Shown here: piece by piece, positions 1 to 64,000 of the stretch | How positions within the stretch are numbered: the first letter of the stretch is position 1 | How the letters are laid out: each line of letters starts with the position of its first letter | Assembly: GCA_028909515.1 (NCBI GenBank) | Contig: GCA_028909515.1_4811.1 | Strand: one strand, 5' to 3' | Origin: a phage | DNA: 64,000 bases | Notes under the pieces: model-generated | The model's database searches: none | What the model was told of the DNA's origin: nothing | The model's input: only the letters and a program-made list of their open reading frames with translations | Translations under genes and position numbers: made by a program

Positions 1-1332
1 AGGAGGGTTTTGCGTTCCATAAAAATAAGGCTCAGGTCCATTTGGATTCTGAACAGGGTCGCAGACGCAAATCGAGTACCCAAACAAAAGAGCATCAGAC
101 CCTTCAGGCAATTCACGAGTTTGAGTTGATCCAGCGGCAGTCGCCTTCAACTCTATTGAGAAGCTGGTACTTACTCCAGAAGCAGCGGTTGCCGTCTGCT
201 CTACAATCCAGATTCTATACCAATCGCCGCCGATTGCTTTTATGCCACCACGGCTTGATTCCCTTCTTACTCCATCAAATTTTCCTGTAATGAAGTAGCT
301 CAAAGACGGGTCCAAGTTGAACTGTCCGGTGACAGGGTCAAACAGCTTTCCATTACTCGATGCATCACTATTCTCTGTAACAGAAACAGAAGCGACGTTT
401 TCAGAAAGCACCTTTATGTAGAAGCTATAGCAAACGTTAACGCCAGCCTGCGAAGGAAGGGCAATTGACTGTGCGCTTGGATTATTAGCCAAAGAATACA
501 CAGGCTCACCGCTTGAAGCCGTCTTGACGACCCTTACTGCGTTGGCAAAATTCTCTATTGCCTCACCTGGGTAATCGCCACACAACTGTCCATAGTAATC
601 AGGGCCGCCGTACTGTCTGGTGTCGCCGCCGACAAGGCCTGTGCCGGAACCATTCCCCCATGAGTACCAGTCTGGATGCGCCATCCGTGACACGGTGCCT
701 GATACTCCGCTGATGGTCAGCCCGGCGTTGTTGCCATGGCTTAAAAGTATCTGCTTATAATCGTGCTGAATCTCAGTTGACCCCTGCCAGTCGTACAGAA
801 GGAATGAGCCATTGGTCGATTCAGACGAAGACACCGCGCCTTGAGTGTTGTCTGTCACATATGCGTAGCGTGATGAAGAGTAATCCCAAGCTTCTCCACG
901 GTTGAAAATCCACTTAAGCATGCGGTTGATACTTTCGATGCGGCCATCACTTGTGAGCGTCAGATAACGAAGCTTAAGAAGTATGCGCGCTTCTTCGATA
1001 TTCTTTACAACCTTACCGCCAGCACCAAAGAAGTTGCCGCCGATGTTGTCAGCGCCTTCAAAGTTGTCGCGCGTCGGTCCGAACGCCCAGTTGTGTTCAT
1101 AATTGCTTAAGTCCACAAAGTCTCTTGGTATGCAAAGAATGTCGCACCAAATATAAATGCCCATTGCATCACAAGTGTCAATGTTGAAAATGTTGTTGTA
1201 CCAGTCAGTCCAAAACTGATCTTGGTATCTTTCATACCAGTCACTTTTCTTTTGCACCAAAGACGTGATGTTTGGTGCATTGTTCTGCATCCACTTAAGG
1301 TTTTGCAACAGGTTTGTGTCAAACTTTTGCAT
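1..1332 (-). CDS. Structural protein, probable tail fiber or distal baseplate component; only the N-terminal 444 codons are in the window
   Basis: ATG at 1332-1330 preceded by GAGGAA, 4 nt after the stop of the upstream gene. Frame translated by hand stays open to position 1. Gly-rich stretch GNGSGTGLVGG. Product is a guess from position after the baseplate genes. Confidence 0.5.
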   Translation of the reverse strand, partial: MQKFDTNLLQNLKWMQNNAPNITSLVQKKSDWYERYQDQFWTDWYNNIFNIDTCDAMGIYIWCDILCIPRDFVDLSNYEHNWAFGPTRDNFEGADNIGGNFFGAGGKVVKNIEEARILLKLRYLTLTSDGRIESINRMLKWIFNRGEAWDYSSSRYAYVTDNTQGAVSSSESTNGSFLLYDWQGSTEIQHDYKQILLSHGNNAGLTISGVSGTVSRMAHPDWYSWGNGSGTGLVGGDTRQYGGPDYYGQLCGDYPGEAIENFANAVRVVKTASSGEPVYSLANNPSAQSIALPSQAGVNVCYSFYIKVLSENVASVSVTENSDASSNGKLFDPVTGQFNLDPSLSYFITGKFDGVRRESSRGGIKAIGGDWYRIWIVEQTATAASGVSTSFSIELKATAAGSTQTRELPEGSDALLFGYSICVCDPVQNPNGPEPYFYGTQNPP

Positions 1333-1338
1333 AGTTCC

Positions 1339-2610
1339 TCACACAAATTTAACGTTGATAAAGCCGCGCATAGTATTCGCCTTATCCCAAGGATTGGCAA
1401 TCCACTCGCTGCCGTAATCGGATGGATAATTTGGCGCTGCCTGTCCGCTTTTCACTGCTGCAATCTTGCAATCTTTAATATACAAGCCTGGATACTCGCA
1501 AGACACTGCTGAAGCAATTTCAAAAGAAGATTGAGATTGACCTACTGTATATCCTTGCTCACCGTTAAAATTGCCATTGCCGTAATTCAAAACAGCAGCA
1601 ATAATAGATTCAGCGTCGGCGGTCGCGGTGCCTCTTGAAACAGTAATGTCGACATACAAGTCATATATTACTGCAGTGTTGAACTTAACAAAATAAGACA
1701 GTTGTGATTCTTCGTCGACAACTTCTATTCCATCAGGCGAGTTGACTGGATTGCCCTGATTGGTCGCGCCAAAGTCCCACGGCTGGCCGCCCATCTTCGC
1801 TTTGAAAATAGTCTCAGCAAAAACTTGCTTATCGAACGTTCCGCTTGCGCACACCCACACACCGTTAGGCGTTGAAAAGGTGATACCGCGTACCGTTCCA
1901 GGTAATCCCGTGTCGTTCTCCACGACCATCACCGATTCCACGCCGTCGACCGACATGGCACGGGCGCGAATGGCACCAAGCGATGCAATGCCCTGTTGGT
2001 AAAGACGCTTAACGCGAGCGGCCTTTAACGCTCCGTCTCCCATGTATTGCGTGCCTGGTACAGTCGTCGTTGCTGATGTTGAATACGTTCTTGACCATCC
2101 GATGACGTCATAGCCTTGCACCACGGTAAACTCTTCATCAGGCGCAACAGTAAATGAGCCATACTCTTTTGATGCAAGAGTCATGTTGCTTGTCTTGCCA
2201 GTCGAAGTGATTTGAACGTCTTCTAGAACATACCAGTATGTACCGTTTGAATCCGTCAGTAAACTTCCAGCAGGAATATCCAACAGCGGCGTTCCTTCTG
2301 CTGTAATTCCTTTCAGCATCGTGCTGATGTTTTTAGTTCGCTCAATCCCAAGCAATGCCGCGATGGCATCAAGGTATACGCCATACGAATAATTTGGGTT
2401 GATGAGACTTCCCAGCTCGGCGTTGTTCTTCATGACTGAAGTTCTTGCCAAAGTCTCTGTCGCGATTAAGGTGCCTTGCGGTGTCGAGGCATCAACGTCA
2501 AGCCCGACCCCTAGTGACTCAATCCATTCACTTTGAACGTCAGCCAGCAAATCGGCTGTGTCGATGGTTATTACACCAGTGCTTACTATGTAAGAATATT
2601 GTGCACTCAT
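1339..2610 (-). CDS. Baseplate wedge protein (gpJ-like)
   Basis: 423 aa ORF. Called from size and position downstream of the spike-like protein; no motif confirmed. Confidence 0.4.
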   Translation of the reverse strand: MSAQYSYIVSTGVITIDTADLLADVQSEWIESLGVGLDVDASTPQGTLIATETLARTSVMKNNAELGSLINPNYSYGVYLDAIAALLGIERTKNISTMLKGITAEGTPLLDIPAGSLLTDSNGTYWYVLEDVQITSTGKTSNMTLASKEYGSFTVAPDEEFTVVQGYDVIGWSRTYSTSATTTVPGTQYMGDGALKAARVKRLYQQGIASLGAIRARAMSVDGVESVMVVENDTGLPGTVRGITFSTPNGVWVCASGTFDKQVFAETIFKAKMGGQPWDFGATNQGNPVNSPDGIEVVDEESQLSYFVKFNTAVIYDLYVDITVSRGTATADAESIIAAVLNYGNGNFNGEQGYTVGQSQSSFEIASAVSCEYPGLYIKDCKIAAVKSGQAAPNYPSDYGSEWIANPWDKANTMRGFINVKFV

Positions 2611-3359
2611 TCTATCATATCCCCAGTTCTGTTTCCAGGTCCGTTACCTATGTGACCGTGAGTGGATACATTTGTGCCGCCGATTGTTGTGCCAGTCGGA
2701 AGCGTTGCCGTCGTTCCTTCTTTCCCTTCTATACCACCATTGAATGTCGCCTTTCCATTCACTATCAATTGTTGGTCGATAGTGGTAATTGGTGTTTTCA
2801 CGTTTACCCCAGCTGATGCGGTTATGTTTATCGAGTCATCACTTAATGCGATTCGGACAGCGCCGCTGAGTGACTGGATTACCATTGAGCCTGCATCCTC
2901 TCCGCTTATGGTGTATTTTCGGAATACATCCGGTATGAACAGTCCATCAGCGAAAGTTTTCACGCGACCATTGGTAGGCGCGGTCGGCTTCAATTCTTCA
3001 AGGAATGTCGACAACTCGCGGTCGCCAGCGAATATCCAGCCCAAATCACCTTCTTTCAAAGGAAAGTTGACTACGAAGCCGCCGCCGCCGATTGCCAATA
3101 CAGGAATTGACACCAAAGGTTGACGCTCCACTGGTTTATCATCAAGACTTACGAAATGAATAACAGGCTTTATGACTGCTAAATTCTGTTTGCGGTCATA
3201 AGATATTACTTGTGCAGGAATCATGCCGTCAGTGGTATACTTGCCACGGTCCAGCATTCCCTGCAGCGCGGCAAACATACTTGATTTGTCAGTTTGGTTG
3301 GGACTTGTAAGTTGGGTTAACTTTTCTGCCATCATAGACTCCTTATATCTGATCAACAA
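2607..3359 (-). CDS. Baseplate spike or hub protein (gpV/gp138-like)
   Basis: 250 aa ORF overlapping the next gene by 4 nt. Gly-rich core GGGGFVVNF. Assignment from position only. Confidence 0.35.
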   Translation of the reverse strand: MLIRYKESMMAEKLTQLTSPNQTDKSSMFAALQGMLDRGKYTTDGMIPAQVISYDRKQNLAVIKPVIHFVSLDDKPVERQPLVSIPVLAIGGGGFVVNFPLKEGDLGWIFAGDRELSTFLEELKPTAPTNGRVKTFADGLFIPDVFRKYTISGEDAGSMVIQSLSGAVRIALSDDSINITASAGVNVKTPITTIDQQLIVNGKATFNGGIEGKEGTTATLPTGTTIGGTNVSTHGHIGNGPGNRTGDMIE

Positions 3360-3391
3360 TTATAATCTATAAGGAGTCTATAAGCAATATT

Positions 3392-3913
3392 TTAGCGATT
3401 TGACTTTGATTCTTTAATGGCAGCTTCGTTTGAGTAGGCTTCATTAAGTGATTTTGCTATTAGTCCATCAAACATAGCGAATGCATCACGCAATGAATAA
3501 TATTCTTCCAATTCTTTTAACGAAGCAAGACCATTGTTTATTAGGCTTGCGACCATCGGCTCAAGATAATTAGGCTCTACGGTCGGGACGTCGGCCAAGA
3601 ATCTATTTGGAATCTTAGTACCTTTCCAATCACTGAGGAATCCAAAATTGTGCTTCTTCACCGCTTCCATTAGAACTTTCAATACAAGGTTTGGCGGCAA
3701 GTGATTTGGCACACTTTTCACTTCTTCACTGATGGCCTTCTCAGAGTTTAATCTGACTTTAGTTCCGTCATATTTAATAACATGGCATTCACTTAATAAT
3801 TCAAGTGGAGTTAATATGCTTATCGCATCAACCATTTCAAACGCGTCTATTGCGCTGAATTGATGTATTTCATAAGTAACTCCAAAAAGCTCAATTACTT
3901 TATTCTTTCTCAT
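3392..3913 (-). CDS. Tail/baseplate module protein
   Basis: 173 aa ORF in the co-oriented tail gene array. Confidence 0.4.
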   Translation of the reverse strand: MRKNKVIELFGVTYEIHQFSAIDAFEMVDAISILTPLELLSECHVIKYDGTKVRLNSEKAISEEVKSVPNHLPPNLVLKVLMEAVKKHNFGFLSDWKGTKIPNRFLADVPTVEPNYLEPMVASLINNGLASLKELEEYYSLRDAFAMFDGLIAKSLNEAYSNEAAIKESKSNR

Positions 3914-3915
3914 AT

Positions 3916-4788
3916 TTAGGCCGATGGTGCAACGCCGCCCGTCACCGTAAATATGTCATCACGACTTGCTAAATCATATTCAAGTTGCATGATGACAAAT
4001 GTAGTGTCGTTCAAGCTTGGGTTTAAGACTGATTTGAATTTCACACCTTGGGCAAGCTTCAAATCCGCGTTATACATGCAAGTGAAGTCAGCGCCCCACT
4101 CGTTCCACATCGGTATTCCGACAAATTCCTCAATCACCGTTATCTGTTCTGGATTCAGAATTTTGTCTTTATCCTTGACGATGAGCGTATCATCATCGAT
4201 ATATGCCGCAATAGAGTTCCTTTGATAGTTTTGAATCTCAAGCAGCAAGGCAGCTGCAACATATGTTGTTCGGCCTGGGTTCACAAGACGTTGATTGTTA
4301 ATCGACGTATCGCATATAACAGTATCAATATCCATTTGCTTTGCTGACCACTCCACAAACTCTTTGAAGGTTGGGTTTGACGGTGCAGCTTGAGTGATAA
4401 ACTTAGTCCTGTTTATCTGGTTGGTGTAGCAAGTGATGCGTATGACGATGTTCGGCGGCGGCGCTGTTATCTCGACAGTCGTCACCTGTCCCTTGTATAC
4501 CAAGTTGCTGCTGATTACGTTCCCCTCTCTGTACCCAGCTTCAATAGTCACGTTGACATAGTTCGCCGCCAACTGGCCTTGATCACGCAGACGTTTGTTG
4601 AATGCCGTGAAGTTGGAAAGCAGGTACTCTCTCAAGTACCCTGTCAATCCTGCAACTTCGATTGTGGCCTTATTCTGCACGGAAAGTGCTGCCTTTTTGA
4701 TTCGGCATCTGAGCATCAATCCTTCATCAAGCACTTGGCTTGTGCCATCCGGCATAGATAAGGTGACTTTAAGTATTCTCTTTTTCAA
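3916..4788 (-). CDS. Tail/baseplate hub-like protein
   Basis: 290 aa ORF immediately downstream of the tape measure gene. Confidence 0.4.
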   Translation of the reverse strand: MKKRILKVTLSMPDGTSQVLDEGLMLRCRIKKAALSVQNKATIEVAGLTGYLREYLLSNFTAFNKRLRDQGQLAANYVNVTIEAGYREGNVISSNLVYKGQVTTVEITAPPPNIVIRITCYTNQINRTKFITQAAPSNPTFKEFVEWSAKQMDIDTVICDTSINNQRLVNPGRTTYVAAALLLEIQNYQRNSIAAYIDDDTLIVKDKDKILNPEQITVIEEFVGIPMWNEWGADFTCMYNADLKLAQGVKFKSVLNPSLNDTTFVIMQLEYDLASRDDIFTVTGGVAPSA

Positions 4789-4792
4789 ATTA

Positions 4793-6973
4793 TCACCACT
4801 TCAAAGGTGTAGCAGTAAGGTTGTTTATGTCGTTGATATCATCTTGTTCAAGCACTCGTTTCGTTTCGAATGCCGTGCTGCGCGGGTCTTGAGCGCCGTT
4901 GACGTTGATGACAACATTTTTCTGACCCATAGTAATATCACGCCCACCAGGTCGACTATTCGCGGAAAGGTCGCCGCCGTATTTCTGGAATGCTTCAAGT
5001 TGGAATGCAGCAAGACGAGCGTTTTTCATCGCTTCGGCTTGAATGTTTGGTCTTACACCTGGAGTTGAAGCAAGCTGCATGTTTTTAATATAATCCCTTT
5101 GCGTTCCAAGTTTAAGGTAAGTTTGAGCAAAGTCAATATCACCTTTGTTAACTTGCCCCTGCATTAACTGCTCAACAGGCACGTTCAGGTATCCTGCAAT
5201 GGCTTCTTGCAACTGCCTGTATTGCACAGTTTGGCGCGATTGGCCTTGTACTGGTGCATAGCTGCCCTTTGGCGCTTCCGCTCCGCTACCGCTAAGGACT
5301 GGCGTTACTGGTGCACCTTGCGGCGCTGCCGTGGCATACTCACCATTGGATTGTCGGTCGAGAGCGGCCATGACCTTTCCAGGATACGCGCGTGTGTTCT
5401 TGCCCCAGCCGCTGCGGTCGTAGCCACCGTGATACATCGTCAGCGCAAGATTCCAATCGCCGTTGGCAGCGTTTAAATACTCTTTCAAAAGTTGAGCGCC
5501 GCCCATAATGTTTTGTCGGGGGTCACTGCCATCTGTTATTCCAAGACCCTTGAAGTTGGAAGGCATGATTTGCATCAAGCCAGTCGCGCCTGCTCCGCTC
5601 ACAGCATTTGGATTGAATCCAGATTCAACTTCAGTCACAGCTTTCATCATCGCTACAGGTATTCCATAGCGTTTTGAAGCTTCCTCATATATCGAGTCAT
5701 ATGCTGTCGGGTTGCCTGATCCAAGATTATTCCCTACGGTCGCGCCAGTATTCAATGCTGGTGTTCCAGGCATCGCGGATTGACCTGCACTTCGCCCTAT
5801 CTCACCAGCCCATGCAGCCCACGCTTGTCGCTCATCAATGACGCCAGCAAAAGTTGAAACAGCACTTGAAAACAGGTTGATGTCGCGAGTGAAAAGCGCC
5901 TGTGCAGAACGTTGTTCAGCTGCGTTCTGCTCTTGATTCCTCTGGCGTTTAATATCGCCATCAGCCATTTGTGTGATCCATCGGTCAACAGCTCTTTCGT
6001 GACGTTCATTTACAGCGGCCTGCTTGTCGAACGGATGTTTCAAGTCAGAGATGAAGTTGTCGACAAATTCGCTCCATCCGTCAGACATTCTTTGGAACAT
6101 CATTTGGAATCCTTCGACTGTATCAGCAGTTTTGCTGACAAGAGTCGAGAATGCAGGCATGACATTTTCACCAATTACCAGCTCAATACGCCGCCAATCT
6201 TCTTGAATTTGCCCCATACTATTTCGTATAGTCTCAAGAGCAGCTTGTTGGCGCTGCAGCTTTGCCGTTTCCTCATCGCTTATGCGCGTGCTTTCTTTTA
6301 CAGACTGGTTGCGCTCGCGAAGGGCGCGGACTTCATCAGCCGTGAATCCTGCCAATGCACCAATAGCACGAGCGGTCTGCTCATTAACGCTTCTCAGCTT
6401 TGTTCCAATTTCATCAAGCAGCTGGTTTGTGTCTTTTATGCCGCCGTTACTGTTGAAAGGACTTGTGCCCATCTTGTTAAGCAATAAGTTGTCCTTGTTC
6501 ATTACATCAGGGTTGGTGTATGCATTGAACGCCAAATTAGAAGCTTTACTGATTAAATCACGCGACCCCTGTGCGCCAAGGATTCCACCTGAACTTTCAT
6601 TCAACTGTCGTTGTAATTGTTCGACACCCATTGGAGAGAGTCCGGCTTCAAAGCCAAGCTTTCTTTGCGCTTCGTATTCTTTTCGAACATCAACGATGGA
6701 TTTGACAACGACGGCCAATCCTGCGACAACAGGAACGAGCGCGGCAAAGCGATATGTCAGCCGCGCAAGCATTCCGTCAATTGACCCTAGCTCACCAGTA
6801 AGGGGCTTTAGCTCGCCAAAAATATCTTTGAATGCTCCAGAGAAATCTTTGCCAGCTGATTTTGCCTTTTTGTTTGTCTGATCAACTTTATCTTGCAATT
6901 GCTCAAGACGATTGATGGACTCTTTCAAGTCCACCGTATATTGAAGTACAAATTTTTCTAATGAGTCAGACAC
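4793..6973 (-). CDS. Tail tape measure protein with lytic transglycosylase (SLT) domain
   Basis: 726 aa. Coiled-coil-like N-terminal half. SLT family motifs read directly: TEVESGFNPNAVSGAGATGLMQIMP and TMYHGG. Confidence 0.65.
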   Translation of the reverse strand: MSDSLEKFVLQYTVDLKESINRLEQLQDKVDQTNKKAKSAGKDFSGAFKDIFGELKPLTGELGSIDGMLARLTYRFAALVPVVAGLAVVVKSIVDVRKEYEAQRKLGFEAGLSPMGVEQLQRQLNESSGGILGAQGSRDLISKASNLAFNAYTNPDVMNKDNLLLNKMGTSPFNSNGGIKDTNQLLDEIGTKLRSVNEQTARAIGALAGFTADEVRALRERNQSVKESTRISDEETAKLQRQQAALETIRNSMGQIQEDWRRIELVIGENVMPAFSTLVSKTADTVEGFQMMFQRMSDGWSEFVDNFISDLKHPFDKQAAVNERHERAVDRWITQMADGDIKRQRNQEQNAAEQRSAQALFTRDINLFSSAVSTFAGVIDERQAWAAWAGEIGRSAGQSAMPGTPALNTGATVGNNLGSGNPTAYDSIYEEASKRYGIPVAMMKAVTEVESGFNPNAVSGAGATGLMQIMPSNFKGLGITDGSDPRQNIMGGAQLLKEYLNAANGDWNLALTMYHGGYDRSGWGKNTRAYPGKVMAALDRQSNGEYATAAPQGAPVTPVLSGSGAEAPKGSYAPVQGQSRQTVQYRQLQEAIAGYLNVPVEQLMQGQVNKGDIDFAQTYLKLGTQRDYIKNMQLASTPGVRPNIQAEAMKNARLAAFQLEAFQKYGGDLSANSRPGGRDITMGQKNVVINVNGAQDPRSTAFETKRVLEQDDINDINNLTATPLKW

Positions 6974-6976
6974 AGT

Positions 6977-7393
6977 TTACCCCTTATTTGGAGTCTCGCC
7001 GCTGAGGAATGGCGCGATTAATCGCATCGATTCGCCGATGAATGCTGCAGCCATTTCGCCGCCAGCCTGTTCCCAGTAGCCTTCACGCTCGGCGTGGGTG
7101 TCTGGGTTTATACCGTTCTCCATGAGAACTGCTTCAAATACTTCTTTAAGGTTTTCCCAGTCACCAAGATGGTTGTCAATTAGTGCACCAGTGCTTAATG
7201 GGATTTCTTGCCCCACGTCAAGCTCGACTTTTGCAAAGCTCAACACTTCCATCGTATACTCTGAACGAAAAGCAGGGTCTTTCGACATTGCAAATTCTAC
7301 GAATCGACGCTGAATATTCCAGCCTTCCATCGCAGTCATTTTGTTGATTTTAATTTCTACTGTACGACCAGTTTGTTTGTTGGTGATCTTCAT
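6977..7393 (-). CDS. Tail assembly chaperone-like protein
   Basis: 138 aa acidic ORF directly upstream of the tape measure gene. Confidence 0.35.
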   Translation of the reverse strand: MKITNKQTGRTVEIKINKMTAMEGWNIQRRFVEFAMSKDPAFRSEYTMEVLSFAKVELDVGQEIPLSTGALIDNHLGDWENLKEVFEAVLMENGINPDTHAEREGYWEQAGGEMAAAFIGESMRLIAPFLSGETPNKG

Positions 7394-7394
7394 T

Positions 7395-7955
7395 CTATAT
7401 TCCTACTGTTGATTTTATTTTATTATATAACGAACTCACAGTTGTAGTCAAACTGACTGGTTCTTTAATAGCAACACCATTTGATGATTCGTCTGCGGAT
7501 TGTTTAGGGTCGAAGCTTCCTTGAATGCTAAATGACGTTTGCTCGAAAGTTATTACTATTGAGACGCCATTCAAGTTTTCTTCTGACTGGGTTATTTCAA
7601 CGTCAGACATCGACATTTTACTGGCAATGATGCTTCGGGAAGTTATTGAAAATGTGACTTCGTCATCATCAAATGCATTTATGATATTTTCAATTGTAGA
7701 CTGATCATTGCAAATTACGTTTAACGCCATATGGGCTGGCATTACAACCTTTGCCGCCTGTAAATTGCTTACTGATGATGTGCTTGACACTTCGACGACC
7801 TGCATTGCTGTACCAGCAAGAGGGAATTGAGTTGTTTCTGCGGGGGATGTTATTTCTGCAGAAACAGGTGAAAGCCTTGTCCAGACAGGAAGACCTGTTG
7901 ACTCATTCGTTATGGTCAAAGATTGACCAGAAAGCAGAATCGAAACGAAGTCCAT
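7395..7955 (-). CDS. Tail module protein
   Basis: 186 aa ORF, tightly packed in the tail array. Confidence 0.35.
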   Translation of the reverse strand: MDFVSILLSGQSLTITNESTGLPVWTRLSPVSAEITSPAETTQFPLAGTAMQVVEVSSTSSVSNLQAAKVVMPAHMALNVICNDQSTIENIINAFDDDEVTFSITSRSIIASKMSMSDVEITQSEENLNGVSIVITFEQTSFSIQGSFDPKQSADESSNGVAIKEPVSLTTTVSSLYNKIKSTVGI

Positions 7956-8488
7956 CAGAACATCCCCTTGATACCATTCATCACCTTTGTAGCAACGCCA
8001 GTGACGCTGGCAGAAGTTTCTTTTATGTATGCAATGCCGCGCTCTATTACTGTTGAGTCGCCTGCCTGCGCTGTTTGAATAGACACATCCTGCTGTGTTA
8101 ATATCTCATGGAATACCAATTGTATGGGTTGCGACGTTATATTGTCAGCGTCCTGGCTGAAGTTGTTATTTTGCAGCACCATACGTTCGAATATTAAACC
8201 ACGGGAATTAATTGTGTATATAGTCGACCTGTTTTGCAACATCTTAGCTATTGCATCTGATGCGCTTTTTGTTTGTGCTATCACGGTGACAGTCAGTATT
8301 CGCGGCATCTTTACTCTGCCATCGACAATATAGCTGCCATCTTCCCTTTGGTTTTTGAATATCTTTGCTTGGAGTCTTATTTTGACGTTGACTATTGCCC
8401 ATCCAAGCGTGGATACTTCTCCAAGGTTGAAGCTCTTTATCGTGAAGCTTCTGTTTGATAAACTATATGACAATAAATCGATAGCCAT
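7955..8488 (-). CDS. Tail module protein
   Basis: 177 aa ORF, start overlaps the upstream stop. Confidence 0.35.
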   Translation of the reverse strand: MAIDLLSYSLSNRSFTIKSFNLGEVSTLGWAIVNVKIRLQAKIFKNQREDGSYIVDGRVKMPRILTVTVIAQTKSASDAIAKMLQNRSTIYTINSRGLIFERMVLQNNNFSQDADNITSQPIQLVFHEILTQQDVSIQTAQAGDSTVIERGIAYIKETSASVTGVATKVMNGIKGMF

Positions 8489-8985
8489 TAAATGGACCCC
8501 AATATGCTCTGCACCACGCCTTTTGCAATTTGAGACGTGCTCTGTGCGCCGCCGTAGCTGGCAAACACAAATGTGTATCGGTTTGTCTTGCGACGGCCTG
8601 ATTGCTCTATGGAGTCACCAAGCGGACCGCTGATTATTGTTCCGTTCGAGAATGCCACCCTTCCACCGTCAGGATATGTGATAAGCATTGATGTCACATC
8701 CTGAATTGGCAACCACTTGAATCCACCTTTACGGGCAGATAATAAAAGCTTAAGATTTATGTCATCTTCAGTGTTTGGAATGACCGCAATGGATACGCGA
8801 ACGACGGCGGCTTTGTCGTATATGCAAATGCCGCCGTCGTAAGTAAGTTGATAGCCTACTGATTCAACTTCCTCAATAATTAGCGAATCCTGGTCATCAG
8901 ACAAAGAACTGATATTCAGCCCAACAGGGAAAGATTGAAGAGCGACAATTCTAATGCTTGTGCCAAATCCACTAATATTGACCAT
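8488..8985 (-). CDS. Tail tube-like protein, paralog 2
   Basis: 165 aa. N-terminus MVNISGFGTSIRIVA matches MINVSGFGASIRLVA of the 9936-10403 product, with further shared blocks. Confidence 0.5.
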   Translation of the reverse strand: MVNISGFGTSIRIVALQSFPVGLNISSLSDDQDSLIIEEVESVGYQLTYDGGICIYDKAAVVRVSIAVIPNTEDDINLKLLLSARKGGFKWLPIQDVTSMLITYPDGGRVAFSNGTIISGPLGDSIEQSGRRKTNRYTFVFASYGGAQSTSQIAKGVVQSILGSI

Positions 8986-8987
8986 GT

Positions 8988-9254
8988 TTACTCCGCAGAT
9001 GCAGATTTAACTGCAGCAAGAATTTCATCCTTATAAGAAAGACCCTTGATGTCGATGCCATTTTCTTTGGCATAAGACTTCAATTCTGAAACACTCATGG
9101 AATCAAAATCGAGTTTTTGTTCAGTGGCCTTTTCTTCGACCTGCTCTTTGATTTCTGCAACAGGCTCGACTTTCTTGTTGAACATCTCTGATGCGTCTTC
9201 AAATTTTTCGCCAAATTTCATGACGCCATTTGCAAAATGAATTACTTGTGCCAT
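8988..9254 (-). CDS. Hypothetical tail module protein
   Basis: 88 aa acidic ORF. Confidence 0.4.
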   Translation of the reverse strand: MAQVIHFANGVMKFGEKFEDASEMFNKKVEPVAEIKEQVEEKATEQKLDFDSMSVSELKSYAKENGIDIKGLSYKDEILAAVKSASAE

Positions 9255-9610
9255 TATTGATTACTCACCTTTATACGTTCGCCATAAATAGTCACCACTT
9301 CTGCAGTGAATCCAAGGATACCGTTTTGGATGGTGACAGTCAATGAGTCGATTCCGGCAACGTCTGCTTTCTTCAGAATAGCATCTGCAATCGACTTTCG
9401 CGCACCGTCTTCGTCAACGGGCGACTTGAAAACGGTCCCCAAATAATCGACACCGTTTTCTATATCGTACAAGTCTTCACCAAGTCGCATCTGGTGCGCT
9501 GCCTTGATTACTTGCACCATCGCTTTTTCTCCTGAAAGAATATTTAAGTTTCTTCCATCAGGTAGAAAAAGATCATTATTTTCGTTAACTTCAATTGTTA
9601 GAGTTGTCAA
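9254..9610 (-). CDS. Hypothetical tail module protein
   Basis: 118 aa ORF with overlapping start/stop. Confidence 0.4.
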   Translation of the reverse strand: MTTLTIEVNENNDLFLPDGRNLNILSGEKAMVQVIKAAHQMRLGEDLYDIENGVDYLGTVFKSPVDEDGARKSIADAILKKADVAGIDSLTVTIQNGILGFTAEVVTIYGERIKVSNQ

Positions 9611-9936
9611 ATTGCAAACTCCGCTTCAGCAGTGGCCTGGAATTCAGCCAACTCAGATTCTGACATGTAATATAGATTACAGCCGCCAGAGTTAAAACTT
9701 TCATAATCAGGTACGCTGTCGAAAATGAAATTACCGTACCCAATCATAAGATACTTATAAGGCACCATTGGGATACCACCAAAACAGCGCACCCCTTGAA
9801 TCAAAAGTTCACCGTTGCGGTATACGTCGGCGCACATATGCTCGATAGCGGCAAAAATGTGCAACTGCCAATATGCACCGTCAACGTTAAAGCTGATATT
9901 CTGGTTAGGTACGCTGTCAAGTGGTATTTGATACAT
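9607..9936 (-). CDS. Hypothetical tail module protein
   Basis: 109 aa ORF with overlapping start/stop. Confidence 0.4.
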   Translation of the reverse strand: MYQIPLDSVPNQNISFNVDGAYWQLHIFAAIEHMCADVYRNGELLIQGVRCFGGIPMVPYKYLMIGYGNFIFDSVPDYESFNSGGCNLYYMSESELAEFQATAEAEFAI

Positions 9937-10403
9937 TATAAAATCTCTTGGTTGCTCACGCCAGTTTTGACTACGTTCTCAAACTTGAAGCGATATTGAC
10001 GTGTTTTCACACGACCTTGAGACTGGATGCCAGGAATTACTGAACCAGTTGTCAAGGTGCCTTTATTCAGCGTGATAACCATTCCAGAAGGATAAGTCAG
10101 CACAAGTGTGATCACGTCTTTTGCGGAGTTCTTACGCTTGCCTACGCGGTTTGCAGCCGCGAGAACGTCCAAGTTGACATCACTTTCAGAAGTAGGGATG
10201 ATGTTCACGCCTACTTCAAGCGGGTTTGCACGGTTCCATACTACCAAGTCACCGTTAAGGCCCATTGCGGCCTCAGAGATTTGCAGGTCCGGCGCGTCAA
10301 TCGGATCAGCATCATCTGCAAAATCAGAAAGAGTCACACCATTCGGAAAAGTGTTTGATGCTACCAAACGAATCGAAGCGCCAAAACCGGAAACGTTAAT
10401 CAT
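9936..10403 (-). CDS. Tail tube protein
   Basis: 155 aa ORF directly downstream of the sheath-like gene. Paralog of the 8488-8985 product. Confidence 0.5.
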   Translation of the reverse strand: MINVSGFGASIRLVASNTFPNGVTLSDFADDADPIDAPDLQISEAAMGLNGDLVVWNRANPLEVGVNIIPTSESDVNLDVLAAANRVGKRKNSAKDVITLVLTYPSGMVITLNKGTLTTGSVIPGIQSQGRVKTRQYRFKFENVVKTGVSNQEIL

Positions 10404-10450
10404 TACAGATTCCTCTCAGAGAGATGGCCGCCAGTTACGGCGGCAATTAT

Positions 10451-11989
10451 TTAAATAAGAACGTCACGACCTTCAACGCGACGCACAGCATCATCTTTAG
10501 AGTAGATTAGCGTGTATGTTGCATAGTATTCGGTGCGGTTATCGGAAGTGGTTTCAGTGTCAAAATCGACAGTCAACCAATAGCCGATAGTCTCAACCTG
10601 CCGCCAAGCAGTGTTGTCACCGGAAGTTTGCGTGATGTACTGTTTCTGGATTTCCGTCAGCGCCTTACCGACAGAGATGGTGCCGTTAACCTTCGCGTTG
10701 TCAACAGCAACTTGAATCATGGCTTGTACAGTCGCTTTGCCTTCTTCGTTCGCAGGCACGCGACCAAGATTCAAGAACATGCTGAACAGCTGAGAAGTGA
10801 TAGCAGATTTAAGCCACATCTCGTTGGCATAAGTGTTCATGTCAACTGCTGCGGTAGACCCGCCCATCAGAACGCCACGCTGGAAGAAGGCGAGCGTTTG
10901 ACCAGCTTGCTGAGTAGCGCCGATATAGTTTGCACGGTTTTGATCAGCAGTATCTGCGCGTGAATCAGTCGATACAGTAACATTTCGAGTGTCAAACTGA
11001 TAATACATGTAGTTTTGAGTTGCGTTTACAGTATTATAGTTTGTCGCTGCGAGAATTTCAGCAGGTGCCTGGTCGATGTAATCATTCGCAAGGTTGGTTG
11101 CACGGATCATCATGCCAACGCCTGAGTAACCTTTCAGCGCGGTATAGTATGAGCCGATGTTGGCGAATGCAGTCGAGAACAGATACATGTACATATTGTT
11201 CTGCGAGTGAGTCCAAGCTGCAACAGCTGTGATTTCTTCCAGCGTTCGGTCTGCTCCAGCGAAAAGGAATGAGCCAAAGTTGTTGGAAATCTCTACAGAT
11301 GCCGCGATGGCTTCTACCGGACTTGCTACACCCTGACCAGCGACCGTAACGGTGCCAGTAGTCGTCCAACCAAGCGCCTGAGATGGGTCTGTCGGTTGAC
11401 CTGTTACGTTAATCGAAAGGTTTCCAGCGCCAGCGGTCGACGGGGCGGCTTCCAAAGTGAACTGCTGGGTGTTGGCATTCCAATACACTTCTGCATCAGC
11501 AAGTGCAGGCACCGACGTGCCACCTTCTGCTGCAAACTTGGTGTTGATTGCCGTTTCCAAAAGTTCCGCTACATTGGCAAGGCTTGTTGCCGCTGAAAGG
11601 TTGATGGCGTCAGTCAGGTAATCTGTGCCGTCATAAGTAATACTTAAGATAGCGCCAGTGAATGCCTGAAAAGTAGCAAGTGTTTTAGGCTCAGTATCGC
11701 CGATAACCATTGCAGGAATCGCCGTGGATACAACGCGAGAAAAGCTGATTGAATCAGGCGAGTTGATTTGCTTGCTGATGAATCCAAAATACAGTGCTGC
11801 GCGCTTGTATTCTTCGGAAGAAAAACCGAAATATGATCCAACGGCATCAGCAGTTGAAAATTCTGCTACAATGCCTGGCGGCAGAACTGTATTGGAAGTC
11901 ATGATGCGAAGCGACAGTTTGCGAACTGCAACAGCCGCGCCTGCTCCGACCCCTGATACAATTTTAATATAACGAGATTGACTGATCAC
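10451..11989 (-). CDS. Tail sheath-like protein
   Basis: 512 aa ORF immediately upstream of the tube gene. Size and order fit a contractile tail; no motif verified. Confidence 0.45.
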   Translation of the reverse strand: MISQSRYIKIVSGVGAGAAVAVRKLSLRIMTSNTVLPPGIVAEFSTADAVGSYFGFSSEEYKRAALYFGFISKQINSPDSISFSRVVSTAIPAMVIGDTEPKTLATFQAFTGAILSITYDGTDYLTDAINLSAATSLANVAELLETAINTKFAAEGGTSVPALADAEVYWNANTQQFTLEAAPSTAGAGNLSINVTGQPTDPSQALGWTTTGTVTVAGQGVASPVEAIAASVEISNNFGSFLFAGADRTLEEITAVAAWTHSQNNMYMYLFSTAFANIGSYYTALKGYSGVGMMIRATNLANDYIDQAPAEILAATNYNTVNATQNYMYYQFDTRNVTVSTDSRADTADQNRANYIGATQQAGQTLAFFQRGVLMGGSTAAVDMNTYANEMWLKSAITSQLFSMFLNLGRVPANEEGKATVQAMIQVAVDNAKVNGTISVGKALTEIQKQYITQTSGDNTAWRQVETIGYWLTVDFDTETTSDNRTEYYATYTLIYSKDDAVRRVEGRDVLI

Positions 11990-12001
11990 GTCGGTGTCCT
12001 C

Positions 12002-12487
12002 TTATTTAATGACTTGGCTGCTGACAGATTGCCACATGAGGCTGGTGTGAATCAAAGGTTTGTCGAATCCTTTCACACGTACAGTATATCTGGCGTTTGG
12101 CTGCCACGGTCCGTTTTTAATTGATTCGACAATCTTTGCTTCCATCGCAAGCCCAATTTGACCCAATGCCTGTCTAGCGTCTATTTTACCGGAAAAAATT
12201 TTTTTAGCAATTTTATTCTCTATTTCACTGCGCTCACTAACGAATAATTCATAGGCGTATCTCATGAATGGTCTGGGTGGCACTTCTACCCTGACTGGTC
12301 CTTGTCCAAAGTTCAAAACGGCTATGTGACCAAATTCATTAAGCCGCGCAACTTCTGACACCAGAATACCTTCTCCACCAGTTTCTGAAGGGTATCTGGT
12401 AGAGTCAAACCATCCTGCCTCAACAGTAAGACCCTTCATTGATTGAAGCGCCTTTATCTGTTTTTCTATCATTTTTGATTTTGTCAT
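12002..12487 (-). CDS. Neck or tail completion protein
   Basis: 161 aa ORF between the head and tail blocks. Confidence 0.35.
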   Translation of the reverse strand: MTKSKMIEKQIKALQSMKGLTVEAGWFDSTRYPSETGGEGILVSEVARLNEFGHIAVLNFGQGPVRVEVPPRPFMRYAYELFVSERSEIENKIAKKIFSGKIDARQALGQIGLAMEAKIVESIKNGPWQPNARYTVRVKGFDKPLIHTSLMWQSVSSQVIK

Positions 12488-12488
12488 A

Positions 12489-13070
12489 TCACACCGGAAT
12501 ATCGCCTAAATCGTTATTAACAGCTCTTGCAACAGCAGGCGTGTCAATTGAAATTGCGTTTCTGTGAAGGATTACCAAATCAAAAGAAGGGAATGATTCA
12601 AACTGCGACATGTCGTCATAGAACTTTTCATTGTTGTTCATGTCGACTCTATATACTGAAGCCTGATGCTTTTTAAACCAATCCCTTAAATTAGCCTTGT
12701 GGGTTATGAATCTTGCCAAATAAGTCAAAACGTCATTAGCCGTAGGCTTTTCTGGATTGCCAGGGACTTCTGGGAATAAGCCGCTAATTTGAAAACGTGT
12801 TGCGTATATCTGATCTTCAATATCTTTAAATTTGCCATTAACGAATTGAGATTCATCATTGACAAATTCATTCTTTCTCATCGACCAACCGAATGGAACT
12901 GAGAATAAAAGGTTAAACCAAATCTGATCACCAGTCGGAATGCCCTGCTGAGTCGGTTGGTATTTTTTCTGGACCGGAACAGCAGAAAGGTCTGCACGAC
13001 TATACGCCGCCAGACCTTCTTCAATTCGCGTTGCCAGCATGTCAATCAGGTCGACATCTGTCATATACAC
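12489..13070 (-). CDS. Neck or head-tail joining protein
   Basis: 193 aa ORF. Confidence 0.35.
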   Translation of the reverse strand: MYMTDVDLIDMLATRIEEGLAAYSRADLSAVPVQKKYQPTQQGIPTGDQIWFNLLFSVPFGWSMRKNEFVNDESQFVNGKFKDIEDQIYATRFQISGLFPEVPGNPEKPTANDVLTYLARFITHKANLRDWFKKHQASVYRVDMNNNEKFYDDMSQFESFPSFDLVILHRNAISIDTPAVARAVNNDLGDIPV

Positions 13071-13071
13071 C

Positions 13072-13458
13072 TCAAGTAGACACTGGAAAGCTTTGTTTTA
13101 CTTCCACGGCAAGGCAAGACGTCCAACCATCTTGGTCAAACCATGTCGTTTCATCTTCCATCTTGTACGTTTTGCCACCAAACACGAAATAGTCGCCGGA
13201 AGCGTCGCGGTCAAGGTCAACAATGTCTTTGTCCACCCAGATTTTGACATAGTTCTTTTGAAGCTCTAATCCAAGCTCAACGTATTGGTTTCGAAGAACA
13301 GCCTGCACCGAAGCAAGTAGGGTGATTGGTTCTTCATATGTAGTTACATAGTTGCGCATCTTATCAAGGGTGCGCCCCTTGTACATGTAATATTGAATCG
13401 GTTGGCGACCGATGACCTTTGTCGCAACTCGATATAAGTTTACGCCAGGAATCCTCAC
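13072..13458 (-). CDS. Head-tail connector protein
   Basis: 128 aa ORF. Confidence 0.35.
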   Translation of the reverse strand: MRIPGVNLYRVATKVIGRQPIQYYMYKGRTLDKMRNYVTTYEEPITLLASVQAVLRNQYVELGLELQKNYVKIWVDKDIVDLDRDASGDYFVFGGKTYKMEDETTWFDQDGWTSCLAVEVKQSFPVST

Positions 13459-13919
13459 CAGAATACCCCACCAATTTTACGAAATCCTTCGCGCTCTGGA
13501 AGCCCACCGAATGACAAGCCGCCAACGGCCAGTGCTTGAAGAAGCGCCCACAACGCCATGCCATAAGGAGTGCTTGACAGCCAGTATTCCCAGCCATCAC
13601 TCGCAGGCGGCGCAACTTTGTTCACTGTGATGTCACCAATTGTTGCGCCAGTCACGAAGCCGCCTTGTTCAACTCCGTCACCAGAAGACACAGACACTTG
13701 CTGGTCTGCGGCTATGCATAAAAGATGAGCCGTCATATATTCCAATGCCAGCTCCAATTTACTGCCATTTAAAACACGACAAGGACTGTCTTGTGATTCA
13801 ATAAATTCACATGCCATGTCATAGAATACTTGAAGTGTTGTGTCAGGAAATTTAACCTGATCGGCAAACTGTGGAAATTTAATTCTGAACTTTTCGTAAT
13901 CTAATGACATGGCATTCAC
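13455..13919 (-). CDS. Head-tail connector or head completion protein
   Basis: 154 aa ORF, 4 nt overlap with the next gene. Confidence 0.35.
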   Translation of the reverse strand: MNAMSLDYEKFRIKFPQFADQVKFPDTTLQVFYDMACEFIESQDSPCRVLNGSKLELALEYMTAHLLCIAADQQVSVSSGDGVEQGGFVTGATIGDITVNKVAPPASDGWEYWLSSTPYGMALWALLQALAVGGLSFGGLPEREGFRKIGGVFW

Positions 13920-13924
13920 CTTAT

Positions 13925-14389
13925 TTAAACGCGGAATAAATCATCGTCTTGGTCGCCGCTCAATTTTACCTTGATGCGCTTGTCAGCAGTTTCACGCGTC
14001 ATAGGCGCAAACGGGTCGTCTGACATGCCGCGAACTTCTTTAGCGACGGCCTTGTGATTGCCAACAATGTCGTGATTTACGACTTTCACCAAACCTTTTT
14101 CAAGATGCTGCTTAAACACGTGATGGTCTTTAAGATGCTCAAAATCTGCATCGCTTACAACGGTGACGATTCCTTCAGGAGTCCACAAAGGTGCACCATC
14201 AGCGCCTTTTGCCATTTCACCAAAGCCGGAAGTTGCTGAAGTAAGACCAGCGCCGCCTTTGATCAGAATTTGTTTGCGGATATTTGGAAGAGCGCCTGAA
14301 CCAGCTTTTGCATTCGGGTTTTCTTTCACTTCCGTATAGAAGGTGTAGTTAACTGACATAGACATAGTTGAAACGATGTATTTTGACAT
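13925..14389 (-). CDS. Capsid-associated protein
   Basis: 154 aa ORF directly downstream of the putative major capsid gene. Confidence 0.35.
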   Translation of the reverse strand: MSKYIVSTMSMSVNYTFYTEVKENPNAKAGSGALPNIRKQILIKGGAGLTSATSGFGEMAKGADGAPLWTPEGIVTVVSDADFEHLKDHHVFKQHLEKGLVKVVNHDIVGNHKAVAKEVRGMSDDPFAPMTRETADKRIKVKLSGDQDDDLFRV

Positions 14390-14504
14390 TTTGTAGTCCT
14401 ATTTATATAAGCCTCAGATAAGCCCCTACAGCCCTTGAGGTCTATTGATATGGGGCGAAGCCTTTCGACCACGCCCCATGTGTTTTACTGTGTAATCACA
14501 GCAA

Positions 14505-15644
14505 TTAAATACCAGTCATACGGACGACTGCGAAAGGACGCTTGAGCAGAACGCCTGCTGTTGCGTTTGCGTAGTCTTCAACGTAGCTCTTAGCACGCTT
14601 TTCAACGCCCAGAGTCATGAACTTGGTCTGAACCAGCTGACTGAATACGGAACCATCATCGCTTGAACCATCGATTGAGGAATCGATGTGATCAGCGTAC
14701 AGGTATGCCACGTTCAAGAAAGTCGGGTCGCTGCCAAGTGCGCCGTTGAGTTCCGGTGCAGACTTGATCTTCATCTTCGGATAAGTCTGAGTGATCCAGT
14801 CACGTACAGAAATACCGAAGTCAGTGGTGTTGGACAGCCAATCGATAGAGTTGGTCGGCAGCGCCAGAGTCATGTCAACCTTCTCTGGATCAATCTGGTC
14901 CTGAGAGTTCACACGAATTTGACGAACCATCAAACGGATGTCTGCAGTCACCTGCTGGAAGGTCGCAGTAGCCCAGCCGGAAGTGGTGTTGGAAGTCATC
15001 GCCGCTGGCAGGTTTGGATCATTCAGGAAGCCGAACGTGCGGTTGTTCCCGTTGTACCAACCATAGAAGCCGATTGCGTTACGCATGATTTCCAGAGACA
15101 CAGCAGCCTGCTGGCGCTTGGTTTCTGCGGAGTTCAGACGCATCGCAGACGCGCGGCCTTCTTCCAGCATACCAACTGCCATACCCATTTCGCCACGAAC
15201 GATAGAGCGACGTTCAAAGTTTACGTTCCAGCTTGCCAGAGGAATAGCGGTGAAATCACCATATTCAACTGCGGTGCCAGCTGGTTCAACGATTCCCTGA
15301 ACGATTTCTGCATCTTCCCACTGGCCAACGGTATCAATACCAACCAGCTCGTCGATTTTACGAGCGGCGGTCATGATTTTGACGAAGCCAGGCAACCACT
15401 GCTGCAGGAACTGCAACGGGGTCGGGATTGACGGAGTGGTCTGCGGCGCAGTAAACGCGGCGTCACCTACGCGGAAAGCGCCTGCACGGTTTAAGTGCTC
15501 AATCTGATCACGCACAATCGCGGAATCAAAAACAATACCGATACGAGCAAGCTGGGAAACAGCCGCGTCGGTAACGGATTGCATATCAAAAGGGCGCACC
15601 TTGCTCGCTGGGAGGCGAGAGTGTGTTTGGCTAATGCGAGTCAT
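14505..15644 (-). CDS. Major capsid protein (putative)
   Basis: 379 aa. ATG at 15644 with AGGTGA upstream. Followed by a 115 bp structured intergenic region. Assigned from size and position after the scaffold gene. Confidence 0.5.
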
Positions 15645-15658
15645 TATTCACCTGCCTA

Positions 15659-16276
15659 TTAACGAGTCAATTGTACAATGGTATAAGTGGAAGACTGGAC
15701 GCTTGGGCCGGAAAGGGCAATAGCAGTCGGGTCAATCACGATACCGCCTGGAATGGCAACCATGCCAGTTGGCAGTGAGCCAGTATAGGCGATAATTGCA
15801 CCGATAGGCAAGTTGTTCGGGTTGTTGCCGCTGGAAATGCCTTTAGGTACATAAGCGAGCAGGTCGCCGTAGTTCAGCGTCTGCGGACTGGTGCCAGGGT
15901 TGAATACTTCAACTACGAGGCCCGTGCACATATCGTAAAACTCGCCTTCGCTATATTGAGGCAGAACCATGCTGGCACCCAAAGGACCAGTAGAGTTGCC
16001 ATACAGAGCGTAACGCTTGCTGTTGCCAAGGATGCCATAATAATTGGTGCCGCCCAGTTCAACTTCAAAGTCCTGCGCGCCCAATGTTTTGGTTTGACCA
16101 GTACCCATCAAGGATACGTCAGCCTTAAAACCGAACACACGGCTGATGGCGTTTACGTTTGCGCCTTCGTTGGCGTTGGCAATTCGGCCTGGCTTCCCAC
16201 GCTGTGGGCCGTCGCGAACGATGTCGCCAGGAAAGCCAGTTGTATATTGACGGCCTACACTAGTTTGGAAAGTCAT
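15659..16276 (-). CDS. Capsid decoration or head protein
   Basis: ORF track gives 15659-16297. Internal ATG at 16276 has an AGGGGA site and sits just after the scaffold stop. Confidence 0.4.
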   Translation of the reverse strand: MTFQTSVGRQYTTGFPGDIVRDGPQRGKPGRIANANEGANVNAISRVFGFKADVSLMGTGQTKTLGAQDFEVELGGTNYYGILGNSKRYALYGNSTGPLGASMVLPQYSEGEFYDMCTGLVVEVFNPGTSPQTLNYGDLLAYVPKGISSGNNPNNLPIGAIIAYTGSLPTGMVAIPGGIVIDPTAIALSGPSVQSSTYTIVQLTR

Positions 16277-16278
16277 GT

Positions 16279-17700
16279 TTATTCCCCTTTCAACCAAGCT
16301 TCAAATGCTTCGTCAGTTGCTGCAGAATCCGCAGCGGCCTTTTGTTTTGCGACTACACGCTGTTTTTGACCGTGTTCAACGCCGCGCAGATAGTTATCCA
16401 CCACGTCAAACTCAGCACCATCAACGCACTTCAAGCCTAACTTTTTAGCGCCATATTTCGCTACGGACTTGGAATCCATAGTTGCATGATCAAAGGCACC
16501 AACAACTTTAGACAGGCGCTGGTAGAGGCTATTCTTACGAGCAGAATCAGCGTAGAAAGCAGCAACTGCTGAATCAGATGCCATTGAGTGTTCCCCTTTT
16601 GCTGGACCTGGCGACGCTTTCGCCGCTTTTGTCGGTTTGTCATCTTTTTCGACCGAAGCCCCCTTTACGTTGCTGTTTTGCAGGCCGCTAACCACATCTT
16701 CAGCTTTGTCGCAAGGTGATACATCTTCAGCCTTGACTTCAACTTCTTCTTCGTCTTTGACTTCGGCTTCAACTTCTTCTTCATCACCTACCGCGCCACC
16801 TTTCAGTTTTGCAATAAGCGCTTCGATTTGGCTGATCAATTGCGGAAGTTCGCCGCCAGCGTGAGATTCAGTTTCAACTTCAAACTTCTCTTCACCTTCT
16901 GGGGTTTCTTCTGCTTCTGCCTTGACTTCTGGATCAACCATTACTTCTTCACGATTTTCGGTTGAGTCCTTCTCTTCTGCTTTCACTTCAACTTCATCCT
17001 GATGAGCAGCTTCAGTGCTCTCTTCGTTCAGAAATTGTTCGAGCGCAGGGATCAGTGATTTCAGCTGTTCAACAGCATTATCACGCGCTTTACCTTTTAA
17101 CGGTTTTGGCATGTCTAAATCCTCGTTGGATGGTGTTACAGTCGTCAAACAAAGATGGTCAAAGCAACGACCATCCAGCACCCGTGCACCTGGTACTCGA
17201 CCAACGTCCACGAGAGCAATGTGGTTGCCGCGAAGAGTTGTCTGCACCACTTCATACGGCTGCCCGTCAAACTCTCCAGACTGTATGATGAATTCACAGT
17301 CATAGCCCAAAGACAAGTCAACCTTTCCAGAATCGATGGCCTTCTTCAGACGACGGCTAAACACTTTAAGGTCGCCGCGCATCCATGGCTTGTCATAATA
17401 AACATTGCCAGTCAGAACGCCATCAACGCCATACTCTTCGGGTGCTGTGTTATCCTCATCACCTTCAAATCCAGAAAGCATTTCGTGATTGTCGATGAAA
17501 GGGATATTTTTGAATGAATCTATCGCTTCGGGGTCTTTCACCGCTGACTCAGGGCGATAGACTTTTACGATGCGATTCGGATCACCATCAAGACCAACTT
17601 GACCAGCAGAATAATCAAAAATGCCAAATGACGAAATTGGACAACCCATAATCGTCAAGAATCCATTTTTGTCAATTTCGCGTGCCGTTTGCATTCGCAT
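16279..17700 (-). CDS. Prohead scaffold protein, possibly fused to a protease
   Basis: 473 aa. Globular N-terminal ~200 aa, then a long E/K/A-rich acidic stretch typical of scaffolds. GAGGGTGG site upstream. Confidence 0.45.
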   Translation of the reverse strand: MRMQTAREIDKNGFLTIMGCPISSFGIFDYSAGQVGLDGDPNRIVKVYRPESAVKDPEAIDSFKNIPFIDNHEMLSGFEGDEDNTAPEEYGVDGVLTGNVYYDKPWMRGDLKVFSRRLKKAIDSGKVDLSLGYDCEFIIQSGEFDGQPYEVVQTTLRGNHIALVDVGRVPGARVLDGRCFDHLCLTTVTPSNEDLDMPKPLKGKARDNAVEQLKSLIPALEQFLNEESTEAAHQDEVEVKAEEKDSTENREEVMVDPEVKAEAEETPEGEEKFEVETESHAGGELPQLISQIEALIAKLKGGAVGDEEEVEAEVKDEEEVEVKAEDVSPCDKAEDVVSGLQNSNVKGASVEKDDKPTKAAKASPGPAKGEHSMASDSAVAAFYADSARKNSLYQRLSKVVGAFDHATMDSKSVAKYGAKKLGLKCVDGAEFDVVDNYLRGVEHGQKQRVVAKQKAAADSAATDEAFEAWLKGE

Positions 17701-17788
17701 CCACCCTCAAATAAGTATTGTGTATTATATCTAATGAAAAAAACTTAGGCAAACAATAATTATGGTTTGAATATGTATAACAACCGAT

Positions 17789-18090
17789 ATAGCCGCGCCT
17801 TTATTAGTGTGATACGGATGATACGGATAAAATGAGGCGTATTTTTATCCGTATCGGTGTATAAGCCGCGCTATCACTGGTGTGCTACGGATGATACGGA
17901 TGATACGGATACTTTTCATATATAAGAGTTTATAAAAAAATAAAATTAAATTAGATATATAATTTTAAATTAATTTATTTGAATTCCTATATAGTACGGC
18001 GGCAACGCGTATCATCCGTATCATCCGTAAGATTCTTTTGAAAACAACAACTTACTTGATACGGATGATACGTCATTATACGTATAAAAC
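17789..18090. repeat. Iteron-like locus 1: 9 bp ACGGATGAT repeats in both orientations around an AT-rich core
   Basis: A ~40 bp unit ending in TACGGATGATACGGAT occurs twice as a direct repeat. A 9 bp-stem hairpin lies between the copies. An AT-rich core at 17913-17995 is followed by inverted copies GTATCATCCGTATCATCCG. Confidence 0.6.
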
Positions 18091-18116
18091 TTGCGGCAAT
18101 CCTTTGCCGATGAATT

Positions 18117-18253
18117 CAGTGAATATTAAATAGCACTCCTGCCACTAAAACGCCAATCAACATCGAGTCATAAACAGCCCATTTCCAAGAAAGCAAAGAG
18201 TTGCAATTAATATTTCGCACTTTAACATAACGTGACTGAATAATCTTTTGCAT
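18117..18253 (-). CDS. Small membrane protein (46 aa)
   Basis: Not in the ORF track. ATG preceded by AAAGAGGAAG, overlapping the stop of the fiber-repeat gene. Hydrophobic C-terminal half. Confidence 0.3.
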
Positions 18254-18263
18254 AACTTCCTCT

Positions 18264-19184
18264 TTAGTTCAGCTTAATTGCGGTGATCTGTCCGTAAACG
18301 GTAGATGTCAACGCGTCGGTGCACTGATAGTTTAAATACACATTACCAGGCGCGGCAAGAGTAATTACTTTTGTTGGGATGTTGCCGCCGAAGCGACCTG
18401 CAGCCCGAATGCCAGCTGACATGGCAAATGCATCATCCGTAATATCTGAATTGCTTGTTGACAATTTGACTGTAATTCCGGTATTCGCTTGAACGCCTGC
18501 TGTCGCGACAGTCAACTGACTTGCTGTTACAAGCCATTTCCCTGCAGGAAGGTTTAAGGTTGCCAGATTGACCAAAGTTGTTGGAGGATTGCTGACGCTA
18601 TTAGTGGCATTCTGGACGGTACTTGCTGCTGCATTAAGCACACCAGACCCATCAATTGATAGAGTTGTACCGACCTTTACGCCGCCTAAAGTAGATGCTG
18701 AGGCAATCGGCAATGAGTATTGGGTGACGCTGATTGTTCCATCGCCTGCGACGCTTATTCCGGTGCCTATTTTGACGCCACCAAGAACGGAGGCTGTTGC
18801 CGCTGGTAACGTGTATTGGTTGCCGCTGGTTTTCACAACTTTGACCGCGACAGCGTTTTTCGACCCTCCAGACTCCATGCCTATAATCACTGCTTCGCCA
18901 AAAGCAATGGTGATTGTTGATGCAGTCAAGCCAGTTTGAACGTCTGTGATGTTCATCTTAGGCACAGACAATGTCAGGTTAGGCTTGCTGGTCGAATCGC
19001 CATCATTGCCAATCATAAAGAATTGACCTACTGAGTTATACCCTGATGCAAGCGGCGGGCTCAGTGGAACAATCAAGTTTTTATCAGAAGTGAATTCTGA
19101 GACAATTGCCAAGCCATTAGCATACACTGCAGGCAAGACTGGAGTTTGTCCAGATAGAGGGAATGTGTTGATTGGTATCGTCAT
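18264..19184 (-). CDS. Fiber-repeat protein inside the head module
   Basis: ORF track gives 18264-19277 from a GTG. ATG at 19184 has a GAGGT site and follows the MuF stop. Two repeats: TLPAATASVLGGVKIGTGISVAGDGTISV and SLPIASASTLGGVKVGTTLSIDGSGVLNA. Confidence 0.5.
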   Translation of the reverse strand: MTIPINTFPLSGQTPVLPAVYANGLAIVSEFTSDKNLIVPLSPPLASGYNSVGQFFMIGNDGDSTSKPNLTLSVPKMNITDVQTGLTASTITIAFGEAVIIGMESGGSKNAVAVKVVKTSGNQYTLPAATASVLGGVKIGTGISVAGDGTISVTQYSLPIASASTLGGVKVGTTLSIDGSGVLNAAASTVQNATNSVSNPPTTLVNLATLNLPAGKWLVTASQLTVATAGVQANTGITVKLSTSNSDITDDAFAMSAGIRAAGRFGGNIPTKVITLAAPGNVYLNYQCTDALTSTVYGQITAIKLN

Positions 19185-19191
19185 AATGACC

Positions 19192-20043
19192 TCAGATAAT
19201 TGGTATTTTCCTGCATTTGCAGTGTATTGCCCATCCAGGAGGACCGATGTCACCCTTTTTGAACTTAAGTTCTCCACCTACTTCCCATAAGCGTTTGTCA
19301 TCAAGCTTGAATCTCATGCCGTCGACGTGCTCATGTGATATTCGCGGCTCTTTGCCTGCTCCTGAATGCGCCCACTCAAATTCCTCAACGCCATTCTGTC
19401 GCATCCTTTCATCACTTAATACGCAATAAAGTTTGCTCGTTTGGTCTTTGGCGATAAGGTCTACGCGTTTTGCAGAGAAGTGTTTTACATTCCTTAGTGC
19501 CGCCTGAATGCCTGACGTGCCTTGTTGCGCTGGGTCTGGCGAAGTCAGCGAAAGCATCACCGCTTCGTACACCCTGTTGTGAATATCTTCGCCAACCTTA
19601 GTCACTAAAGTCGTGTTGAACGTCTCGCTTGTTTTAAGAGTGTTCTCAACGAATTTATTATATGTGGCTTTTGGCGCTTCTATTCCTGCAGATTTAAGAC
19701 TTGCAAATGTAGCAGAAGTGGCACCCTTTTCAACTGACTTGATGAAATCTGCGGCAATCTTTGACCCGACACGGGCGAAAGCCTTTGCCCATTTCAGTTG
19801 CAGTCGCTTCATCAAGGTCTGAAAAGTTGAATCAGCAGAGTCTTGCGCAAAGAACTTTTTAACCTGCTTCTTTTCAAGCCACTCAGCAATTCCTGCTTGA
19901 TAGTCGTCAATCATCGCATAGCAAAGACCTTTCATCTCACGACGATAGGCCATCGCAATAGCATTGGATGGGATTATCGGACTGCCGCGCCCGATTCTAT
20001 CGGGTGAGCGGCGTTCACGTTTTTTCGAAGCTTTAAAAGCCAT
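19192..20043 (-). CDS. MuF-like minor head (head morphogenesis) protein
   Basis: C-terminal motif HEHVDG...PGWAIHCKCRKIP resembles the MuF/SPP1 gp7 family. ATG at 20043 overlaps the portal stop. Confidence 0.6.
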   Translation of the reverse strand: MAFKASKKRERRSPDRIGRGSPIIPSNAIAMAYRREMKGLCYAMIDDYQAGIAEWLEKKQVKKFFAQDSADSTFQTLMKRLQLKWAKAFARVGSKIAADFIKSVEKGATSATFASLKSAGIEAPKATYNKFVENTLKTSETFNTTLVTKVGEDIHNRVYEAVMLSLTSPDPAQQGTSGIQAALRNVKHFSAKRVDLIAKDQTSKLYCVLSDERMRQNGVEEFEWAHSGAGKEPRISHEHVDGMRFKLDDKRLWEVGGELKFKKGDIGPPGWAIHCKCRKIPII

Positions 20044-20044
20044 A

Positions 20045-22420
20045 TCAACCTTGCTTCGGTGAATTAGTAGGATTATTGAGTGCTCCATATGCTTGAGAGC
20101 AATCACCCTTCAACCACTCCTTGAATGAGTTTACATCCAATTCGTGAATTGAGTCGAAGCCGTTCCAACCGTTACCAAATGATGCTTGATAAGCTTCTTT
20201 CGCTTCTTCTGCTGAATCAAATCCAAGCATACACTTGTGTTCATCAAATTCGCCAGAATAATTATCATTTTGGTTAATGATGAATACTTTAGGCGACTTC
20301 ATATTTGGCCCAACAAAGCAGTCGACTTCATCACCATCAGCACCCTTGGTGCCTTTGATGAATCCGTAGTGGTGCGGCATCTTAACTGCCCATTCACCAT
20401 CAAGGCTGTTTCCCCTACGAATGCTGTTGCGAGGATTCTCAATACCAAGAATCATCCCGTGCAACTTCATCTTAGGTAGCGATGCGGCATCCATCTTCCC
20501 TACGTTGTGTCGCAAGTTGACGACATTTCCTTTTACGCTTGGAAGCGTGGACGGTTGCACCGACCTTGCATCTTTTTGAGGGTCAAAATCCACATCCTGA
20601 CCTTCTTTAAGGTAATAGTCAGCAATACCCTCCAGACCTTCTTTCAGTTGCGTTAGGACATCAACGTGATGGCTTGATTCATCATCGGTATCATCCATGT
20701 TAATCTCAACTGGTGCTCTGTCAGGGTTTTCTGCCAACTCACCACGCGCGGCACCTTCCGGCATAATACCAGTTTCGCTGTAGAACTGGCCGCCCATCTT
20801 GACAACGTCAGCCTTAGCCTGTTCAATATCGGCCTTGCCTTGCAGAACTTCACCAGCAGACTTGCCAAGCAACGCCATATTCTCTGGAGACATCCCTGGG
20901 GTTTCTTCTGCCGCGTCTTCCGGCAAACGGTTGTAGCCACTGTTTTTGTCGTCCTTGATGCGGTCGCGCTCTTCATCAGGGGAGATGACGCCAGCATCAA
21001 TGAGAGTCTTGCCAGTGTTCGCTCGTTTGTCGTTAATCTCTGCAAGCTGAGTAGCAGTAAGTGAACCAACTGGCTCCCATGCCACTTTAACGTCGACTTC
21101 AACACCTTCAGATTTCAAAAGGATTTTATAGTGACGGTCAAGAATCTTCGTCAAATCGTGCTGCTGACAAGTTTCCAATTCTTCGTGATAGCTGACCATT
21201 TCGAACTCACCAGTGGCGTTAAAGCCTTTAGGTGAAGTCCCTAACAGTTTTGTCGACGGAACTTTTGCGATTGCGGCCACCAACTGGTACTGGTTCATGA
21301 TGATGCTGTCGAAGTCTGACAAGTTGATGTCAAACTGGTCCATCTCTTCTTTCTGACCAAGCACTTTTACCGCATAGTTGTCGCGGTACTTAATCCACAT
21401 CATCAAACGTTCGGCAAACGACCGCTCATTGGCAATCGCCTTGTCAACGTCGGTCCGCAGCGTGGTTGTACGCTTAGACATCGCCAGCAATGGCGCTTCG
21501 TTAGCGGTACGTTCAGCGGCATAGATACGTTCATAAATCTGCTGAGTCAGAGGAATGCCGCCGTATATATAAGTCGGCTTGAGAATATCAGCTGGCTCAT
21601 CGTTGCGCAAGATGATTAGGTGGCTGCGATGATAACGCTGTCCACTGATCACCCAGTATTCTGGATCATAGAAATGCTGTGACGCAGGGTCTGCAGTGTT
21701 TTCAGACGTCAAGAATGGCATCATCCAATAAGGGTCAACCTGAATGATTCCCTTATAAGACCCCTTTGTCACACCATCGATGTTAAAAGGTTTGCTATAA
21801 TATTCTGGGTCATCGCTGCGCACATCAAATATGATGACACGGATGCCAAAAATATTCTTGAATCGTTCGGCTTCAACTAAGTGCTCTTTGATGTTAAATT
21901 CTTTATCAATTTGCTTCAGGCGTTCGCTTGCCTGCACAGACAATTCTGATTCAGAGCTTGATTTTACTTCCCAACCTTTACGTACTGCATCGCGGCCTAC
22001 CATTGAGCAAGCCTTATTCACCAGCCAGTGCTGCGCGATAATTGCGCAAGCTTGATAGCCGATGAATGATTGTGACAAGTACCAGTTTTGCAACTGAATA
22101 GGGACTGTGTATGGATTCACCTGCCCTTCTGAACTGATGTTCTTCAAAGCATTATCCATAACTTTTTTGGATACGGTTGCTGAATCTACTGAGCGACCTT
22201 TGATGATTGCAACACCGTCTCCGTTGATATCAGGCTCATATAAAGGGAAGTCATCAACCGTTTTAAAGGTCGGTCGATTGCTTTCAGTCTTTTCCCAGCG
22301 TTGACCGCTGCCGCGCCTTTCAAGGCGTTCAAACGGTGCCAATGGGTCGCCTGGCGGCATCTCCGCTGGTTCGGCTTCTGGTTGCGTCTTCTCCCAGAGT
22401 TTTATGCCAAGAATTTTCAT
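20045..22420 (-). CDS. Portal protein with a pyrophosphatase-like C-terminal domain
   Basis: Large ORF between terminase and the MuF-like gene. ATG at 22420 with AGGTGG upstream (track gives a TTG at 22453). C-terminus contains HHYGFIKGTKGADGDEVDCFVGP. Confidence 0.6.
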   Translation of the reverse strand: MKILGIKLWEKTQPEAEPAEMPPGDPLAPFERLERRGSGQRWEKTESNRPTFKTVDDFPLYEPDINGDGVAIIKGRSVDSATVSKKVMDNALKNISSEGQVNPYTVPIQLQNWYLSQSFIGYQACAIIAQHWLVNKACSMVGRDAVRKGWEVKSSSESELSVQASERLKQIDKEFNIKEHLVEAERFKNIFGIRVIIFDVRSDDPEYYSKPFNIDGVTKGSYKGIIQVDPYWMMPFLTSENTADPASQHFYDPEYWVISGQRYHRSHLIILRNDEPADILKPTYIYGGIPLTQQIYERIYAAERTANEAPLLAMSKRTTTLRTDVDKAIANERSFAERLMMWIKYRDNYAVKVLGQKEEMDQFDINLSDFDSIIMNQYQLVAAIAKVPSTKLLGTSPKGFNATGEFEMVSYHEELETCQQHDLTKILDRHYKILLKSEGVEVDVKVAWEPVGSLTATQLAEINDKRANTGKTLIDAGVISPDEERDRIKDDKNSGYNRLPEDAAEETPGMSPENMALLGKSAGEVLQGKADIEQAKADVVKMGGQFYSETGIMPEGAARGELAENPDRAPVEINMDDTDDESSHHVDVLTQLKEGLEGIADYYLKEGQDVDFDPQKDARSVQPSTLPSVKGNVVNLRHNVGKMDAASLPKMKLHGMILGIENPRNSIRRGNSLDGEWAVKMPHHYGFIKGTKGADGDEVDCFVGPNMKSPKVFIINQNDNYSGEFDEHKCMLGFDSAEEAKEAYQASFGNGWNGFDSIHELDVNSFKEWLKGDCSQAYGALNNPTNSPKQG

Positions 22421-22582
22421 TGTTAACGCCACCTGACAGTGAAAGGGAATCAATCTATATTATAAATATTCATGTGTTTGTAAGCAAATGATATGTATAG
22501 TAATCATAAATAGTTCATAAAATATTTTGCTTTTGTATCATTTTGAGTTATATTTTAGTTAACCAAACGAAAGGAGATTGAA

Positions 22583-22999
22583 ATGAGCACAACAATTGTA
22601 TTTGTCGTCCTTCATCAAGGCGAAGTAGTAAACGTATGCGAATATGAAGAGCTGGCAAAAGCCACTGCTGCGCGATATGAAGGTGCCACAGTTGACCCTT
22701 GGATTTTGGATGCGCGAAACGTGTTGCAGGCGACCATGGATGAATGGCTTTTAGGTCGCAAGGTGTATCCGGTTGAAAACATCGAATCCATTCAAGGCGA
22801 AACGGTATACTTTGAAGATGAATGCGTTCGCGGCATTGGTAAATTTATGGGATTGTGCCCATCTTCATCCAAAAATAAATTTTATCGTATTCAAGTTGAA
22901 GAAAACGATATGTTTGACAAAGTAACGCGCTCGATTGTTCCTGGCGGCGGCACTCCAATCTTTATGGCAGAATCAGACATCAAGGGGATTATCAAATGA
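22583..22999 (+). CDS. Hypothetical protein (moron in the late module)
   Basis: 138 aa. Strong AAAGGAGA site 6 nt before the ATG. Opposite strand to the flanking portal and terminase genes. Confidence 0.5.
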   Translation: MSTTIVFVVLHQGEVVNVCEYEELAKATAARYEGATVDPWILDARNVLQATMDEWLLGRKVYPVENIESIQGETVYFEDECVRGIGKFMGLCPSSSKNKFYRIQVEENDMFDKVTRSIVPGGGTPIFMAESDIKGIIK

Positions 23000-23235
23000 G
23001 AACGTTAACCGAACTCGATGTTTTGAAAGACGTTGCAGCCGCGCTAGGCGTAGAAGTATCCGAAAAGGCGACACTAGGTGCTTTGCGTCGGGATTTACTC
23101 GAAGCCGTTGACCGCAACGATTTTGACCGTAAGTGTATGCAAAAGAAGATTCGTCAGGCGGTAAGAGCGGGTAAGCGATTCCGTGCCAGGTCATTTGCTG
23201 CAAGAAAACTCGACCTTCAGCACGGAATGCTTTGA
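22996..23235 (+). CDS. Hypothetical small basic protein (moron)
   Basis: 79 aa, Arg/Lys-rich, start overlaps the stop of the 22583 gene. Confidence 0.4.
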   Translation: MRTLTELDVLKDVAAALGVEVSEKATLGALRRDLLEAVDRNDFDRKCMQKKIRQAVRAGKRFRARSFAARKLDLQHGML

Positions 23236-23238
23236 TTG

Positions 23239-24699
23239 TTAAAGGTTAGAGAAGAAGCCGGATGCTGCAACGATTGGTTTCATCAATGCCATGATTGCTG
23301 CGTCCGCTTTGTTAGGTGATTTAACTCCACGCTTTGCCATGTCCTTTTTGGATTCAACTTTGAACTTGCCAAGAACAGACGTATCTTTGCGCGGCGCTGA
23401 CATCTCAAAAAGAAACGTCTCAATCTCTTCAGTAGTCCAAGCTGGAATTCCAAGTTCTGGTATGCCATCTGTGTCAATTGAAATCAACTCATCAGTCGGA
23501 TATACGGCCTGCCCAGTCGCATACTCGTATGTCTTTCTGAATCTCTCTGCAATCTCAGTCCACTTTTGCGCTTTTATGTTTGCGAAATGGTCTTTATTGA
23601 GTATTTCAACGTGTGGTAGTTCAAGAAAAACGTCATCAGGATCATCAACAGACCCTTGCGCGTTGAACGCATTAAATTCGATTCTTGGAAATGATGGATT
23701 TTCATGTATCGCATACTCGTTTAGTTCATCAAATTTTGAACCAGCAAAAGCGCCGACACCGATGGCGTCATAAGTTATAGAAGCGCCAAATGTAAGCGCA
23801 TCTTTCCAAACTCCGCTTGCCGATTTCAACAATTCATCTTCCAGACCTTCCCATGTCTTGATGCCGCGCAATACGTTTCCTGTAACGAATGCAGTGGCGT
23901 TAAGGTCGTCGCCATCGTCCGCTACGTCAAAGCCTATACGGTTAGACCCTGACAAACTCCAACCCAGCGTAGGGTGTTTGTGGAGGTTAAGCGCGGCCTT
24001 AACGAATGCGCGGTTGATTACAGATTTATCGCCGCCAGTCTTCGGCACGCCGCCATAAACGTGCTCTGCCTTTTTCGGGTCACGCTCGTACATGCCTGCA
24101 ATAACGTCCAGCATTGTTTGCGACAAGAATGGATTGTCTTGCCAGTTTATCTTTTTGACAATGGCATTCTTCGGCGGTCGCATGACAAAGTTTTGATAGA
24201 CGAAATCGGCCTCTTCATCAGGGTTAAAGATAATCCATATTTCGGACCCTTCTTTACGGATTGTCGGCTCAATAATGTCCCACTGTTCTTCAGTAAGCGC
24301 GTGCGCTTCTTCCAGCCAAAGAACATCAACGCCTTCTGTTGATTTGATTTCATCAACGTTACGTGCGATACCATAAAATAGAAATTCAGATTTAGTTCTT
24401 TTGTGTTCGATAGAGTTCTTTAATAAATTGAACTCATCTTTAAAATCAGAAATCTCTATTTTGTCTTTTAATAGAGTATATACAGATTCAGAAATCTTGT
24501 TCTGGAATTGTCGAACGCAAAGGAATTTTAATTTGAAGTTTGCCGCCAAATAAATAGCAAAACCAGCGGCATCGTGCGATTTGGAAGATGCACGACCGCC
24601 GTATATTACTTTGTATCGCGCTTTTGTCTTCCAGACTTCTTTTAAAGCAGGATTCAACTGGTACATGAATTTCCAATTATGTGTTAATATTTTATTCAT
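23239..24699 (-). CDS. Terminase large subunit
   Basis: 486 aa. Walker A VIYGGRASSKS and Walker B-like VLWLEEA in the N-terminal ATPase; acidic nuclease-like C-terminal half. Confidence 0.85.
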   Translation of the reverse strand: MNKILTHNWKFMYQLNPALKEVWKTKARYKVIYGGRASSKSHDAAGFAIYLAANFKLKFLCVRQFQNKISESVYTLLKDKIEISDFKDEFNLLKNSIEHKRTKSEFLFYGIARNVDEIKSTEGVDVLWLEEAHALTEEQWDIIEPTIRKEGSEIWIIFNPDEEADFVYQNFVMRPPKNAIVKKINWQDNPFLSQTMLDVIAGMYERDPKKAEHVYGGVPKTGGDKSVINRAFVKAALNLHKHPTLGWSLSGSNRIGFDVADDGDDLNATAFVTGNVLRGIKTWEGLEDELLKSASGVWKDALTFGASITYDAIGVGAFAGSKFDELNEYAIHENPSFPRIEFNAFNAQGSVDDPDDVFLELPHVEILNKDHFANIKAQKWTEIAERFRKTYEYATGQAVYPTDELISIDTDGIPELGIPAWTTEEIETFLFEMSAPRKDTSVLGKFKVESKKDMAKRGVKSPNKADAAIMALMKPIVAASGFFSNL

Positions 24700-24775
24700 A
24701 TTATAGTTTGCTTGTACAAGCTATATCAAGTAAAATTATGATTCCAGCTTAGTAGTGGATAAAGGGTGATCTTTC

Positions 24776-24802
24776 GGCCAGATTTTTTCTGGCCATTTTT
24801 TT
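24776..24802 (+). terminator. Rho-independent terminator-like hairpin
   Basis: GGCCAG, 7 nt loop, CTGGCC, then ATTTTTTT. Lies in the divergent region between terminase and the plus-strand operon. Confidence 0.5.
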
Positions 24803-24822
24803 GATTAAAATTCACAAAAAGT

Positions 24823-24850
24823 TTGCCTTTCTGAAACTCTGCGTTATAAT
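24823..24850 (+). promoter_or_regulatory. Sigma70-like promoter for the plus-strand operon
   Basis: TTGCCT, 16 nt spacer, TATAAT, then GGAGGT site and ATG at 24877. Confidence 0.5.
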
Positions 24851-24876
24851 CATATTAACTCAAAACCGGAGGTAAT

Positions 24877-25092
24877 ATGAAACTCATCGACCGTGCCATC
24901 AAAGCCATAGATAACCATTCCACAGCTATTGCATTCGTAATGGGATTCTGTTTTACTGCTGCGTTTGGCGACGTTCACACATTCAAGTCTGTCATCTTGT
25001 GCTGGTCTATCTGGTCCCTCATTTCTCTGGTTTTGATTCTTCCGATGACGTGGCTTGTCCTTACTTGTCTGGAATCTCAAGGTGAAGACTGA
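24877..25092 (+). CDS. Small membrane protein, holin-like topology
   Basis: 71 aa with two hydrophobic segments and a charged C-terminus. GGAGGT site. Confidence 0.45.
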   Translation: MKLIDRAIKAIDNHSTAIAFVMGFCFTAAFGDVHTFKSVILCWSIWSLISLVLILPMTWLVLTCLESQGED

Positions 25093-25313
25093 TGAGACTA
25101 TCAATCAAAGAGCGGGCAAAACGGCCCAAAAGGAGTGAGTCAAAAGCTAAATACACGTGCATAGGCGGTCCATTCGACGGGCAGCCTATATGGCTTTCAA
25201 AATCTAATCCATCGACGGTTGAATTCAGCCTTCATGGAATGCGCGGCAGATACCTGCTAAACAGAGAAACAAGCGTCAGTACATTTGTGGAGTGGAAAGA
25301 AAATGGCAAGTGA
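25092..25313 (+). CDS. Hypothetical protein
   Basis: 73 aa basic ORF, start overlaps the upstream stop. Confidence 0.4.
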   Translation: MRLSIKERAKRPKRSESKAKYTCIGGPFDGQPIWLSKSNPSTVEFSLHGMRGRYLLNRETSVSTFVEWKENGK

Positions 25314-25536
25314 ATTAACTTTAAAAGTACCAAAAGAAGTGCTAGATAAGGCATATGCAGATTCTGTAAAAGAATTGGCCGTGGTGCTTGGGATTGAAAA
25401 TGAATTTAACGTTCAATTGCAATTCCTTAAGGACACGCTTCAAATTAAAGAGAATAGAGAAGTTGGAAGCGGTGCGCCTTTAGCTCTGGCAATCCTCTAT
25501 GCGGGTCTGATTTTGCAATCTGGAGATGAACTGTGA
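25303..25536 (+). CDS. Hypothetical protein with hydrophobic C-terminus
   Basis: Internal ATG (MASELTLKV) chosen over the track start at 25285. Confidence 0.35.
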   Translation: MASELTLKVPKEVLDKAYADSVKELAVVLGIENEFNVQLQFLKDTLQIKENREVGSGAPLALAILYAGLILQSGDEL

Positions 25537-25731
25537 ATCGTTGGTGTAGTTGGAAGCTGAAACGACTCGCCTGGGCCAATGCCGCCAATTCTGCTGGGGT
25601 TATCACCGCTGGCGTTGGTTCGGTATGGGATGGCGAAGGCCGTTGGGATTCGCTGTGTGGCACGCGCCTATTCTTTCGCGTAAAATAATTATCACCCTTC
25701 CCGATATGGGAAGGGAATTAAAGAGGTTATC

Positions 25732-26073
25732 ATGAACAACACTTTATCACAACTGTTAATCTGGACTATCGCCGCTATCATCGGCACCGTTATTATGATG
25801 TCAAGTGCAAAGGCTGAAACGGATATTTGCGGCAGACTGATTTCTGAAAACGGCGAAATTTATTATGGCAACTCAAAAGGTGATTACATATCACCTGAAG
25901 TTTGCGCTCAGAAGAAAGCAGAGCTGCAAAAGCAGTATCATGAAGATCAATCTATATCTCAAGCCACGCTGATTGAATTAAGTATATCAGCCATCATCTT
26001 TCTAATCGTTTTTATGCTCATTATTAAACCAAATAATGGCAGCCATCGTCATATTCCTCTCAAAAGAAATTAA
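25732..26073 (+). CDS. Membrane or secreted protein
   Basis: 113 aa. Signal-peptide-like N-terminus and a C-terminal hydrophobic segment. Confidence 0.5.
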   Translation: MNNTLSQLLIWTIAAIIGTVIMMSSAKAETDICGRLISENGEIYYGNSKGDYISPEVCAQKKAELQKQYHEDQSISQATLIELSISAIIFLIVFMLIIKPNNGSHRHIPLKRN

Positions 26074-26111
26074 GGTTATAATACGGTTGTCGACAAAACG
26101 AGGACCGTAAA

Positions 26112-28499
26112 ATGCCAAGGCTAATATTCAAAAACAACTTTGAGGTCGCGCTTGCCCAGCCAACGACGACTTCAGACACCACCATCACAATTCGCTCAGG
26201 GTCGGGCTTTCCGACCTTGGGCGCAAACGAGCGTGTAGTGGCGACAATAGTCGACGCTGCGACAGGCCTCCAATTCGAAATCATCACAGTAACCGCCGTC
26301 GTCGGTGATGTCCTGACCGTTCAGCGTGCACAGGAAGGGACTGCAGCGCGTGCATGGGCTGCTGGTGATTTGCTTTCCATTCGAACTACTGCTGCATCTT
26401 TGACCAACACCGTCCGAAATTACGGCGCAATGCCATCAGGCATCAACTTGAATGCTCTTACAGGAAGTTGGTTTGGACAGTATTATCAGCCAGTAAGCTC
26501 AAATGCGCCAACAAACTTGAACTACCCAATAGCAGAGGCTGGCGTTTTACAAGTACTTCAAACTTCTGCAAATGGTTCAGAAAGCTGCATCCAAATATAT
26601 ACCACTTTTCAAAATAACATCACATTCCAAAGGACTTTTGTTGAATTATCAAGTTCATGGTCTAACTGGTCGAGAATAAGAAGGTTTACCGACATAGTAG
26701 GCATAGAGGCTGGCGGAACAGGTCAAACAACCATTCAGGGGATGAAGTCTGCTTTTGGATTCGGAACAGTCGCTGATCAAGACATCGTTCCAACTTCCAT
26801 GGGCGGCACAGGGTCAGCCGACAACGCGCAAGCATGGTTGAATATTCGCCCTCAAGGTTCAACGCCGCTTGCTGGCGACCCAGTGAATGATTATGATGCC
26901 GCGACCAAGCGTTGGGTAGAGAACTTGGTGAACACAGGCACCGTTGGCCCAAGCATGAACGGTGTAATGAACTATGGCGTCGGCGACTTCCACTTGCGTG
27001 ACAGTCGTGCATACATTCAACCATACGAAGTTGTTGCCGATGGGCAGTTGTTAAACCGCGCTGACTGGCCTGAGCTTTGGGCTTATGCGCAAATGCTTAC
27101 GCCTATTGCTGATGCCGACTGGCTTGCTGACCCACTTAAGCGCGGCAAGTATTCTTCAGGCAACGGCACAACAACATTCCGTGTACCAGACCGTAACGGT
27201 GTTCAGACAGGCAGCGTCAGAGCGCTATTTGCGCGCGGTGATGGCGGCAACTCGTCGAACGACGGAATGATCATGGAATCCTTCCTGCCAAACATCACTG
27301 GCAGCATCAACTTCCACGGGTCCGGCCCTGCAAGTGAACCAGGATCGGGAACGGTTGTCGCAAGTGCTGGCGGCGCATTCGTCAATGGAGAAGGATTCAC
27401 CATTCCGCGATATGTTAGAGGCGTTTCGCTTTTAAGTTCTGGTGCGAACTCTTTGGGAAGCGTTGCGCTAAGAGCTTCTAACTCAAGCCCAGCTTACGGT
27501 CGTAACAACCTTGCAACAGATGAAGTATTGCCGCGCAACTTTTCAGGCGTTTGGGTTATTCGTGCATCTGGTGGATTTGTTGCTGCTAAAACTTCTTGGG
27601 AGGTTGTGAACGGTGACTCAGTTCTTCCAGGCCCAGGTACCACTGTTGACGGCGGCGAAGTAAAATCAAAATATAATGTTGGAACGACTCTGCAAGCCCA
27701 ATTTAGTATGCGCGCACGCGCAGACGTTGGCGGGAACTATTATGGGCGTTTGAGCGTTTATAATGCTGCAAAAAGCGTCACCACTGTATATGATTTTGAC
27801 GATACTGGTGCTATCACGCTTCCTCAAAACGCGTCAATAAGATCAGGGTCGATGAAATTCGACTTTGCCCAATCCACAGGCGAAGTGTATTGCGCCACCT
27901 CAAGATTGCGCGTCGCCCCGTTATCAGGCGGCCAAACGATGGGTATTACATCGCTCGGCGGCGGAGGCTTGCCTGCTGAAAGTGCCTGGTTCGAGCACTG
28001 GGGCAATAGCACAAGCGGAGGTTCAGACAGAACGCGAGCGACAGTGGTTGAGTGCAAGGTTGGTGCTGATTACATGTGGTACTCGCAAAAGTTGACCACA
28101 GGAGCAAAAGAGTTGCGCGTCAACGGCGCTTGCATCGCAACGGCATTCACACAATCATCTGACAGAGACTTGAAAGAAAACATCCAAGTCATTCCAGATG
28201 CAACGGCAGCTTTGAGAAAGATGAGCGGCTATACATACACCTTAAAAGAGGATGGCATGCCGCATGCTGGTGTCATAGCGCAAGAAGCAATGGAAGCGAT
28301 TCCAGAGGCTGTCGGCTCTCAATATAAATATCCAGAAGGTGATGAAGAAGGACTAATCCCTGAAAGATATTACACCGTTGACTATTCTGCAGTCACAGGC
28401 CTTCTGGTTCAAGTTTGTCGTGAAGCTGATGAAAGAATAACGGCGCTTGAAGAGAGGATTGCGAATCTGGAAGCGTTAATAAAAAGTATGGCGAAATAA
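26112..28499 (+). CDS. Tail fiber/spike protein with C-terminal intramolecular chaperone (S74-like) domain
   Basis: 795 aa. C-terminal SDRDLKENIQ...GVIAQEAMEAIPEAV matches the self-cleaving chaperone domain of endosialidase-type fibers. Followed by a terminator. Confidence 0.75.
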   Translation: MPRLIFKNNFEVALAQPTTTSDTTITIRSGSGFPTLGANERVVATIVDAATGLQFEIITVTAVVGDVLTVQRAQEGTAARAWAAGDLLSIRTTAASLTNTVRNYGAMPSGINLNALTGSWFGQYYQPVSSNAPTNLNYPIAEAGVLQVLQTSANGSESCIQIYTTFQNNITFQRTFVELSSSWSNWSRIRRFTDIVGIEAGGTGQTTIQGMKSAFGFGTVADQDIVPTSMGGTGSADNAQAWLNIRPQGSTPLAGDPVNDYDAATKRWVENLVNTGTVGPSMNGVMNYGVGDFHLRDSRAYIQPYEVVADGQLLNRADWPELWAYAQMLTPIADADWLADPLKRGKYSSGNGTTTFRVPDRNGVQTGSVRALFARGDGGNSSNDGMIMESFLPNITGSINFHGSGPASEPGSGTVVASAGGAFVNGEGFTIPRYVRGVSLLSSGANSLGSVALRASNSSPAYGRNNLATDEVLPRNFSGVWVIRASGGFVAAKTSWEVVNGDSVLPGPGTTVDGGEVKSKYNVGTTLQAQFSMRARADVGGNYYGRLSVYNAAKSVTTVYDFDDTGAITLPQNASIRSGSMKFDFAQSTGEVYCATSRLRVAPLSGGQTMGITSLGGGGLPAESAWFEHWGNSTSGGSDRTRATVVECKVGADYMWYSQKLTTGAKELRVNGACIATAFTQSSDRDLKENIQVIPDATAALRKMSGYTYTLKEDGMPHAGVIAQEAMEAIPEAVGSQYKYPEGDEEGLIPERYYTVDYSAVTGLLVQVCREADERITALEERIANLEALIKSMAK

Positions 28500-28507
28500 T
28501 TCACTCA

Positions 28508-28532
28508 AGGCGCTGAAAAGCGCCTTTACTTT
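28508..28532 (+). terminator. Rho-independent terminator
   Basis: AGGCGCT, GAAA loop, AGCGCCT, then TTACTTT. Confidence 0.6.
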
Positions 28533-28580
28533 ATGCGCTATTAAGTTATACTCATTATACGTTAACAAGTGAGGTGTTTT

Positions 28581-28787
28581 ATGGAAATTAAAGTGTTGCC
28601 CGATTTTGTAAAAAGTATCGAAGCCAAAGGCATGACCATCAAGGCCAAAGGCAGTCTCGTTTGCATTGATAAAAAGCAAAGCGATCAAAGTATATCACTT
28701 GATGATATCAAGACTATGCAAAAACTCAACAAGAAAGGTGCTTTGCACGAGTTCTTAACGGATATTGGAGCAGTGGACAATGGATAA
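28581..28787 (+). CDS. Hypothetical protein
   Basis: ATG MEIKVLPDF with a GAGGTG site; track start is 28569. Confidence 0.4.
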   Translation: MEIKVLPDFVKSIEAKGMTIKAKGSLVCIDKKQSDQSISLDDIKTMQKLNKKGALHEFLTDIGAVDNG

Positions 28788-28881
28788 AGAGGCACGACGT
28801 TTTGCATTTTGGGGCACGGTTTGTGTTGTCGCCCTGTTTGGAATTGTTTACGCAATCATCCACGCTGCTGCAGCATGAATT

Positions 28882-29277
28882 ATGATCATTGATATTGAAA
28901 AGGCGCTTAAGCGCGAACTGACACCAGGTGCAACTCCTGGTGAAGAGGCTTATTACCGACCCAAGCCGCAACGCACCAATGATATTCCGGTCGCCAAGCG
29001 TACAGTGAATAAGAACGGCCAGCGGTCGCGACCACGCTCTATCCGGTCCGGTGAGAAGCTGAAAACGATTCGCCAATGTCTACAACGCCTCGAAATCATG
29101 GGTTGTCGCGCTTATATCGACCCTGATGGAAAGGTTTTGGTGAGAATTGGCAATAGTACACATCTGCAAGACGGATTGCCCTGCGGCGAATCCAGACCCA
29201 TAGCGAAGACCGACCGTGTGGCTACTGGCCGCGAAATTGAGGAAAGCTGGTTGGGTGCTTTCTTATTAAAATATTGA
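28882..29277 (+). CDS. Hypothetical protein
   Basis: 131 aa, basic, Pro/Arg-rich N-terminus. Confidence 0.4.
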   Translation: MIIDIEKALKRELTPGATPGEEAYYRPKPQRTNDIPVAKRTVNKNGQRSRPRSIRSGEKLKTIRQCLQRLEIMGCRAYIDPDGKVLVRIGNSTHLQDGLPCGESRPIAKTDRVATGREIEESWLGAFLLKY

Positions 29278-29284
29278 GGTTGAC

Positions 29285-29533
29285 ATGAATCAAAATGAAT
29301 CAGTAGCATTCTTACAATGGCTGGAAGGTGTGGTGGAGTATTACGCTCCAAAAGACCGCTTCATCTTTCAAGGAAAAAGTTACAAGCGCAAAGGGCAGGC
29401 CCAGAAAGCTGCGCGCAAGTACTGGAAAGAAGTTTATTCAGAATTTTTCTCTCAGATGGGAATCATCGGCGCAACGGTGTCCGGCGACCCTGCACAATTG
29501 GTATCGATTGATGAATCCAATCGTCACAATTAA
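29285..29533 (+). CDS. Hypothetical protein
   Basis: 82 aa ORF. Confidence 0.4.
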   Translation: MNQNESVAFLQWLEGVVEYYAPKDRFIFQGKSYKRKGQAQKAARKYWKEVYSEFFSQMGIIGATVSGDPAQLVSIDESNRHN

Positions 29534-29608
29534 TAAATCGATTTGAATGCCGCGCTATGCGGCTTTATTATAGTTATTGTTAATCACCCAAATATTAAAG
29601 GTAATGAT

Positions 29609-29989
29609 ATGTCAAATAAAAATGATTCTATGAGCCACACATATACTAAAGGCAGCGGCACCGCTTTTGGTTCAAGTATGAAAATTGACGCTCCATCTTG
29701 CTATTCTGATGGATTGGAAGTTGGCAACCGTGACTTGACATGGGTTTTACGTCGCCAATCCGATTTAGAAGAGAAGTTGGAAAATATTGAGCGTTCTCTT
29801 GAAAGTCTGCGCGACCAGCTTTTTGGTTGTTCTGGAGATGAGTCAAAACCTGTATCATATGCAGCCAATCGCGGTTTGATTGATAATATGCTTGCTATTA
29901 CCGCTCGATCAATTGGTAAAACTGTGTCCATTGAATCATTGATCAGCCAGATTGCGGATGGCTTTGGTGATGCCCATAAGAGTGAGTAG
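29609..29989 (+). CDS. Hypothetical protein
   Basis: Internal ATG (MSNKNDS) chosen over the track start at 29543. Confidence 0.4.
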   Translation: MSNKNDSMSHTYTKGSGTAFGSSMKIDAPSCYSDGLEVGNRDLTWVLRRQSDLEEKLENIERSLESLRDQLFGCSGDESKPVSYAANRGLIDNMLAITARSIGKTVSIESLISQIADGFGDAHKSE

Positions 29990-30009
29990 TGGGTGTTGGT
30001 TATTTAACC

Positions 30010-30038
30010 GTGAATCGTGGGTCGTGAATCTTGGGTCG
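30010..30038. repeat. Tandem direct repeat GTGAATC(G/T)TGGGTCG, two copies
   Basis: Read directly at the left edge of the island. Confidence 0.6.
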
Positions 30039-30253
30039 CTTAGTGCGGCCCTTTCTTTTGCCTGCCGTGCAGGAGTGTACTGCAAATTTACTGTGGGTAC
30101 AAAATAGTACGGTACTGTCTAGGATTTTTTCTTTGAAAAGTTAGTGGACCAAATGTGTCGTATTTTGATTAGTGTACTACAAATTTCATCAAGTACCAAA
30201 ACGCACCAAAAGACCCATGCCATAAAAACCACACGAACGCAATAATCAATCGC

Positions 30254-30338
30254 CGTTACAGTTTCCAGCGTTACAATTCGAAAGCGAATGATTCGAAGCA
30301 TAATAATATGAAGCATAATGATTCGAAAGCGAATGATT
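30254..30338. repeat. Nested direct repeats in non-coding DNA
   Basis: ATTCGAAAGCGAATGATT twice, GAAGCATAAT twice between them, CGTTACA twice just upstream. The 18-mer contains a 5 bp palindrome. Confidence 0.6.
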
Positions 30339-30463
30339 GCGTGTAGGATAATATCGGTGGGGATTATTCTAGATGCATGTAATTTCGCATGCGTACTATT
30401 TTCGGACGAAGGGTCGGCATATTCCTCGTTTTAGTTCGGAACGAAGGGAAAGTTTTGCGCCTT

Positions 30464-30537
30464 TATAAAACAACGACTTACGCGACCCTCCCTAACGGTC
30501 CGATATAGGTGTCTATATAAAACAACGACTTACGCGA
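30464..30537. repeat. Perfect 22 bp direct repeat TATAAAACAACGACTTACGCGA, two copies
   Basis: Copies at 30464-30485 and 30516-30537. Confidence 0.7.
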
Positions 30538-30662
30538 TGTTCTCCATTTAACGTAATACCCGTTATGCGAACTAAGGCGCATCTCGGCGAAGATTATGCG
30601 ACGACGAAGGGAAGGATAAAGGAGTTTTCGCGGAGAAGCGCATCGGGATAGGGACGAAGAAA

Positions 30663-30681
30663 AGCCGCGACTAAGCGCGGC
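30663..30681 (-). terminator. Weak terminator-like hairpin after small acidic gene A
   Basis: GCCGCG, 6 nt loop, CGCGGC, followed on the minus strand by TTTTCTTCG. Confidence 0.3.
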
Positions 30682-30701
30682 CTATTAGTAACGGAAGGGT
30701 A

Positions 30702-30992
30702 TTATAAGGAGACGATTTTAAAATAAGTTACTTCGCCGCCAAGTTGCGGGACCGCGATATATTCGCCGCCGATTTCGGTAATCGTATAGACGAAGCCGTT
30801 GATGGTTACGCGGTAGGATACTACGTCCTCGTCGCGATACTTGTAAAGGTCGAGGAAGTTGATCGGCTCATAAATAGACTCGATAGTCGCGTCTACGTTA
30901 GAGAGATAAACGCTCTCTAAGGTTTCGCCAAATACGTTAGAGTTTTCGGAAGTCTCGACGCGAGCGGAACGGATAGCGGATAAAGTAATCAT
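30702..30992 (-). CDS. Small acidic protein, paralog A of a three-member family
   Basis: 96 aa. AGGAG site. Blocks shared with B and C, for example SVYLSNVDATIE with EVYAANVDQTIE. Confidence 0.55.
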   Translation of the reverse strand: MITLSAIRSARVETSENSNVFGETLESVYLSNVDATIESIYEPINFLDLYKYRDEDVVSYRVTINGFVYTITEIGGEYIAVPQLGGEVTYFKIVSL

Positions 30993-31016
30993 AATATTCT
31001 CCTAGTTAGTCGGGAG

Positions 31017-31037
31017 GGTAGCGACCTATTCGCTACC
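31017..31037 (-). promoter_or_regulatory. Leader hairpin in the 5' UTR of gene A
   Basis: On the transcribed strand: GGTAGCG, loop AATAGGT, CGCTACC. Lies between the -10 element and the ribosome-binding site. Confidence 0.5.
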
Positions 31038-31058
31038 TCATCCCCTCTCGATATAAAC

Positions 31059-31088
31059 ATTATAGTCTTAGTGTACGAATAAGTAAAG
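31059..31088 (-). promoter_or_regulatory. Sigma70-like promoter of gene A
   Basis: Transcribed strand reads GTGCTTTACTT...TTCGTACACT...TATAAT then GTTTATATCGAGAGG. Shared with the promoters of B and C. Confidence 0.5.
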
Positions 31089-31097
31089 CACTTTTCG

Positions 31098-31399
31098 TTA
31101 TTCTGCGATAAAATATTTATAAGCTTTATCGCCTTCTATATCGAGATACTCGACGATAATTAACGCTTCGCCGCGCGGCGTAACGGTTTCGATGAGGGTT
31201 ACGGTTTCGTCGTCGGCCCGAATGAAGCGGATGGCGCTACGTTCGGCGTACTTAATCTCGTCGAAGGAAAGGCCGACGAAGGCGACCGCGCGGACTTTAA
31301 TTCCGCTCCACTCTAGTTCCGCGTTAACGGCTTTAAGAAGAGAAGCGACGGTTAAGCGGTCTTCGTCGTAAGTAAGAAGAGAAGAAATTAAAGTAGCCA
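31098..31399 (-). CDS. Small acidic protein, paralog C
   Basis: ATG MATLISSLL with a GGGAG site, chosen over the longer track ORF (31098-31457). Confidence 0.5.
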
Positions 31400-31457
31400 T
31401 AATAAAACTCCCGATGCTAGTAGAAGGAAGGGCCATCACCCGTCTCGATATAAACAA

Positions 31458-31485
31458 GTATACGCGAGTGTACGAAGAAGTAAAG
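31458..31485 (-). promoter_or_regulatory. Sigma70-like promoter of gene C
   Basis: Transcribed strand reads CTTTACTTCTTCGTACACT...TATACT then TGTTTATATCGAGACGG. Back to back with the promoter of B. Confidence 0.45.
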
Positions 31486-31528
31486 AAAAAAAGATAAAAT
31501 AATTTATCTCATTTTTATCGAAAAAGTG

Positions 31529-31557
31529 CTTTACTTTTTTCTACACTATATTATAAT
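31529..31557 (+). promoter_or_regulatory. Sigma70-like promoter of gene B
   Basis: GTGCTTTACTTTTTTCTACACT...TATAAT then GTACTCATATCGGGACGG. Confidence 0.5.
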
Positions 31558-31580
31558 GTACTCATATCGGGACGGGATGA

Positions 31581-31601
31581 GTTAACGAATAGGTCGTTAA
31601 C
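31581..31601 (+). promoter_or_regulatory. Leader hairpin in the 5' UTR of gene B
   Basis: GTTAACG, loop AATAGGT, CGTTAAC. Same loop as the gene A hairpin; two stem positions differ and both are compensated. Confidence 0.5.
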
Positions 31602-31625
31602 GCCTCTCCCAACTAGGAGTTTAAA

Positions 31626-31910
31626 ATGGCTATTCTTAACGTTTCTTCTATTCGCAACGCTATCGTCGAGAACTACGGCGTAAAACAAATTTTATCCGAA
31701 GTCTACGCCGCGAACGTAGACCAAACTATCGAGGCGGGTGGGGTAACGGTCGCCGAGGCTTTTAAACTTTACGCGGCGCTACCGGAATCGGACCGCGAAG
31801 CCTTCGAAGTAAACGTTAACGGATACTTCTTCGAAGCGGTCGAAATCGGTAACATCTTACTCGTTATGGGCGAAGAAGAATTTGAGACCTTCTCCCTCGT
31901 CGAAGCGTAA
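31626..31910 (+). CDS. Small acidic protein, paralog B
   Basis: 94 aa. AGGAG site. All 7 Leu codons are non-CTG and both Gln codons are CAA. Confidence 0.55.
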   Translation: MAILNVSSIRNAIVENYGVKQILSEVYAANVDQTIEAGGVTVAEAFKLYAALPESDREAFEVNVNGYFFEAVEIGNILLVMGEEEFETFSLVEA

Positions 31911-31990
31911 GAGAGGATTTTTAGAGCGTCGTGCGCGGCGCTTTAATAAAATTCTTTCGCGCCTAGCGCCCTAACAAATAGGAGTTTATT

Positions 31991-32617
31991 ATGGTTAGCT
32001 TAAATCGTTTCTCGACTAGCGGCGACGTTATCGCAACTAAGACCGCCGACCTCGTTGCATTTTATAATGCAAATTCCGGTTCGAAGCCGATTAAGAAATT
32101 TGCGGACCGCCGGACCGCCGAGACTCGCGTAATCGCGTTAATCGAGTCCTTAAACGCGCTCGATGAGCCGTCCAACGAATCGCCCATTCCCGACGCGAAG
32201 CCGCGCGAGGAAGTGTCCAGCGATGTAAAAACGCATAAGGCGCGCGCGGTCGTTAAAAAGGCCGAGCCGACCCAGGAAGAACTCGACGCGATGAGCGATG
32301 AAGAGTATGAAGCCTTCGTTAAGAGCGGCTTAAACGATAGTGCGAATTGCGTAGTGCAAAATGGAACTCCTTCCCATCGCCGTTCGAATAGCGAAGGTAT
32401 TGCAAAAAGTTGGGATAATAAGGAAGTGGCGCAAAAGCGTCTTACTCGTAACGGTGTTATGGTCGAGGGTGTAGGCGAGTTCAAATCGGTCCGCGTAGCG
32501 TTCGCCGCGCTGGGCTTACCGGATAGCAAGCATATTCGCTTCCGCATGAAGCTTAAAGAAGCTGGACGCTTAAACTTCGAGTTCGGCAACAAGTCCTACA
32601 CCTTCCAGATTATCTAA
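31991..32617 (+). CDS. Hypothetical protein with island-type codon usage
   Basis: 208 aa. AGGAG site. CpG-rich codons. Contains two copies of the ATAGTGC(A/G)AAT DNA motif in different reading frames. Confidence 0.5.
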   Translation: MVSLNRFSTSGDVIATKTADLVAFYNANSGSKPIKKFADRRTAETRVIALIESLNALDEPSNESPIPDAKPREEVSSDVKTHKARAVVKKAEPTQEELDAMSDEEYEAFVKSGLNDSANCVVQNGTPSHRRSNSEGIAKSWDNKEVAQKRLTRNGVMVEGVGEFKSVRVAFAALGLPDSKHIRFRMKLKEAGRLNFEFGNKSYTFQII

Positions 32618-33545
32618 TCGAATGGCGGCCCTTCGGGGTCGCTTTTCATAGTGCAAATTGGTGGATTATGAATACTCTTATTCTCATCGCTACGTTGTCC
32701 ATCGGAAGTGGTCGCACCTTATCCCTTTATGACCATAGTGCAAATTGCGCTTACCCTACGCGCGTTGCGGCGATAGTTAATAGTGCAAATAAGATGCTAT
32801 TCGAGACTTGCTGGCGGGTCGATAACGAGAAAGGTCGGGTAGTCTTAGGTTATAGTGCAAATCTGCTGGTGGAGTCGTTCGATTGGACGGCTGAAGGTCG
32901 TAAATTGTTACGTAAAGTGACTAAAAGATGACTTATAATAATACACTTTCTAACGCGTTTATGGTTGCAACCTTCCCCGTCGTATTACCGACGGCCCTAG
33001 AAGTGGAGAAAATGTGTTCTAGGGCCGTTTTATAGTGCAAATTGGCTAGTGGCGGGAGAATTGCTCGCCTTCTTTGGCCGCCTCTCCAAAATCCTTGTAG
33101 AAATCGTCCATAGAACGGCCCATTTTACTATTGCCGTTTTCATCAATCATCGTGATGCCGTAGATGATATTCAGTTCACGAATAGCATTAAGCTTGGCTG
33201 ACGCCGCGACTTCTGGATCACGCACAAGCTTGACCAAATTGTGAATTGCACCTTTTACGCTCCACAAATCCTTGAGTGGCATCTCTTCCATACGCTTTTT
33301 GAAGCGCATTTTGTAGTATGGGTTGCGTTGCGCGCAAAGGATTCGCTGGCCAGTGTAGTTATCCGTTGCAACTTCCATTCCAAATACTAGTGCAAAAGCT
33401 GCGCGCATGTCATGGCCCTGAATAACAAGGTCAATGAACTCATCGAATAAAGCCTGATTGTGCTCTGCAAATCGCGGGTCTTCAAAGTCTTCAGGCATCG
33501 CTACATAATCTTGACTCATAGTGCAAAATCCCATAGTGCAAATTA
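32336..33545 (+). repeat. Same-orientation array of an 11 bp motif, ATAGTGCAAAT, at least 8 copies
   Basis: Copies near 32336 (variant), 32351 (variant), 32648, 32735, 32780, 32852, 33032, 33518 (variant) and 33534. Present in coding and non-coding DNA and in different frames. Confidence 0.6.
33046..33534 (-). CDS. Hypothetical early protein
   Basis: 162 aa. The start region overlaps two copies of the 11 bp motif; an alternative ATG lies at 33519. Confidence 0.45.
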   Translation of the reverse strand: MGFCTMSQDYVAMPEDFEDPRFAEHNQALFDEFIDLVIQGHDMRAAFALVFGMEVATDNYTGQRILCAQRNPYYKMRFKKRMEEMPLKDLWSVKGAIHNLVKLVRDPEVAASAKLNAIRELNIIYGITMIDENGNSKMGRSMDDFYKDFGEAAKEGEQFSRH

Positions 33546-33744
33546 ATAGTGTGAATTATACAATGGATGGACATTATATTCAAGTGCAGATTGATGTTCA
33601 TTATGGCTATAAACGTACACAAATCATAGTGCTGATAGAGTTGCGGACCGTGGTGCGTGGTGTACTGTTTGATACGTATAAAAGAAATCCATCCCTTTCG
33701 CCGCTTGCTATGCAAATCAATGACTTAGCCGCTGCTGGCTGGTT

Positions 33745-34120
33745 GAAGCGTATCATGACGTATCATCCGTATTGCCGCAAGTCTTTGTTTTTACTTATAT
33801 CTTACGGATGATACGTATAAATATAAGTTTAGTATAAGTATGAGGATGTAGAAAAAAATTAATTTAAATTAATTCAAAATGGAGTTAATTAATTTTCTGG
33901 AATTCTATATATATTATGTTTGCACCCGTATCATCCGTATCAGCGTATTTTTCCTTATAAATCAATAGCCCAATGATACGTCATGATACGTATGAATGAC
34001 TGCCTTCGCGGCAAAACAATCCCAGTGTATACCAACAATCCCAGGCGCGGCGCACCACAGGGCCACGGTACAATATCCTGTGAAGAGGTGACTCTCATTT
34101 CCTTATACGTATCATCATGG
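33745..34120. repeat. Iteron-like locus 2: GATACG-type repeats in both orientations around an AT-rich core
   Basis: GTATCATCCGTAT, ACGGATGATACG and GATACGTCATGATACG flank an AT-rich stretch at 33840-33920. Homologous to the locus at 17789-18090. Confidence 0.55.
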
Positions 34121-34483
34121 ACTACGATTACTAAAACTAAAAACATTATTAAAATTCTGAGCACCAACACCACAAGCACCAAGACCCACGGCTAACGCAC
34201 CGTTAGCCAATACTCCACGATAAAATATCCTATAAATTACAAACAATCCGCGTATATAATAGCACCATAATTATTTATTTTTGATTCAATATTTACACTA
34301 AAATAAGCCATTGTATTTTCCTCACTGTTCTATCCGTATTATTTAGTGGATTAAACTGTCATAAATACTTATAAACGTTGATTGCCACAATATGCAATAA
34401 TCTTGATAAATTATTATAATATTTTCGCTCTCTTAAATTACAGCCTTGAATCGTAAATAACCACAAAAAGCCTCACATTACAC

Positions 34484-34514
34484 AGGCAAACAAAAAGGGC
34501 CAATCGGCCCTCTT
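34484..34514 (-). terminator. Rho-independent terminator at the end of the minus-strand early operon
   Basis: On the minus strand: GGGCC, 4 nt loop, GGCCC with extended pairing, then TTTTTGTTTG, directly after the stop of the 34529-34981 gene. Confidence 0.55.
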
Positions 34515-34528
34515 AACATTAATCATAA

Positions 34529-34981
34529 TTAAAATATAAAATTCTTCACTCCAAGCCTTTTGAATTCTTTCCTTAACATTATATTAAACTTCTTCAATTT
34601 AGTTTTATTCATCCTTAGCGGATTGTAGGTGAACACCTTTTCTATTACTTCCTTACGCATCTTTGAGCGCATATTAGTTAAGTAATAATTCTTGAACATA
34701 TTAATAAGGTGATTGGCTTCCAGCTTAAGCTCAATTACTTCTTCCGATTCATCAAGCTCAAGCAGTCCTTTTTGCGTAAGAATATCTCTTAATATATCCT
34801 GACATTTCTTGCAATCACCTTTGCCTAAAAGCGAGTCGATGTAATCGCCGCTGACGCGCTCATCACCGAAATAAGTTGCGCGACCACAAAGGCTTTGCAC
34901 TTCTCCTTCATCAAAGTAGTGCGCACGATGAGCCCACTTCGGTATGGCCCAACCAGCGGCGATAAGCTTTTTACCCATCAC
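34529..34981 (-). CDS. Hypothetical early protein with Cys-rich N-terminus
   Basis: 150 aa. CGR...CKKC zinc-binding-like motif. Lys-rich C-terminal half encoded by AT-rich DNA. Confidence 0.4.
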   Translation of the reverse strand: MMGKKLIAAGWAIPKWAHRAHYFDEGEVQSLCGRATYFGDERVSGDYIDSLLGKGDCKKCQDILRDILTQKGLLELDESEEVIELKLEANHLINMFKNYYLTNMRSKMRKEVIEKVFTYNPLRMNKTKLKKFNIMLRKEFKRLGVKNFIF

Positions 34982-35403
34982 CCCTCCTTAACAACCCGAT
35001 AAGCAATAATGTCGCTGCCTTTGAGTGCTCCTATATGACCCCAGTGAAGATGGTCAGAAAGTCTCGACAGTACTTTATCACCTCCATTGCGCAGCTTGTA
35101 TTCAACAATCTCGCCAGGCACCGGATTCTCGCCACCAAACCACACGGTCCACGCTTCCTCCTTCGGCGCATCATCATCCACGCCTATAGTGGCAACAACG
35201 TCGTGCAACTGCTTAACGAGCGCCCACGCATCACGGACCTGCGAGCGTAATGCAACCAACTCGCGTTGCGCTTCACCATATTTCGCTTCCAGCGCGGCAT
35301 AGTCCTCATATTCAACGTAGCCGCCTTCATCATCCTTTACAACTTCGCAGGTGCAAGCGTGCTGCGTGCAATAATCAACATCGTAACGTTGTATCATGAT
35401 CAA
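34978..35403 (-). CDS. Hypothetical early protein sharing a C-terminal domain with the 36803-37303 product
   Basis: 141 aa. C-terminus WTVWFGGENPVPGEIV...SDIIAYRVVKEG. Confidence 0.5.
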   Translation of the reverse strand: MIMIQRYDVDYCTQHACTCEVVKDDEGGYVEYEDYAALEAKYGEAQRELVALRSQVRDAWALVKQLHDVVATIGVDDDAPKEEAWTVWFGGENPVPGEIVEYKLRNGGDKVLSRLSDHLHWGHIGALKGSDIIAYRVVKEG

Positions 35404-35660
35404 TACTCCTTGTTTACTTCTTCAATTATTTTTTCGGCCAATTTGATTGCCTGTTCTTTGTTTAACACCAAACATGATGTTTCACTGTATATCGACAGCT
35501 CAACAAGATTGCAACCTCCTTCACCATCGTTGTAAAACTGAATGCTGCACACATCGCCGTCATTATCTTCAAACTCAAAGGTTGGGCATTCAGGGGTCCG
35601 AAGATTGCTCCTGTCCTTGAACATTTCTTTTAAGCAATCATTAATCATTTTAAGCTCCAA
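35400..35660 (-). CDS. Hypothetical small acidic early protein
   Basis: 86 aa, overlapping start/stop. Confidence 0.4.
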   Translation of the reverse strand: MELKMINDCLKEMFKDRSNLRTPECPTFEFEDNDGDVCSIQFYNDGEGGCNLVELSIYSETSCLVLNKEQAIKLAEKIIEEVNKEY

Positions 35661-36136
35661 GTATTTAACAGGGTGTTTCGTAAGTTCTGCACTTCTATCT
35701 TGAGAAGGTCAATTTGCAAGTCACGATGGGCCAGTTCAGCGGCGATGTCCGACTTGCTGTAAAGTCCTTCATGAGTCATGGCATAGATGTGGCGCGTATA
35801 ATAGCCGCCCTCGTCGAGTTGCTCGATGTCACGCTGCCCGACTGCGTATTGTTTATCGGTCGATGGCGCTGGGTCCTGGATTTTGATTGATTCGACTTCC
35901 TTCAATGAATCGCGTGATGCTGGCCTGTTCTCTTCGAACATCTTTCCATCACCAATTTGCTTGCACCAAAGCGAATCGCCAATTGCGTATCCCCACTGGC
36001 CGCGCCAATCGTTCCATGCAGGCTTCCCCTCATACGCCCAGATGGTTCCGTTAGAGTCACGCGCAACGAATCGCGCACGAGCGTCTATTTCGTATTCTTT
36101 ACCTTCAAAATTGATGCGCTGCGTTTTGTTAGTCAT
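35645..36136 (-). CDS. Hypothetical early protein with a Trp-rich motif
   Basis: 163 aa. Motif VARDSNGTIWAYEGKPAW...GQWGYAIG recurs in the 39240-39557 product. Confidence 0.45.
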   Translation of the reverse strand: MTNKTQRINFEGKEYEIDARARFVARDSNGTIWAYEGKPAWNDWRGQWGYAIGDSLWCKQIGDGKMFEENRPASRDSLKEVESIKIQDPAPSTDKQYAVGQRDIEQLDEGGYYTRHIYAMTHEGLYSKSDIAAELAHRDLQIDLLKIEVQNLRNTLLNTWSLK

Positions 36137-36465
36137 GATGCATCCTTAGTTGGATAGAATTTAGGGTTGTTCTTATAGAACGCCTTGAGCCATGCCTTTG
36201 CTTCAGCAATGCTGCTGAACTCTTCCTTGGAGAGTCCGGTGCGGTCCTCGCCTGCGACCTTGAAATGGATGCGCACCTTGAGACGAAGGTTGGTTGCTCT
36301 CGCGTAGTGGCCTTCATAGCCGTCATGGTTAAGGCTTACTATCGCGGCGAGCATCTCGCAGTCTTCTTTATCGGGATTGCCGCTGTAACAAATCGGCCAG
36401 CCACGACGTTGGAATGACCTGTATGAGCCTGTCGGCTCAGGGTCCACGTACCATTTCAATTTCAT
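36133..36465 (-). CDS. Hypothetical early protein
   Basis: 110 aa ORF. Confidence 0.45.
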   Translation of the reverse strand: MKLKWYVDPEPTGSYRSFQRRGWPICYSGNPDKEDCEMLAAIVSLNHDGYEGHYARATNLRLKVRIHFKVAGEDRTGLSKEEFSSIAEAKAWLKAFYKNNPKFYPTKDAS

Positions 36466-36803
36466 TTAACCTTCTCCAATTGGAATCTCGTTTCAGGAAA
36501 GCCCGCAACAAACATGTCACGGCCCTCTACATCACGCTTCACAAACCATCTCATGCCGTTAACAACCGTGAAGACAATTTGCTTTCCATCAATAATAAGT
36601 CCTTTTGCCTCATAAAGCAAATAAGACTGACCGACCTTGAAGATTGACAGTTCTTTGCCTGTGCTGGTGCACTTGAGCCGCCACTTGGTGAGATTGGATT
36701 CACTCGCCTCGATGTCAACAATCTTACCGCGCAGCGGCGATGTGCGCTGAAGCTCGGCCATCTGTTCATCGAACGTTAGCTCACGGCCTTCTTGCTCTTC
36801 CAT
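36462..36803 (-). CDS. Hypothetical early protein
   Basis: 113 aa ORF. Confidence 0.45.
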   Translation of the reverse strand: MEEQEGRELTFDEQMAELQRTSPLRGKIVDIEASESNLTKWRLKCTSTGKELSIFKVGQSYLLYEAKGLIIDGKQIVFTVVNGMRWFVKRDVEGRDMFVAGFPETRFQLEKVK

Positions 36804-37303
36804 TATTCCTCCACGACGCGATAAGCGATGATGTCATACCCCGATTCTTTATGACTCCAACGCCATTTTTCGGATTTTGAAGGAAAAATCGTCTTTGTGC
36901 CTTGCCTTACCGCCACGCGGACTAACTTGCCAGGCACCGGATTGTCGCCGCCATCCCAATCAATCCAACCGTCAGCAGTCTTTTGTTTATCCTTCAAATG
37001 CTCATGCTTCTCACCGATGTGGGCGACAGGTTGACGGCTTCCGTAATAGAATGCTAATGCAACGTCGTAGGATGGATGAGTATTCGAAAGACAGATGTCA
37101 TCGCACCAAAGCTCCATGGTGCGCGACTTAAGCGTCATCATGTTAGTATACCACTCGATGGTGTAGTGGTCGTTAAGGTTGCCGACGATATAGAAGTTGC
37201 GACAAAAGTGCGCAGCGTCATCCGACTTCTCGCGGCTATAGCTTCTGATTGCGCCTGCCTTTACAGCCATTTCCAATACTGCTTCGAGTTGTTCGATTTT
37301 CAT
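36803..37303 (-). CDS. Hypothetical early protein sharing a C-terminal domain with the 34978-35403 product
   Basis: 166 aa. C-terminus GWIDWDGGDNPVPGKLV...YDIIAYRVVEE. Confidence 0.5.
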   Translation of the reverse strand: MKIEQLEAVLEMAVKAGAIRSYSREKSDDAAHFCRNFYIVGNLNDHYTIEWYTNMMTLKSRTMELWCDDICLSNTHPSYDVALAFYYGSRQPVAHIGEKHEHLKDKQKTADGWIDWDGGDNPVPGKLVRVAVRQGTKTIFPSKSEKWRWSHKESGYDIIAYRVVEE

Positions 37304-37536
37304 TTCTTTGCTCCTAGTTCAATTTGATAGCCGATTGACAATTCATTTTCGCCGATGTTGAATGCATCAACGGGCTGCGACATCACCGCTTTTAAATATA
37401 CCTTCTTGCGCCGCTTCGCCTTGTACAGACAACGGTCGCCGCTGCGGTTGTAGATGTTAAGCCAGGTGCGCTTGCTAATCTTATACGGCACATGCGGCTT
37501 GATGAACAGTAAACGGGCTTTAAGGTTGGATGTCAT
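37300..37536 (-). CDS. Hypothetical small basic protein
   Basis: 78 aa ORF. Confidence 0.35.
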   Translation of the reverse strand: MTSNLKARLLFIKPHVPYKISKRTWLNIYNRSGDRCLYKAKRRKKVYLKAVMSQPVDAFNIGENELSIGYQIELGAKK

Positions 37537-37831
37537 AATAGTATTTTCCTCCTCTCATGTTCTCTTTAATTCCTTGTAATGCCTCGCGACCCTTCTTTGT
37601 CATCACCACGGATGAATAGCGCGTCGGGTCTTTCTCTCCTGGCACCGCCCAATCAACAAGGCCCAACCGGAATAAGACAGGGATTGATGGCGCATTGATG
37701 TCGTGAAACAGTGATGGCCGCTTTTCATAAGCCTTCTTGCAATCGCCGCGCAGCATGTATGGCGTTCCGTCTTCCATGCGATATAATGTCTGAATCTGAG
37801 CTAGGCTTAATCTCATTGCTGTCTTCTCCAA
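37520..37831 (-). CDS. Hypothetical early protein
   Basis: 103 aa ORF. Confidence 0.4.
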   Translation of the reverse strand: MEKTAMRLSLAQIQTLYRMEDGTPYMLRGDCKKAYEKRPSLFHDINAPSIPVLFRLGLVDWAVPGEKDPTRYSSVVMTKKGREALQGIKENMRGGKYYYDIQP

Positions 37832-37998
37832 ACTGCGTGTAATGTTTTCTGGTCAAACTTGGACAGCGTTTCACGCTCCGAAGCCTTAAGGAATCGCGTG
37901 CCAAAGAACAGCATGCCTTGCGGCGTTTTAACGAGTGACACGCCTTTGTTGCGGTAGAAGCTTACCAGTGCTGATGCGTTATGGACTTCGGTACTCAT
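37813..37998 (-). CDS. Hypothetical small protein
   Basis: 61 aa ORF. Confidence 0.3.
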   Translation of the reverse strand: MSTEVHNASALVSFYRNKGVSLVKTPQGMLFFGTRFLKASERETLSKFDQKTLHAVWRRQQ

Positions 37999-38360
37999 AA
38001 AACGCCTCCAAAAGTCGCAACACGAATGCCGCGACGCTCAAACGTTAACATAGGATTAATACCCGTCGCGCAGGTGATGTAAGCGTCATCGGCGACAAGG
38101 TCATAACCGCCTGCGCAAAGAATGAAGGTCGTGTCGCTGTTCTTCAAGAGCATAACAGCAGCTGCCGCACCTTTCTTGTTCTTAAAGAAGAATACTGGTT
38201 CACCGCCTTCTTGCGTCTCTTTGAACTCCTGAATAGCGCCGCACTCTACTGCGGCCTGCATCACCTTCAACAACTTGCTCTTCATCGCTTCGGTGCTCAT
38301 AATAACCTCTCCTTTGCTTGATGAAGTAAGTATAATACAGACAAATAAAAAGGCAAGCAA
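37995..38360 (-). CDS. Hypothetical early protein
   Basis: Track ORF of 121 aa with a TTG start; an internal ATG (MSTEAMKSKLL) is the more likely start. My reading of the sequence near 38280 was one base out of register with this ORF. Confidence 0.4.
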   Translation of the reverse strand: MLAFLFVCIILTSSSKGEVIMSTEAMKSKLLKVMQAAVECGAIQEFKETQEGGEPVFFFKNKKGAAAAVMLLKNSDTTFILCAGGYDLVADDAYITCATGINPMLTFERRGIRVATFGGVL

Positions 38361-38378
38361 TTAGCTCACCTTTTTGAA

Positions 38379-38639
38379 TTAAATCTGATCGGCTTCTTCG
38401 TGTAGACCAACTGACCTTAACTTACGCCGCAAGTAAGCTTTCTTTTCACACTCGCGTCCGGCTGGCGTGACGCGGTACTTTAATGTGTTCTCTCTATTCT
38501 TGCGTCGGTTGTTCTCGTCGAGTAGCTCTACCAGCGCCTTTGCGTCGTCGAGTGTTAACACCACGGGCCGCGACCCATTAACGGCCTGTCGAAGCTTCCG
38601 CGCGGCAAGGGCCAGTGGCGTCATCGGTCCCTTATTCAA
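38379..38639 (-). CDS. Hypothetical small basic protein, possibly DNA-binding
   Basis: 86 aa, Arg/Lys-rich. Likely ATG at MTPLALAARKL. Same register caveat near 38580. Confidence 0.4.
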   Translation of the reverse strand: MNKGPMTPLALAARKLRQAVNGSRPVVLTLDDAKALVELLDENNRRKNRENTLKYRVTPAGRECEKKAYLRRKLRSVGLHEEADQI

Positions 38640-39028
38640 GCCAACTCCTTATTCATCGGCGTGATGGACAAGACCTTTACTTCAGTGATGTCGCGGTTGT
38701 ATTCGCGCTTGATTTGAAGAATCTGGGATTGGATGCGCGCGATGAAGTGCGGCGTGACTCCTTCCTTAACGTTAATCCAGGCCGCAAGCTGCATTGAGTC
38801 GATGTCGCTTCTCATCACCGTTGGGCAGTTGATGGTACTTGGTGCACCGTTCGCGCCGTAGGCCAGTTGGGAATCATAAGCCGAATACCTGAACGCAACC
38901 AGGAACATTCGCTCTTCAAGCTGGCTTTCGCTTCTTGGATTCTTATCGCAACCAGACATGTGCTGCACAAACTCTTCATGCGGAAGGTGCATGACGTCGT
39001 GGCAATAAGGGCAACGTTTCATTCTCAT
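38636..39028 (-). CDS. Zinc-finger-like early protein
   Basis: 130 aa. N-terminal CPYCH...H...C motif. Confidence 0.45.
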   Translation of the reverse strand: MRMKRCPYCHDVMHLPHEEFVQHMSGCDKNPRSESQLEERMFLVAFRYSAYDSQLAYGANGAPSTINCPTVMRSDIDSMQLAAWINVKEGVTPHFIARIQSQILQIKREYNRDITEVKVLSITPMNKELA

Positions 39029-39261
39029 TTTGCATACTCCATAGCATATCGCTGCAACTTGAATGCAGCCTTGTTTAGTTGCTTGTGTCTTGCGTACAAG
39101 CGCTCACGTTCTTCTTCAGGGCAATCGGCACGAAGAATAGACATGGCAATACTTGACATGGCATTAAGGGTGCGCTGAAAGGCAGACACCATGCGCAACT
39201 CATTGCGCTTATTAAAAGACAACTTACCCAGCGCGGCATTCATAATTGCACCTCGACACAC
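39025..39261 (-). CDS. Hypothetical small protein
   Basis: 78 aa ORF. Confidence 0.35.
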   Translation of the reverse strand: MCRGAIMNAALGKLSFNKRNELRMVSAFQRTLNAMSSIAMSILRADCPEEERERLYARHKQLNKAAFKLQRYAMEYAK

Positions 39262-39557
39262 GATTCACTGGCCTTGAAGCTCCAGCCTTCCAGACCGACT
39301 TCGCCGCAACAGCGCACCTTTGCCCAGCCAGTCATGAGCCATTGGTGATACTTTTCGAAGTATGTCGGCTTTTCTGAGTAACAATGAACAAGGCCGTTAT
39401 CGTCAATGGCCACGTAACGCGTCCAAGGTGCAACGGGTACAACTACGTCGGGGTGGCCTTCTGGCCAAGGCTTGGTGTGTACAGCTGTGTTCAAGTCTAT
39501 GTTTAACACGCTTCCTAACCGCTCGTCTTGTTCCTTGTCGATGCCTAAGTAAATCAT
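39240..39557 (-). CDS. Hypothetical early protein with a Trp-rich motif
   Basis: 105 aa. Motif VAIDDNGLVHCYSEKPTYF...WLMTGWAKV, as in the 35645-36136 product. Confidence 0.45.
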   Translation of the reverse strand: MIYLGIDKEQDERLGSVLNIDLNTAVHTKPWPEGHPDVVVPVAPWTRYVAIDDNGLVHCYSEKPTYFEKYHQWLMTGWAKVRCCGEVGLEGWSFKASESCVEVQL

Positions 39558-39641
39558 AATTCACCTCACTTGTTCGCCTTGATGAAAAGAGTATAAATAT
39601 TGATAAAAGAAAAGGCAAGCATTTAGCTCACCTTTTGATAT

Positions 39642-39836
39642 TCATTTCTGCTTTATGTATTCATCAACTATGTCGATTATGTATCGATGCTCAACAAGCC
39701 ACTCAAGCATACTTTCCGGTCTTACGTCGCCGTTTGGAACGCTTCCATAAAGCGTGCAACTGGCATAACAATCCATGAAGTTCTTTATTGCAGCGGCCTT
39801 ATCAAGAGTTTTCTGTATGTCTAGTTTAACACTCAT
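39642..39836 (-). CDS. Hypothetical small protein
   Basis: 64 aa ORF. Confidence 0.35.
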   Translation of the reverse strand: MSVKLDIQKTLDKAAAIKNFMDCYASCTLYGSVPNGDVRPESMLEWLVEHRYIIDIVDEYIKQK

Positions 39837-39854
39837 AAATCACCTTTTTGATAT

Positions 39855-40187
39855 TCATTTTACATAGTGGAGTAGATCAATCTCTATCTGATCACGCGTC
39901 CTTGTTATCTTTGTATCACCCGTCCGGTGAGAGAATCGATAGATGGTCAACTCTCCGTCACCTCCCCTATCGAACTTCATGTTGGCTAGTCGACAAGCAT
40001 ATATTGCATTAAGCTTATTACCATAAGACAAGATGTTAAATGTCAAAACGGTATTGCCCATCCTCACATTCTCTTTTATGCACCTCTTTAAGAAGTAATA
40101 GGACTCGGCAAAAGCGTTTTGTCTTTTCCAGATTTCTTTAACCTTCTCACGCTCATGCGCGGCGAGTATCTGATCACGGGTCATCAC
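39855..40187 (-). CDS. Hypothetical early protein
   Basis: 110 aa ORF. Confidence 0.4.
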   Translation of the reverse strand: MMTRDQILAAHEREKVKEIWKRQNAFAESYYFLKRCIKENVRMGNTVLTFNILSYGNKLNAIYACRLANMKFDRGGDGELTIYRFSHRTGDTKITRTRDQIEIDLLHYVK

Positions 40188-40420
40188 TGCACCTCTGTTA
40201 TTCCGGTAATTCGAACGATGACGGTGTCATCCAAATTGAACTGCTGCCGCGCGACGCGTTTGATGTCGTCCTTAAGGTCGGCAATCAACTCCCTTGTTAA
40301 CACTGTACGCTCTGAAACGTCATATTGAACGTCAAAGGTATACTCGCCATAGAATACCGCGCCATTGGGAAGCTGCACGACATAGAATGCCATATACATG
40401 GCGTTGATATAATCTTCCAT
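40184..40420 (-). CDS. Hypothetical small protein
   Basis: Internal ATG (MEDYINAM) chosen; the longer track ORF (to 40534) overlaps the upstream gene. Confidence 0.35.
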   Translation of the reverse strand: MEDYINAMYMAFYVVQLPNGAVFYGEYTFDVQYDVSERTVLTRELIADLKDDIKRVARQQFNLDDTVIVRITGITEVQ

Positions 40421-40767
40421 TATACATTCTCCACGGGTCGACGGATGAGTTTGCGTAATCCTTCGGGCCATACCTTCTTGATGACGGCCTTCGCTGGGCT
40501 TGATGAAAGCTTCTTCAGCTTCAATAGGACACATCCTTCATCATCGTTCGGTTGCACCTGGATAACGACTCGCGCTTGTCGGTCGATGACCATGACATCA
40601 CCAATGCGAATGTCCTTCACCAACACGCCCATCTCCTTCGTGCCGGATACACCAATCACATGGTCACATCGAACGCGCGGCGGGAGTAGCGTTCCACCGT
40701 CAGCCATCTCACGCACGCGCTTCTTAATCTCTGCACCGTATAACACTTCGTCTTTAACATGAGCCAT
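40420..40767 (-). CDS. Hypothetical early protein
   Basis: 115 aa ORF. Confidence 0.4.
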   Translation of the reverse strand: MAHVKDEVLYGAEIKKRVREMADGGTLLPPRVRCDHVIGVSGTKEMGVLVKDIRIGDVMVIDRQARVVIQVQPNDDEGCVLLKLKKLSSSPAKAVIKKVWPEGLRKLIRRPVENV

Positions 40768-41248
40768 GGTCGAGTACCTTATAAAGAGTGCAAGAAGGGC
40801 TGCTGAATTCCCTTAATGCATAAGCCACGTTCAAGCTGCCAGGTTCTTTCTTTGCGTTTGTCACTTCCATGTATTGGCAGCCGTTTATGCTGTATCGTCT
40901 TACTACAACAGCATTGAAAATCTGACTGCCGTAATAGACGCAGACGATAACATCACCGACTTCTATTTTATCAGCCGGAACAGGCTTAAGGCGCGGCTTT
41001 TTATCAACATAAGTTTGAATAGGAACTCTTACGCAACGTGATTGATGGTGAATAGGTCTTGTTGCACCTTTGACGTTGCGCTTCAGTAATTCATCAATGG
41101 CATAGTCAACATCACCACTTTCGAACTGCTTCATGATGAAGTCTCTTACCTTTACGCGAAGGTTAACATCTGCTTCTGCACGTCTCAATGCGTGTAAAAT
41201 TTCTTCACACTCTTCTTTGTTTAACATTAAAGGGCGATGGATGATCAT
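40754..41248 (-). CDS. Hypothetical early protein
   Basis: 164 aa ORF. Confidence 0.45.
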   Translation of the reverse strand: MIIHRPLMLNKEECEEILHALRRAEADVNLRVKVRDFIMKQFESGDVDYAIDELLKRNVKGATRPIHHQSRCVRVPIQTYVDKKPRLKPVPADKIEVGDVIVCVYYGSQIFNAVVVRRYSINGCQYMEVTNAKKEPGSLNVAYALREFSSPSCTLYKVLDHGSC

Positions 41249-41250
41249 AA

Positions 41251-41406
41251 TTAACCTCTTATTTGTGACACAAAACGTTTATAATGTTCTTTGGCTAGGA
41301 CGCGTGCGCGCTCTTTCGTATGGCCGCTGGCTTCAAGTACGCGGCGAAGCTGCTTGATTGCGTCTGCCTTACTGATTTTATTATCGCTAAATTGATGTTT
41401 ATTCAT
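41251..41406 (-). CDS. Small basic protein (51 aa)
   Basis: Not in the ORF track. ATG overlaps the upstream stop (ATGA). Confidence 0.3.
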   Translation of the reverse strand: MNKHQFSDNKISKADAIKQLRRVLEASGHTKERARVLAKEHYKRFVSQIRG

Positions 41407-41624
41407 GCTTCACAAGCAGCCTTGATTTGACGTGGAGTTACAATGACGACTTCACCAACCAGTGACTTGTCATCTTCTTTTACTGTATCGATTCTTACAC
41501 GGTAATGATTGCGACCGCGTGAATCGGTAAGGTATTCATCCAGCTCAAGGATGGTGCCTGCACGCATATTCTGTCCTGACATCCAACGGATACGGTCGCC
41601 AGCCTTAAGGGTTTTCTTGCTCAT
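41403..41624 (-). CDS. Hypothetical small protein
   Basis: Internal ATG (MSKKTLKAGD) chosen; the longer track ORF overlaps the 41632-41910 gene. Confidence 0.35.
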   Translation of the reverse strand: MSKKTLKAGDRIRWMSGQNMRAGTILELDEYLTDSRGRNHYRVRIDTVKEDDKSLVGEVVIVTPRQIKAACEA

Positions 41625-41631
41625 CTTCAAC

Positions 41632-41910
41632 TCACTTATAATATTTAAACATAGCCGCGCAAAAGTCTTGCATGGCATTCTTGATTTGCTTCTTGAACAA
41701 CGGGTCATGCATCGTTTCAACATTCGTCTTAATCCGAACGTGACCGATAACATCAAACGCAGTCGCTGGCATCGGCTCATAGATTTCATGATCGTTCAAG
41801 ATTATATCTAGCTTTGACTCAGAAATCACGGGATAATTCTTGCCAGCAGTAAATTGGTCATCAATAGATGATGTGCACTTGACAAAGAATACTTTGTATG
41901 TAGTAATCAT
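41632..41910 (-). CDS. Hypothetical early protein
   Basis: 92 aa ORF. Confidence 0.4.
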   Translation of the reverse strand: MITTYKVFFVKCTSSIDDQFTAGKNYPVISESKLDIILNDHEIYEPMPATAFDVIGHVRIKTNVETMHDPLFKKQIKNAMQDFCAAMFKYYK

Positions 41911-42116
41911 AGAGAATCCTTCGGGCCGCAGTAGCGCCCGTCCAGGTAGCGGTCATATTGGATTAAAGCGAATGTTTTTAGCGAAAGGTTACGGCGCTTA
42001 AACAGATGACCAGTTGCTGGATTCTGCTCGTGCGCCGTTGGATAAAGGCGTGACAGGTAGTGGATGAGGACTTGTAAAGCCCTACGTTGATTTGTGATTC
42101 TTCCCTGTGTATTCAT
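41907..42116 (-). CDS. Hypothetical small protein
   Basis: 69 aa ORF; overlaps the alternative 42082-42306 ORF, so the boundary is uncertain. Confidence 0.3.
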   Translation of the reverse strand: MNTQGRITNQRRALQVLIHYLSRLYPTAHEQNPATGHLFKRRNLSLKTFALIQYDRYLDGRYCGPKDSL

Positions 42117-42345
42117 GGCTGAATCTACCCTCTGTCAATATCCGGTCATGGATGACTATACCAGTACAGCGCAGGCGGTTGGCATTGCTTCGCGCCTTTG
42201 CTGCTTGATGAGGATTGAACAAGCCAAACAAACTAGCCTTAAAAGCAAACTGGTAATATTTGATTAAGGTACTAAGTGCTAACTCAATCCTGTCTAAATT
42301 AATCATAATATCACCTCGTCAGAAAAGCAAATATTTTGATGATAA

Positions 42346-42993
42346 TTATCCTGTGGCCTGCATATTGCGTACATACTTCTGCTCTAATGAATAGATGAAG
42401 TCGGCGACAGTTAATCCCTTCGTGTGCCATTCATACATGGTGAAGCCTGTATTCAGGAAATAGCCGCGCACCTTGTCCATCGCTTCAGCTTCCTCCATTG
42501 AAGCCATCAGCGCGGCGACGTTGTCATAAGAAGGCACAAATCCCTTCTTGCGTAGCGCATTGCGCAAATCTTTAGTTCTGAATCCAATCTTGCAAGGGTC
42601 ATCACGGCCCGTGGATGATGCAACCTTCGGTAGCGCAAGGAACTCTTTAAGGAACATTGCAATGTTCAAGTCTCCTGCGTCATCAAGCTTCTGGATTCGG
42701 TTGCGACCGCGACCCTTGAATTCACTTGCACGAGGGTGAGCGCCAAAACAGTGCGCCCCTTCCAGTTTAGGGTCGATGATCATTACATCTTTACCAATGC
42801 GCAGCTCTACGTAGTAAAGATAAGACTCATCGACAAGCTTTGTGCGCTTGCAAGTGATTGAGTCCTTATCATAACCAAAGCCACGCAACACGGTTGAAAT
42901 CATCCGGTTCATTTCTTCGCCGTGAACGTCACTCTCTTTGTTCAGTTCACCAAGATTTTGAAAGAATTTAGCGATGTTGATTGCTTTATTCAT
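42346..42993 (-). CDS. Hypothetical early protein
   Basis: 215 aa ORF directly downstream of the helicase. Confidence 0.45.
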   Translation of the reverse strand: MNKAINIAKFFQNLGELNKESDVHGEEMNRMISTVLRGFGYDKDSITCKRTKLVDESYLYYVELRIGKDVMIIDPKLEGAHCFGAHPRASEFKGRGRNRIQKLDDAGDLNIAMFLKEFLALPKVASSTGRDDPCKIGFRTKDLRNALRKKGFVPSYDNVAALMASMEEAEAMDKVRGYFLNTGFTMYEWHTKGLTVADFIYSLEQKYVRNMQATG

Positions 42994-44663
42994 CAGAATT
43001 CATCCTTATCTCTTCCCAAAGAACGTTTACGCTCAATAACCTTCTTCAAGAATTCAATATCTTCAGGGTCAGACTCATCGCGGATGAGATACGCTAAGAT
43101 GGTCATCAAATCAGAAATGTATTCCCCTGATTCATTCTTAATCAGCGGCGTAAAGTAACCGCGCTGGTTGCGATAGGTTGCAGGCTCAAAACCAAGCTTC
43201 GACATGTGCGGCGCAAGGGTACGAGAGAAAGGCGACTTGCCGCACTTCGCTCTGAATCCCATAGCAATAGCACCACTGGTGATGTGCCAGCGTCCGCTGT
43301 GATGTCGGTCATAAGGCGCGGTGATGACGACTTCAACAAGGTCGTTGTCAACCATCTCATCACGGATAACGCCGCGCGCACGTTCCATTTCGTTCTTGCT
43401 GAACTCAGTAAGCATGCGAGATGTTTCACCAACAAACGCATTGTAACCTGCTTCGCCGTGCTTCTCCATCCACGCAGCACACTCAGCCATCAACTGCCAA
43501 ACGTCTTCTTTCAAAGTGGAAAGGTCAGCTTGGAAATCTTTCGACCAGTTCGGTTGCCCGTCCTTGTCAGCGAGTTGGCCAACAAAGATAGGATACACAC
43601 GACGGTTGCCCGTGTCATCGCGCTGCATACCTGCGTATTCATTGCCGTCCATGATAGCAATCCACTGGCGTGGTTTAACCTGCGTATCTTCAAATTTGAA
43701 GTCCAGGTCATCTTCTGTCTTAGTCAGGAATGCTTTCATGTTTTCGATGTCGGCCTTTTTAAAGCCTGTCATCTCGCCGACGTTCGCGATAATCGAGCGA
43801 CCCGTAATAGCTCGCAAGAACGGGTTGAAGTTTTGCGCGGCTAAGTTTAACGGAATCGGTGTTGCGTGGCGGTCGTTCATAATAGCTTCGCAAAGCAGCT
43901 TGCTAAAATAACTCTTCCCTGCGTTCTGGCCGCCGATGAGCGCGATGGAGATTGGCGCTTGACAGCCAGGGTTGGTCAGGCGGTTATAGAGCGATAGCCA
44001 AAAATACACACCGATTTGTCGGTTTAACTCTGTATCGAATGGTCGGAATAGCTCGATAAGGTATTTCTCGATGCGCGCAGTACCGTCCCATTCAGGCAGC
44101 TTCTTGTAGAAGAAGTCCATCAGGTCGTCGCGCTGATAACGCATGGCCCATTCCTTATAGGATTGAGCGACCTGACGTGAGTTTGGGTTGGACAATCCTG
44201 CTGCGTCGACAGCGGCAACTATCTCTGTGACTTCCAAAGTACGGTCGGTGAATGTTTCGCCGCGATGGTCGACTAAGCGCCCACGAAAAGTATCTTTGTG
44301 AGGGAATGGAACAACGCCACTTCCCTTATCAAACAACGCGTCGAAAACCGCATAACGGTTCATGTCACTCGTCCTGTCTGCCTGTAGAACGAAGTCATCT
44401 TTGGTAGGCTTGTAGTGAGGGAACTTGATTACCTGAAGTGAGGCGAGCAAGCGTGCTCTTTCAACCAAGTCTTCTTCACCGTAGCATTCCATGCGCTCTG
44501 AATCTTTTTCAACGGCTTTATGTTGAAGGCTGATTTTAGCTCTGGTGCCTTGCTGCTCTGCCGCCTGCATTTCTTCCGAAACGCCTGCATCTTGAATTTC
44601 GTCAAAGATTGCACCAAATTCATCACCTGTATCCTCTGGAAGATTGTCATTATTAATTGACAT
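42993..44663 (-). CDS. P-loop NTPase, replicative helicase (SF3 / primase-associated type)
   Basis: 556 aa. Walker A IALIGGQNAGKSYF. Sits downstream of the primase-like gene. Family assignment is inferred. Confidence 0.55.
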   Translation of the reverse strand: MSINNDNLPEDTGDEFGAIFDEIQDAGVSEEMQAAEQQGTRAKISLQHKAVEKDSERMECYGEEDLVERARLLASLQVIKFPHYKPTKDDFVLQADRTSDMNRYAVFDALFDKGSGVVPFPHKDTFRGRLVDHRGETFTDRTLEVTEIVAAVDAAGLSNPNSRQVAQSYKEWAMRYQRDDLMDFFYKKLPEWDGTARIEKYLIELFRPFDTELNRQIGVYFWLSLYNRLTNPGCQAPISIALIGGQNAGKSYFSKLLCEAIMNDRHATPIPLNLAAQNFNPFLRAITGRSIIANVGEMTGFKKADIENMKAFLTKTEDDLDFKFEDTQVKPRQWIAIMDGNEYAGMQRDDTGNRRVYPIFVGQLADKDGQPNWSKDFQADLSTLKEDVWQLMAECAAWMEKHGEAGYNAFVGETSRMLTEFSKNEMERARGVIRDEMVDNDLVEVVITAPYDRHHSGRWHITSGAIAMGFRAKCGKSPFSRTLAPHMSKLGFEPATYRNQRGYFTPLIKNESGEYISDLMTILAYLIRDESDPEDIEFLKKVIERKRSLGRDKDEF

Positions 44664-44729
44664 TTAATCCTCCTGATACGGCTTTGTTATATTGTTGCAT
44701 GGATATATCCTTTCAGGGTGCGGTAAATA

Positions 44730-44749
44730 AACGCCAGAAATCTGGCGTT
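44730..44749 (-). terminator. Perfect 9 bp inverted repeat, possible weak terminator or operator
   Basis: AACGCCAGA, short loop, TCTGGCGTT. Only a weak T-tract on the minus strand. Confidence 0.3.
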
Positions 44750-44799
44750 GTATATTAATATAGTAAAACTCAATTTAAAGCAATATAACTGGTGAACTA

Positions 44800-45090
44800 T
44801 CAGCAAGGAAATTGGTTGGCGTATGCCTTTCTCAATTTGTTTACTGATTGAACAGCATGAAGGTATTGGCAATCGGTGAAGATGCGGCGCAAATGATCCA
44901 TAGAAGACAGGTCATCGTTAGTAACCACCAGAATCTCTTCCGAAGGGCAGCCAGCTTCTTTGACAATCTCATTGAGATTTGCGCCACTAATTTCTTCAAC
45001 ACGTTTCACCTCATCGATACCGTAAACATCAACGGCAACTTCGATGTCGTCATCGCTGATATTTTCACCATAAAGAATTACAATATTCAT
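44800..45090 (-). CDS. Hypothetical acidic early protein
   Basis: 96 aa ORF. Confidence 0.4.
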   Translation of the reverse strand: MNIVILYGENISDDDIEVAVDVYGIDEVKRVEEISGANLNEIVKEAGCPSEEILVVTNDDLSSMDHLRRIFTDCQYLHAVQSVNKLRKAYANQFPC

Positions 45091-45209
45091 CCGCTCACCC
45101 CTGCCAAATAATATGCCATATCCAATACATATAATAGCCCCAGGATGATGACAAGGGAAATGATTAATGTGTATTTCTTTACGGCTTTCATAAGTATCTA
45201 TACCTAAAT

Positions 45210-45476
45210 TTACTGTTGAGGATCACCAATGGAGTCTGTCGCATCCCATTCAACGCGTGCTGTGCGCTCTGCTGGTGGGCAACCTTCGCCAGCGTAAAGC
45301 TCCACAACGCCTTCATGAGAGCAGCACTGGCACTCTACAAGGTCGCCATCTTCCCAGGCACCTTCCTCCGCGTTGCGATGCTGCCGCACCTTGATAACAT
45401 CGCTCGCACAGTTAGGACAAGTCGAGAGATTGCTGGCAACGTTCCAGATGAACTCGTTACGGAAAGCACCCATGCT
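45210..45476 (-). CDS. Zinc-ribbon protein
   Basis: CPNC...CQCC motif. Internal ATG (MGAFRNEF) chosen over the track start at 45554. Confidence 0.4.
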   Translation of the reverse strand, partial: SMGAFRNEFIWNVASNLSTCPNCASDVIKVRQHRNAEEGAWEDGDLVECQCCSHEGVVELYAGEGCPPAERTARVEWDATDSIGDPQQ

Positions 45477-45765
45477 ACACCTCTTGATCTCTTTGCTGTT
45501 GAATCGCGGCTGAAGCTTCGTCAAAATTGACTGGCTCAACGGTGAACGTTGCACTGACTGTAAGGTCTTTAATAGTCAGCAGTGTGTTGAATCGCTCGGC
45601 CTGAAGATTCATAGCTACATGCGTGGATACGTTAAGGATTGCACCAACAACTTCCTCCACTGCGTAGCCTGCAAACAAGGGGAGAATCTGGTTGACAAGC
45701 TTAAGCTCGTTTTCAACACGAAGCTTTTGTGCTTCTTCAACGGTCATCATTTTTGGTTCGTTCAT
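45475..45765 (-). CDS. Hypothetical early protein
   Basis: 96 aa ORF. Confidence 0.4.
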   Translation of the reverse strand: MNEPKMMTVEEAQKLRVENELKLVNQILPLFAGYAVEEVVGAILNVSTHVAMNLQAERFNTLLTIKDLTVSATFTVEPVNFDEASAAIQQQRDQEV

Positions 45766-45972
45766 TTTTATTCCTTAACAAATTCAGAGTAGTGTTTGGC
45801 CGCAGCCGCTTGATGGTGAGCCATGACTCCTTGAAGGGTCGGAAGCTCTGCTGGTTTAGGTTCTAACGACTTTAACAGACATTCAACCTCGATGTTCAAT
45901 TCTTCGCTTTGCATAAATCACCTCTGCTTCAGTTCATAAAATGATTATAGTTACTATGAAAGTAAAAGCAAA

Positions 45973-47055
45973 CTATTTTATGCCACCTGCACGACGATTT
46001 ATCATGTCAAGTTGATTCTCAATATAAGGCATGACGATTGCTTCAACAAAAGCGGTCCAACCTTTCTTGCCTTCCCCTTTACGGTGACAGTCGTGGGCGC
46101 AACCGAACACAAATTCATGTTCTGCACCAGGGATAGGGCCGCGAAAGTAAGCGCCATACGGGTCGCCGTTGGTGTGTTCTTCACCCCAAGGACAGATTAT
46201 GCGGCACTTGCCTGACATGTTCTCGATGACGTCACCATCAGACCCTTCACCCATCTTGCTGCGCGCTAGAATCTGCTGGGCTATTTTATACCAAACAGCA
46301 TCATACTTGTATTCATCGACGTCAATTTGAATCTCACGCTTTTGCGGCATGACGACGTGAAAGCCAAATGCCTGACAAATGTCTTCGATGGTGTAGCGCA
46401 ATGAGTAGTCTGCATGGACAAGTCGGCAGCGGAACGGGTCGCCGTTCTCATCGACATATTTATAGGGGCCGTCATGAGTCACACGCTTGTTGTTGATGCA
46501 CCCAGGAACACGGCCCACGCGCGTTACGTCTTTAATCGTGTTGTCGCCGCCCTTCTTGAGTACCATGTTAACGAAAGACCCAAGGAACGCTTTGAACTGA
46601 ATAAGATGGTCAATCGGTTCTTTAAAGAAGTACCAAAGCTGGTGGTTGTTCGGTGAAGTCTCGACGATGACAGTCGGCTTCAGTCGCTCAAAAAAGAATT
46701 CCAAATCTAAATCGCCTTTGGACCCTTTACCGTGACCGATGTCGTCGACCATCATCGCCATGCCGTGACCAAAGGCCGACTCTGTACGCCAGTATCGCAT
46801 CTCACCCGTCTTTGGGTTGGGAGACTTACGCATTGAACTGATGCAAGCATAGCCGTTTTGGTGCTGCATGAGCGGCTTTCCCAACTTCCAAGGCTTAGGC
46901 CAGAAGCTGCTGTTAATCTTCTTGCCGCGCTCGTCAGTCTGCACCGTTGCTTCAGGCGCAAACACCGTCATGACGCGCTCATCTTCTGGAATGCCTCTTT
47001 GGAGTTCTGTTAAAAACTCTTCGATTATTTTTGCTTCTTCTCTTAAACTAGCCAT
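45973..47055 (-). CDS. Primase-polymerase-like protein (archaeo-eukaryotic primase type, putative)
   Basis: 360 aa. Motifs MVDDIGHG and NHQLWYF, C-terminal Cys/His cluster CPWGEEH...CAHDCH. Lies upstream of the helicase. Family is inferred. Confidence 0.45.
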   Translation of the reverse strand: MASLREEAKIIEEFLTELQRGIPEDERVMTVFAPEATVQTDERGKKINSSFWPKPWKLGKPLMQHQNGYACISSMRKSPNPKTGEMRYWRTESAFGHGMAMMVDDIGHGKGSKGDLDLEFFFERLKPTVIVETSPNNHQLWYFFKEPIDHLIQFKAFLGSFVNMVLKKGGDNTIKDVTRVGRVPGCINNKRVTHDGPYKYVDENGDPFRCRLVHADYSLRYTIEDICQAFGFHVVMPQKREIQIDVDEYKYDAVWYKIAQQILARSKMGEGSDGDVIENMSGKCRIICPWGEEHTNGDPYGAYFRGPIPGAEHEFVFGCAHDCHRKGEGKKGWTAFVEAIVMPYIENQLDMINRRAGGIK

Positions 47056-47215
47056 CTTTCTTTCCTTTGGTGATCAATACCTGCAGTATAATATTGAGTG
47101 ATACAAAGTCAACAATATTTACCATTTAGTTCACAATTTCGATTTACTTTGCTTTATACTATATCTGCAATTATACTATCAGAAAATATTTCCGCACTAA
47201 CAAAGGTCGCCTGAA

Positions 47216-47542
47216 ATGAACGAAAAAGAGACGAAGCAACGCGAACGTGCAACACACGTCGGAATCGTTGAGTCCTTCCTTAATACAAGATTGAATTCAA
47301 GCCTAACAATCATGCGATTCCTGGGTCAACCAGACAGAATCAAATTTATTTTTGCCGCAAATCCGGTATCGCTGTACATCCCTGTTGAATCCATGGCGTA
47401 CTTAGTGCGCGACGAGAAAGGATGGAAGATACCAAACACAACTGTTTTCTTCAGCCATGTTGATGGTGAGATGTTTGAACGAAAAGAAGATTGCCATTTT
47501 ATTCCAGTATATCTGGACCTTGAAAGCGTAGTGGAGTTATAA
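47216..47542 (+). CDS. Hypothetical protein
   Basis: 108 aa, first gene of the plus-strand block, stop overlaps the helicase start. Confidence 0.4.
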   Translation: MNEKETKQRERATHVGIVESFLNTRLNSSLTIMRFLGQPDRIKFIFAANPVSLYIPVESMAYLVRDEKGWKIPNTTVFFSHVDGEMFERKEDCHFIPVYLDLESVVEL

Positions 47543-48726
47543 TGAACATTCCAGAATTTAATGATGAGCCAGTTATTCAGTTTAACGCGCAACAAATCGA
47601 TGCCATCGAGAAGGCCGTTGCATGGTACAAGCGATTGCAGGACGGTAAAACGACGAAGCGCGTGTTTTTCATTGCTGGCTATGCAGGGACTGGTAAAACC
47701 TCTATTGCTCGCGAGATTGTGCGCCGATGTGTCGGTGAGTACGGCGCTATCTATATTGCGCCGACCGGAAAGGCTGCAAGCCGATTAAAGCAAAAAGGCT
47801 GTCGTGGAGCTAAGACCCTCCACCAGTTCATCTATAACGTGCGCGGCGTAAATGACGATAATGAGCCAATCTTTTCGAGAAAGTCAAAGCTGGATGAAAG
47901 GCCGCACCTTGTTGTACTCGATGAAGCGTCGATGGTTGGCGAGTGGGACACAGAGCGCCTTCTTGATCACCGCATCCCTGTCCTGGCATTAGGCGACATT
48001 GGACAAGTACCTCCGGTAAAATCCGCCGCCTACTTTACTGAAGATGCCGTTGACGTACTGTTAACAGAAATCATGCGGCAAGGGAAAGAGTCCAATATAA
48101 TCCGCGCCTCCTTCTTCGTGCGCCAAGGCAACCGCCTTCCTCCGCGTGAATACGATGACGTCAAAGTATTGGCAGAATCGCCGCGCGTTACTGCATTGAA
48201 GAAATTCATGGGCGAAGATGATCAAATTATTTGCTCCTATAATAGCACCAAAGATAAATGGAATTCATTATTACGGCAAGTGAGCGGACGTATAACGCCA
48301 ATGCCAGGAATCGGCGAGAAAGTTATTTGCACCTTCAACCAGCACGGGCCAGGATTCTGTAATGGCGAGCAAGGGATTGTTATTAGCTATGAGCCAGTGC
48401 CGGACTTTGAAAGGGACGAGGACGAGTCCAATGAAATAATGTATGTCAATTTGCGCTCGCTTACCGATGGCAAAGATATAAAGGTTAAGATTAATCCTCT
48501 TTCCTTCTCTACTGATCAGGAAGTGCGCAAAGAGGCCCAACGCGCTGTTGGAGGCATGGACTATGGCTATGTCATCACGGTGCACAAATCACAAGGCAGC
48601 GAGTGGGACAATGTGTGCGTGCTGGAAGAAATCTTACGCGGCGTTCCGTACTCCAAGATGATGTACACCGCTGTCACCCGTGCTAAGAAGAATCTGACCG
48701 TGTACCGTGATTTGAAAGCGCGTTAA
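47542..48726 (+). CDS. Dda/RecD-like SF1 DNA helicase
   Basis: 394 aa. Walker A AGYAGTGKTS, Walker B VVLDEASMV, C-terminal VITVHKSQGSEW. Confidence 0.85.
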   Translation: MNIPEFNDEPVIQFNAQQIDAIEKAVAWYKRLQDGKTTKRVFFIAGYAGTGKTSIAREIVRRCVGEYGAIYIAPTGKAASRLKQKGCRGAKTLHQFIYNVRGVNDDNEPIFSRKSKLDERPHLVVLDEASMVGEWDTERLLDHRIPVLALGDIGQVPPVKSAAYFTEDAVDVLLTEIMRQGKESNIIRASFFVRQGNRLPPREYDDVKVLAESPRVTALKKFMGEDDQIICSYNSTKDKWNSLLRQVSGRITPMPGIGEKVICTFNQHGPGFCNGEQGIVISYEPVPDFERDEDESNEIMYVNLRSLTDGKDIKVKINPLSFSTDQEVRKEAQRAVGGMDYGYVITVHKSQGSEWDNVCVLEEILRGVPYSKMMYTAVTRAKKNLTVYRDLKAR

Positions 48727-48885
48727 TGTTGACGTAAATTTACGAAAAATAAAACTGAAAATCAGTTTAATTAAAGTGGCATTGCCGCCATAGTTTTTAG
48801 TTGCTACTGGCGGCGACTGAAGGCATAATTAAGTTATCCCAAACGGGGAATATAAAATAAACTAATTTATTTAAGGACTGTGAAT

Positions 48886-49725
48886 ATGGCCGAAGCAATC
48901 AAAGTATTATCTAAAGAAGAAAAACAAGCAGCCGCAGCAGAACGTCGTCGCGTGGCTGAAGAAAAACGCCTGGCTAAAAAGAAAGAAGCCGAAGAAAAAC
49001 GCCAGAAGCGTGAGCAGGAAAAACAAGCCAAGCGTGAAGAAGCTGCGCTGAAACGCAAGCAGGCTGCTGATGAGAAGGCTCAGAAGCGTGCTGAAGAAGC
49101 AGCTAAGAAAGCTAAAGAGCGTGCAGAAAAGGCTGCTGCTAAGAAAGCAGAGCGTGAAGCCGCTAAAGCAGCAAAAGAAATCGAAAAGGCAAAGGCTAAA
49201 GAAGAAGCCAAGCGCCTGAAAGCTGAGCAGGCTGCGGCCAAGAAAGCAGAGCGTGATCAAGCCCGTGCTGCAGCGAAGGCCGAAAAAGAGAAGGCCAAAG
49301 AAGAAGCTAAAGCGAAACGCAAGGCAGAGCGTGAAGCTGCTAAGATTGCGGCGAAAGAAGCTGCAGAACAGCAGAAAGAACAGCGTAAGAAAGAAGCTGA
49401 AGAACGTCGCAAAGCCATCGCAGAACGTAAGGCTGCTAAAAAGGCAAACGGTCAGCGTCGTGCAAAAGCCACTCACTTCATCTACACTGGCAATGGCCTG
49501 AGCCAGCCGCAAGAGCATTCCACCCGTGGACGCGTTCTGGCGGCGATCAAAGAAGGCGAAGTTGGCGTGGCGCAGTCTATCGATGAGCTGGGCGAAAAAG
49601 TTAAAGATCAACTGTTTGGCGCTTCCGTTCGCTCCTACCTGAGCAAGCTGGAAGAGATGGGCCACATCGAGTTTGTCGATGTTGAATCCAACGGCGATGC
49701 CGAAGACGGTGATCAAGCGGAATAA
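48886..49725 (+). CDS. Charged Glu/Lys/Ala/Arg-rich protein with a globular C-terminal domain
   Basis: ATG at 48886 with an AAGGA site (track begins at a GTG, 48880). About 190 aa of KAAK/EEKR low-complexity sequence, then an ~80 aa non-repetitive tail. Confidence 0.55.
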   Translation: MAEAIKVLSKEEKQAAAAERRRVAEEKRLAKKKEAEEKRQKREQEKQAKREEAALKRKQAADEKAQKRAEEAAKKAKERAEKAAAKKAEREAAKAAKEIEKAKAKEEAKRLKAEQAAAKKAERDQARAAAKAEKEKAKEEAKAKRKAEREAAKIAAKEAAEQQKEQRKKEAEERRKAIAERKAAKKANGQRRAKATHFIYTGNGLSQPQEHSTRGRVLAAIKEGEVGVAQSIDELGEKVKDQLFGASVRSYLSKLEEMGHIEFVDVESNGDAEDGDQAE

Positions 49726-49751
49726 CCTGTAGGACGGTTATAGCGGTAATT

Positions 49752-49778
49752 GACCCACACTTGTTGTGGGTCTTTTTT
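49752..49778 (+). terminator. Rho-independent terminator
   Basis: GACCCACA, 5 nt loop, TGTGGGTC, then TTTTTT. Confidence 0.65.
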
Positions 49779-49804
49779 CGTCTGTACTAAATAGAAATGA
49801 CTTG

Positions 49805-49833
49805 TTGCTGTAAAATAATTTAGCTATTATACT
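49805..49833 (+). promoter_or_regulatory. Sigma70-like promoter upstream of the flavoprotein gene
   Basis: TTGCTG, 17 nt spacer, TATACT. Confidence 0.4.
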
Positions 49834-49857
49834 TCTCATATCACCCACAAAGGACAA

Positions 49858-50853
49858 ATGAACATGAAACAACCTGTAATGATTATCGGCGGCGGACTGG
49901 CAGGACTTATCACCGCGTGTCACTTCCCGAACTCTATTGTGTACGAAGCAGGGGAACGAGCGCAACAGCACAAGGCACTGCTACGCTTTCGCGGCGAAGA
50001 AGTAAGCCGTATTACCGGAATCCCTTTTAAGGCCGTGACAGTTGACAAGGCTGTGTATTTTCGCGGTAACTACTACCACGACCATTGCCCAATCAACCTT
50101 GCCAATATGTATTCCATGAAGGTCACCAATCAGTTTGGCAGTCGTTCAATCATGAAGCTTAAAACTGCAACGCGTTATATTGCGCCTGATGACTTTTATG
50201 ATCAGCTTGTCGACAAACTGGGTGACCGCATATTCTTTAATACTCCGGTTGATACTCTTTGCGGCTATAGCGAGACGCCAATCATCAACACGTCGCCGCT
50301 GCCAGTAATGATGAAGCTTGCTGGGATTGATCAAAAGCTTGATTTCTCATTTGATAAAGCAAACATTCGCGTTTACCGCTTTAAGATTAAACGTAAGTGT
50401 GATTTGTATCAGACAATTTACTTCCCTGACTACTCCGTCAGAACTTACCGCGCATCAATTACTGGTGACACGCTTATCATTGAAACAATTCCTTTGGTCA
50501 GCGTGAGTGAAGCTGCAGTTGAAGCCGCTGGCGGCATCACCCGTTATCGCGACATGAAGCTGCGCGCGGAAGTGGACGAAGTTCTGACCGCTTTTGGTCT
50601 TTCATGGAATGACATCTCTTTGGAAGAAGTTGAAAAGGTTGACCAGAAGTATGGCAAGATTGTAGACATTCCGAAAGACTTGCGACACGCCTTACTGCTC
50701 CAGCTGACTATGGATTTGAACGTATTCAGTGTTGGCCGATTCGCTACATGGCGCAACATCTTGCTTGATGACGTAGCTCATGACCTTGTTGAAGTTGAAA
50801 AACTCATCAAAGCAAATAACTATCAAAAATTTGCTTATATTGCTAATAAATAA
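49858..50853 (+). CDS. FAD/NAD(P)-binding oxidoreductase-like protein
   Basis: 331 aa. N-terminal Rossmann motif VMIIGGGLAGL. Exact family not resolved. Confidence 0.5.
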   Translation: MNMKQPVMIIGGGLAGLITACHFPNSIVYEAGERAQQHKALLRFRGEEVSRITGIPFKAVTVDKAVYFRGNYYHDHCPINLANMYSMKVTNQFGSRSIMKLKTATRYIAPDDFYDQLVDKLGDRIFFNTPVDTLCGYSETPIINTSPLPVMMKLAGIDQKLDFSFDKANIRVYRFKIKRKCDLYQTIYFPDYSVRTYRASITGDTLIIETIPLVSVSEAAVEAAGGITRYRDMKLRAEVDEVLTAFGLSWNDISLEEVEKVDQKYGKIVDIPKDLRHALLLQLTMDLNVFSVGRFATWRNILLDDVAHDLVEVEKLIKANNYQKFAYIANK

Positions 50854-50895
50854 TTTGCTTTCTTCTTCAATGTGCGTATACTTTAATCATTGAAG
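50854..50895 (+). promoter_or_regulatory. Sigma70-like promoter with an inverted repeat straddling the -10
   Basis: TTTGCT, 17 nt spacer, TATACT. CTTCAATG at 50865-50872 pairs with CATTGAAG at 50888-50895. Confidence 0.4.
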
Positions 50896-50918
50896 CAGAA
50901 CTCATAGAGGAAACGAAA

Positions 50919-51365
50919 ATGAAACGAATCACTGGAATCGCGCTTGCCGCGACTGCTATTCTCGGCACCATGTATATGGAAGCGACTGAAGCCGCCGTCC
51001 GTACTTCCGATTCAATCGCTGTTTACGATTGTGAAGCGATGGACGGTAAGACCGCAGCAACGACTGGTGCGAAGATTACCACTTACATCGGTGTGAATGA
51101 GCAAGAAGGTCTGAATATTCAGATTCAGGGATTCACGGGAAAAGGCGCCAACCGGACTCCGTGGATGCAGCGTTTCACTTTCGTTCAACCTCGTTCAACT
51201 GGCGCCTTTATCAACCTGATTGGTGAAAACCGTTCTGGTGCAGAAATCTTTACATCAATGAGTTCCAATAATGAACCAAAGAAAAGTTTTCAGTTGCTTT
51301 ATAACGCACAATTCGTTTATCATTGCACCTTCTCTGGTGATCAGCAACTAGTTAACTACCGTTAA
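50919..51365 (+). CDS. Secreted or periplasmic protein
   Basis: 148 aa. Signal-peptide-like N-terminus MKRITGIALAATAILG. Confidence 0.5.
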   Translation: MKRITGIALAATAILGTMYMEATEAAVRTSDSIAVYDCEAMDGKTAATTGAKITTYIGVNEQEGLNIQIQGFTGKGANRTPWMQRFTFVQPRSTGAFINLIGENRSGAEIFTSMSSNNEPKKSFQLLYNAQFVYHCTFSGDQQLVNYR

Positions 51366-51378
51366 TAGGATAATTAAA

Positions 51379-52182
51379 ATGAAAGTTGAATTAATTCGAT
51401 ACACCCAAGATGCACTTGACCTTTTGCTGGAAACAAAGAACACGCGCATGACTGGTAAGCCAGTCTCTGAGATGACAGAATCAGAGAAGCAAGAGCACTG
51501 GCGATACATGCTTGACACAATCAAGTCGCCTTTTGATTTTGTGGACTATATCTTTGACATCACTGATGTATCAAAGAATATGACTCATCAGATGGTGCGC
51601 ACGCGCACAGGTGCATATCAAGAACGTACAAGCCGCGCTCAGGAATCTTCTGCTTTTGATGCGATTCGTCCTGCCAAATTTACTTACCCAGAGGATGATC
51701 CAAAGGGATGGACTCGTCATGACGAGAAGGCTGCTGAACTGGCAGAGAAATGGGATGATGCGATGGCCACGATTGACGCCCTCTACCAAGAGCTTCGCGC
51801 GGCTGGCGCAGAGATTCAAGATGCACGTGCCGTGTTGCCTTCTAATATGCAAACGCATATCATGGCAAAGTTCAACTTGCGAACGCTGCAACAGATGGCG
51901 TCAAACCGCTTGTGCACGCGCACCCAAGGCGAGTATCAGGAAGTTTTCCGTGCGATGGTAGCTGAAGTCCTCAAGGTGCATCCGTGGGCTAATCCTTTAC
52001 TACAGCCGCAATGCATCGGCATGGGCAAGTGCGCATTCCCTCGCCATGGCAAGGCCCATTGCCCTTGGTATCGTGATTGGATGGATACCACTGCACAGCA
52101 AGAAGAATTACGCATCCAGTTTTGGAATGCAATGCCAATCACCAATAATCCGGTTGCCAAAGATGGAGTATCAAAAGGATGA
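51379..52182 (+). CDS. ThyX-like protein (flavin-dependent thymidylate synthase fold) with altered signature motif
   Basis: 267 aa. C-terminal ARAVLPSNMQTHIMAKFNLRTLQQMASNRLC resembles ThyX. The canonical RHR...S motif position reads VRTRTGAYQERTS. Confidence 0.55.
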   Translation: MKVELIRYTQDALDLLLETKNTRMTGKPVSEMTESEKQEHWRYMLDTIKSPFDFVDYIFDITDVSKNMTHQMVRTRTGAYQERTSRAQESSAFDAIRPAKFTYPEDDPKGWTRHDEKAAELAEKWDDAMATIDALYQELRAAGAEIQDARAVLPSNMQTHIMAKFNLRTLQQMASNRLCTRTQGEYQEVFRAMVAEVLKVHPWANPLLQPQCIGMGKCAFPRHGKAHCPWYRDWMDTTAQQEELRIQFWNAMPITNNPVAKDGVSKG

Positions 52183-53051
52183 GCATTAAAAACAGCGAAA
52201 TCTTAAACGTATTCGACCTTGACGGAACGCTGTTTGATGACCGTTGGCGCTTAGACCGCATCAAGGTGGCAGGTCCGTTGTCAGACTATGATGACTATCA
52301 CAGCGGTATTGGTTATGATCAGTTCTATCCTCACATTGCATCAGCAGTAGAGTCGGCATCTCTTCGCGGTGAGGCGGTTGAATATTGGACTGCAAGGCCA
52401 GAAAAATACAGACAAGTGACTTTTGAACGTCTGGACAATGTTTTCCCTTTTGATGAATTTACAATCAAGATGAGAGACTATGGCGACAAACGTCCATCAA
52501 CTATCATGAAATCTGCATGGCTATCGCACGCATTGCGGCACGGTGATTATCGAATCATCAATGTATTCGACGACCGACAAGACGTACTCGCGCGGATGCA
52601 AGATGAAGCATTGTATTATAATTCCGTTGCTCAAAATAAAATCGCTTTTACATTTAATCTTTGCAAGGCAGGTGAAGTGGTGCAACAATTAGCAATTGAT
52701 CCAAGCGCAACAGGGCAAGAAGAGACTAAGGCTGTGGAAGTTGAACAATCTCCGGCAACTGCCGCCGATATTCTTGATGCAATGGCAGCAACCTTCCGTG
52801 AGCGCAACGCTGTCTATGGCGATAACGCTGTGATGGTAGGTCAGGTTATGCAGGTGCTTTTCCCTAATGGCGTAACGTTGAAAACGCCGGAAGACTACCA
52901 CATGTGGCATCTGTTCGAGCTTAAGATTGTCAAGCTTACACGCTTTGCAATCAGCGGCCTGAAGCACGAAGACTCTATACACGATGATGGTGTTTACAGC
53001 GCCATGTGTGAACGTCTTGTAAACACCCATAATATTAATTTCAATAAATAG
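52179..53051 (+). CDS. HAD-family phosphatase fused to an unassigned C-terminal domain
   Basis: 290 aa. Motif I LNVFDLDGTLFDD and motif IV INVFDDRQD in the N-terminal ~150 aa. Confidence 0.55.
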   Translation: MSIKNSEILNVFDLDGTLFDDRWRLDRIKVAGPLSDYDDYHSGIGYDQFYPHIASAVESASLRGEAVEYWTARPEKYRQVTFERLDNVFPFDEFTIKMRDYGDKRPSTIMKSAWLSHALRHGDYRIINVFDDRQDVLARMQDEALYYNSVAQNKIAFTFNLCKAGEVVQQLAIDPSATGQEETKAVEVEQSPATAADILDAMAATFRERNAVYGDNAVMVGQVMQVLFPNGVTLKTPEDYHMWHLFELKIVKLTRFAISGLKHEDSIHDDGVYSAMCERLVNTHNINFNK

Positions 53052-53095
53052 TTTACTTGTGCGTTTCGATGAGTTATATTTACCTCATCGAAACG
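53052..53095 (+). promoter_or_regulatory. Sigma70-like promoter with an 11-12 bp inverted repeat straddling the -10
   Basis: TTTACT, 17 nt spacer, TATATT. CGTTTCGATGAG pairs with CTCATCGAAACG. The leader TCATCGAAACGAA recurs at 59915. Confidence 0.45.
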
Positions 53096-53116
53096 AAGTC
53101 CAAAAAGGATAAATAA

Positions 53117-53800
53117 ATGAAAAAAGTAATTGTTGTAACAGGTTCCAATTCCGGTCTTGGTAAATCTATTTTTGACACCCTTGGCGCTTACGGTCATAAC
53201 GTGCTTGGCATCGATTCAGCATACGGATATGACGTCCGCGATGCTAAACAGATGAAAGAAATTTTAAGCCCATATGATGTTGAAGGCTTGATCAACTGTG
53301 CTGGTGTCAACTCTAACAACTGGTTCGAAGATGTTAACTACGAAGAGTTCAATCGCGTTATGCACACCAACGCCTTCTCTTTCGTCAACACGACTCAGGC
53401 CGCGCTGAAAAGTCTTATCGACAACAAAGGCTTTGTGATCAACATCGTTTCCAACGCTGCGCATATTCCTATGACGTCCAGCTTGTGTTATAATGCATCC
53501 AAGGCTGCTGCGCTTATGATCAGCAAGCAGATGGCTCACGAACTTACGCCTAAGTACGGCATCACGGTATTCTCTATTAGTCCTAACAAGTTGCGCGGCA
53601 CTGGCATGTCTAAACAGATTGAAGATGCCGTTTGTGCGACTCGCGGCTGGACTCCTGAATACGCTGCTGAATACCAGAAAAAGGCATTGATGAATGGATT
53701 GGAGACTGAGCCGCAAGTAATTGCCGACTTCATTCGCCATATCTTAATTACGGGCGCATGGCGCTTTATGTCTGGCACTGATATTCCATTTGGTAAATAA
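53117..53800 (+). CDS. Short-chain dehydrogenase/reductase (SDR) family oxidoreductase
   Basis: 227 aa. Motifs VIVVTGSNSGLGKS, NCAG and catalytic YNASK. Confidence 0.75.
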   Translation: MKKVIVVTGSNSGLGKSIFDTLGAYGHNVLGIDSAYGYDVRDAKQMKEILSPYDVEGLINCAGVNSNNWFEDVNYEEFNRVMHTNAFSFVNTTQAALKSLIDNKGFVINIVSNAAHIPMTSSLCYNASKAAALMISKQMAHELTPKYGITVFSISPNKLRGTGMSKQIEDAVCATRGWTPEYAAEYQKKALMNGLETEPQVIADFIRHILITGAWRFMSGTDIPFGK

Positions 53801-53896
53801 ATCACGAACATTTTAAGTTGTCACACCCGCTCCTGAAAAGAAACAGGACGAAGACAACACAGTAATTAATCAATAATATTTAATTAAGGAAACAAA

Positions 53897-54448
53897 ATGC
53901 CACATTTTAAAATTGAACAAATCGCCCTGTCAATTCCAGATGCTCAGCGCGCACAGGATTTCTTGGCTAAAATCGGCCTGACGGAATGGTTCCATGATCA
54001 TGTTGTTGCTACTGGTCGCGTATTTGAAGCTGATGACTTTAAAGGTCGTCGCGACGATTGCACCAATGAAGCTGACTTGCGCTTCAACTATCAGGCTGGC
54101 AACGGTACTGATGGCGGCGCTGGTAAGCCTCTTGAGCTTGAAATACTTGACTACACAATGGGCTGCAACTGGATTAACGAAAACATCGAATATATCGATG
54201 CGCATGACAATCAGGTCAGCCACCTTGGCATGCATGTGACTGCCGCTGAACTTGCTGAATGGCGTAAGTTCTTTAGCGAAGAAGGCATTCAGGTTGCACA
54301 GGAAGTTGTAACTGACTCTCATACCAACCCGAACATTGCTGGTCAACGTCGTTACAACTATGTGATCTTTGATACGCGTGAAATCATCGGTGTTGATTTG
54401 AAGTTTATCGTGCGCTTGAATCAAGACGGTACTCCGTACACTGTATAA
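53897..54448 (+). CDS. Hypothetical protein, possibly glyoxalase/VOC-like
   Basis: 183 aa. N-terminal KIEQIALSIPDAQRAQDFLAKIGL pattern. Weak assignment. Confidence 0.35.
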   Translation: MPHFKIEQIALSIPDAQRAQDFLAKIGLTEWFHDHVVATGRVFEADDFKGRRDDCTNEADLRFNYQAGNGTDGGAGKPLELEILDYTMGCNWINENIEYIDAHDNQVSHLGMHVTAAELAEWRKFFSEEGIQVAQEVVTDSHTNPNIAGQRRYNYVIFDTREIIGVDLKFIVRLNQDGTPYTV

Positions 54449-54464
54449 CGAATCGTGAATCTGT

Positions 54465-54489
54465 GGCCGTCCTAATGGGCGGCCTTTTT
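54465..54489 (+). terminator. Rho-independent terminator
   Basis: GGCCGTCC, 4 nt loop, GGGCGGCC (one G-U pair), then TTTTT. Confidence 0.6.
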
Positions 54490-54502
54490 GTAGGAGGCTA
54501 AT

Positions 54503-55045
54503 GTGTTATTTCTCCCTTATGACTTCGAAACAACCGGATTGACCGTGCACCCGAAAGCGCCGCTTGGGATGCAGCCGCGCCCTATTGAATTTGCAGGTCT
54601 GTTGACAGACGGCAAAGAGATTCTTGAAACGTTTGAATTCATAATTAATCCTGAAATCGTGATTGAAGAAATTATCACAAAGATTACCGGATTAACAAAT
54701 GAAGACCTTGAGTGCAATCCACCATTCATCAATTTCGTCCCGCAGCTAAAAGAAATCTTCAAGAAGACTGATGCAACTATCGCGCACAACCATGCGTTCG
54801 ATAAAAACATTCTTGATTATGCACTACAGCGCGAAGGACTTACGCTTGATGATGTTAATTTTCCAGAAATAAACATATGTACAGTTGAGCAAACCTTGCC
54901 TATTTTTGGCCGAAGAGTTAAGCTTCAAGAGCTGTATGAATTATATTTCGGAAAATATGAACAGAAGCACCGTGCATTAGACGACGTAATATTACTGCAC
55001 AAAGTCTGCCAACAAATTGGCGTATATGACATCTGGAGTAAATAA
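54503..55045 (+). CDS. DnaQ-like 3'-5' proofreading exonuclease
   Basis: 180 aa. GTG start with AGGAGG site. Exo motifs LPYDFETTGL, AHNHAFDKNIL and HRALDDV. Stop overlaps the polymerase start. Confidence 0.8.
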   Translation: MLFLPYDFETTGLTVHPKAPLGMQPRPIEFAGLLTDGKEILETFEFIINPEIVIEEIITKITGLTNEDLECNPPFINFVPQLKEIFKKTDATIAHNHAFDKNILDYALQREGLTLDDVNFPEINICTVEQTLPIFGRRVKLQELYELYFGKYEQKHRALDDVILLHKVCQQIGVYDIWSK

Positions 55046-57942
55046 TGTTTCCACAATTGAGAGTTCGCAGCGGTTACACGTTCAAAGAAGTTTATGGACG
55101 GCATCCTGAAATTATAGCACGGCTCAAAGAGTTGGGCTGCGAAGTCGCGGCATTAGTTGATAACAACACATGGGGTCACGTCCGCTGGGAAAAGGAATGC
55201 CAGAAAAATGATATTAAGCCTATGTTTGGGATGGAGATTCCAATCATCGACCCTGATGCGGACCCTAAAAAGGGATTCAAACCGAAGGCTTGGATATTGG
55301 CCCTTGACTTAAAATCTTTTTACAACGCTACGACACTTGCAACGCAGCGTGGTGGCCTTACCCGTGCAGAGTTCGGTGCGCTTGATGGCGTCGTTAAATT
55401 CTGTGGCGGTGCCGTTGAGCTGCTGCGGCCAGAGGACTACGATTATATAGACGTCAACCCATCATCGTTCCTTTTGGCTAAGCGCCAGGTGTTGGCTCAC
55501 CGCAGCAACGGAAGGCCGCTGGTTTTAACCGGATACAACCACATGCCTTCACCTAAGCACGTTGACTTTGCTTATGCTTGGGAAGTGCGCGACACGGTCA
55601 AGCCGCACTGCATCGTTGACGCGGAAGACTTGCGCAAACAGCTTAAAGGCATCTTGACTGAAGATGAGCTCAATCAGGCAACGGCCAATGCTGTTGACAT
55701 AGCAAACGGCATAGTCGGACTTGACCTGAAATTGCGTAAGGCACCGATTATTCACCTTGCTGGTGACATGGTAAAGCTTGCTCGCGAGGGGATGGAGTAT
55801 CGTCTCAAAGCAGGTCACATCAAAGAGTGGACTCAGGAATATGAGGACCGCTTCAACGAAGAAATTCACCAGATTCAGCTGAAAGATTTCGACTCATACT
55901 TTCTGGTAGTAGCGGACCTTGTACGATTCGCAAAAACAAAAATGCTCGTCGGGCCTGCTCGCGGCTCATCGGCTGGTTCACTTGTTTGCTATTGCCTCGG
56001 CATCACGGAAGTGGACCCAATCCCGTATAAGCTGCTGTTTGCCCGATTCATCGACGTAAGCCGCGCCGACCTTCCTGACATCGACATCGACTTTGAAGAT
56101 ACCAAACGCTACATGGTGTTTGATTATCTTAAAGAGAAATATGGCGAAATGAACGTTGCAAAGCTTGGCAACATCAACACGCTTAAGGCCAACTCAGTAA
56201 TGGCGCAGGTTGGTAAGAAGTTCAACATTGGATACCACGAAACGGCCAACATTAAAAACGCACTGCTTGAATACTCATCCGGTGACGCCCGTTATGGTCA
56301 CGGCCTGGAGGATACCTTTGCAACAACGACCACGGGCCAAGAGTTTGTGGCGAAATATCCTGACGCCGCGCGTTGCATGGGTGACCTTGAGATTCACCCG
56401 TCTCACACAGGTGTTCACGCAGCGGGAATCATTGTGTGTAATGACCCAATCTCTGATTACTGTACTGTAACTGCAGAAGGGATTGCGCAAATCGATAAGC
56501 CTGACAGCGAATACCTAAACCTTTTGAAGCTTGATGCGCTGGGCCTTCGTACTCTCGGAATCATTTCTGATACTGGCGTGATAGATGCTGAAACGCTGTA
56601 CGGAATCAAGCTTGATGACCAAAGCGTCCTTGACATCCTTAACGAAAACAAGATGTCAGGCATCTTCCAGTTTGAAGGCGACGCTGTACGCTCAGTAACC
56701 AACTTTGTGCACGTTGATAACTTTAACAAAATCGATAACCTGACAGCACTTGGCCGACCTGGCCCGTTGTCGTCCGGTATGGCCCAGAAATACATTGAAC
56801 GCGCGGCAGGACGTGCGCCGATTGAGTACGACGTGCCGCAGCTTGAGCCGTACTTAAAAGAGACTTACGGCGTGTTTCTTTACCAAGAGCAAATCATGGC
56901 CGTGGTTAAAGAGATTGGTTCATTTGACTGGGCGAAAACATCCGCTGTACGTAAGGCGATGTCAGGTCGTAAGGGTGAGGAATACTTTAACAAGCTTGGC
57001 GAAGACTTCGTTGCAGGAGCAATAAATAACGGCGTACCGGAAGCGGATGCAAGAAAGCTTTGGCAAGCGATGGCGACGTTCGGGTCATGGGGCTTTAACA
57101 AGTCACACTCCGTATCATACGCGGTCGTGACCTACTGGACCTTGTGGCTTAAGCGACACTACCCGTTGGAATTTGCCGCTGCTTGCTTACGCGCTGCTAA
57201 GGACGAAGACCAGACGATTGCGATATTACGTGAACTTGCGAAGGAAGGCGTGGATTATGTGCCAATCGACCCTGATCACTCTTCAATGAACTGGACCATC
57301 GCTAACGGAAAGCTAATCGGCGGCATCATGAACGCAAAAGGATATGGCATGGTGAAGGCAATGAAGTATATCGAAGCACGTGAAGCCGGAACCTTAACGC
57401 AAAAGCAAAAGGATGCATTGGCCAATGCTGAAGTCAAATACGGCGACCTTACAGAGATGCACACAAAGTTCGGATGGGCATATAATGACCCCTATCTGAT
57501 TGGCGTTACTTCCGGTGCTTCAATACGCCAGATGAAGGAAGTCGGCGATGACGAGCGTGCAATAGTGATCGGCAAGTTGACCAAGAAAGTGCTGGCTGAC
57601 GAGAACGAAGCGACACGCATCCGTAAACGTCTTGAGCGCGGCATTTATACAAAGCACGGCAAACTTAAAAAGGGTCTTCAAGCTGATGGCCGCTACGCAG
57701 AGTTTGACCAGTATGGAAACAAGCTTGAGACTCAGTTCATTGACCTTATGTGCAAGGACGATTCGACCGACTCGCCAATGCGCTTCAGGATTCGTCCAGA
57801 GAAGTTCCAGAAATACGGGAAATACATTGCAGAGAACGTCGGGAACGGCGCATTCTTCCTGATGAAAGGCCGCAAACTTGAAGGCATTGACATGTTCATC
57901 GTCGACGTTATCAAACAGGTGTATCCAGATGGCAACAAATAA
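55045..57942 (+). CDS. DNA polymerase III alpha-like (DnaE family) replicative polymerase
   Basis: 965 aa. Catalytic LPDIDIDFED and SYAVVTYWTLWLKRHYPLEFAAACL. N-terminus QLRVRSGYT sits where PHP domains carry a His-x-His metal site. Confidence 0.8.
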   Translation: MFPQLRVRSGYTFKEVYGRHPEIIARLKELGCEVAALVDNNTWGHVRWEKECQKNDIKPMFGMEIPIIDPDADPKKGFKPKAWILALDLKSFYNATTLATQRGGLTRAEFGALDGVVKFCGGAVELLRPEDYDYIDVNPSSFLLAKRQVLAHRSNGRPLVLTGYNHMPSPKHVDFAYAWEVRDTVKPHCIVDAEDLRKQLKGILTEDELNQATANAVDIANGIVGLDLKLRKAPIIHLAGDMVKLAREGMEYRLKAGHIKEWTQEYEDRFNEEIHQIQLKDFDSYFLVVADLVRFAKTKMLVGPARGSSAGSLVCYCLGITEVDPIPYKLLFARFIDVSRADLPDIDIDFEDTKRYMVFDYLKEKYGEMNVAKLGNINTLKANSVMAQVGKKFNIGYHETANIKNALLEYSSGDARYGHGLEDTFATTTTGQEFVAKYPDAARCMGDLEIHPSHTGVHAAGIIVCNDPISDYCTVTAEGIAQIDKPDSEYLNLLKLDALGLRTLGIISDTGVIDAETLYGIKLDDQSVLDILNENKMSGIFQFEGDAVRSVTNFVHVDNFNKIDNLTALGRPGPLSSGMAQKYIERAAGRAPIEYDVPQLEPYLKETYGVFLYQEQIMAVVKEIGSFDWAKTSAVRKAMSGRKGEEYFNKLGEDFVAGAINNGVPEADARKLWQAMATFGSWGFNKSHSVSYAVVTYWTLWLKRHYPLEFAAACLRAAKDEDQTIAILRELAKEGVDYVPIDPDHSSMNWTIANGKLIGGIMNAKGYGMVKAMKYIEAREAGTLTQKQKDALANAEVKYGDLTEMHTKFGWAYNDPYLIGVTSGASIRQMKEVGDDERAIVIGKLTKKVLADENEATRIRKRLERGIYTKHGKLKKGLQADGRYAEFDQYGNKLETQFIDLMCKDDSTDSPMRFRIRPEKFQKYGKYIAENVGNGAFFLMKGRKLEGIDMFIVDVIKQVYPDGNK

Positions 57943-58351
57943 CCGTGAACAGAAATACATATTCGTGCCTTTGAAGAAGCATTCAGAATCAATCTTGAAG
58001 CTTCAAAGAATCGAATCAATGACGGGTGATGGTGTGCCGGACGTAATCGGCACCAACCGGAAAGGGCGCGGCTTTTGGCTTGAAATGAAGTTCTTTGAAT
58101 CGTGGCCTGCAAGGGCCACCACTCTTCCTTTCAAGAGCGCATTTGAGAAAGGTCAACAAAGCTTTTTGACTTCTTGGAGTGATTGGAAATTCTCGTCATT
58201 CGTGTTGCTGAAGGTGGACTCTGAAAAGGCTTATTATTTAGTTCACCCTTCATTGCGATTAAAAGAATATACTAAGCATGAGATTCTGGCTATGGTCGCC
58301 GCGAGCGGGTCCATCCATCACATCATCAAGTATTTAGAGGAATTGTCATGA
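57929..58351 (+). CDS. VRR-NUC-like nuclease
   Basis: ATG MATNNREQ overlaps the polymerase 3' end. Motif GVPDVIGTNRKGRGFWLEMKF resembles a PD-(D/E)xK site. Confidence 0.5.
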   Translation: MATNNREQKYIFVPLKKHSESILKLQRIESMTGDGVPDVIGTNRKGRGFWLEMKFFESWPARATTLPFKSAFEKGQQSFLTSWSDWKFSSFVLLKVDSEKAYYLVHPSLRLKEYTKHEILAMVAASGSIHHIIKYLEELS

Positions 58352-59871
58352 AAACACAAGGGATGCGCCACCAGCTTCTGGCGCTTGATAAAGCAGGCCG
58401 CAGAAAATACTTTGCCTATTTCATGGAACAGGGTCTTGGTAAAACTTGGACCGCTTTGGCAGAGTTTGAAAAGCACTTCACTGCTGGCGCGTTCGATGCC
58501 ATGGTCGTCATCGCTCCAAACGGTGTCCACTCCAACTGGATTCGTCGTGAAGCACCAGAACACCTTTCCATCAAGTGGATTGGGCACTACTGGCGCGGCA
58601 ACGACAAGATGAAGACTAAAAAGGGCAAGGTGCTTTGGGAGAAGATGTTTGCTGATCACTACCCTGAAGGCGAAGTGCCTGCGCGCATCTTCTCATTCAA
58701 CATCGATACCGTCAACACACCAGTAGGTTATCAACACATCGAGTCGGTCTTGAAGAAATACCGCTGCCTGATGATCATTGATGAATCGACTCGCATCAAA
58801 AATAACACAGCAAAACGCTCCATCAAGGTCGTGGAATTGGGTCGGCTGGCAAAGGCCCGTCGAATCCTTTCTGGCACGCCGCTGCCGCGCTCGCCTGCGG
58901 ATATTTACATGCAATATCACTTCCTTGAAGCAGGCTTGCTCGGCACCAAATCTTTCCGCGCCTTCAACTCTGAATTCACTGTGCTACTTGAAGCGCACGA
59001 CCCAGAAATGCAAGCCATCCTCAAGAAAATCGGCGGCAATGGCTATGGGATTCCGCAAGTGCCGCGCAAAGACCAGTTTGGCCGACCGATGTACAAAAAC
59101 CTTGACAAGCTTATCCGGCTGATGGAACCGCACTATTTTCGTGCGACAAAAGCGGAATACTTGCCTGACCTTCCAGAGAAGGTGTATAAGTTTATCGACT
59201 TCGAGCTGTCGCCTAAACAACGCGATGTCTACGATGAACTCAAGAATGAGTACAACTATTTGATGGAATACAAGGGCGAAGAAGAAAACGTTAAGTTTGA
59301 GATGATCGCATCTCGCACTAAGATGAAGCAGGTTACATCAGGCTTTGTTAAGGTGTATGATGAGATGGTCTACATGGAAGACAACCCACGATTCACGGCC
59401 TTTAAGGACTATGTGGAAGGGGTGCTGGAAGACGACCCAGAGCGCAAATTCATTGTTTGGGCCATCTTTAAGGAAGAGATGAACCAGATTAAGGATTGGC
59501 TTGAGTCTGAAGGAGTGGTCACTGGTGTATATAACGGTGAGACGTCAAAAGAGCAGCGTGAGTTCTTGATTGATGACTTCCAGAAGAACACAGTCGAGAA
59601 CGGTGGGACGCAAGTGCTTGTTTGTCACGCTGCAGCGGCAGGAATCGGTATCACGCTTACCGCCGCCGACTTGGCAATCTATTATTCTTGCAACTATGAC
59701 AACGAGTTGCGCAAGCAATCTGAAGACCGAAATCACCGAATCGGCACAAAATCAAGCGTGTTGTATGTTGATTTTATTGGTGTTGATACCATCGACGAAG
59801 AAATTCAGCGTTCATTAAGTATGAAGTCTATGCTTGCTGATCACATCCTCGACGGCAAAAAGATGAATTAA
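58348..59871 (+). CDS. SNF2-family helicase
   Basis: 507 aa. Motif I MEQGLGKTWTAL, motif II MIIDESTRIKN, C-terminal block QSEDRNHRIGTKSSV. Confidence 0.8.
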   Translation: MKTQGMRHQLLALDKAGRRKYFAYFMEQGLGKTWTALAEFEKHFTAGAFDAMVVIAPNGVHSNWIRREAPEHLSIKWIGHYWRGNDKMKTKKGKVLWEKMFADHYPEGEVPARIFSFNIDTVNTPVGYQHIESVLKKYRCLMIIDESTRIKNNTAKRSIKVVELGRLAKARRILSGTPLPRSPADIYMQYHFLEAGLLGTKSFRAFNSEFTVLLEAHDPEMQAILKKIGGNGYGIPQVPRKDQFGRPMYKNLDKLIRLMEPHYFRATKAEYLPDLPEKVYKFIDFELSPKQRDVYDELKNEYNYLMEYKGEEENVKFEMIASRTKMKQVTSGFVKVYDEMVYMEDNPRFTAFKDYVEGVLEDDPERKFIVWAIFKEEMNQIKDWLESEGVVTGVYNGETSKEQREFLIDDFQKNTVENGGTQVLVCHAAAAGIGITLTAADLAIYYSCNYDNELRKQSEDRNHRIGTKSSVLYVDFIGVDTIDEEIQRSLSMKSMLADHILDGKKMN

Positions 59872-59884
59872 TATCAAAAATAAT

Positions 59885-59930
59885 TTGACTTGTCACGGAA
59901 GATGAGTCATAATTACTTCATCGAAACGAA
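59885..59930 (+). promoter_or_regulatory. Sigma70-like promoter with a conserved leader
   Basis: TTGACT, 17 nt spacer, CATAAT, then leader TACTTCATCGAAACGAAACAG, nearly identical to the leader at 53081. Confidence 0.5.
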
Positions 59931-59945
59931 ACAGAGGAATACAAA

Positions 59946-60209
59946 ATGGTACGCATCCTTGAACGTTACAAAAATGAAGCTACTGGTGCAATCGCTTTCA
60001 AACGTCTTTTGGTCAAAGAAATTGACGGGATGTTCCGCGTTGTTAAAGAGTTTGATTATGGCAACGGTGCTGGGGTGAATACCGTTATTATGCCTGGCAT
60101 CAAGGCATATAAAACATTGAAAGGCGCTGAGAAGGCTTTGGCGGCTTGGAAACCTGAACGTTATCAAATGACCCGTGTTGAAGGGCTAATGCAAGAAGGT
60201 AAAATATGA
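59946..60209 (+). CDS. Hypothetical protein
   Basis: 87 aa ORF. Confidence 0.4.
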   Translation: MVRILERYKNEATGAIAFKRLLVKEIDGMFRVVKEFDYGNGAGVNTVIMPGIKAYKTLKGAEKALAAWKPERYQMTRVEGLMQEGKI

Positions 60210-60763
60210 GCAATATTAATTGGGAAGATGATTTGCCGCAGGTCGCTCCTGAGAGCATTCAAGAGCGCCTTGCGCGCTTAGTATCTGAACTGGCAGAACG
60301 CCAAGAAGCTTTGACAGAGCTTGAAGATGAAGCTGATATGCAAAAGCAGCGAATCAGTGAAATCAAAACTGTTCTGCTTCCTGGCGTTATGGATGAGCTT
60401 GGCGTGTCCGAAATCAAGCTTGAGGACAAGACCAAAATCAAGGTCGAGTCCAAGGTGAACGCTTCAATCAAGAAAGAAAACGAATTAAAAGTTTTCGATT
60501 GGCTTGTCAACAACGGTTACGGCGGCTTGATCAAGTCCAGCGTCACGGCTGAGTTCGGTCGCGAAGAAATCGAACAGGCGCAAGAGATTGTTGCCGCGCT
60601 GCGTGAAGATGGTGTTGAAGCCACGTTGAAACAAGGCGTTCATTCTGCTACACTGAAGTCGTTTGTAAAAGAACAGCTGGAAGCGGGCAATCCAGTTAGT
60701 GAAGATATTAGCGTTTTTGAATACAAAGAAGCTAAAATAACCTTGCCTAAAAGCAAAAAGTAA
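60206..60763 (+). CDS. Hypothetical acidic protein
   Basis: 185 aa. Acidic, helix-like N-terminal region. Confidence 0.4.
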   Translation: MSNINWEDDLPQVAPESIQERLARLVSELAERQEALTELEDEADMQKQRISEIKTVLLPGVMDELGVSEIKLEDKTKIKVESKVNASIKKENELKVFDWLVNNGYGGLIKSSVTAEFGREEIEQAQEIVAALREDGVEATLKQGVHSATLKSFVKEQLEAGNPVSEDISVFEYKEAKITLPKSKK

Positions 60764-60822
60764 TTTAACCTTTATCTTGAAATCAGGTTGCCACGAAACT
60801 TGATACTATAGGAAAATATCAA

Positions 60823-61683
60823 ATGTCTAAGAAAGAAACCACCGAAGTTGCAGTGAAAAACACCCAGATGTCCGCTATGGCTGATTTTGTCGACATGACC
60901 GATTTTGGCGCTGGTTTTGAAGGTGCCGATGCCGATGCGTATGCCATTCCTTTTATCGTCGTACTGCAGAAGATGTCTCCTATGGTCGACGAAGATGATC
61001 CGAAACACGTTCCTGGCGCAAAAGCTGGCATGCTTTACAACACCGTTACTGGTGAGTTGTATGACGGCAAGAAAGGCGTGCAGATCATCCCTTGCGCATT
61101 CAAACGCACCTTCATTCTTTGGGGCGGTCGCGAGTCCGACGATAAAGGCTTTAAAGGTGAATTCACCAAAGAGCACGTTGATGCAGAAGTCGCGGCAGGC
61201 CGCGCTGTTGAGATCAACGGTAAGGTATTCGTGCCGGACGAAAACGGCAAGGTGCACGAGAAGAAATCTCCTTACTACGCAGATACACGCAACCACTTCG
61301 TAATTCTGTTGAACGAAGAAACTGGTGAATTTGGTAGCGCAATGCTGTCTCTGACTTCTTCCATGATCAAGCCGTCTCGCATGCTGATGACCGCCCTGCA
61401 GCAGAAGAAAGTTCAGACTCCGCAGGGTCTGAAAACGCCGCCGACCTTTATGAACATTGTTCGCATGGGTACTGCATCCCAGTCCAAAGACGGCAATACA
61501 TGGTCTGTTCTGAAGTTTGAGCTGGAAGGTCTGGTGCAGGACAAAGGTCTGTACGAAGTCGCCAAGGCATTCCACAACGACGTAGTTGGCGGTAACGTTA
61601 ACATCGACCGCAGCAAGCAGGAAGAAGCAAGCGGTGCCGCTGGTCCTGTCAATGAAACTCCGACCGACGCAGAAGAGTTTTAA
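60823..61683 (+). CDS. ssDNA-binding protein-like (acidic C-terminal tail ending in Phe)
   Basis: 286 aa. C-terminus ETPTDAEEF resembles SSB interaction tails. No OB-fold verified. Confidence 0.4.
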   Translation: MSKKETTEVAVKNTQMSAMADFVDMTDFGAGFEGADADAYAIPFIVVLQKMSPMVDEDDPKHVPGAKAGMLYNTVTGELYDGKKGVQIIPCAFKRTFILWGGRESDDKGFKGEFTKEHVDAEVAAGRAVEINGKVFVPDENGKVHEKKSPYYADTRNHFVILLNEETGEFGSAMLSLTSSMIKPSRMLMTALQQKKVQTPQGLKTPPTFMNIVRMGTASQSKDGNTWSVLKFELEGLVQDKGLYEVAKAFHNDVVGGNVNIDRSKQEEASGAAGPVNETPTDAEEF

Positions 61684-61702
61684 TCGACAATCAAATCAAC
61701 AA

Positions 61703-61728
61703 GGCTGCCGTTTGGCGGCCTTTTATTT
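61703..61728 (+). terminator. Rho-independent terminator
   Basis: GGCTGCC, GTTT loop, GGCGGCC (one G-U pair), then TTTTATTT. Confidence 0.55.
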
Positions 61729-61740
61729 ATCTGGTGCATC

Positions 61741-62256
61741 ATGATAGAAAGAATTGTACCGCTCCTGAAGATTCTGGCCCTTGTTGGCGCGTTTGCCGCT
61801 GGATCATACGTTGAAGACCTGCAGCAAACCAACGCATCACTGGCCAAGGATAATCAATATCTGACATCGCTTAATGAGCGTAAGGACAAGATAAATGCAC
61901 TCGAAGAGCAAATTGCAACTTTACAGGTTGAATCGGCATCGGCATATGAGAAGGGTCGCCAGGAAGCGCAACTGGTTGCTGATGACACTATTGCTCGTTA
62001 CAAGTCTGGGAATGTCAAGTTGCGCGAGCAACTCAGCTGCTCCCGTGAGTTACTCAGGAGTGTGCCCGACTCTGCGACCACTGGACGCCTCTCTATCCCA
62101 GAAGGAAACTGTGGACTATCAGAAGAGGATGTCAGATTTCTTGTTCAGTTCGCCGCAGAAACAAATCGATTAAAAGAGAAAGTTAATAGCTTGATTGATA
62201 CTTATAATCAGGCTAAAATAAAAATCGATCAATTCAATGCATCAAAGGAAAAATAA
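61741..62256 (+). CDS. Inner-membrane spanin (Rz-like)
   Basis: 171 aa. N-terminal transmembrane segment LLKILALVGAFAAG, then a coiled-coil-like domain with one Cys. A lipoprotein ORF is embedded in the +1 frame. Confidence 0.55.
   Translation: MIERIVPLLKILALVGAFAAGSYVEDLQQTNASLAKDNQYLTSLNERKDKINALEEQIATLQVESASAYEKGRQEAQLVADDTIARYKSGNVKLREQLSCSRELLRSVPDSATTGRLSIPEGNCGLSEEDVRFLVQFAAETNRLKEKVNSLIDTYNQAKIKIDQFNASKEK
61895..62173 (+). CDS. Outer-membrane spanin (Rz1-like lipoprotein), embedded in the Rz-like gene
   Basis: ORF lies wholly inside 61741-62256 in another frame. Hydrophobic stretch then Cys (LLLVTSLGMSSC), Pro-containing mature part. True start uncertain. Confidence 0.4.
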   Translation: MHSKSKLQLYRLNRHRHMRRVARKRNWLLMTLLLVTSLGMSSCASNSAAPVSYSGVCPTLRPLDASLSQKETVDYQKRMSDFLFSSPQKQID

Positions 62257-62880
62257 ATGAAACAGATTTATGCAAACATTCGCCAGTGGGCTTCTGACCG
62301 TAACATCATCCAAGGTTGCGACCTTAAGGACCAATACCCGAAGCTTATCAGCGAGTTTGGGGAGTTAACCGACCACGTTGATCAACTCCATGACCTTGTG
62401 TTCTTCGACCCTGAAATTGGATATACAGAGCAGGCCATCTGTGACTTGCAAGCTGCAATCAAGGACGACATTGGCGATTGTCTTGTTGTGTTGACCATCC
62501 TGGCGGCGCAAAACGGTACTGAAATCGAAAACATTAATGGCGGCGGTTGTGCTGATAAAGGCGCTCACCCTCATTCATTCATCCTTCGCCTGGCAAAGAC
62601 CCTTGGACGGCTTGGTGATGCTATTGCTAAGAATCAGACCATGGATATTGACGTCACCATCATGGCCGCAGTCGATTACCTTTCCGGCGTAGCTCATGAT
62701 TATGGCCTTCGCTTATCCGACTGTGCGCAAGCGGCCTACGAAGACATCAAGGACCGCAAAGGTGTCATGTACAACGGAACGTTCATCAAATCTACTGATC
62801 CAGCTTATGAGCACTCCTGCAAAATGGTAAAGAAGCTGGAACTTGAAGACCGTGTGATCAGAGAAGTTACAGGACAATAA
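62257..62880 (+). CDS. MazG-like nucleotide pyrophosphohydrolase (putative)
   Basis: 207 aa. Motifs KLISEFGEL and DDIGDCLVVL. Weak assignment. Confidence 0.45.
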   Translation: MKQIYANIRQWASDRNIIQGCDLKDQYPKLISEFGELTDHVDQLHDLVFFDPEIGYTEQAICDLQAAIKDDIGDCLVVLTILAAQNGTEIENINGGGCADKGAHPHSFILRLAKTLGRLGDAIAKNQTMDIDVTIMAAVDYLSGVAHDYGLRLSDCAQAAYEDIKDRKGVMYNGTFIKSTDPAYEHSCKMVKKLELEDRVIREVTGQ

Positions 62881-62882
62881 TT

Positions 62883-63845
62883 ATGACAGCATTAAAACCA
62901 ATGAAGGGTTGCCAACGTAAGCAGATTATCGAGCGCGGCGAGGACGTGCCGCTGCCTTGCGGACTGTCATTCAAGGTCGATGGCATACGTGCAATGGCGT
63001 ATGACAACTTGCCAATGGGCACTTCCGGCATGCCGTTGCGCAACGTTCAAATCAAAAAAGAGTTCCTCTTTTTGGGTGAACTAATTCACGGACTTGATGG
63101 AGAGCTAATCGACGGAAATCCAAATGATAAGAACGTCATGCAACAGGCCTATACTGCATGCATGAATACTGATGCAATCACTAACTTTACATGGTGGGTG
63201 TTTGATGACTTCAGCGACCCTGATCTGCCTTTTGAAAAGCGTTATGCAAACTATCGAGCTAGAGTTGCTGAAGTTAATCAGCATCTCATCAACCATGGTC
63301 GACGCCCATTCCTTCGCGCTCTCGAATATCGAAACATCGAAAATATGGAACAGTACGCGGCGATGCAAATCGAAGCAGACCAGCTTGGATATGAAGGCTT
63401 GTATGGCAAGTCTTGGACGGGCAAATATAAGCATGGCCGCGCGACGCCGAAGTCACGTGATGTGTGGAAGGACAAGCCGTGGACCGATGAAGAAGGGTTG
63501 ATCATAGACTTCGTTGAGATGATGGAGAACAACAACGAAGCATTCATTGACGAATTGGGTCGCACCAAGCGTTCAAAAGAGGCTGAAGGTTTAGTTGCGA
63601 AAGGATACCTTGGCTCATTCGTAGTCGTCAATCCAAAATATGTGGATGAGAAAGGTGAAATGATTCCTTTCCGCGTCTCCGCTGGTTCAATGCCTATGGC
63701 AGAGCGTAAAATGCTTTGGGAGAATCGCGAGAACTATCGCGATAAATACCTAACGTATAAATTCTTTAACTTTGGCATCGTCGACGTGCCGCGCTCTGCT
63801 TTGTATAAATGCTTCCGTGATATTACCGATATGGAGTATTTTTAA
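62883..63845 (+). CDS. ATP-dependent DNA ligase
   Basis: 320 aa. Adenylation motif I FKVDGIR, motif III FLGELIHGLDGEL, motif IV EGLII, motif V WKDKPW. Confidence 0.75.
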   Translation: MTALKPMKGCQRKQIIERGEDVPLPCGLSFKVDGIRAMAYDNLPMGTSGMPLRNVQIKKEFLFLGELIHGLDGELIDGNPNDKNVMQQAYTACMNTDAITNFTWWVFDDFSDPDLPFEKRYANYRARVAEVNQHLINHGRRPFLRALEYRNIENMEQYAAMQIEADQLGYEGLYGKSWTGKYKHGRATPKSRDVWKDKPWTDEEGLIIDFVEMMENNNEAFIDELGRTKRSKEAEGLVAKGYLGSFVVVNPKYVDEKGEMIPFRVSAGSMPMAERKMLWENRENYRDKYLTYKFFNFGIVDVPRSALYKCFRDITDMEYF

Positions 63846-63919
63846 GACACTAGATAAATAATTGATGCGGATAATCTATCGCGTCGTTTTATAGAATTTA
63901 ATATACAGTGTATACATAA

Positions 63920-63945
63920 AGCCGGAAATCTCCGGCTTTTCTTTT
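63920..63945 (+). terminator. Rho-independent terminator
   Basis: AGCCGGA, AATC loop, TCCGGCT, then TTTTCTTTTATTT. Confidence 0.65.
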
Positions 63946-64000
63946 ATTTACCTTTCGCCTTATTTACTTTCAAAACCTTCGGCCTATACTATTAATATTC

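What the first reader, a model, noticed from the sequence alone, without database searches (positions are those of the whole stretch)
48886..49725. Protein made mostly of a ~190 aa Glu/Lys/Ala/Arg charged repeat
The N-terminal two-thirds is an uninterrupted KAAK/EEKR array typical of a single stable alpha-helix or a histone-H1-like tail, followed by an ~80 aa non-repetitive domain. Its position next to the helicase suggests a DNA- or nucleoid-associated role.
Basis: seen in the sequence. Interest (0 to 1): 0.5.

Follow-up and report, generated by a model that had tools for sequence, protein, structure and literature searches.

The report
Charged-rod winged-helix phage protein
This is a real, strongly conserved and probably abundant phage protein, wrongly labelled "TolA" in databases, made of a ~26 nm charged helical rod with a continuous basic stripe, a small winged-helix domain and an acidic tail; its function is untested, and I infer a DNA-associated scaffold tied to a neighbouring flavoprotein/thymidylate-synthase gene pair.

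Summary
ORF 48886-49725 (+) encodes 279 aa; residues 16-195 are 88% Ala/Lys/Glu/Arg and the last ~84 aa are non-repetitive. The window is a Wifcevirus (E. coli myovirus), a distant relative of Pseudomonas Pbunavirus.

- **The charged stretch:** there is no DNA tandem repeat. It is 15 in-register 11-residue repeats with Lys/Arg at a/d/e/h. The period is 3.64-3.71 in 18 of 22 family members and absent from E. coli TolA.
- **Structure:** AlphaFold gives one helix (residues 10-186). A basic arm (RRxKATH), a winged-helix domain and an acidic tail follow.
- **Charge:** the rod carries only +5 to +25, and whole homologues can be net negative, so it is not a histone-H1-like polycation.
- **Gene reality:** seven alleles differ at 47 synonymous-only codons against 4 with amino-acid changes, with no indels. 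Codon bias ranks third of 67 ORFs.
- **Neighbours:** the helicase neighbour is conserved only in Pbunavirus-like phages. An uncharacterised FAD-type protein followed by ThyX is also found next to distant relatives that lack both rod and helicase.

There is no Pfam, NCBIfam or PDB sequence match. The "TolA" label is a compositional artefact, and "structural protein" could not be verified. My best reading is a DNA-associated rod-like scaffold (about 0.38). Interest is moderate.

The parts
48801..48829 (+). Weak sigma-70-like promoter candidate (TTGCTA-17-CATAAT) in the 159-nt gap after the helicase gene
   Evidence: Consensus scan, 9 of 12 matches. An inverted repeat GCCGCCA/TGGCGGC (48784-48790 and 48808-48814) overlaps it. 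Function is not shown.
48873..48877 (+). Ribosome-binding site AAGGA, 8 nt before the ATG
   Evidence: Read directly from the sequence. An RBS is annotated at the same place in phage Mansfield.
48886..49725 (+). Coding sequence, 279 aa, member of PHROG 4765 (unknown function)
   Evidence: Seven alleles differ at 47 synonymous-only codons against 4 with amino-acid changes, with no indels. Codon-usage bias is third of 67 ORFs, with Arg 25/25 CGY and Leu 9/10 CTG.
48967..49443 (+). Rod: 15 in-register hendecads (residues 28-186) with K/R at a/d/e/h and E at b/c/g/j. The predicted single helix spans residues 10-186, about 26 nm.
   Evidence: K/R period is 3.68 and no shuffle out of 300 reaches it. 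Register table: K/R fill 39 of 60 a/d/e/h positions, with only 2 acidic residues there. AlphaFold2 gives a helix over residues 10-186. The same period is found in 18 of 22 family members.
49444..49476 (+). Conserved basic arm, ANGQRRAKATH (family consensus G-x-R-R-P-K/R-A-T-H)
   Evidence: R191, R192, T196 and H197 are invariant in 8 genera. The arm carries net +1 to +6 in every member examined.
49474..49680 (+). Winged-helix domain (residues 197-265): strand, H1, strand, H2, H3 (VRSYLSKLEE), strand
49681..49722 (+). Acidic, low-confidence C-terminal tail (VESNGDAEDGDQAE)
   Evidence: pLDDT is below 50. In the eight phage genera the tail carries net -4 to -15; a few metagenomic members have shorter tails of -1 to -3. 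There is no conserved terminal motif.
49752..49782 (+). Intrinsic terminator directly after the gene
   Evidence: Stem of 8 pairs followed by TTTTTT. An equivalent terminator follows the gene in Kyle, LBL3 and MTx and is annotated in LBL3, MTx, Mansfield and WFH.
49858..50853 (+). Linked gene: 331-aa FAD/NAD-type (GxGxxG) protein, PHROG 4828, function unknown
   Evidence: It lies just downstream of the rod/winged-helix gene wherever downstream sequence was available, with one small ORF between them in L052/L053. It directly follows, mostly with overlapping stop/start, four distant relatives that lack the rod (37-48% identity). The UDP-galactopyranose-mutase similarity is the Mansfield annotators' claim and was not reproduced here.
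51379..52182 (+). Linked gene: ThyX (flavin-dependent thymidylate synthase)
   Evidence: Annotated as such in the relatives. ThyX is found downstream of the pair in phage loci and in distant contigs L046 and L049.
47542..48726 (+). Upstream neighbour: Dda/RecD-like helicase (conserved neighbour in Pbunavirus-like phages only)
   Evidence: It is separated from the gene by two ORFs in L054 and absent from the distant relatives' contigs.

Best explanation
**Proposal.** The gene makes an abundant, non-enzymatic, rod-shaped scaffold that sits on nucleic acid.

**Shown**
- It is a real, strongly constrained gene.
- Its product is predicted to be a ~26 nm helix built from 15 hendecads. The 'core' positions a/d/e/h carry Lys/Arg or Ala, giving one continuous basic stripe.
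- The rod is followed by a conserved basic arm, a winged-helix domain and an acidic disordered tail.
- The arm plus winged-helix module is genetically coupled to an FAD-type protein and ThyX.

**Inferred**
- The arm and winged helix anchor the protein on DNA.
- The basic stripe lies against the polyanion, or pairs with the acidic face of a neighbouring rod, so that many copies coat or bridge replicating phage DNA.
- The acidic tail either folds back on the basic parts (auto-inhibition) or recruits a partner.
- Because the winged-helix module travels with the flavoprotein and ThyX genes, the scaffold may hold that nucleotide-metabolism pair at the DNA. This would resemble the way phage T4 couples dNTP synthesis to its replisome (recalled from my own knowledge, not tested).
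For: - **Conserved basic features.** The arm RRxKATH is invariant, and R249 and K254 on helix 3 are invariant.
- **Basic stripe.** K/R period is 3.64-3.71 in 18 of 22 members, with acidic residues on the opposite face. K/R fill 39 of 60 a/d/e/h positions. The pattern is absent from E. coli TolA, a protein of similar composition.
- **Abundance.** Codon bias ranks third of 67 ORFs, behind the probable capsid gene (identity inferred, not tested) and a Pam3_Gp34-like gene and above a 483-aa ORF I take to be the tail sheath (untested). The gene forms its own unit with an RBS and a conserved terminator.
- **Purifying selection on the exact rod sequence.** 36 synonymous against 2 non-synonymous variable codons.
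- **Location.** It lies in the replication and nucleotide-metabolism module in 8 genera and 27 IMG/VR loci.
- **Coupling.** The arm/winged-helix module is coupled to the FAD-type protein and ThyX in unrelated contigs.
- **A related architecture.** One distant member, P0043, replaces the rod with (PAKKAAA)n, a classical DNA-binding type of tail.
Against: - No DNA-binding experiment or model exists for this family.
- An almost invariant helix 3 across very different phages fits a conserved protein partner as well as it fits DNA.
- The rod's net charge is small in most homologues (+5 to +13).
- No charge periodicity matching the DNA repeat was found.
- No shared operator-like repeat was found upstream of the gene.
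- AlphaFold predicts single long helices for many charged sequences whether or not they are stable or oligomeric.
Confidence: 0.38

Rival explanations
1. Protein-protein adaptor. The winged-helix domain binds the neighbouring FAD-type protein (or ThyX or a replisome protein) rather than DNA. The rod is a spacer or oligomerisation element, and the acidic tail is a second docking site.
For: - The two genes have overlapping stop/start codons in distant relatives, typical of interacting subunits (pairing by homology).
- Helix 3 is nearly invariant.
- The winged-helix core is neutral to acidic.
Against: - The invariant basic arm and the basic stripe have no obvious role in this model.
- In the Pbunavirus-like phages a strong terminator separates the two genes, and their codon bias differs (z 4.9 against 1.4), suggesting unequal amounts.
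Confidence: 0.22
2. KfrA-like transcriptional (auto)regulator. A sequence-specific winged-helix repressor or activator controls the downstream nucleotide-metabolism genes, with the rod used for oligomerisation.
For: - A winged-helix gene sits at the head of a gene block.
- KfrA-type proteins combine a DNA-binding head with a long helical tail and autoregulate (PMC7821693, PMC7783346).
- Phage 14-1 has a second promoter class that probably needs an unknown phage factor (PMC10914365).
- An inverted repeat overlaps the promoter-like site in the window.
Against: - No palindrome is shared between genera upstream of the gene.
- Very strong codon bias is unusual for a regulator.
- An invariant recognition helix across hosts as different as E. 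coli, Xanthomonas and Aeromonas argues against sequence-specific operators.
- There is no match to the KfrA_N family.
Confidence: 0.13
3. Virion-associated (internal or 'structural') protein packaged with the DNA and injected, as the GenBank label 'putative structural protein' implies.
For: - The label appears in the LBL3, JG024, phiKTN6, tabernarius and XcP1 records.
- The protein is probably abundant and could bind DNA.
- Absence from DNA-free ghost particles is what a DNA-bound passenger would show.
Against: - The gene lies in the replication module, far from the virion genes.
- The same gene in phage 14-1, sequenced by the same group, is only 'hypothetical'.
- The SCUT-S1 homologue ORF69 is not among the 31 proteins found by mass spectrometry, although its neighbours ORF70 and ORF72 are.
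- It is not mentioned in the E217 paper text, and the Pa193 virion mass-spectrometry tables were not readable here.
- The source paper (Ceyssens 2009) could not be read.
Confidence: 0.08
4. A TolA homologue or mimic acting in the cell envelope, as annotated in ECML-117, FEC19, vB_Eco4M-7 and others.
For: Composition resembles TolA domain II (A/K/E-rich helix), as does the outline of a long helix followed by a small C-terminal domain.
Against: - There is no transmembrane anchor or signal peptide; the N-terminus is MAEAIKVLSKEEKQ.
- There is no Pfam or NCBIfam TolA match.
- The C-terminal fold is a winged helix, not TolA domain III.
- TolA domain II lacks the 3.68-residue K/R period (R 0.13 against 0.4-0.6).
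Confidence: 0.02

Closest known systems
KfrA-type plasmid proteins (IncP-1 and IncU plasmids)
   Same: About 300 aa. A small DNA-binding head is joined to a very long Ala/charged alpha-helical tail. They are encoded by mobile elements and are proposed filament or scaffold formers (PMC7821693, PMC7783346).
   Different: The domain order is reversed (KfrA has its head at the N-terminus). There is no KfrA_N sequence match. KfrA tails are described as coiled coils, whereas here the core positions are Lys/Arg/Ala. No operator was found.
Linker histone H1/H5
   Same: A winged-helix globular domain is flanked by a long Lys/Ala-rich extension, in an abundant architectural DNA binder (my own knowledge). 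The winged-helix fold is confirmed here.
   Different: No sequence relationship was found. H1 tails are Pro-containing, almost free of acidic residues, disordered and strongly cationic. This rod is 22% acidic, Pro-free, helical and only weakly cationic, and the protein also has an acidic tail.
E. coli TolA domain II (source of the database label)
   Same: An Ala/Lys/Glu(Asp)-rich long helix of about 200 aa.
   Different: There is no membrane anchor and a different C-terminal fold. TolA has no hendecad K/R stripe. There is no family match.
ER/K single alpha-helix (SAH) domains (myosin VI/X, caldesmon)
   Same: Very high E+K+R content, almost no hydrophobic residues, predicted as a long isolated helix. 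Opposite charges at i+3 or i+4 are mildly enriched in most homologues.
   Different: E-to-K pairs at i+4 are not enriched. The dominant pattern is like-charge pairs at i+7 and i+11, which segregates + and - charges onto opposite faces. Ala makes up 22-36% of the region.
11-residue-repeat amphipathic helices (group 3 LEA proteins, apolipoproteins, alpha-synuclein)
   Same: Hendecad (11/3) periodicity. An Ala/Lys/Glu-rich sequence with charge stripes, and helices that typically fold on a partner surface (my own knowledge; the periodicity itself is shown).
   Different: There is no hydrophobic face (2-9% hydrophobic residues). The protein is fused to a winged-helix domain and encoded by a phage. 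No homology was tested or claimed.

Membership tests
TolA (Tol-Pal system) | N-terminal transmembrane anchor | tested here: not met
   The N-terminus MAEAIKVLSKEEKQAAAAERRR has no hydrophobic segment. Only 5% of residues 2-190 are hydrophobic.
TolA (Tol-Pal system) | TolA C-terminal domain III, or a match to a TolA family model | tested here: not met
   No Pfam hit at E<=1. No NCBIfam TolA hit. The C-terminal fold is a winged helix.
TolA (Tol-Pal system) | Domain II-type Ala/Lys/Glu helix | tested here: inconclusive
   Composition is similar, but E. coli TolA domain II lacks the 3.68-residue K/R period. The resemblance is compositional only.
Winged-helix fold superfamily | H1-strand-H2-H3-strand (wing) topology | tested here: met
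Winged-helix fold superfamily | Nucleic-acid binding through helix 3 and the wing | not testable with these tools
   Only indirect evidence: invariant R249 and K254 and the basic arm.
Linker histone H1/H5 | Sequence membership of the linker-histone globular domain family | tested here: not met
Linker histone H1/H5 | Strongly cationic, acid-poor, Pro-containing disordered tail | tested here: not met
   22% D+E, no Pro, predicted helical. Rod net charge is +5 to +25, and four of the eight phage homologues are net negative overall.
ER/K single alpha-helix (SAH) | High E/K/R content without a hydrophobic seam | tested here: met
   Ala plus hydrophobic residues show no 3.5-residue period.
ER/K single alpha-helix (SAH) | Dense i to i+4 (E then K/R) salt-bridge pattern | tested here: inconclusive
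   E-to-K/R at i+4 gives z from -0.9 to +1.0. Opposite charges at i+3 or i+4 are enriched in some homologues only, while like-charge pairs at i+7 and i+11 dominate.
ER/K single alpha-helix (SAH) | Monomeric stable helix in solution | not testable with these tools
   Needs circular dichroism and analytical ultracentrifugation or SEC-MALS.
KfrA-type proteins | KfrA_N DNA-binding head (Pfam) at the N-terminus | tested here: not met
   No Pfam hit. The globular domain here is C-terminal.
KfrA-type proteins | Autoregulatory operator upstream of its own gene | tested here: inconclusive
   Each genus has some inverted repeat, but none is shared.
Hendecad (11/3) repeat helices / right-handed coiled coils | Residue periodicity near 3.67 | tested here: met
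   Best period is 3.64-3.71 in 18 of 22 members. Among the 18 with this period, 16 are reached by no shuffle and two by 1-3 of 100. The register is unbroken over 15 repeats.
Hendecad (11/3) repeat helices / right-handed coiled coils | Hydrophobic a/d/e/h core | tested here: not met
   The a/d/e/h positions hold K/R (39 of 60) and Ala (17 of 60).
PHROG 4765 (phage protein family of unknown function) | Full-length profile match | tested here: met
   E = 8.6e-84 over residues 1-279.

The most novel reading that the evidence does not exclude
This would be a previously unrecognised kind of phage chromatin or scaffold protein. A hendecad helix carries lysine and arginine at its 'core' positions, so that DNA, or the acidic face of the next rod, takes the place of a partner helix. 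A winged helix with a minor-groove-type arm anchors the rod. The whole protein would tether an uncharacterised flavoenzyme and ThyX to replicating DNA, forming a DNA-bound nucleotide-supply or DNA-modification factory conserved across Pbunavirus-like phages and other mobile elements.
Probability: 0.1. Interest if true: 0.7.

Novelty: new variant of a known kind. Interest (0 to 1): 0.4.

Why it matters
- **Scope.** The family is a conserved, probably highly expressed gene with no Pfam family and no known function. It is carried by at least 357 sequenced phages, including the Pbunavirus phages most used in Pseudomonas therapy.
- **Annotation.** It is currently labelled in four ways: TolA, structural protein, hypothetical, and even helicase. 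Correcting that is useful in itself.
- **Rod design.** Basic residues at hendecad core positions, kept in register for about 165 residues, is an unusual and testable design for a polyanion-binding or self-stacking rod.
- **Gene pair.** The tight pairing of the arm/winged-helix module with an uncharacterised FAD-type protein and ThyX gives a concrete handle on two unknown genes at once. It may also bear on how these phages supply or modify DNA precursors.

Tried and rejected
1. **DNA tandem repeat or slippage artefact: rejected.** TRF finds nothing, and there are no indels in 29 genomes.
2. **Sequence-level identification: nothing found.** Pfam, NCBIfam and PDB (single sequence and profile) gave no hit. 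PHROGs gives only 'unknown function'.
3. **The search for homologous proteins with the C-terminal domain or its alignment.** It returned only truncated members. Full-length proteins seem to be lost to the low-complexity bias filter. The HMMER scan of representatives recovered 44.
4. **Canonical coiled coil: rejected.** Ala plus hydrophobic residues show no 3.5-residue period, and hydrophobic content is 2-9%.
5. **Charge periodicity matching the DNA helical repeat (about 22-24 residues): not found**.
6. **Shared operator or iteron upstream of the gene in six genera: not found**.
7. **Foldseek searches.** The full-length model against the PDB gave no significant match. BFVD returned only family members. 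The AFDB50 library was unavailable.
8. **Evidence for virion association.**
   - The SCUT-S1 ghost-particle mass spectrometry lacks ORF69.
   - The E217 and Pa193 papers do not mention the protein in their text, and the Pa193 supplementary tables are not held.
   - The KTN6/KT28 paper reports no mass spectrometry.
   - Ceyssens 2009 is not held.
   - The FoX6 tables are not held.
9. **Transcript data for the phage 14-1 homologue gp67.** The tables of PMC10914365 are not held.
10. **UDP-galactopyranose-mutase identity of the neighbouring gene.** It was not reproduced with sequence or profile searches; only the dinucleotide-binding motif matches, at E about 0.4.
11. **Literature search for a characterised homologue: none found**.

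Full report
**What the window is**

The 840-nt gene matches 29 sequenced phages at 97-99.9% identity over its full length. All are Wifcevirus myoviruses of E. coli and Shigella, such as TH35, WFC, ECML-117, FEC19 and BASEL Bas99-101. Wifcevirus is a distant relative of the Pseudomonas genus Pbunavirus (PMC11990801). In these records the gene is called 'TolA protein', 'putative TolA protein' or 'hypothetical protein'.

**Observation check**

ORF 48886-49725 (+) encodes 279 aa.
- Residues 16-195 are 88% Ala/Lys/Glu/Arg, with net charge +28, one Gly and no Pro.
- Residues 196-279 have ordinary composition and net charge -10.

Tandem Repeats Finder sees no DNA repeat, so this is not a slippage array.

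**The charged region is a true protein-level repeat**

- Lys/Arg recur with a best period of 3.68 residues, about 11/3. No shuffle out of 300 reaches the observed power, and the phase is constant from residue 24 to residue 177.
- Written in rows of eleven, residues 28-186 form 15 hendecads without a register break. Positions a/d/e/h hold K/R in 39 of 60 cases, Ala in 17, and an acidic residue in only 2. Glu concentrates at b/c/g/j.
- As a result, acidic residues lie about 180 degrees away from the basic stripe.
- The same period, 3.64-3.71, appears in all eight phage genera examined and in 18 of 22 family members with a long rod.
- E. coli TolA domain II was taken as a control of similar composition. 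It lacks the period (R_KR 0.13; main peak at 5.3 residues).
- Pair statistics agree. K/R-K/R pairs are enriched at i+7 and i+11 (z from 1.9 to 6.9). E-E pairs are depleted at i+4. Opposite charges at i+3 or i+4 are only mildly enriched.
- The classical ER/K signature, E followed by K at i+4, is not enriched.
- Hydrophobic residues make up 2-9% of the region, and there is no 3.5-residue period. A canonical coiled coil is unlikely.

**Predicted structure**

AlphaFold2 with a 26-sequence alignment gives mean pLDDT 87. It predicts one continuous helix over residues 10-186, about 26 nm at 1.5 Å per residue. A compact domain follows at pLDDT mostly 93-96, and both ends are disordered. A separate model of residues 180-279 has the same topology: strand, H1, strand, H2, H3, strand.

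Foldseek finds nothing significant in the PDB and only family members in BFVD. The non-repetitive domain is therefore a winged helix. The fold alone does not say whether it binds DNA or protein.

**Family anatomy**

tblastn with the C-terminal 96 aa finds 357 phage records: Pbunavirus, Kylevirus, Myosmarvirus, Tabernariusvirus, Carpasinavirus, Aeromonas and Burkholderia phages. An eight-genus alignment shows one plan:
- a variable, sometimes His-rich N-terminus;
- a 164-189-aa rod in these eight genera, and down to about 100 aa in metagenomic members;
- a conserved basic arm, G-x-RRP(K/R)ATH;
- the winged helix, with H3 'VRSYLSKLEEMGH' almost invariant and R249, K254 and L255 invariant;
- an acidic tail, net -4 to -15 in the eight genera.

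The rod's net charge is only +5 to +25, with this phage at the extreme. The LBL3, E217, Kyle and Gekk3-15 proteins are net negative overall. That rules out an H1-type polycation.

A full HMMER scan of 1.84 billion representatives finds only 44 at E<1e-3, so the family is narrow. Pfam, NCBIfam and PDB sequence searches find nothing. PHROG 4765 is 'unknown function'.

**The gene is real, constrained and probably highly expressed**

- Seven Wifcevirus alleles differ at 47 codons synonymously and at 4 with an amino-acid change. There are no indels.
- Within the rod the count is 36 synonymous against 2 non-synonymous, both K/Q.
- After correcting for amino-acid composition, optimal-codon usage ranks third of 67 ORFs (z = 4.9). 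It comes behind the probable major capsid gene (an identification I infer and did not test) and a Pam3_Gp34-like gene, and ahead of a 483-aa ORF I take to be the tail sheath, also untested. Arg is 25/25 CGY and Leu 9/10 CTG.
- The gene has an AAGGA ribosome-binding site and a weak promoter-like site. A strong terminator follows it, conserved in Kyle, LBL3 and MTx.

**Genomic context**

In all eight genera, and in the 27 IMG/VR loci wherever the flanks allow, the order is:
- Dda-like helicase;
- this gene;
- a 300-330-aa FAD/NAD-type protein (window 49858-50853);
- ThyX;
- a HAD/PNKP-like protein and an SDR, seen in the annotated relatives and sampled metagenome contigs.

The helicase link is not universal. 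In L054 two genes intervene, while the FAD-type gene remains adjacent.

The more distant relatives carry more weight. The HMMER scan also found members that keep the arm and winged helix but replace the rod with another N-terminal domain (P0035, P0037-P0045).
- In the four cases with downstream sequence (P0039, P0043, P0044, P0045), the next gene or next but one is a homologue of the same FAD-type protein. Identity is 37-48% and E ranges from 2e-16 to 2e-68.
- The stop and start codons usually overlap.
- ThyX follows in two of them.
- None of these contigs has a Dda-like helicase.

The conserved unit is therefore [arm + winged helix]-[FAD-type protein]-[ThyX]. The rod is an addition specific to the Pbunavirus-like phages.

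**Most likely mechanism**

*Shown:* the anatomy, the selective constraint, the codon bias and the gene linkage described above.

*Inferred:* the arm and winged helix anchor the protein on DNA. The basic stripe lies on the polyanion, or stacks against the acidic face of another rod, so that many copies coat or bridge replicating DNA. The acidic tail auto-inhibits or recruits a partner. The scaffold may hold the flavoprotein/ThyX pair at the DNA. I put this at about 0.38.

*Other rivals:*
- A KfrA-like autoregulator (0.13). It is weakened by the absence of a shared operator and by the strong codon bias.
- A virion passenger (0.08). The 'structural' label seems to stem from the LBL3 record. The 14-1 homologue is only 'hypothetical', and the SCUT-S1 homologue was not among the proteins found by mass spectrometry.
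- A TolA homologue (0.02).

**Comparison with known proteins**

It works most like head-plus-rod DNA-associated proteins: the KfrA type (PMC7821693, PMC7783346) and, in outline, linker histones. It belongs to neither, because the defining sequence families and tail properties were tested and not met.

It is not TolA:
- it has no membrane anchor;
- it has no TolA family match;
- its C-terminal fold is different;
- its rod periodicity is different.

The rod combines features of ER/K single helices with those of 11-residue-repeat helices (LEA-3, apolipoproteins), but it has basic residues where those have a hydrophobic or neutral face.

**Verdict**

This is an ordinary-looking low-complexity ORF that turns out to be a well-defined, mis-annotated and uncharacterised family, with an unusual rod design and an informative gene partnership. 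No function has been demonstrated. Novelty: a new variant of a known kind. Interest: 0.4.

Noticed in passing
window 49858-50853 (+): A 331-aa protein with an N-terminal GxGxxG dinucleotide-binding motif. It belongs to PHROG 4828 (unknown function) and has no Pfam, NCBIfam or PDB sequence match, but about 1950 homologues in metagenomes. GenBank annotators of phage Mansfield call it UDP-galactopyranose mutase on HHpred grounds; this was not reproduced here. It always lies next to the rod/winged-helix gene, including in distant contigs.
   Followed up: partly
window 60823-61683 (+): A 286-aa Pam3_Gp34-like protein (PF23977, E = 4e-86) with an acidic C-terminus ...TDAEEF. It has the second-strongest codon-usage bias in the window. 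It is probably very abundant, and the tail recalls single-strand-binding proteins.
   Followed up: partly
window 50919-51365 (+): A 148-aa ORF with a signal-peptide-like N-terminus (MKRITGIALAATAILGTMY...). It has no PHROG or Pfam match and is inserted between the FAD-type gene and thyX. Its length matches annotated ORFs at the corresponding position in other Wifcevirus and in Kyle; homology was not checked.
   Followed up: no
L009 1691-2830; proteins P0012, P0014, P0021, P0022: Several family members, including phage tabernarius, carry His-rich N-terminal segments ahead of the rod (for example MSHTHHHD and NHDHQHNHQHNH). This suggests metal binding. The Wifcevirus protein lacks such a segment.
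   Followed up: no
L011 2267-3004 (protein P0043): A distant relative replaces the hendecad rod with a different N-terminal domain (motif TYNALTGK..KKF.SRA.AE.RV) followed by a (PAKKAAA)n histone-H1/AlgP-like linker. Its contig also carries DUF932 and DUF2786/DUF7168 genes, which I recall (unchecked) as typical of plasmid or ICE leading regions.
   Followed up: partly
window 51379-53800 and L052, L054: The block ThyX, HAD/PNKP-like protein and short-chain dehydrogenase (FabG-like) is conserved downstream of the pair across Pbunavirus-like contigs. It may be a nucleotide- or DNA-modification pathway. The BASEL study notes that Wifcevirus phages are considerably resistant to restriction.
   Followed up: no
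window 48784-48814: A perfect 7-bp inverted repeat, GCCGCCA-N17-TGGCGGC, overlaps the -35 of the promoter-like site upstream of the gene. No equivalent repeat is shared with other genera.
   Followed up: partly
database behaviour: The word-indexed protein search returned only truncated members of this family. Full-length, low-complexity-rich members appeared only in the exhaustive HMMER scan. This family is therefore probably under-counted in routine homology searches.
   Followed up: partly

What the first reader, a model, noticed from the sequence alone, without database searches (positions are those of the whole stretch)
49858..54448. Cluster of six enzyme-like genes that may form a nucleotide modification or salvage pathway
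Consecutive co-oriented genes encode a Rossmann-type flavoprotein, a signal-peptide protein, the ThyX-like protein, a HAD phosphatase fused to an unassigned domain, an SDR oxidoreductase and a possible VOC-fold protein. They are bracketed by terminators. This exceeds the usual phage thymidylate module and could represent a DNA hypermodification route. This is inference from gene content only.
Basis: inference. Interest (0 to 1): 0.6.

Follow-up and report, generated by a model that had tools for sequence, protein, structure and literature searches.

The report
Candidate thymine-hypermodification gene cluster, coliphage
This E. coli phage gene cluster, built around an unusual flavin thymidylate-synthase relative and a partner flavoprotein, is the best candidate for the still-unknown enzymes that attach sugar-like groups to thymine in phage DNA, and the phage's own sequence looks shaped by such protection.

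Summary
The six co-oriented genes and both bracketing terminators are real. The window is a Wifcevirus, an E. coli myovirus and sister genus of Pseudomonas Pbunavirus.

Three genes form a conserved core:
- a phage-specific flavoprotein (O1) whose fold is closest to UDP-galactopyranose mutase;
- a divergent ThyX (ThyX*) that keeps every dUMP-binding residue but has lost five residues conserved in canonical ThyX, four of them histidines;
- a T4-PNKP-type HAD phosphatase fused to a DUF6378-like helical domain.

O1 and ThyX* have matching distributions in 50,697 phage records. The gene order O1>ThyX*>HAD-DUF>[SDR>VOC]>exonuclease>PolIIIα holds in about 80 metagenomic loci. SDR and VOC are an optional pair. 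The signal-peptide gene is a Wifcevirus-only insertion.

A 2025 preprint showed sugar-derived thymidine hypermodification at TG in Pbunavirus and knew no biosynthetic genes. BASEL found Wifcevirus restriction-resistant with no known mechanism.

I found a sequence footprint of TG-context protection. Of 95 GATC sites, 94 are T-flanked (p about 1e-25). No TG/CA-containing palindrome is avoided (0 of 16), against 20 of 48 others. An unrelated podovirus sharing only this module and the polymerase shows the same pattern. Three control phages do not.

The hypermodification reading is therefore partly supported. It rests on indirect evidence, and the chemistry is inferred.

The parts
49752..49772 (+). 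Upstream intrinsic terminator-like hairpin (8-bp stem, T-run) closing the preceding gene.
   Evidence: Terminators are annotated at the same place in Mansfield and in WFH and WFC.
49858..50853 (+). O1: a phage-specific FAD flavoprotein (GxGxxG motif IIGGGLAGL, pI 8.5) with a fold like UDP-galactopyranose mutase or protoporphyrinogen oxidase. Core gene, always paired with ThyX*.
50919..51365 (+). O2: a 148-aa protein with an N-terminal signal-like hydrophobic segment. It is a Wifcevirus-only insertion and probably not part of the pathway.
   Evidence: No family hit. It is found only in Wifcevirus loci L001 and L005-L007 among more than 80 loci. Pbunavirus has five unrelated small ORFs in the same slot.
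51379..52182 (+). ThyX*: a divergent flavin-dependent thymidylate synthase homolog. The dUMP-binding residues are kept. Five residues conserved in canonical ThyX are replaced, and the RHR motif reads RTR.
   Evidence: Pfam Thy1, E = 1e-30. TIGR02170 score 83.1, below the cutoff of 87.9. Alignment to T. maritima ThyX. In 80 of 80 clade members H53>I, H59>F, H79>T/S/N, H178>R and Y91>V/A/I/T (never Tyr), while Q75, R78, R80, R90, R147, R165 and R174 are invariant.
52179..52703 (+). O4 N-terminal domain: a capless HAD phosphatase of the T4 PNKP 3'-phosphatase type (motif DLDGT). There is no kinase domain.
52758..53051 (+). O4 C-terminal domain: a conserved four-helix domain resembling DUF6378. 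Signature: FRERNAVYGDN...KLTRF..SG..H.DSIHD..VY. It is a separate ORF in some relatives and is replaced by DUF3310 in phage Ss1.
   Evidence: 14 of 19 homologs hit DUF6378, best E = 1e-4. Four helices, pLDDT above 90. Separate HAD and DUF ORFs, for example in L031 and L041. Ss1 orf32 is HAD plus DUF3310.
53117..53800 (+). O5: a classical short-chain dehydrogenase/reductase (TGSNSGLG; Ser-Tyr-Lys, YNASK). An accessory gene present or absent together with O6.
   Evidence: adh_short, E = 3e-31. Best PDB hits are FabG-type reductases, E = 1e-12. Co-presence with VOC across loci.
53897..54448 (+). O6: a VOC (glyoxalase/dioxygenase-fold)-like protein. Conserved candidate metal ligands are Q8, E82, H109 and D167. 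Accessory gene.
   Evidence: Glyoxalase_4, E = 0.004, below the cutoff. 12 of 16 homologs match, best E = 7.7e-6. Invariant columns. No PDB sequence hit.
54465..54484 (+). Downstream intrinsic terminator-like hairpin (8-bp stem, 7 GC pairs, T-run).
   Evidence: Annotated in Mansfield.
54503..57942 (+). DnaQ-type 3'-5' exonuclease (54503-55045) and the PolIIIα-type replicase (55045-57942). They are invariably downstream of the cluster and share its distribution.
   Evidence: RNase_T, E = 1e-21. Synteny. Apart from O1 and ThyX*, these are the only genes detectably shared with podovirus Ss1. 376 records carry a close PolIIIα, against 362 for O1.
1..64000 (.). Window-wide sequence footprint consistent with protection of 5'-TG-3' thymines. 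GATC survives almost only as TGATC or GATCA. Palindromes containing TG/CA are never depleted, while many others are purged.
   Evidence: 95 GATC sites against 257 expected. 46 are TGATCA, 48 are flanked on one side, and 1 is unflanked (at 27343) against 45.5 expected, p = 1e-25. Strongly avoided 6-bp palindromes: 0 of 16 with TG/CA, 20 of 48 without, p = 0.0013. All 7 residual GATATC, GAGCTC, GGTACC and GGCGCC sites are T-flanked. Of 19 EcoRI sites, 8 are flanked on both sides, p = 2e-4.

Best explanation
The conserved core of the cluster is the biosynthetic module for a thymidine hypermodification placed on thymine in 5'-TG-3' context. The core is the O1 flavoprotein, ThyX*, and the PNKP-type HAD phosphatase fused to a DUF6378-like domain. 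The modification would be of the sugar or sugar-alcohol kind found chemically in Pbunavirus F8 and 14-1. It would shield the DNA from restriction.

Proposed steps (all inferred):
1. ThyX* still binds dUMP and uses flavin chemistry to build the C5 one-carbon unit. Either it supplies dTMP, or it releases an activated or trapped 5-methylene or 5-hydroxymethyl species instead of reducing it. The clade-wide loss of five residues conserved in canonical ThyX, four of them His, marks altered chemistry on the side of the active site facing away from the nucleotide.
2. O1, a basic flavoprotein with a fold like UDP-galactopyranose mutase or amine oxidase, couples or prepares a phosphosugar-derived group at the thymine C5 substituent. 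Because the mark is sequence-specific, at least one step must act on DNA.
3. The capless PNKP-type HAD removes the phosphate that remains on the attached sugar. This type of phosphatase acts on polynucleotide-borne phosphates. The helical DUF domain would aid substrate binding.
4. Where present, SDR and VOC tailor the sugar by keto-reduction, or by epimerisation or isomerisation. Wifcevirus should therefore carry an adduct of a different mass from Pbunavirus.
5. O2 takes no part.
For: Shown by others:
- Pbunavirus virion DNA has T-derived nucleosides of 362 and 390 Da replacing about one quarter of T.
- Enzymes with TG in their recognition sites are blocked.
- Wifcevirus resists all tested restriction-modification systems except EcoP1_I, with no known protection mechanism.

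Shown here, the footprint:
- 26% of T in the window is followed by G.
- 94 of 95 GATC sites are T-flanked; 1 is unflanked against 45.5 expected.
- Strongly avoided 6-bp palindromes: 0 of 16 with TG/CA, 20 of 48 without.
- All residual EcoRV, SacI, KpnI and GGCGCC sites are T-flanked, and EcoRI sites are enriched for flanking T.
- Podovirus Ss1 shows the same pattern: 0 of 51 GATC sites unflanked, and 0 of 16 against 17 of 41 palindromes. By phmmer it shares only O1, ThyX*, the exonuclease and PolIIIα with the window, plus a HAD-DUF3310 analogue.
- The GATC flank pattern also appears in the Pantoea and Serratia loci and in L034, a metagenomic locus that lacks SDR and VOC.
- The controls phiEco32, N4 and SSU5 avoid 6-7 of 16 TG/CA palindromes, and phiEco32 and SSU5 show no GATC flank bias; N4 has a single GATC and cannot be tested for it.

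Shown here, the genes:
- The distributions of O1 and ThyX* match: 359 and 357 records with at least 80% coverage, and identical counts for the main genera (Pseudomonas, Escherichia, Serratia).
- Gene order is conserved in about 80 loci.
- Clade-wide ThyX* substitutions; the phiEco32 ThyX keeps those residues.
- No other enzyme genes are annotated in the genome apart from a MazG-like protein and a ligase.
- The PNKP-type fold of the HAD domain.

Precedent: thymidylate-synthase homologs repurposed with flavin, and a UGM serving in a DNA glycosylation pathway (PMC13326640).
Against: - No chemistry has been done on any Wifcevirus DNA. Modification is inferred from a sequence footprint, a restriction-resistance phenotype and a sister genus.
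- The footprint cannot be separated from the exonuclease and PolIIIα, whose close clade matches O1 in extent.
- The one lineage with O1, ThyX* and HAD near other genes, a Rhizobium jumbo phage, gave no TG signal: 2 of 15 against 2 of 37 palindromes.
- F8 itself shows only a weak palindrome signal, p = 0.08.
- Conserved synteny could reflect vertical inheritance of a replication module.
- No glycosyltransferase, kinase or obvious DNA-binding modifier was found.
- O1 could not be aligned to UGM at sequence level, so its active-site residues are untested.
- F8 and 14-1 carry different adducts, yet O1 is 97% and ThyX* 94% identical between them. The specificity determinant may lie elsewhere.
- F8 DNA is cut by EcoRI whereas Wifcevirus resists EcoRI in vivo, so the systems may differ.
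Confidence: 0.55

Rival explanations
1. Ordinary nucleotide-supply module. ThyX* simply makes dTMP for rapid replication. The HAD is a nucleotidase or end-healing phosphatase. O1 is a flavin reductase or oxidoreductase supporting ThyX*. SDR and VOC are auxiliary metabolic genes. Any TG modification is made by other, unrecognised genes among the many small hypothetical ORFs.
For: - All dUMP-binding residues of ThyX are intact and the Pfam match is strong.
- The cluster sits inside the replication block next to the exonuclease, PolIIIα and helicases.
- In the Rhizobium phage the same genes neighbour dUTPase and ribonucleotide reductase.
- Public annotations call these genes thymidylate synthase, polynucleotide kinase and FabG.
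- F8 and 14-1 differ in adduct but hardly in O1 or ThyX*.
Against: - It gives no reason for the strict O1-ThyX* pairing across 360 genomes.
- It gives no reason for the clade-wide loss of five conserved ThyX residues or the score below the equivalog cutoff.
- Podovirus Ss1 shares the footprint but only these genes and the polymerase.
- No other enzyme-like genes are annotated in Wifcevirus.
Confidence: 0.2
2. Pre-replicative variant. The cluster makes a modified dUMP or dTMP analogue entirely at the nucleotide level. The dedicated PolIIIα and exonuclease pair then incorporates or retains it preferentially when the next base is G, so the TG pattern comes from the replicase and not from a DNA-modifying enzyme.
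For: - ThyX* retains a mononucleotide 5'-phosphate-binding site.
- The close PolIIIα and exonuclease clade always accompanies the module and matches it in extent.
- A MazG-like pyrophosphatase is conserved in Wifcevirus and F8.
- No recognisable DNA-binding modifier is present.
Against: - To my knowledge, no replicase is known to choose between two dNTPs according to the next templating base.
- No dNMP kinase is annotated.
- The PNKP-type capless HAD is the kind that acts on polymer-borne phosphates.
- The Rhizobium phage carries the module without a close PolIIIα nearby.
Confidence: 0.1
3. A DNA or RNA end-healing and anti-defence function together with unrelated morons. The HAD-DUF protein repairs 3'-phosphate ends made by host nucleases. 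SDR, VOC and O2 are host-takeover genes. The cluster is a transcription unit only by position.
For: - The closest structures to the HAD domain are the Pnkp1 and T4 PNKP repair phosphatases.
- PHROGs labels the SDR a moron or auxiliary metabolic gene.
- O2 is clearly a lineage-specific insertion.
Against: - There is no kinase or ligase partner in the fusion.
- SDR and VOC are present or absent as a pair at a fixed position in dozens of divergent loci, which is unlike morons.
- This reading does not explain the TG footprint or the O1-ThyX* coupling.
Confidence: 0.07

Closest known systems
TG-context hypermodified thymidine of Pbunavirus F8 and 14-1 (Yee et al., bioRxiv 2025, PMC12191111)
   Same: - Sister genus with the same replication block.
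- It carries orthologs of O1 (about 39% identity), ThyX* (about 49%), HAD-DUF6378, the exonuclease and PolIIIα in the same order.
- About a quarter of T is affected, which matches the TG fraction here, 26%.
- The window's footprint points to the same dinucleotide.
   Different: - Only the chemistry is known for Pbunavirus, and only the genes are analysed here.
- Pbunavirus lacks SDR, VOC and O2.
- F8 DNA is cut by EcoRI, whereas Wifcevirus resists EcoRI in vivo.
- No Wifcevirus DNA has been analysed.
5-hmdU-derived thymidine hypermodification pathways (phages M6, ViI, SP10, ΦW-14; Lee et al. 2018 and 2021, PMC8989533)
   Same: - Partial, context-dependent replacement of T by a bulky C5-methyl-substituted derivative that blocks restriction.
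- The starting point is a thymidylate-synthase-family enzyme.
   Different: By my knowledge of the literature, those pathways use a ThyA-type dUMP hydroxymethylase, a 5-HMUDK kinase and aGPT-Pplase, PLP or radical-SAM enzymes. None is annotated or detected here. This cluster has a ThyX-fold enzyme and a UGM-like flavoprotein instead.
Canonical flavin-dependent thymidylate synthase ThyX (Pfam PF02511, TIGR02170; for example T. maritima 1O26)
   Same: Same domain. The dUMP- and FAD-contacting residues Q75, R78, R80, R90, R147, N163, R165 and R174 are conserved.
   Different: - RHR reads R[T/S/N]R.
- H53, H59 and H178 are replaced, and Y91 becomes V/A/I/T, in every clade member.
- The score is below the equivalog cutoff.
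- It is always paired with O1.
UDP-galactopyranose mutase (Glf), including the true UGM used for DNA galactosylation by Rhizobium phage RL38J1 (PMC13326640)
   Same: - N-terminal GxGxxG motif.
- The C-terminal GR[LF]A[TE][YW][KR] motif resembles Glf GRLAEYKYYDM.
- There is precedent for a UGM in a phage DNA-sugar pathway.
   Different: - No detectable sequence homology: no Pfam hit, and hhalign probability 4%.
- 36 to 140 residues shorter, with a reduced helical domain.
- Protoporphyrinogen oxidases and amine oxidases score nearly as well.
T4 polynucleotide kinase/phosphatase, 3'-phosphatase domain, and Pnkp1
   Different: There is no kinase domain, so the database name 'polynucleotide kinase' is wrong. 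The domain is fused, or adjacent, to a DUF6378- or DUF3310-type helical domain.
Base J (β-D-glucosyl-hydroxymethyluracil) of kinetoplastids
   Same: A sugar on the thymine C5-methyl position in a fraction of T. The Pbunavirus masses fit hmdU plus pentose (390) and hmdU plus tetritol (362) as O-linked adducts (my arithmetic on the data).
   Different: By my knowledge of the literature, base J needs a JBP/TET dioxygenase and a glucosyltransferase. Neither is present here. C-linked isomers (dU plus pentityl, dU plus hexosyl) fit the masses equally well.

Membership tests
ThyX (flavin-dependent thymidylate synthase) | Thy1 domain (PF02511) above the gathering threshold | tested here: met
   E = 1.1e-30, 107 bits against a cutoff of 24.8, covering profile positions 2-191 of 191.
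ThyX (flavin-dependent thymidylate synthase) | NCBIfam equivalog TIGR02170 at or above its curated cutoff | tested here: not met
   83.1 bits against a cutoff of 87.9.
ThyX (flavin-dependent thymidylate synthase) | ThyX signature RHRxxSxxxxSxR and the conserved His53 and His59 (T. maritima numbering) | tested here: not met
   The window reads RTRTGAYQERTSR. H53>I, H59>F, H79>T/S/N, H178>R and Y91>V/A/I/T (never Tyr) in 80 of 80 clade members. The phiEco32 ThyX keeps them.
ThyX (flavin-dependent thymidylate synthase) | dUMP-binding residues Q75, R78, R80, R90, R147 and R174 | tested here: met
   Invariant in 80 of 80.
ThyX (flavin-dependent thymidylate synthase) | Catalyses dUMP plus CH2-THF plus NADPH to dTMP | not testable with these tools
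   Needs an enzyme assay or thyA complementation.
UDP-galactopyranose mutase (Glf) | UGM three-domain fold with an N-terminal FAD-binding GxGxxG | tested here: met
   [not shown]
UDP-galactopyranose mutase (Glf) | Sequence membership (Pfam GLF or NAD_binding_8; a profile match to Glf) | tested here: not met
   No Pfam or NCBIfam hit. No PDB sequence hit with either the single sequence or the profile. hhalign against E. coli Glf gives probability 4%.
UDP-galactopyranose mutase (Glf) | UDP-Galp-binding Arg, Tyr and Trp residues of the active-site cleft and mobile loop | tested here: inconclusive
   No residue-level alignment could be obtained. Only the C-terminal GRxAxY/W-K/R motif is visibly shared. 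The helical domain is shorter.
T4 PNKP-type HAD phosphatase | Capless HAD fold with a DxDxT nucleophile motif | tested here: met
   [not shown]
T4 PNKP-type HAD phosphatase | Associated P-loop polynucleotide kinase domain | tested here: not met
   The C-terminal part is a four-helix DUF6378-like domain with no P-loop.
Known thymidine hypermodification systems (5-hmdU route) | ThyA-family dUMP hydroxymethylase plus a 5-hmdU DNA kinase (5-HMUDK) | tested here: not met
   Neither is annotated in a complete Wifcevirus genome, nor found among the window ORFs scanned.
Known thymidine hypermodification systems (5-hmdU route) | Non-canonical T-derived nucleoside in virion DNA | not testable with these tools
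   Only indirect evidence: the TG footprint and restriction resistance. Direct data exist for Pbunavirus.
Classical SDR | TGxxxGxG cofactor motif and the Ser-Tyr-Lys triad | tested here: met
   TGSNSGLG, and S...YNASK aligned to FabG. adh_short, E = 3e-31.
VOC (glyoxalase/dioxygenase) superfamily | Paired βαβββ modules with a metal site; a Pfam match | tested here: inconclusive
   The window copy scores 17.8 bits, below the cutoff of 27. 12 of 16 homologs match, best E = 7.7e-6. Q8, E82, H109 and D167 are invariant. No structure was predicted.

The most novel reading that the evidence does not exclude
ThyX* and the UGM-like flavoprotein O1 would constitute a previously unknown, purely flavin-based route to sugar-bearing thymine in DNA. 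The route would be independent of ThyA-type hydroxymethylases, 5-hmdU kinases, JBP/TET dioxygenases and Leloir glycosyltransferases.

A ThyX-type or UGM-type flavin-N5 iminium intermediate would carry a one-carbon unit or sugar carbon onto uracil C5. A PNKP-like phosphatase would finish the job on DNA. The SDR and VOC pair would diversify the adduct between phage lineages.

The module is spread over more than 1,100 protein clusters at 50% identity. It would therefore mark a large, overlooked class of hypermodified phage genomes, including the Pbunavirus phages used in therapy.
Probability: 0.4. Interest if true: 0.9.

Novelty: new variant of a known kind. Interest (0 to 1): 0.8.

Why it matters
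Pbunavirus phages are among the most used therapeutic Pseudomonas phages. Their DNA was only recently found to be hypermodified, and no biosynthetic genes are known (PMC12191111). [quoted passage not shown]

This analysis does three things:
- It names a specific, testable gene set shared by both genera.
- It gives a sequence-only diagnostic, the TG-flank footprint, that extends the prediction to Cronobacter, Pantoea and Serratia phages.
- It predicts that Wifcevirus carries a different adduct because of the SDR and VOC pair.

If confirmed, the finding would add a new enzymology for C5-pyrimidine modification. It would explain the host-range and defence phenotypes (restriction-modification systems, END nucleases) of a large phage group. 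It would also supply enzymes for making restriction-proof DNA.

Tried and rejected
1. Residue-level test of UGM membership. hhalign of the O1 profile against E. coli Glf aligned only the GxGxxG segment, probability 4%. PDB sequence searches with O1 alone and with its profile found nothing. The active-site comparison was abandoned.
3. A VOC profile against PDB sequences gave no hit.
4. Comparing F8 with 14-1 to find the gene that sets the adduct type. O1 is 97%, ThyX* 94% and the HAD fusion 81% identical, the last differing mostly by a linker indel. The very divergent ORF70 (57%) has no family. This was not decisive.
5. Separating PolIIIα from O1 by distribution failed because the close polymerase clade matches O1 in extent.
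6. The Rhizobium jumbo phage, as an independent lineage, was uninformative for palindromes and shows no GATC avoidance.
7. Papers on Wifcevirus isolates contain no restriction-digest or modification data.
8. A search for remote cellular homologs of O1 found only the tight phage family.
9. 'Salvage pathway' was rejected: no kinase, phosphorylase or deaminase is present.
10. 'FabG or fatty-acid auxiliary gene' was rejected for the SDR, because it is locked in position with VOC inside the module across divergent loci.

Full report
**What the window is**

The region is 93-96% identical to 29 sequenced Wifcevirus genomes, including WFH, WFC, ECML-117, FEC19, Mansfield and BASEL Bas98-101. These are E. 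coli and Shigella myoviruses of 66-72 kb. They are the sister genus of the Pseudomonas Pbunavirus, or PB1-like, phages.

Six + strand ORFs occupy 49858-54448 exactly as described. The two best terminator-like hairpins in the neighbourhood lie at 49752-49772 and 54465-54484. The same terminators are annotated in relatives.

Upstream lie a Dda-like helicase and a K/A/E-rich protein. Immediately downstream lie a DnaQ-type exonuclease and a PolIIIα-type replicase.

**What each gene is**

- **O2 (50919-51365).** It has a signal-like N-terminus and no relatives outside Wifcevirus.
- **O3 (51379-52182).** A ThyX homolog, Pfam E = 1e-30, but below the NCBIfam equivalog cutoff.
- **O4 (52179-53051).** It overlaps the ThyX stop codon by 4 nt. 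It has two domains.
  - After a low-confidence linker comes a four-helix domain with a strongly conserved signature. It weakly matches DUF6378 in 14 of 19 homologs.
  - There is no kinase domain, so the public name 'polynucleotide kinase' is wrong.
- **O5 (53117-53800).** A classical SDR.
- **O6 (53897-54448).** VOC-like at the family level: 12 of 16 homologs match Glyoxalase_4.

**The cluster has a conserved core and optional parts**

I retrieved 80 viral metagenome loci encoding O1 relatives at 40-99% identity and located homologs of every gene. The order O1 > ThyX > HAD > DUF6378 > [SDR > VOC] > exonuclease > PolIIIα recurs throughout. It holds even in contigs that lack the Wifcevirus/Pbunavirus helicase and K/A-rich genes.

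- SDR and VOC are present together or absent together. They are absent from Pbunavirus, Cronobacter phage Ss1 and about a dozen other loci.
- HAD and the helical domain are sometimes separate ORFs.
- O2 occurs only in Wifcevirus. Pbunavirus has five unrelated small ORFs in that slot.

In the 50,697-record phage collection the distributions of O1 and this ThyX clade match. They have 359 and 357 records with at least 80% coverage, and the same counts for the main genera: Pseudomonas 292, Escherichia 27, Serratia 9. Below that, identity drops sharply to ordinary ThyX at 30% or less.

**The ThyX is a distinct subfamily**

I aligned it to T. maritima ThyX. All 80 O1-linked ThyX sequences keep the dUMP and FAD contacts Q75, R78, R80, R90, R147, R165 and R174. 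All 80 have replaced H53 (by I), H59 (by F), H79 of the RHR motif (by T, S or N), H178 (by R) and Y91 (by V/A/I/T, never Tyr).

Position 53 is the residue mutated in the PDB entries that were the best sequence hits: His, Ala and Asp variants are visible. From my knowledge of the literature, H53 lies on the folate/NADPH face of the flavin.

Another coliphage ThyX, from phiEco32, keeps all five residues. I call the variant ThyX*.

**External evidence that changes the picture**

*Yee et al. (bioRxiv 2025, PMC12191111).*
- Pbunavirus F8 and 14-1 virion DNA contains T-derived nucleosides of 362 and 390 Da.
- These replace about a quarter of thymidines.
- Every restriction enzyme with TG in its site was blocked.
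- I found no later paper in the library that names the genes.

*The BASEL paper (PMC11990801).*
- The exception is EcoP1_I. By my knowledge its site is AGACC, which contains no TG. Only 30 of the 86 sites in the window overlap a TG through a flanking base.

**A sequence footprint of TG protection in this window**

- 26% of thymines are followed by G.
- GATC is under-represented, 95 sites against 257 expected.
  - 46 of the survivors are TGATCA and 48 are T-flanked on one strand.
  - Only one, at 27343, has neither flank, against 45.5 expected (p about 1e-25).
- 20 of the 48 six-base palindromes without TG/CA are strongly depleted, and 14 of those have zero copies. None of the 16 palindromes that contain TG/CA is depleted (Fisher p = 0.0013).
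- All seven surviving GATATC, GAGCTC, GGTACC and GGCGCC sites are T-flanked.
- EcoRI sites are enriched for TGAATTCA: 8 of 19, p = 2e-4.
- The flank enrichment is clearest for sites that begin with G, the ones where a 5' T creates TG: 33 double-flanked 6-bp sites against 14.1 expected, with smaller departures for other flank and first-base combinations.

**Independent replication and controls**

Cronobacter phage Ss1 is a 42-kb podovirus. Its only proteins detectably shared with the window are O1, ThyX*, the exonuclease and PolIIIα. Its orf32 is a HAD plus DUF3310 analogue of O4. It shows the same footprint. None of its 51 GATC sites is unflanked, against 21.5 expected. Depleted palindromes number 0 of 16 with TG/CA and 17 of 41 without (p = 0.0012).

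The GATC signature also appears in Pantoea phage Kyle, in the Serratia-type loci L012 and L014, in L034, which lacks SDR and VOC, and in other metagenomic loci.

F8, the experimentally modified phage, shows the same tendency more weakly: 1 of 15 against 12 of 38.

Three enterobacterial phages without the module behave differently.

| Control phage | TG/CA palindromes depleted | GATC unflanked, observed vs expected |
|---|---|---|
| phiEco32 | 6 of 16 | 42 vs 43.6 |
| N4 | 7 of 16 | not informative (1 GATC site in 50 kb) |
| SSU5 | 6 of 16 | 147 vs 131 |

Pooled, 0 of 32 TG/CA palindromes are depleted in the two module-bearing genomes, against 19 of 48 in the controls.

**What I conclude**

This phage's DNA has evolved as if thymines in TG were shielded from sequence-specific nucleases. 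That agrees with the chemistry found in its sister genus and with the BASEL phenotype.

By comparative elimination, the determinant lies within O1, ThyX*, the HAD-DUF fusion, the exonuclease and PolIIIα. A complete Wifcevirus annotation contains no other enzyme-like genes except a MazG-like protein and a ligase.

I therefore assign the core of the cluster to thymidine hypermodification, at about 0.55 confidence.

**Inferred steps**

- ThyX* handles dUMP and the C5 one-carbon unit with altered chemistry.
- O1 couples or prepares a sugar-derived group.
- At least one step acts on DNA, because the mark is sequence-specific.
- The PNKP-type phosphatase removes a residual phosphate.
- SDR and VOC tailor the sugar.

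My mass arithmetic shows that both an O-linked and a C-linked structure fit 362 and 390 Da.
- O-linked: hmdU plus tetritol, and hmdU plus pentose.
- C-linked: dU plus pentityl, and dU plus hexosyl.

The C-linked version is what a flavin-N5 iminium mechanism of the ThyX or UGM type would give. This cannot be decided here.

There are recent precedents: thymidylate-synthase homologs repurposed with flavin, and a true UGM feeding a phage DNA glycosylation pathway (PMC13326640).

**Caveats**

- No Wifcevirus DNA chemistry exists.
- The footprint cannot be separated from the polymerase clade.
- The Rhizobium jumbo phage that carries the module next to dUTPase and ribonucleotide reductase shows no TG signal.
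- F8 and 14-1 differ in adduct but barely in O1 or ThyX*.
- O1's active site could not be compared with UGM.
Part of it is confirmed by the alignment.

**Verdict**

The unit is a three-gene core with an optional two-gene extension, not six genes, and 'salvage' is not supported.

If verified, this is a new biosynthetic variant of a known kind of system, phage thymidine hypermodification. It makes an open question directly testable: which genes make the Pbunavirus modification, and why is Wifcevirus restriction-resistant?

Noticed in passing
window 1-64000: Extreme purging of six-base palindromes. 14 have zero copies, including GGATCC, AGATCT, CTCGAG, CCCGGG, GCTAGC and CGATCG. HindIII (50 sites), SalI (27) and HpaI (25) sites are about twofold over-represented.
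   Followed up: partly
window, all 74 CCGG sites: CCGG occurs almost only as TCCGGY or RCCGGA. That is exactly the set left after removing RCCGGY, TCCGGA and CCSGG. It suggests avoidance of three separate restriction specificities that TG modification cannot cover.
   Followed up: partly
window 27343-27346: The single GATC in 64 kb that is not flanked by a 5' T on either strand.
   Followed up: no
window 48880-49725: A K/A/E-rich low-complexity protein (phrog_4765, annotated 'TolA'), conserved upstream of the cluster in Wifcevirus and Pbunavirus-type loci. A long antisense ORF (48907-49716) is probably a compositional artefact.
   Followed up: no
window 62257-62880: A 207-aa protein annotated MazG-like pyrophosphatase in Bas101 and F8, with no Pfam hit here. 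It is conserved in both genera next to the ligase and could belong to an extended nucleotide-pool control function.
   Followed up: partly
window 60206-61683: Two genes matching the Pam3 gp33-like (DUF7307) and Pam3 gp34-like families, downstream of the helicase. Function unknown.
   Followed up: no
L085:1431-2735 (14-1 ORF70) and L086:11394-12590 (F8 ORF70): This hypothetical protein is only 57% identical between F8 and 14-1, while its neighbours are 91-99% identical. The two phages carry different thymidine adducts and differ in END-nuclease sensitivity. The protein has no family assignment.
   Followed up: partly
L001:10107-10322 (phage Mansfield): Mansfield has an extra 71-aa ORF between SDR and VOC. 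The window has only a 96-bp gap there (53801-53896).
   Followed up: no
L003:8280-8726 (Cronobacter phage Ss1 orf31): An HNH homing endonuclease is inserted between the HAD-DUF3310 gene and the exonuclease. A Seg-like homing endonuclease follows O1 in the Rhizobium phage (L004:6909-7559). The module seems to attract mobile endonucleases.
   Followed up: no
L091 (phage N4, first 50 kb): N4 has a single GATC where 164 are expected, and zero copies of at least 28 six-base palindromes. BASEL also describes N4-like phages as restriction-resistant without a known mechanism. Here the route seems to be site avoidance.
   Followed up: no

What the first reader, a model, noticed from the sequence alone, without database searches (positions are those of the whole stretch)
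50854..59930. Recurrent promoter class with inverted repeats straddling the -10 and a shared leader
Upstream of the genes at 50919, 53117 and 59946, a sigma70-like -35/-10 pair is overlapped by an inverted repeat with one arm in the spacer and one in the first transcribed bases. Two of the three share the leader TCATCGAAACGAA. This suggests a common operator or a conserved 5' RNA hairpin marking a temporal gene class.
Basis: seen in the sequence. Interest (0 to 1): 0.45.

Follow-up and report, generated by a model that had tools for sequence, protein, structure and literature searches.

The report
Conserved phage promoter-leader cassette with stem-loops
Three host-type promoters inside the DNA-replication genes of an E. 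coli phage (Wifcevirus) belong to an old promoter-plus-leader cassette also found in Pseudomonas phages, and each overlaps a stem-loop; this is a modest new variant of known phage regulatory cassettes, not a shared operator.

Summary
The window is a Wifcevirus, an E. coli myovirus related to Pseudomonas PB1-like phages. All three sites are sigma70-type promoters filling 65-74 bp gaps between co-directional replication and nucleotide-metabolism genes.

The inverted repeats are real at P1 (8 bp perfect, 12/13 extended; 13/13 in ten other Wifceviruses) and P2 (12/12, z=-5.8). P3's repeat is only 5 bp, which is chance level. P3's conserved structure is instead a hairpin inside the -35/-10 spacer, supported by covariation across seven lineages.

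CYCA-TCGAAACG follows the -10 at five promoters of Pseudomonas phage 14-1. Published start-site mapping there puts +1 at the A. By homology, P2 and P3 mRNAs begin 5'-AUCGAAACGAA at 53087 and 59920.

The upstream arm lies before the start site, so the promoter's own transcript cannot contain a 5' hairpin. The arms differ in sequence and register between sites, so a common operator is unlikely.

Best reading: stem-loops interleaved with internal promoters, forming only in read-through RNA, plus a conserved 5' leader of unknown role. This is a new variant of a known kind, of moderate interest.

The parts
50854..50859 (+). P1 -35 hexamer TTTGCT, directly after the stop codon of the 331-aa gene
   Evidence: The same hexamer occurs at other predicted promoters of the window. 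The promoter is inferred, not mapped.
50860..50872 (+). P1 upstream arm TTCTTCTTCAATG in the spacer (8 bp perfect core at 50865-72)
   Evidence: Pairing is 12/13 in the window and 13/13 (TTCTGCTTCAATG) in 10 other Wifceviruses.
50877..50882 (+). P1 -10 hexamer TATACT, in the 15-nt loop between the arms
50888..50900 (+). P1 downstream arm CATTGAAGCAGAA, a diverged copy of the leader. Predicted start site is A50889.
   Evidence: It sits in the same register after the -10 as P2's CATCGAAACGA. The start site is inferred from 14-1 homologues.
50901..50918 (+). Second leader-like block CTCATAGAGGAAACGAAA, ending at the ATG of the 148-aa gene
   Evidence: compare CCCATAGGAAACGCAAA after the -10 in locus L020. 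The resemblance is weak (nhmmer E=0.28-4).
53052..53057 (+). P2 -35 hexamer TTTACT
53062..53073 (+). P2 upstream arm CGTTTCGATGAG ('anti-leader') in the spacer
53075..53080 (+). P2 -10 hexamer TATATT, in the 10-nt loop
53084..53097 (+). P2 downstream arm CTCATCGAAACG (53084-95) and shared leader TCATCGAAACGAA (53085-97). Predicted start site is A53087.
   Evidence: TACCTCATCGAAACG is identical to the sequence after the -10 of 14-1 promoter P049.
59885..59890 (+). P3 -35 hexamer TTGACT
59887..59908 (+). P3 conserved stem-loop inside the spacer: GACTTGTC / loop ACGGAA / GATGAGTC (8 pairs, 2 of them G.U)
   Evidence: Across 10 orthologues 96% of cells pair and 6 of 8 pairs show compensatory changes. 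The only variable position in Wifceviruses is in the loop.
59908..59913 (+). P3 -10 hexamer CATAAT
59918..59930 (+). P3 shared leader TCATCGAAACGAA. Predicted start site is A59920.
49752..49772 (+). Context: canonical terminator upstream of the unit that holds P1 and P2
   Evidence: annotated as a terminator in phages WFH and Mansfield
54465..54484 (+). Context: canonical terminator that ends the P1/P2 unit. No terminator-like site was predicted in either intergenic gap that holds P1 or P2, so read-through across them is likely.
61701..61722 (+). Context: canonical terminator downstream of the P3 unit

Best explanation
P1, P2 and P3 are host sigma70-type promoters internal to the replication and nucleotide-metabolism gene block of a Wifcevirus.

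P2 and P3, and a decayed P1, are copies of a promoter-plus-5'UTR cassette. Its form is -35 TTKACT, 17 nt, -10, 3-4 nt, CYC-A-TCGAAACG, an A-rich leader, a Shine-Dalgarno site, then ATG. The cassette is conserved across PB1-like myoviruses of E. coli, Pantoea and Pseudomonas. Transcription starts at the A, so the 'shared leader' is the first bases of the mRNA (5'-AUCGAAACGAA, from 53087 and 59920).

The inverted repeats are neither a shared operator nor a 5' hairpin. The upstream arm lies before the start site, so the stem-loop can form only in RNA that reads through from the upstream gene, or in DNA.

The most likely role is an intercistronic stem-loop marking or protecting the end of the upstream message. 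It is interleaved with the promoter because the gap is only 65-74 bp, and the arms occupy the sequence-free spacer and leader. At P3 the conserved stem-loop lies wholly within the spacer.

Shown here: the anatomy, the homology, the covariation at P3, and the recurrence of the repeats. Taken from a published supplement: the start sites in 14-1. Inferred: the start sites in this phage, action at the RNA level, and the stabiliser or attenuator role. The function of the conserved leader is unknown.
For: Identity and context:
- The window is 95-97% identical to Wifcevirus genomes and syntenic with Myosmarvirus, Kylevirus and Pbunavirus.

Leader:
- An nhmmer/regex census finds the cassette at five 14-1 promoters (E 1e-6 to 1e-16). 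It is also in IMG/VR relatives L016, L031 and L051 and in Pantoea phage Kyle.
- Table S3 of bioRxiv 10.1101/2023.10.13.562163 maps start sites P001=707, P006=4479, P009=6637, P028=49234 and P049=65240. Each listed upstream region ends in ...CYCA.

Repeats:
- Of 13 independent family promoters, 4 have a perfect repeat of at least 9 bp with the -10 in the loop: P1 13, P2 12, L016 12, L031 9 (13/14 extended). About 0.09 are expected.
- P1 and P2 differ at three arm positions, each with a matching change in the other arm (sequences; compared by eye).

P3 hairpin:
- 96% of cells pair against 70% in shuffles and 25-45% when slid. Six of 8 pairs covary. U.G pairs and C(UUCG)G loops point to sense-strand RNA.

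Context dependence:
- In the window, 5 of 7 co-directional promoters without a separate terminator overlap a stem-loop (z <= -1.9). None of 6 divergent promoters or 3 terminator-preceded promoters does.
- Read-through across the cassette promoter P028 is documented in 14-1 (TU030, TU031).
Against: - No start site or 3' end has been mapped in any Wifcevirus.
- The stem-loops lack a T-tract, and the P1 and P2 loops are long (15 and 10 nt). They are not intrinsic terminators.
- In 14-1 no termination site was called at the P025 hairpin or the P049 repeat.
- 14-1 sigma70 promoters as a whole are not enriched in structure (mean z +0.29; only P025 is below -2).
- Variation within Wifcevirus is too small to test P1 or P2 covariation. 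There are two C-to-T changes giving G.U, and one unpaired change in the window itself.
- L031's single mismatch is C.A on the sense strand.
- The co-directional versus divergent contrast was classified after the fact on 16 promoters.
Confidence: 0.6

Rival explanations
1. Common operator. A dimeric phage or host DNA-binding protein recognises the inverted repeats over the -10 and start site, and switches this promoter class off or on at a set time.
For: - The P2 repeat is a perfect 12-bp palindrome-like site over the core promoter.
- P2 and L031 use the same arm sequence, GTTTCGATGAG / CTCATCRAAAC.
- The leader half-site is conserved at every family member.
Against: - P1, P2 and L016 arms are different sequences.
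- Loop lengths are 4, 9, 10, 15 and 27 nt, and the symmetry centre moves by about 5 bp relative to the -10.
- P3 and four of the five 14-1 copies have only the downstream 'half-site'.
- Matched changes in both arms between P1 and P2 fit pairing rather than protein contacts.
Confidence: 0.1
2. DNA cruciform or supercoiling sensor. The arms extrude as a cruciform that places the -10 in a single-stranded loop, making promoter strength depend on template topology.
For: - The -10 lies in the loop in every case.
- The P2 loop is short and AT-rich.
- The concept has a precedent in an engineered E. coli promoter (Horwitz and Loeb 1988) and in N4 hairpin promoters. Both are cited from memory, not checked here.
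Against: - Loops of 15 nt (P1) and 27 nt (L016) strongly disfavour extrusion.
- The G.U pairs and UUCG tetraloops of the related P3-type hairpins are RNA features.
- Cassette promoter P001 of 14-1 works in plain reporters.
Confidence: 0.08
3. No function. The repeats are by-products of template-switch 'quasipalindrome correction' or of local inverted duplication of the leader, and are tolerated because the spacer sequence is free.
For: - The window's own P1 carries an uncompensated mismatch.
- 14-1 copies work without a repeat.
- Perfect repeats are what that mutational process produces (general knowledge).
Against: - The repeats arose in at least three lineages, in different registers.
- The arms are invariant across all Wifcevirus genomes inspected, apart from two G.U-compatible changes and the window's own mismatch.
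- They are restricted to co-directional contexts.
Confidence: 0.15
4. Divergent or antisense promoter. The symmetric P2 site also fires on the minus strand, using a TTGGAC-like -35 in the leader, giving an antisense RNA into the polynucleotide kinase gene.
For: The cassette profile also matches the minus strand at 53095-53060 (E=5e-4). This follows from the repeat and the near-palindromic -10.
Against: - The minus-strand -10 lacks a good TATAAT match.
- No comparable signal exists at P1 or P3.
- No experimental hint.
Confidence: 0.04

Closest known systems
Sigma70-like promoters of Pseudomonas phage 14-1 (Pbunavirus) mapped by ONT-cappable-seq: P001, P006, P009, P028, P049 (Putzeys et al. 2024, PMC10914365; bioRxiv supplement Table S3)
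   Same: They share the -35 TTTACT, the 17-nt spacer, a -10, then 3 nt and CYC-A-TCGAAACG with an A-rich leader and Shine-Dalgarno site. TACCTCATCGAAACG is identical between P049 and window P2. P028 sits at the position orthologous to P1.
   Different: That study analysed only -50 to +1, and its main text held here does not mention the leader. The 14-1 copies lack the long repeats (P049 has 7 bp; the others at most 6). The host and genus differ, and P2 and P3 sit before other genes.
PeSLs, promoter-early stem-loop cassettes of T4-like phages (Arbiol 2010, PMC2839356; Comeau 2014, PMC4122927)
   Same: Both are short repeated intergenic cassettes that combine a strong sigma70-like promoter, an AT-rich upstream region and a stem-loop acting on transcription coming from upstream.
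   Different: In PeSLs the stem-loop is adjacent to and upstream of the promoter, is typically GGGG...CCCC, and was shown to terminate. PeSLs also flank ORFans in hyperplastic regions and mediate recombination. Here the arms are interleaved with the -35, -10 and start site, there is no polyG/polyC and no T-tract, the genes are core replication genes, and there is no sequence homology.
Intercistronic mRNA-stabilising hairpins (for example REP-type or 3' stem-loop barriers to exonucleases; general knowledge)
   Same: Each is a stem-loop a few bases after the stop codon of an upstream cistron, has no U-tract, and is conserved as structure rather than sequence.
   Different: These share their bases with a functional promoter, and a stabilising effect has not been measured.
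Operator sites overlapping core promoters (for example lambda or P22 repressor operators; general knowledge)
   Same: An inverted repeat lies over the -10 and start site.
   Different: Operators of one regulator share sequence and spacing. These do not.

Membership tests
Bacterial sigma70-type promoter | -35 and -10 hexamers resembling TTGACA and TATAAT, 16-18 bp apart | tested here: met
   P3 scores 10/12 and P2 9/12 in the scan. P1 has a good -10 but a weak -35 (TTTGCT) and is not listed by the scan.
Bacterial sigma70-type promoter | Transcription start about 7 nt after the -10, shown experimentally | not testable with these tools
   No data exist for this phage. Homologous promoters of 14-1 have mapped starts at the equivalent A.
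PB1-like phage promoter-leader cassette (defined here from 14-1 P001/P006/P009/P028/P049) | CYCA start context 3-4 nt after the -10, followed by TCGAAACG | tested here: met
   P2 has CTCATCGAAACG and P3 has TTCATCGAAACG (nhmmer E=1e-10). P1 matches only partly, with TCATTGAAGCAG (E=0.28-4).
PB1-like phage promoter-leader cassette (defined here from 14-1 P001/P006/P009/P028/P049) | A-rich unstructured leader of about 30-40 nt ending in AAGGA-type Shine-Dalgarno site and ATG | tested here: met
   Alignment. The 5'UTR folds have z of -0.2 to -0.6.
PeSL (T4-like promoter-early stem-loop) | Stem-loop adjacent to, not inside, the promoter, typically with polyG/polyC arms | tested here: not met
   The arms lie in the spacer and leader (P1, P2) or between the -35 and -10 (P3). 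There is no G or C run.
PeSL (T4-like promoter-early stem-loop) | Stem-loop works as a transcription terminator | not testable with these tools
   No T-tract, and the terminator scan lists none of the three sites. No termination site was called at the 14-1 orthologue P025.
PeSL (T4-like promoter-early stem-loop) | Many copies flanking variable ORFans and mediating shuffling | tested here: not met
   There are two to three copies per genome, between conserved syntenic genes in 29 Wifceviruses.
Shared operator of one dimeric regulator | Same repeat sequence and same spacing at each regulated promoter | tested here: not met
   P1, P2 and L016 arms are unrelated in sequence. Loops range from 4 to 27 nt. 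P3 lacks the upstream arm.
Intrinsic (rho-independent) terminator | GC-rich stem, 3-8 nt loop, then a T-tract | tested here: not met
   None of the three sites is reported by the scan. Loops are 10 and 15 nt, and the sequence after the arms is AAGTCC (P2) or CTCATA (P1).
Any Rfam RNA family | Covariance-model match | tested here: not met
   No match at E<=1 in 47000-64000 on either strand.

The most novel reading that the evidence does not exclude
The 5'-terminal leader AUCGAAACG is a recognition tag for a factor conserved across PB1-like phages or their hosts. That factor would control the translation, decay or escape of this mRNA class. The spacer-borne 'anti-leader' at P1, P2, L031 and L016 would be an isoform switch. 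It masks the tag in read-through transcripts, so only promoter-initiated mRNAs carry an exposed tag.
Probability: 0.15. Interest if true: 0.65.

Novelty: new variant of a known kind. Interest (0 to 1): 0.42.

Why it matters
PB1-like phages (Pbunavirus) are among the most used therapeutic Pseudomonas phages. Wifceviruses are reported to replicate unusually fast. Both rely entirely on host RNA polymerase.

A start-site-proximal leader kept almost letter for letter between phages of Pseudomonas and E. coli points to a conserved step in early or middle gene expression that nobody has examined. The published 14-1 promoter analysis stopped at +1.

The promoter-interleaved stem-loops show how these dense genomes fit two signals into about 65 bp. 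They give compact, portable promoter-plus-leader parts that are already known to work in both hosts.

If the anti-leader pairing is regulatory, it would be a simple way to distinguish promoter-initiated from read-through mRNAs.

Tried and rejected
1. Searching the window for more copies of the leader. Only P2, P3 and the inverted P2 arm were found; the other hits are 2-mismatch chance matches in coding DNA. No copy was found in the roughly 4 kb of genome outside the window, judged from phage Bas99.

2. Rfam search of 47-64 kb returned nothing.

3. The idea that all sigma70 promoters of this phage group embed a hairpin was rejected. The 26 mapped 14-1 promoters have mean z +0.29, and only P025 is structured.

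4. Reading the stem-loops as intrinsic terminators was rejected. There is no T-tract, they are not predicted, and no termination site lies at the 14-1 counterparts.

5. Covariation within Wifcevirus could not be tested. 29 genomes are 93-100% identical at P1 and P2, which is too little variation.

6. P2 orthologues in more distant FabG-carrying contigs (L016-L021) have no promoter there at all.

7. A literature search for described Wifcevirus promoters found only generic prediction methods. Ceyssens 2009 on PB1-like regulatory motifs is not held.

8. Comparing the arms from memory with known E. coli operator consensus sequences (FadR, PurR, CRP, Fur) gave no convincing resemblance. No tool was used.
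Full report
**What the window is.** The 10.5 kb around the finding is 95-97% identical to Wifcevirus genomes (E. coli myoviruses Bas99, SP13, WFC, WFH, ECML-117). At lower identity the same gene order recurs in Serratia MyoSmar, Erwinia TropicalSun, Pantoea Kyle, Xanthomonas XcP1 and more than 200 Pseudomonas Pbunavirus records. That order is ThyX, polynucleotide kinase, FabG-like reductase, Pol III exonuclease and alpha subunit, then helicase.

The three sites fill 65-74 bp gaps between co-directional genes. Canonical terminators lie at 49752, 54465 and 61701, but none was predicted in the gaps holding the three promoters (annotated). P1, P2 and P3 are therefore internal promoters that upstream transcription should read across.

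**Checking the observation.** The hexamers are as described.
- P1: TTTGCT-17-TATACT.
- P2: TTTACT-17-TATATT.
- P3: TTGACT-17-CATAAT.

The generic scan lists P2 and P3 but not P1, whose -35 is weak.

I measured the longest perfect repeat with one arm in the spacer and one after the -10, and compared it with 20,000-30,000 random positions.
- P2 has 12 bp (P about 2-5e-4).
- P1 has 8 bp (P about 0.01).
- P3 has 5 bp (P about 0.3-0.5).

P1 extends to 12/13 in the window and is a perfect 13-bp repeat in all ten other Wifceviruses I inspected. None of 13 other promoter-like sites in the window exceeds 6 bp.

As RNA, the P2 region folds at -21.7 kcal/mol (z=-5.8). P1 in the window gives z=-0.8 to -2.2, depending on the flanks. 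For P3 the best fold is a different hairpin, inside the spacer.

The 13-mer TCATCGAAACGAA occurs exactly at P2 and P3.

**The leader is ancient and is the 5' end of the mRNA.** CTCATCGAAACG, or a one-mismatch variant, follows the -10 by 3 nt at five sigma70-like promoters of Pseudomonas phage 14-1. These lie upstream of gp02, gp08, gp12, gp65 and gp88.

It also appears in uncultivated relatives L016, L031 and L051 and, slightly altered, in Pantoea phage Kyle. After the -10, TACCTCATCGAAACG is identical between window P2 and 14-1 gp88, although the spacers cannot be aligned.

The bioRxiv supplement of the ONT-cappable-seq study lists start sites for exactly these promoters: P001=707, P006=4479, P009=6637, P028=49234 and P049=65240. 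Every listed upstream region ends ...CYCA, so +1 is the A before TCGAAACG. [quoted passage not shown]

By homology the window transcripts start at A53087, A59920 and probably A50889, and begin 5'-AUCGAAACGAA. That study analysed only -50 to +1, and I found no description of the leader in the papers held.

The upstream arm is at about -26 to -14, so it is absent from the promoter's own transcript. The predicted 5'UTRs are unstructured (z about 0). A '5' RNA hairpin' is therefore excluded.

A common operator is also unlikely. The P1 arms (CTGCTTCAATG/CATTGAAGCAG) and the P2 arms (CGTTTCGATGAG/CTCATCGAAACG) differ, and P3 and four of the five 14-1 copies have no upstream arm.

**The repeat is nevertheless a recurrent, selected-looking feature.** Among 13 independent family promoters, four carry a perfect repeat of at least 9 bp with the -10 in the loop, where about 0.09 are expected.
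- P1: 13 bp, loop 15 nt.
- P2: 12 bp, loop 10 nt.
- L016: 12 bp (CGTGTACGTTTG/CAAACGTACACG), loop 27 nt.
- L031: 9 bp perfect, 13/14 extended (GTTTCGATGAGTTG/CAACTCATCAAAAC), loop 9 nt.

14-1 P049 has 7 bp. Registers and symmetry centres differ between sites, which argues against a fixed-geometry protein site and for base pairing.

P1's downstream arm sits in the same register after the -10 as P2's leader and looks like a diverged copy of it. The three positions that differ within the arms are matched by complementary changes in the upstream arms (my comparison of the sequences).

**P3 and the RNA argument.** The promoter after the helicase gene is orthologous in Wifcevirus, Kyle, MyoSmar/MTx, 14-1, L030, L031 and L051. 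In all of them a hairpin runs from the 3' half of the -35 to the base before the -10 (z -2.3 to -5.4).

On an ungapped alignment, 96% of cells pair, against 70% in shuffles (0/500 reach it) and 25-45% when slid. Six of 8 pairs show compensatory changes. U.G is the commonest pair at one position, and two lineages have C(UUCG)G tetraloops. Both features point to sense-strand RNA.

Within Wifcevirus the only variable base in this stretch is in the loop (C, T or G). The 14-1 orthologue, P025, is a mapped sigma70 start site. This hairpin lies upstream of its own promoter's start site, so it can exist only in read-through RNA.

**A unifying reading, with its limits.** In the window, five of seven co-directional promoters without a separate terminator overlap a stem-loop: P1, P2, P3, 48801(+) and 45972(-), all with z <= -1.9. 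None of six divergent-region promoters or three terminator-preceded promoters does. By hand calculation Fisher's exact test gives about 0.005, but the classification was post hoc.

Read-through across the cassette promoter P028 is documented in 14-1 (TU030, TU031). Terminator and promoter overlaps occur elsewhere: 14-1 T004/P009 and window 28510-28560.

I therefore read the repeats as intercistronic stem-loops squeezed into the promoter's free positions. They are functionally nearest to the promoter-early stem-loop cassettes of T4-like phages, but interleaved with the promoter rather than adjacent to it.

Against a terminator role:
- There is no T-tract.
- The loops are long.
- No termination site was called at the 14-1 counterparts.

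A stabilising, processing or attenuating role is inference only. 14-1 promoters in general are not structured, so this is not a universal property of the family.

**What remains open.** The function of the conserved leader is unknown. Candidates are an initial transcribed sequence that favours promoter escape, an unstructured translation leader, or a tag for a conserved factor.

It is also open whether the 'anti-leader' at P1, P2, L031 and L016 masks the leader in read-through RNA. Variation among 29 Wifceviruses is too small to test P1 or P2 covariation: there are two C-to-T changes giving G.U, and one unpaired change in the window itself.

**Verdict.** The finding is a real, recurrent promoter class with a deeply conserved 5' leader and promoter-interleaved stem-loops. 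The operator and 5'-hairpin interpretations are not supported. It is a new variant of a known kind of phage regulatory cassette, of moderate interest.

Noticed in passing
window 32064-33543 (+): The motif ATAGTGCAAAT occurs 9 times with at most 1 mismatch, all on the + strand within 1.5 kb (expected 1.9; 0/100 shuffles reach 9). Some copies sit 10-15 nt before start codons, for example 32648 before the ATG at 32668. It may be another promoter or leader class.
   Followed up: partly
window 17811-18073 and 33758-33941: Repeats built on GATACGGAT (GATACGGATGATACGG): six copies in both orientations in the 563-bp gap at 17.7-18.3 kb, plus two inverted copies near 33.8-33.9 kb (expected 0.03). They could be iterons, an origin or a packaging site.
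   Followed up: partly
window 31087(-), 31484(-), 31530(+): A third promoter family: gtgcTTTACT, a shared spacer cgtacact, TATAAT or TATACT, and a shared leader ATATCGrGAcGGG. The extended -35 AAGTGCTTTACT is the same as at 14-1 promoters.
   Followed up: no
window 48795-48830 (+) and 45972-45915 (-): Two more internal promoters of the replication region overlap stem-loops (z=-2.6 and -1.9). The leader at 45972(-) contains TGAAGCAGAG, like P1's TGAAGCAGAA, and pairs with its own -35 region.
   Followed up: partly
window 28510-28560 (+): Overlapping terminator and promoter: the hairpin GGCGCTgaaaAGCGCC is followed by TTTACTTT, which serves both as the T-tract and as the -35 of a TTTACT-16-TATACT promoter.
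   Followed up: no
window 30461-30537: A direct repeat CT(T/A)TATAAAACAACGACTTACGCGA occurs twice, 52 bp apart, in a 385-bp non-coding stretch.
   Followed up: no
L006 (Pantoea phage Kyle) 8713-8800: A cassette-type promoter (TTGACG-17-GATAAT, leader CTATCGAAAC, ATG about 8790) lies inside the annotated start of CDS KYLE_77. That gene's start is probably called too far upstream.
   Followed up: no
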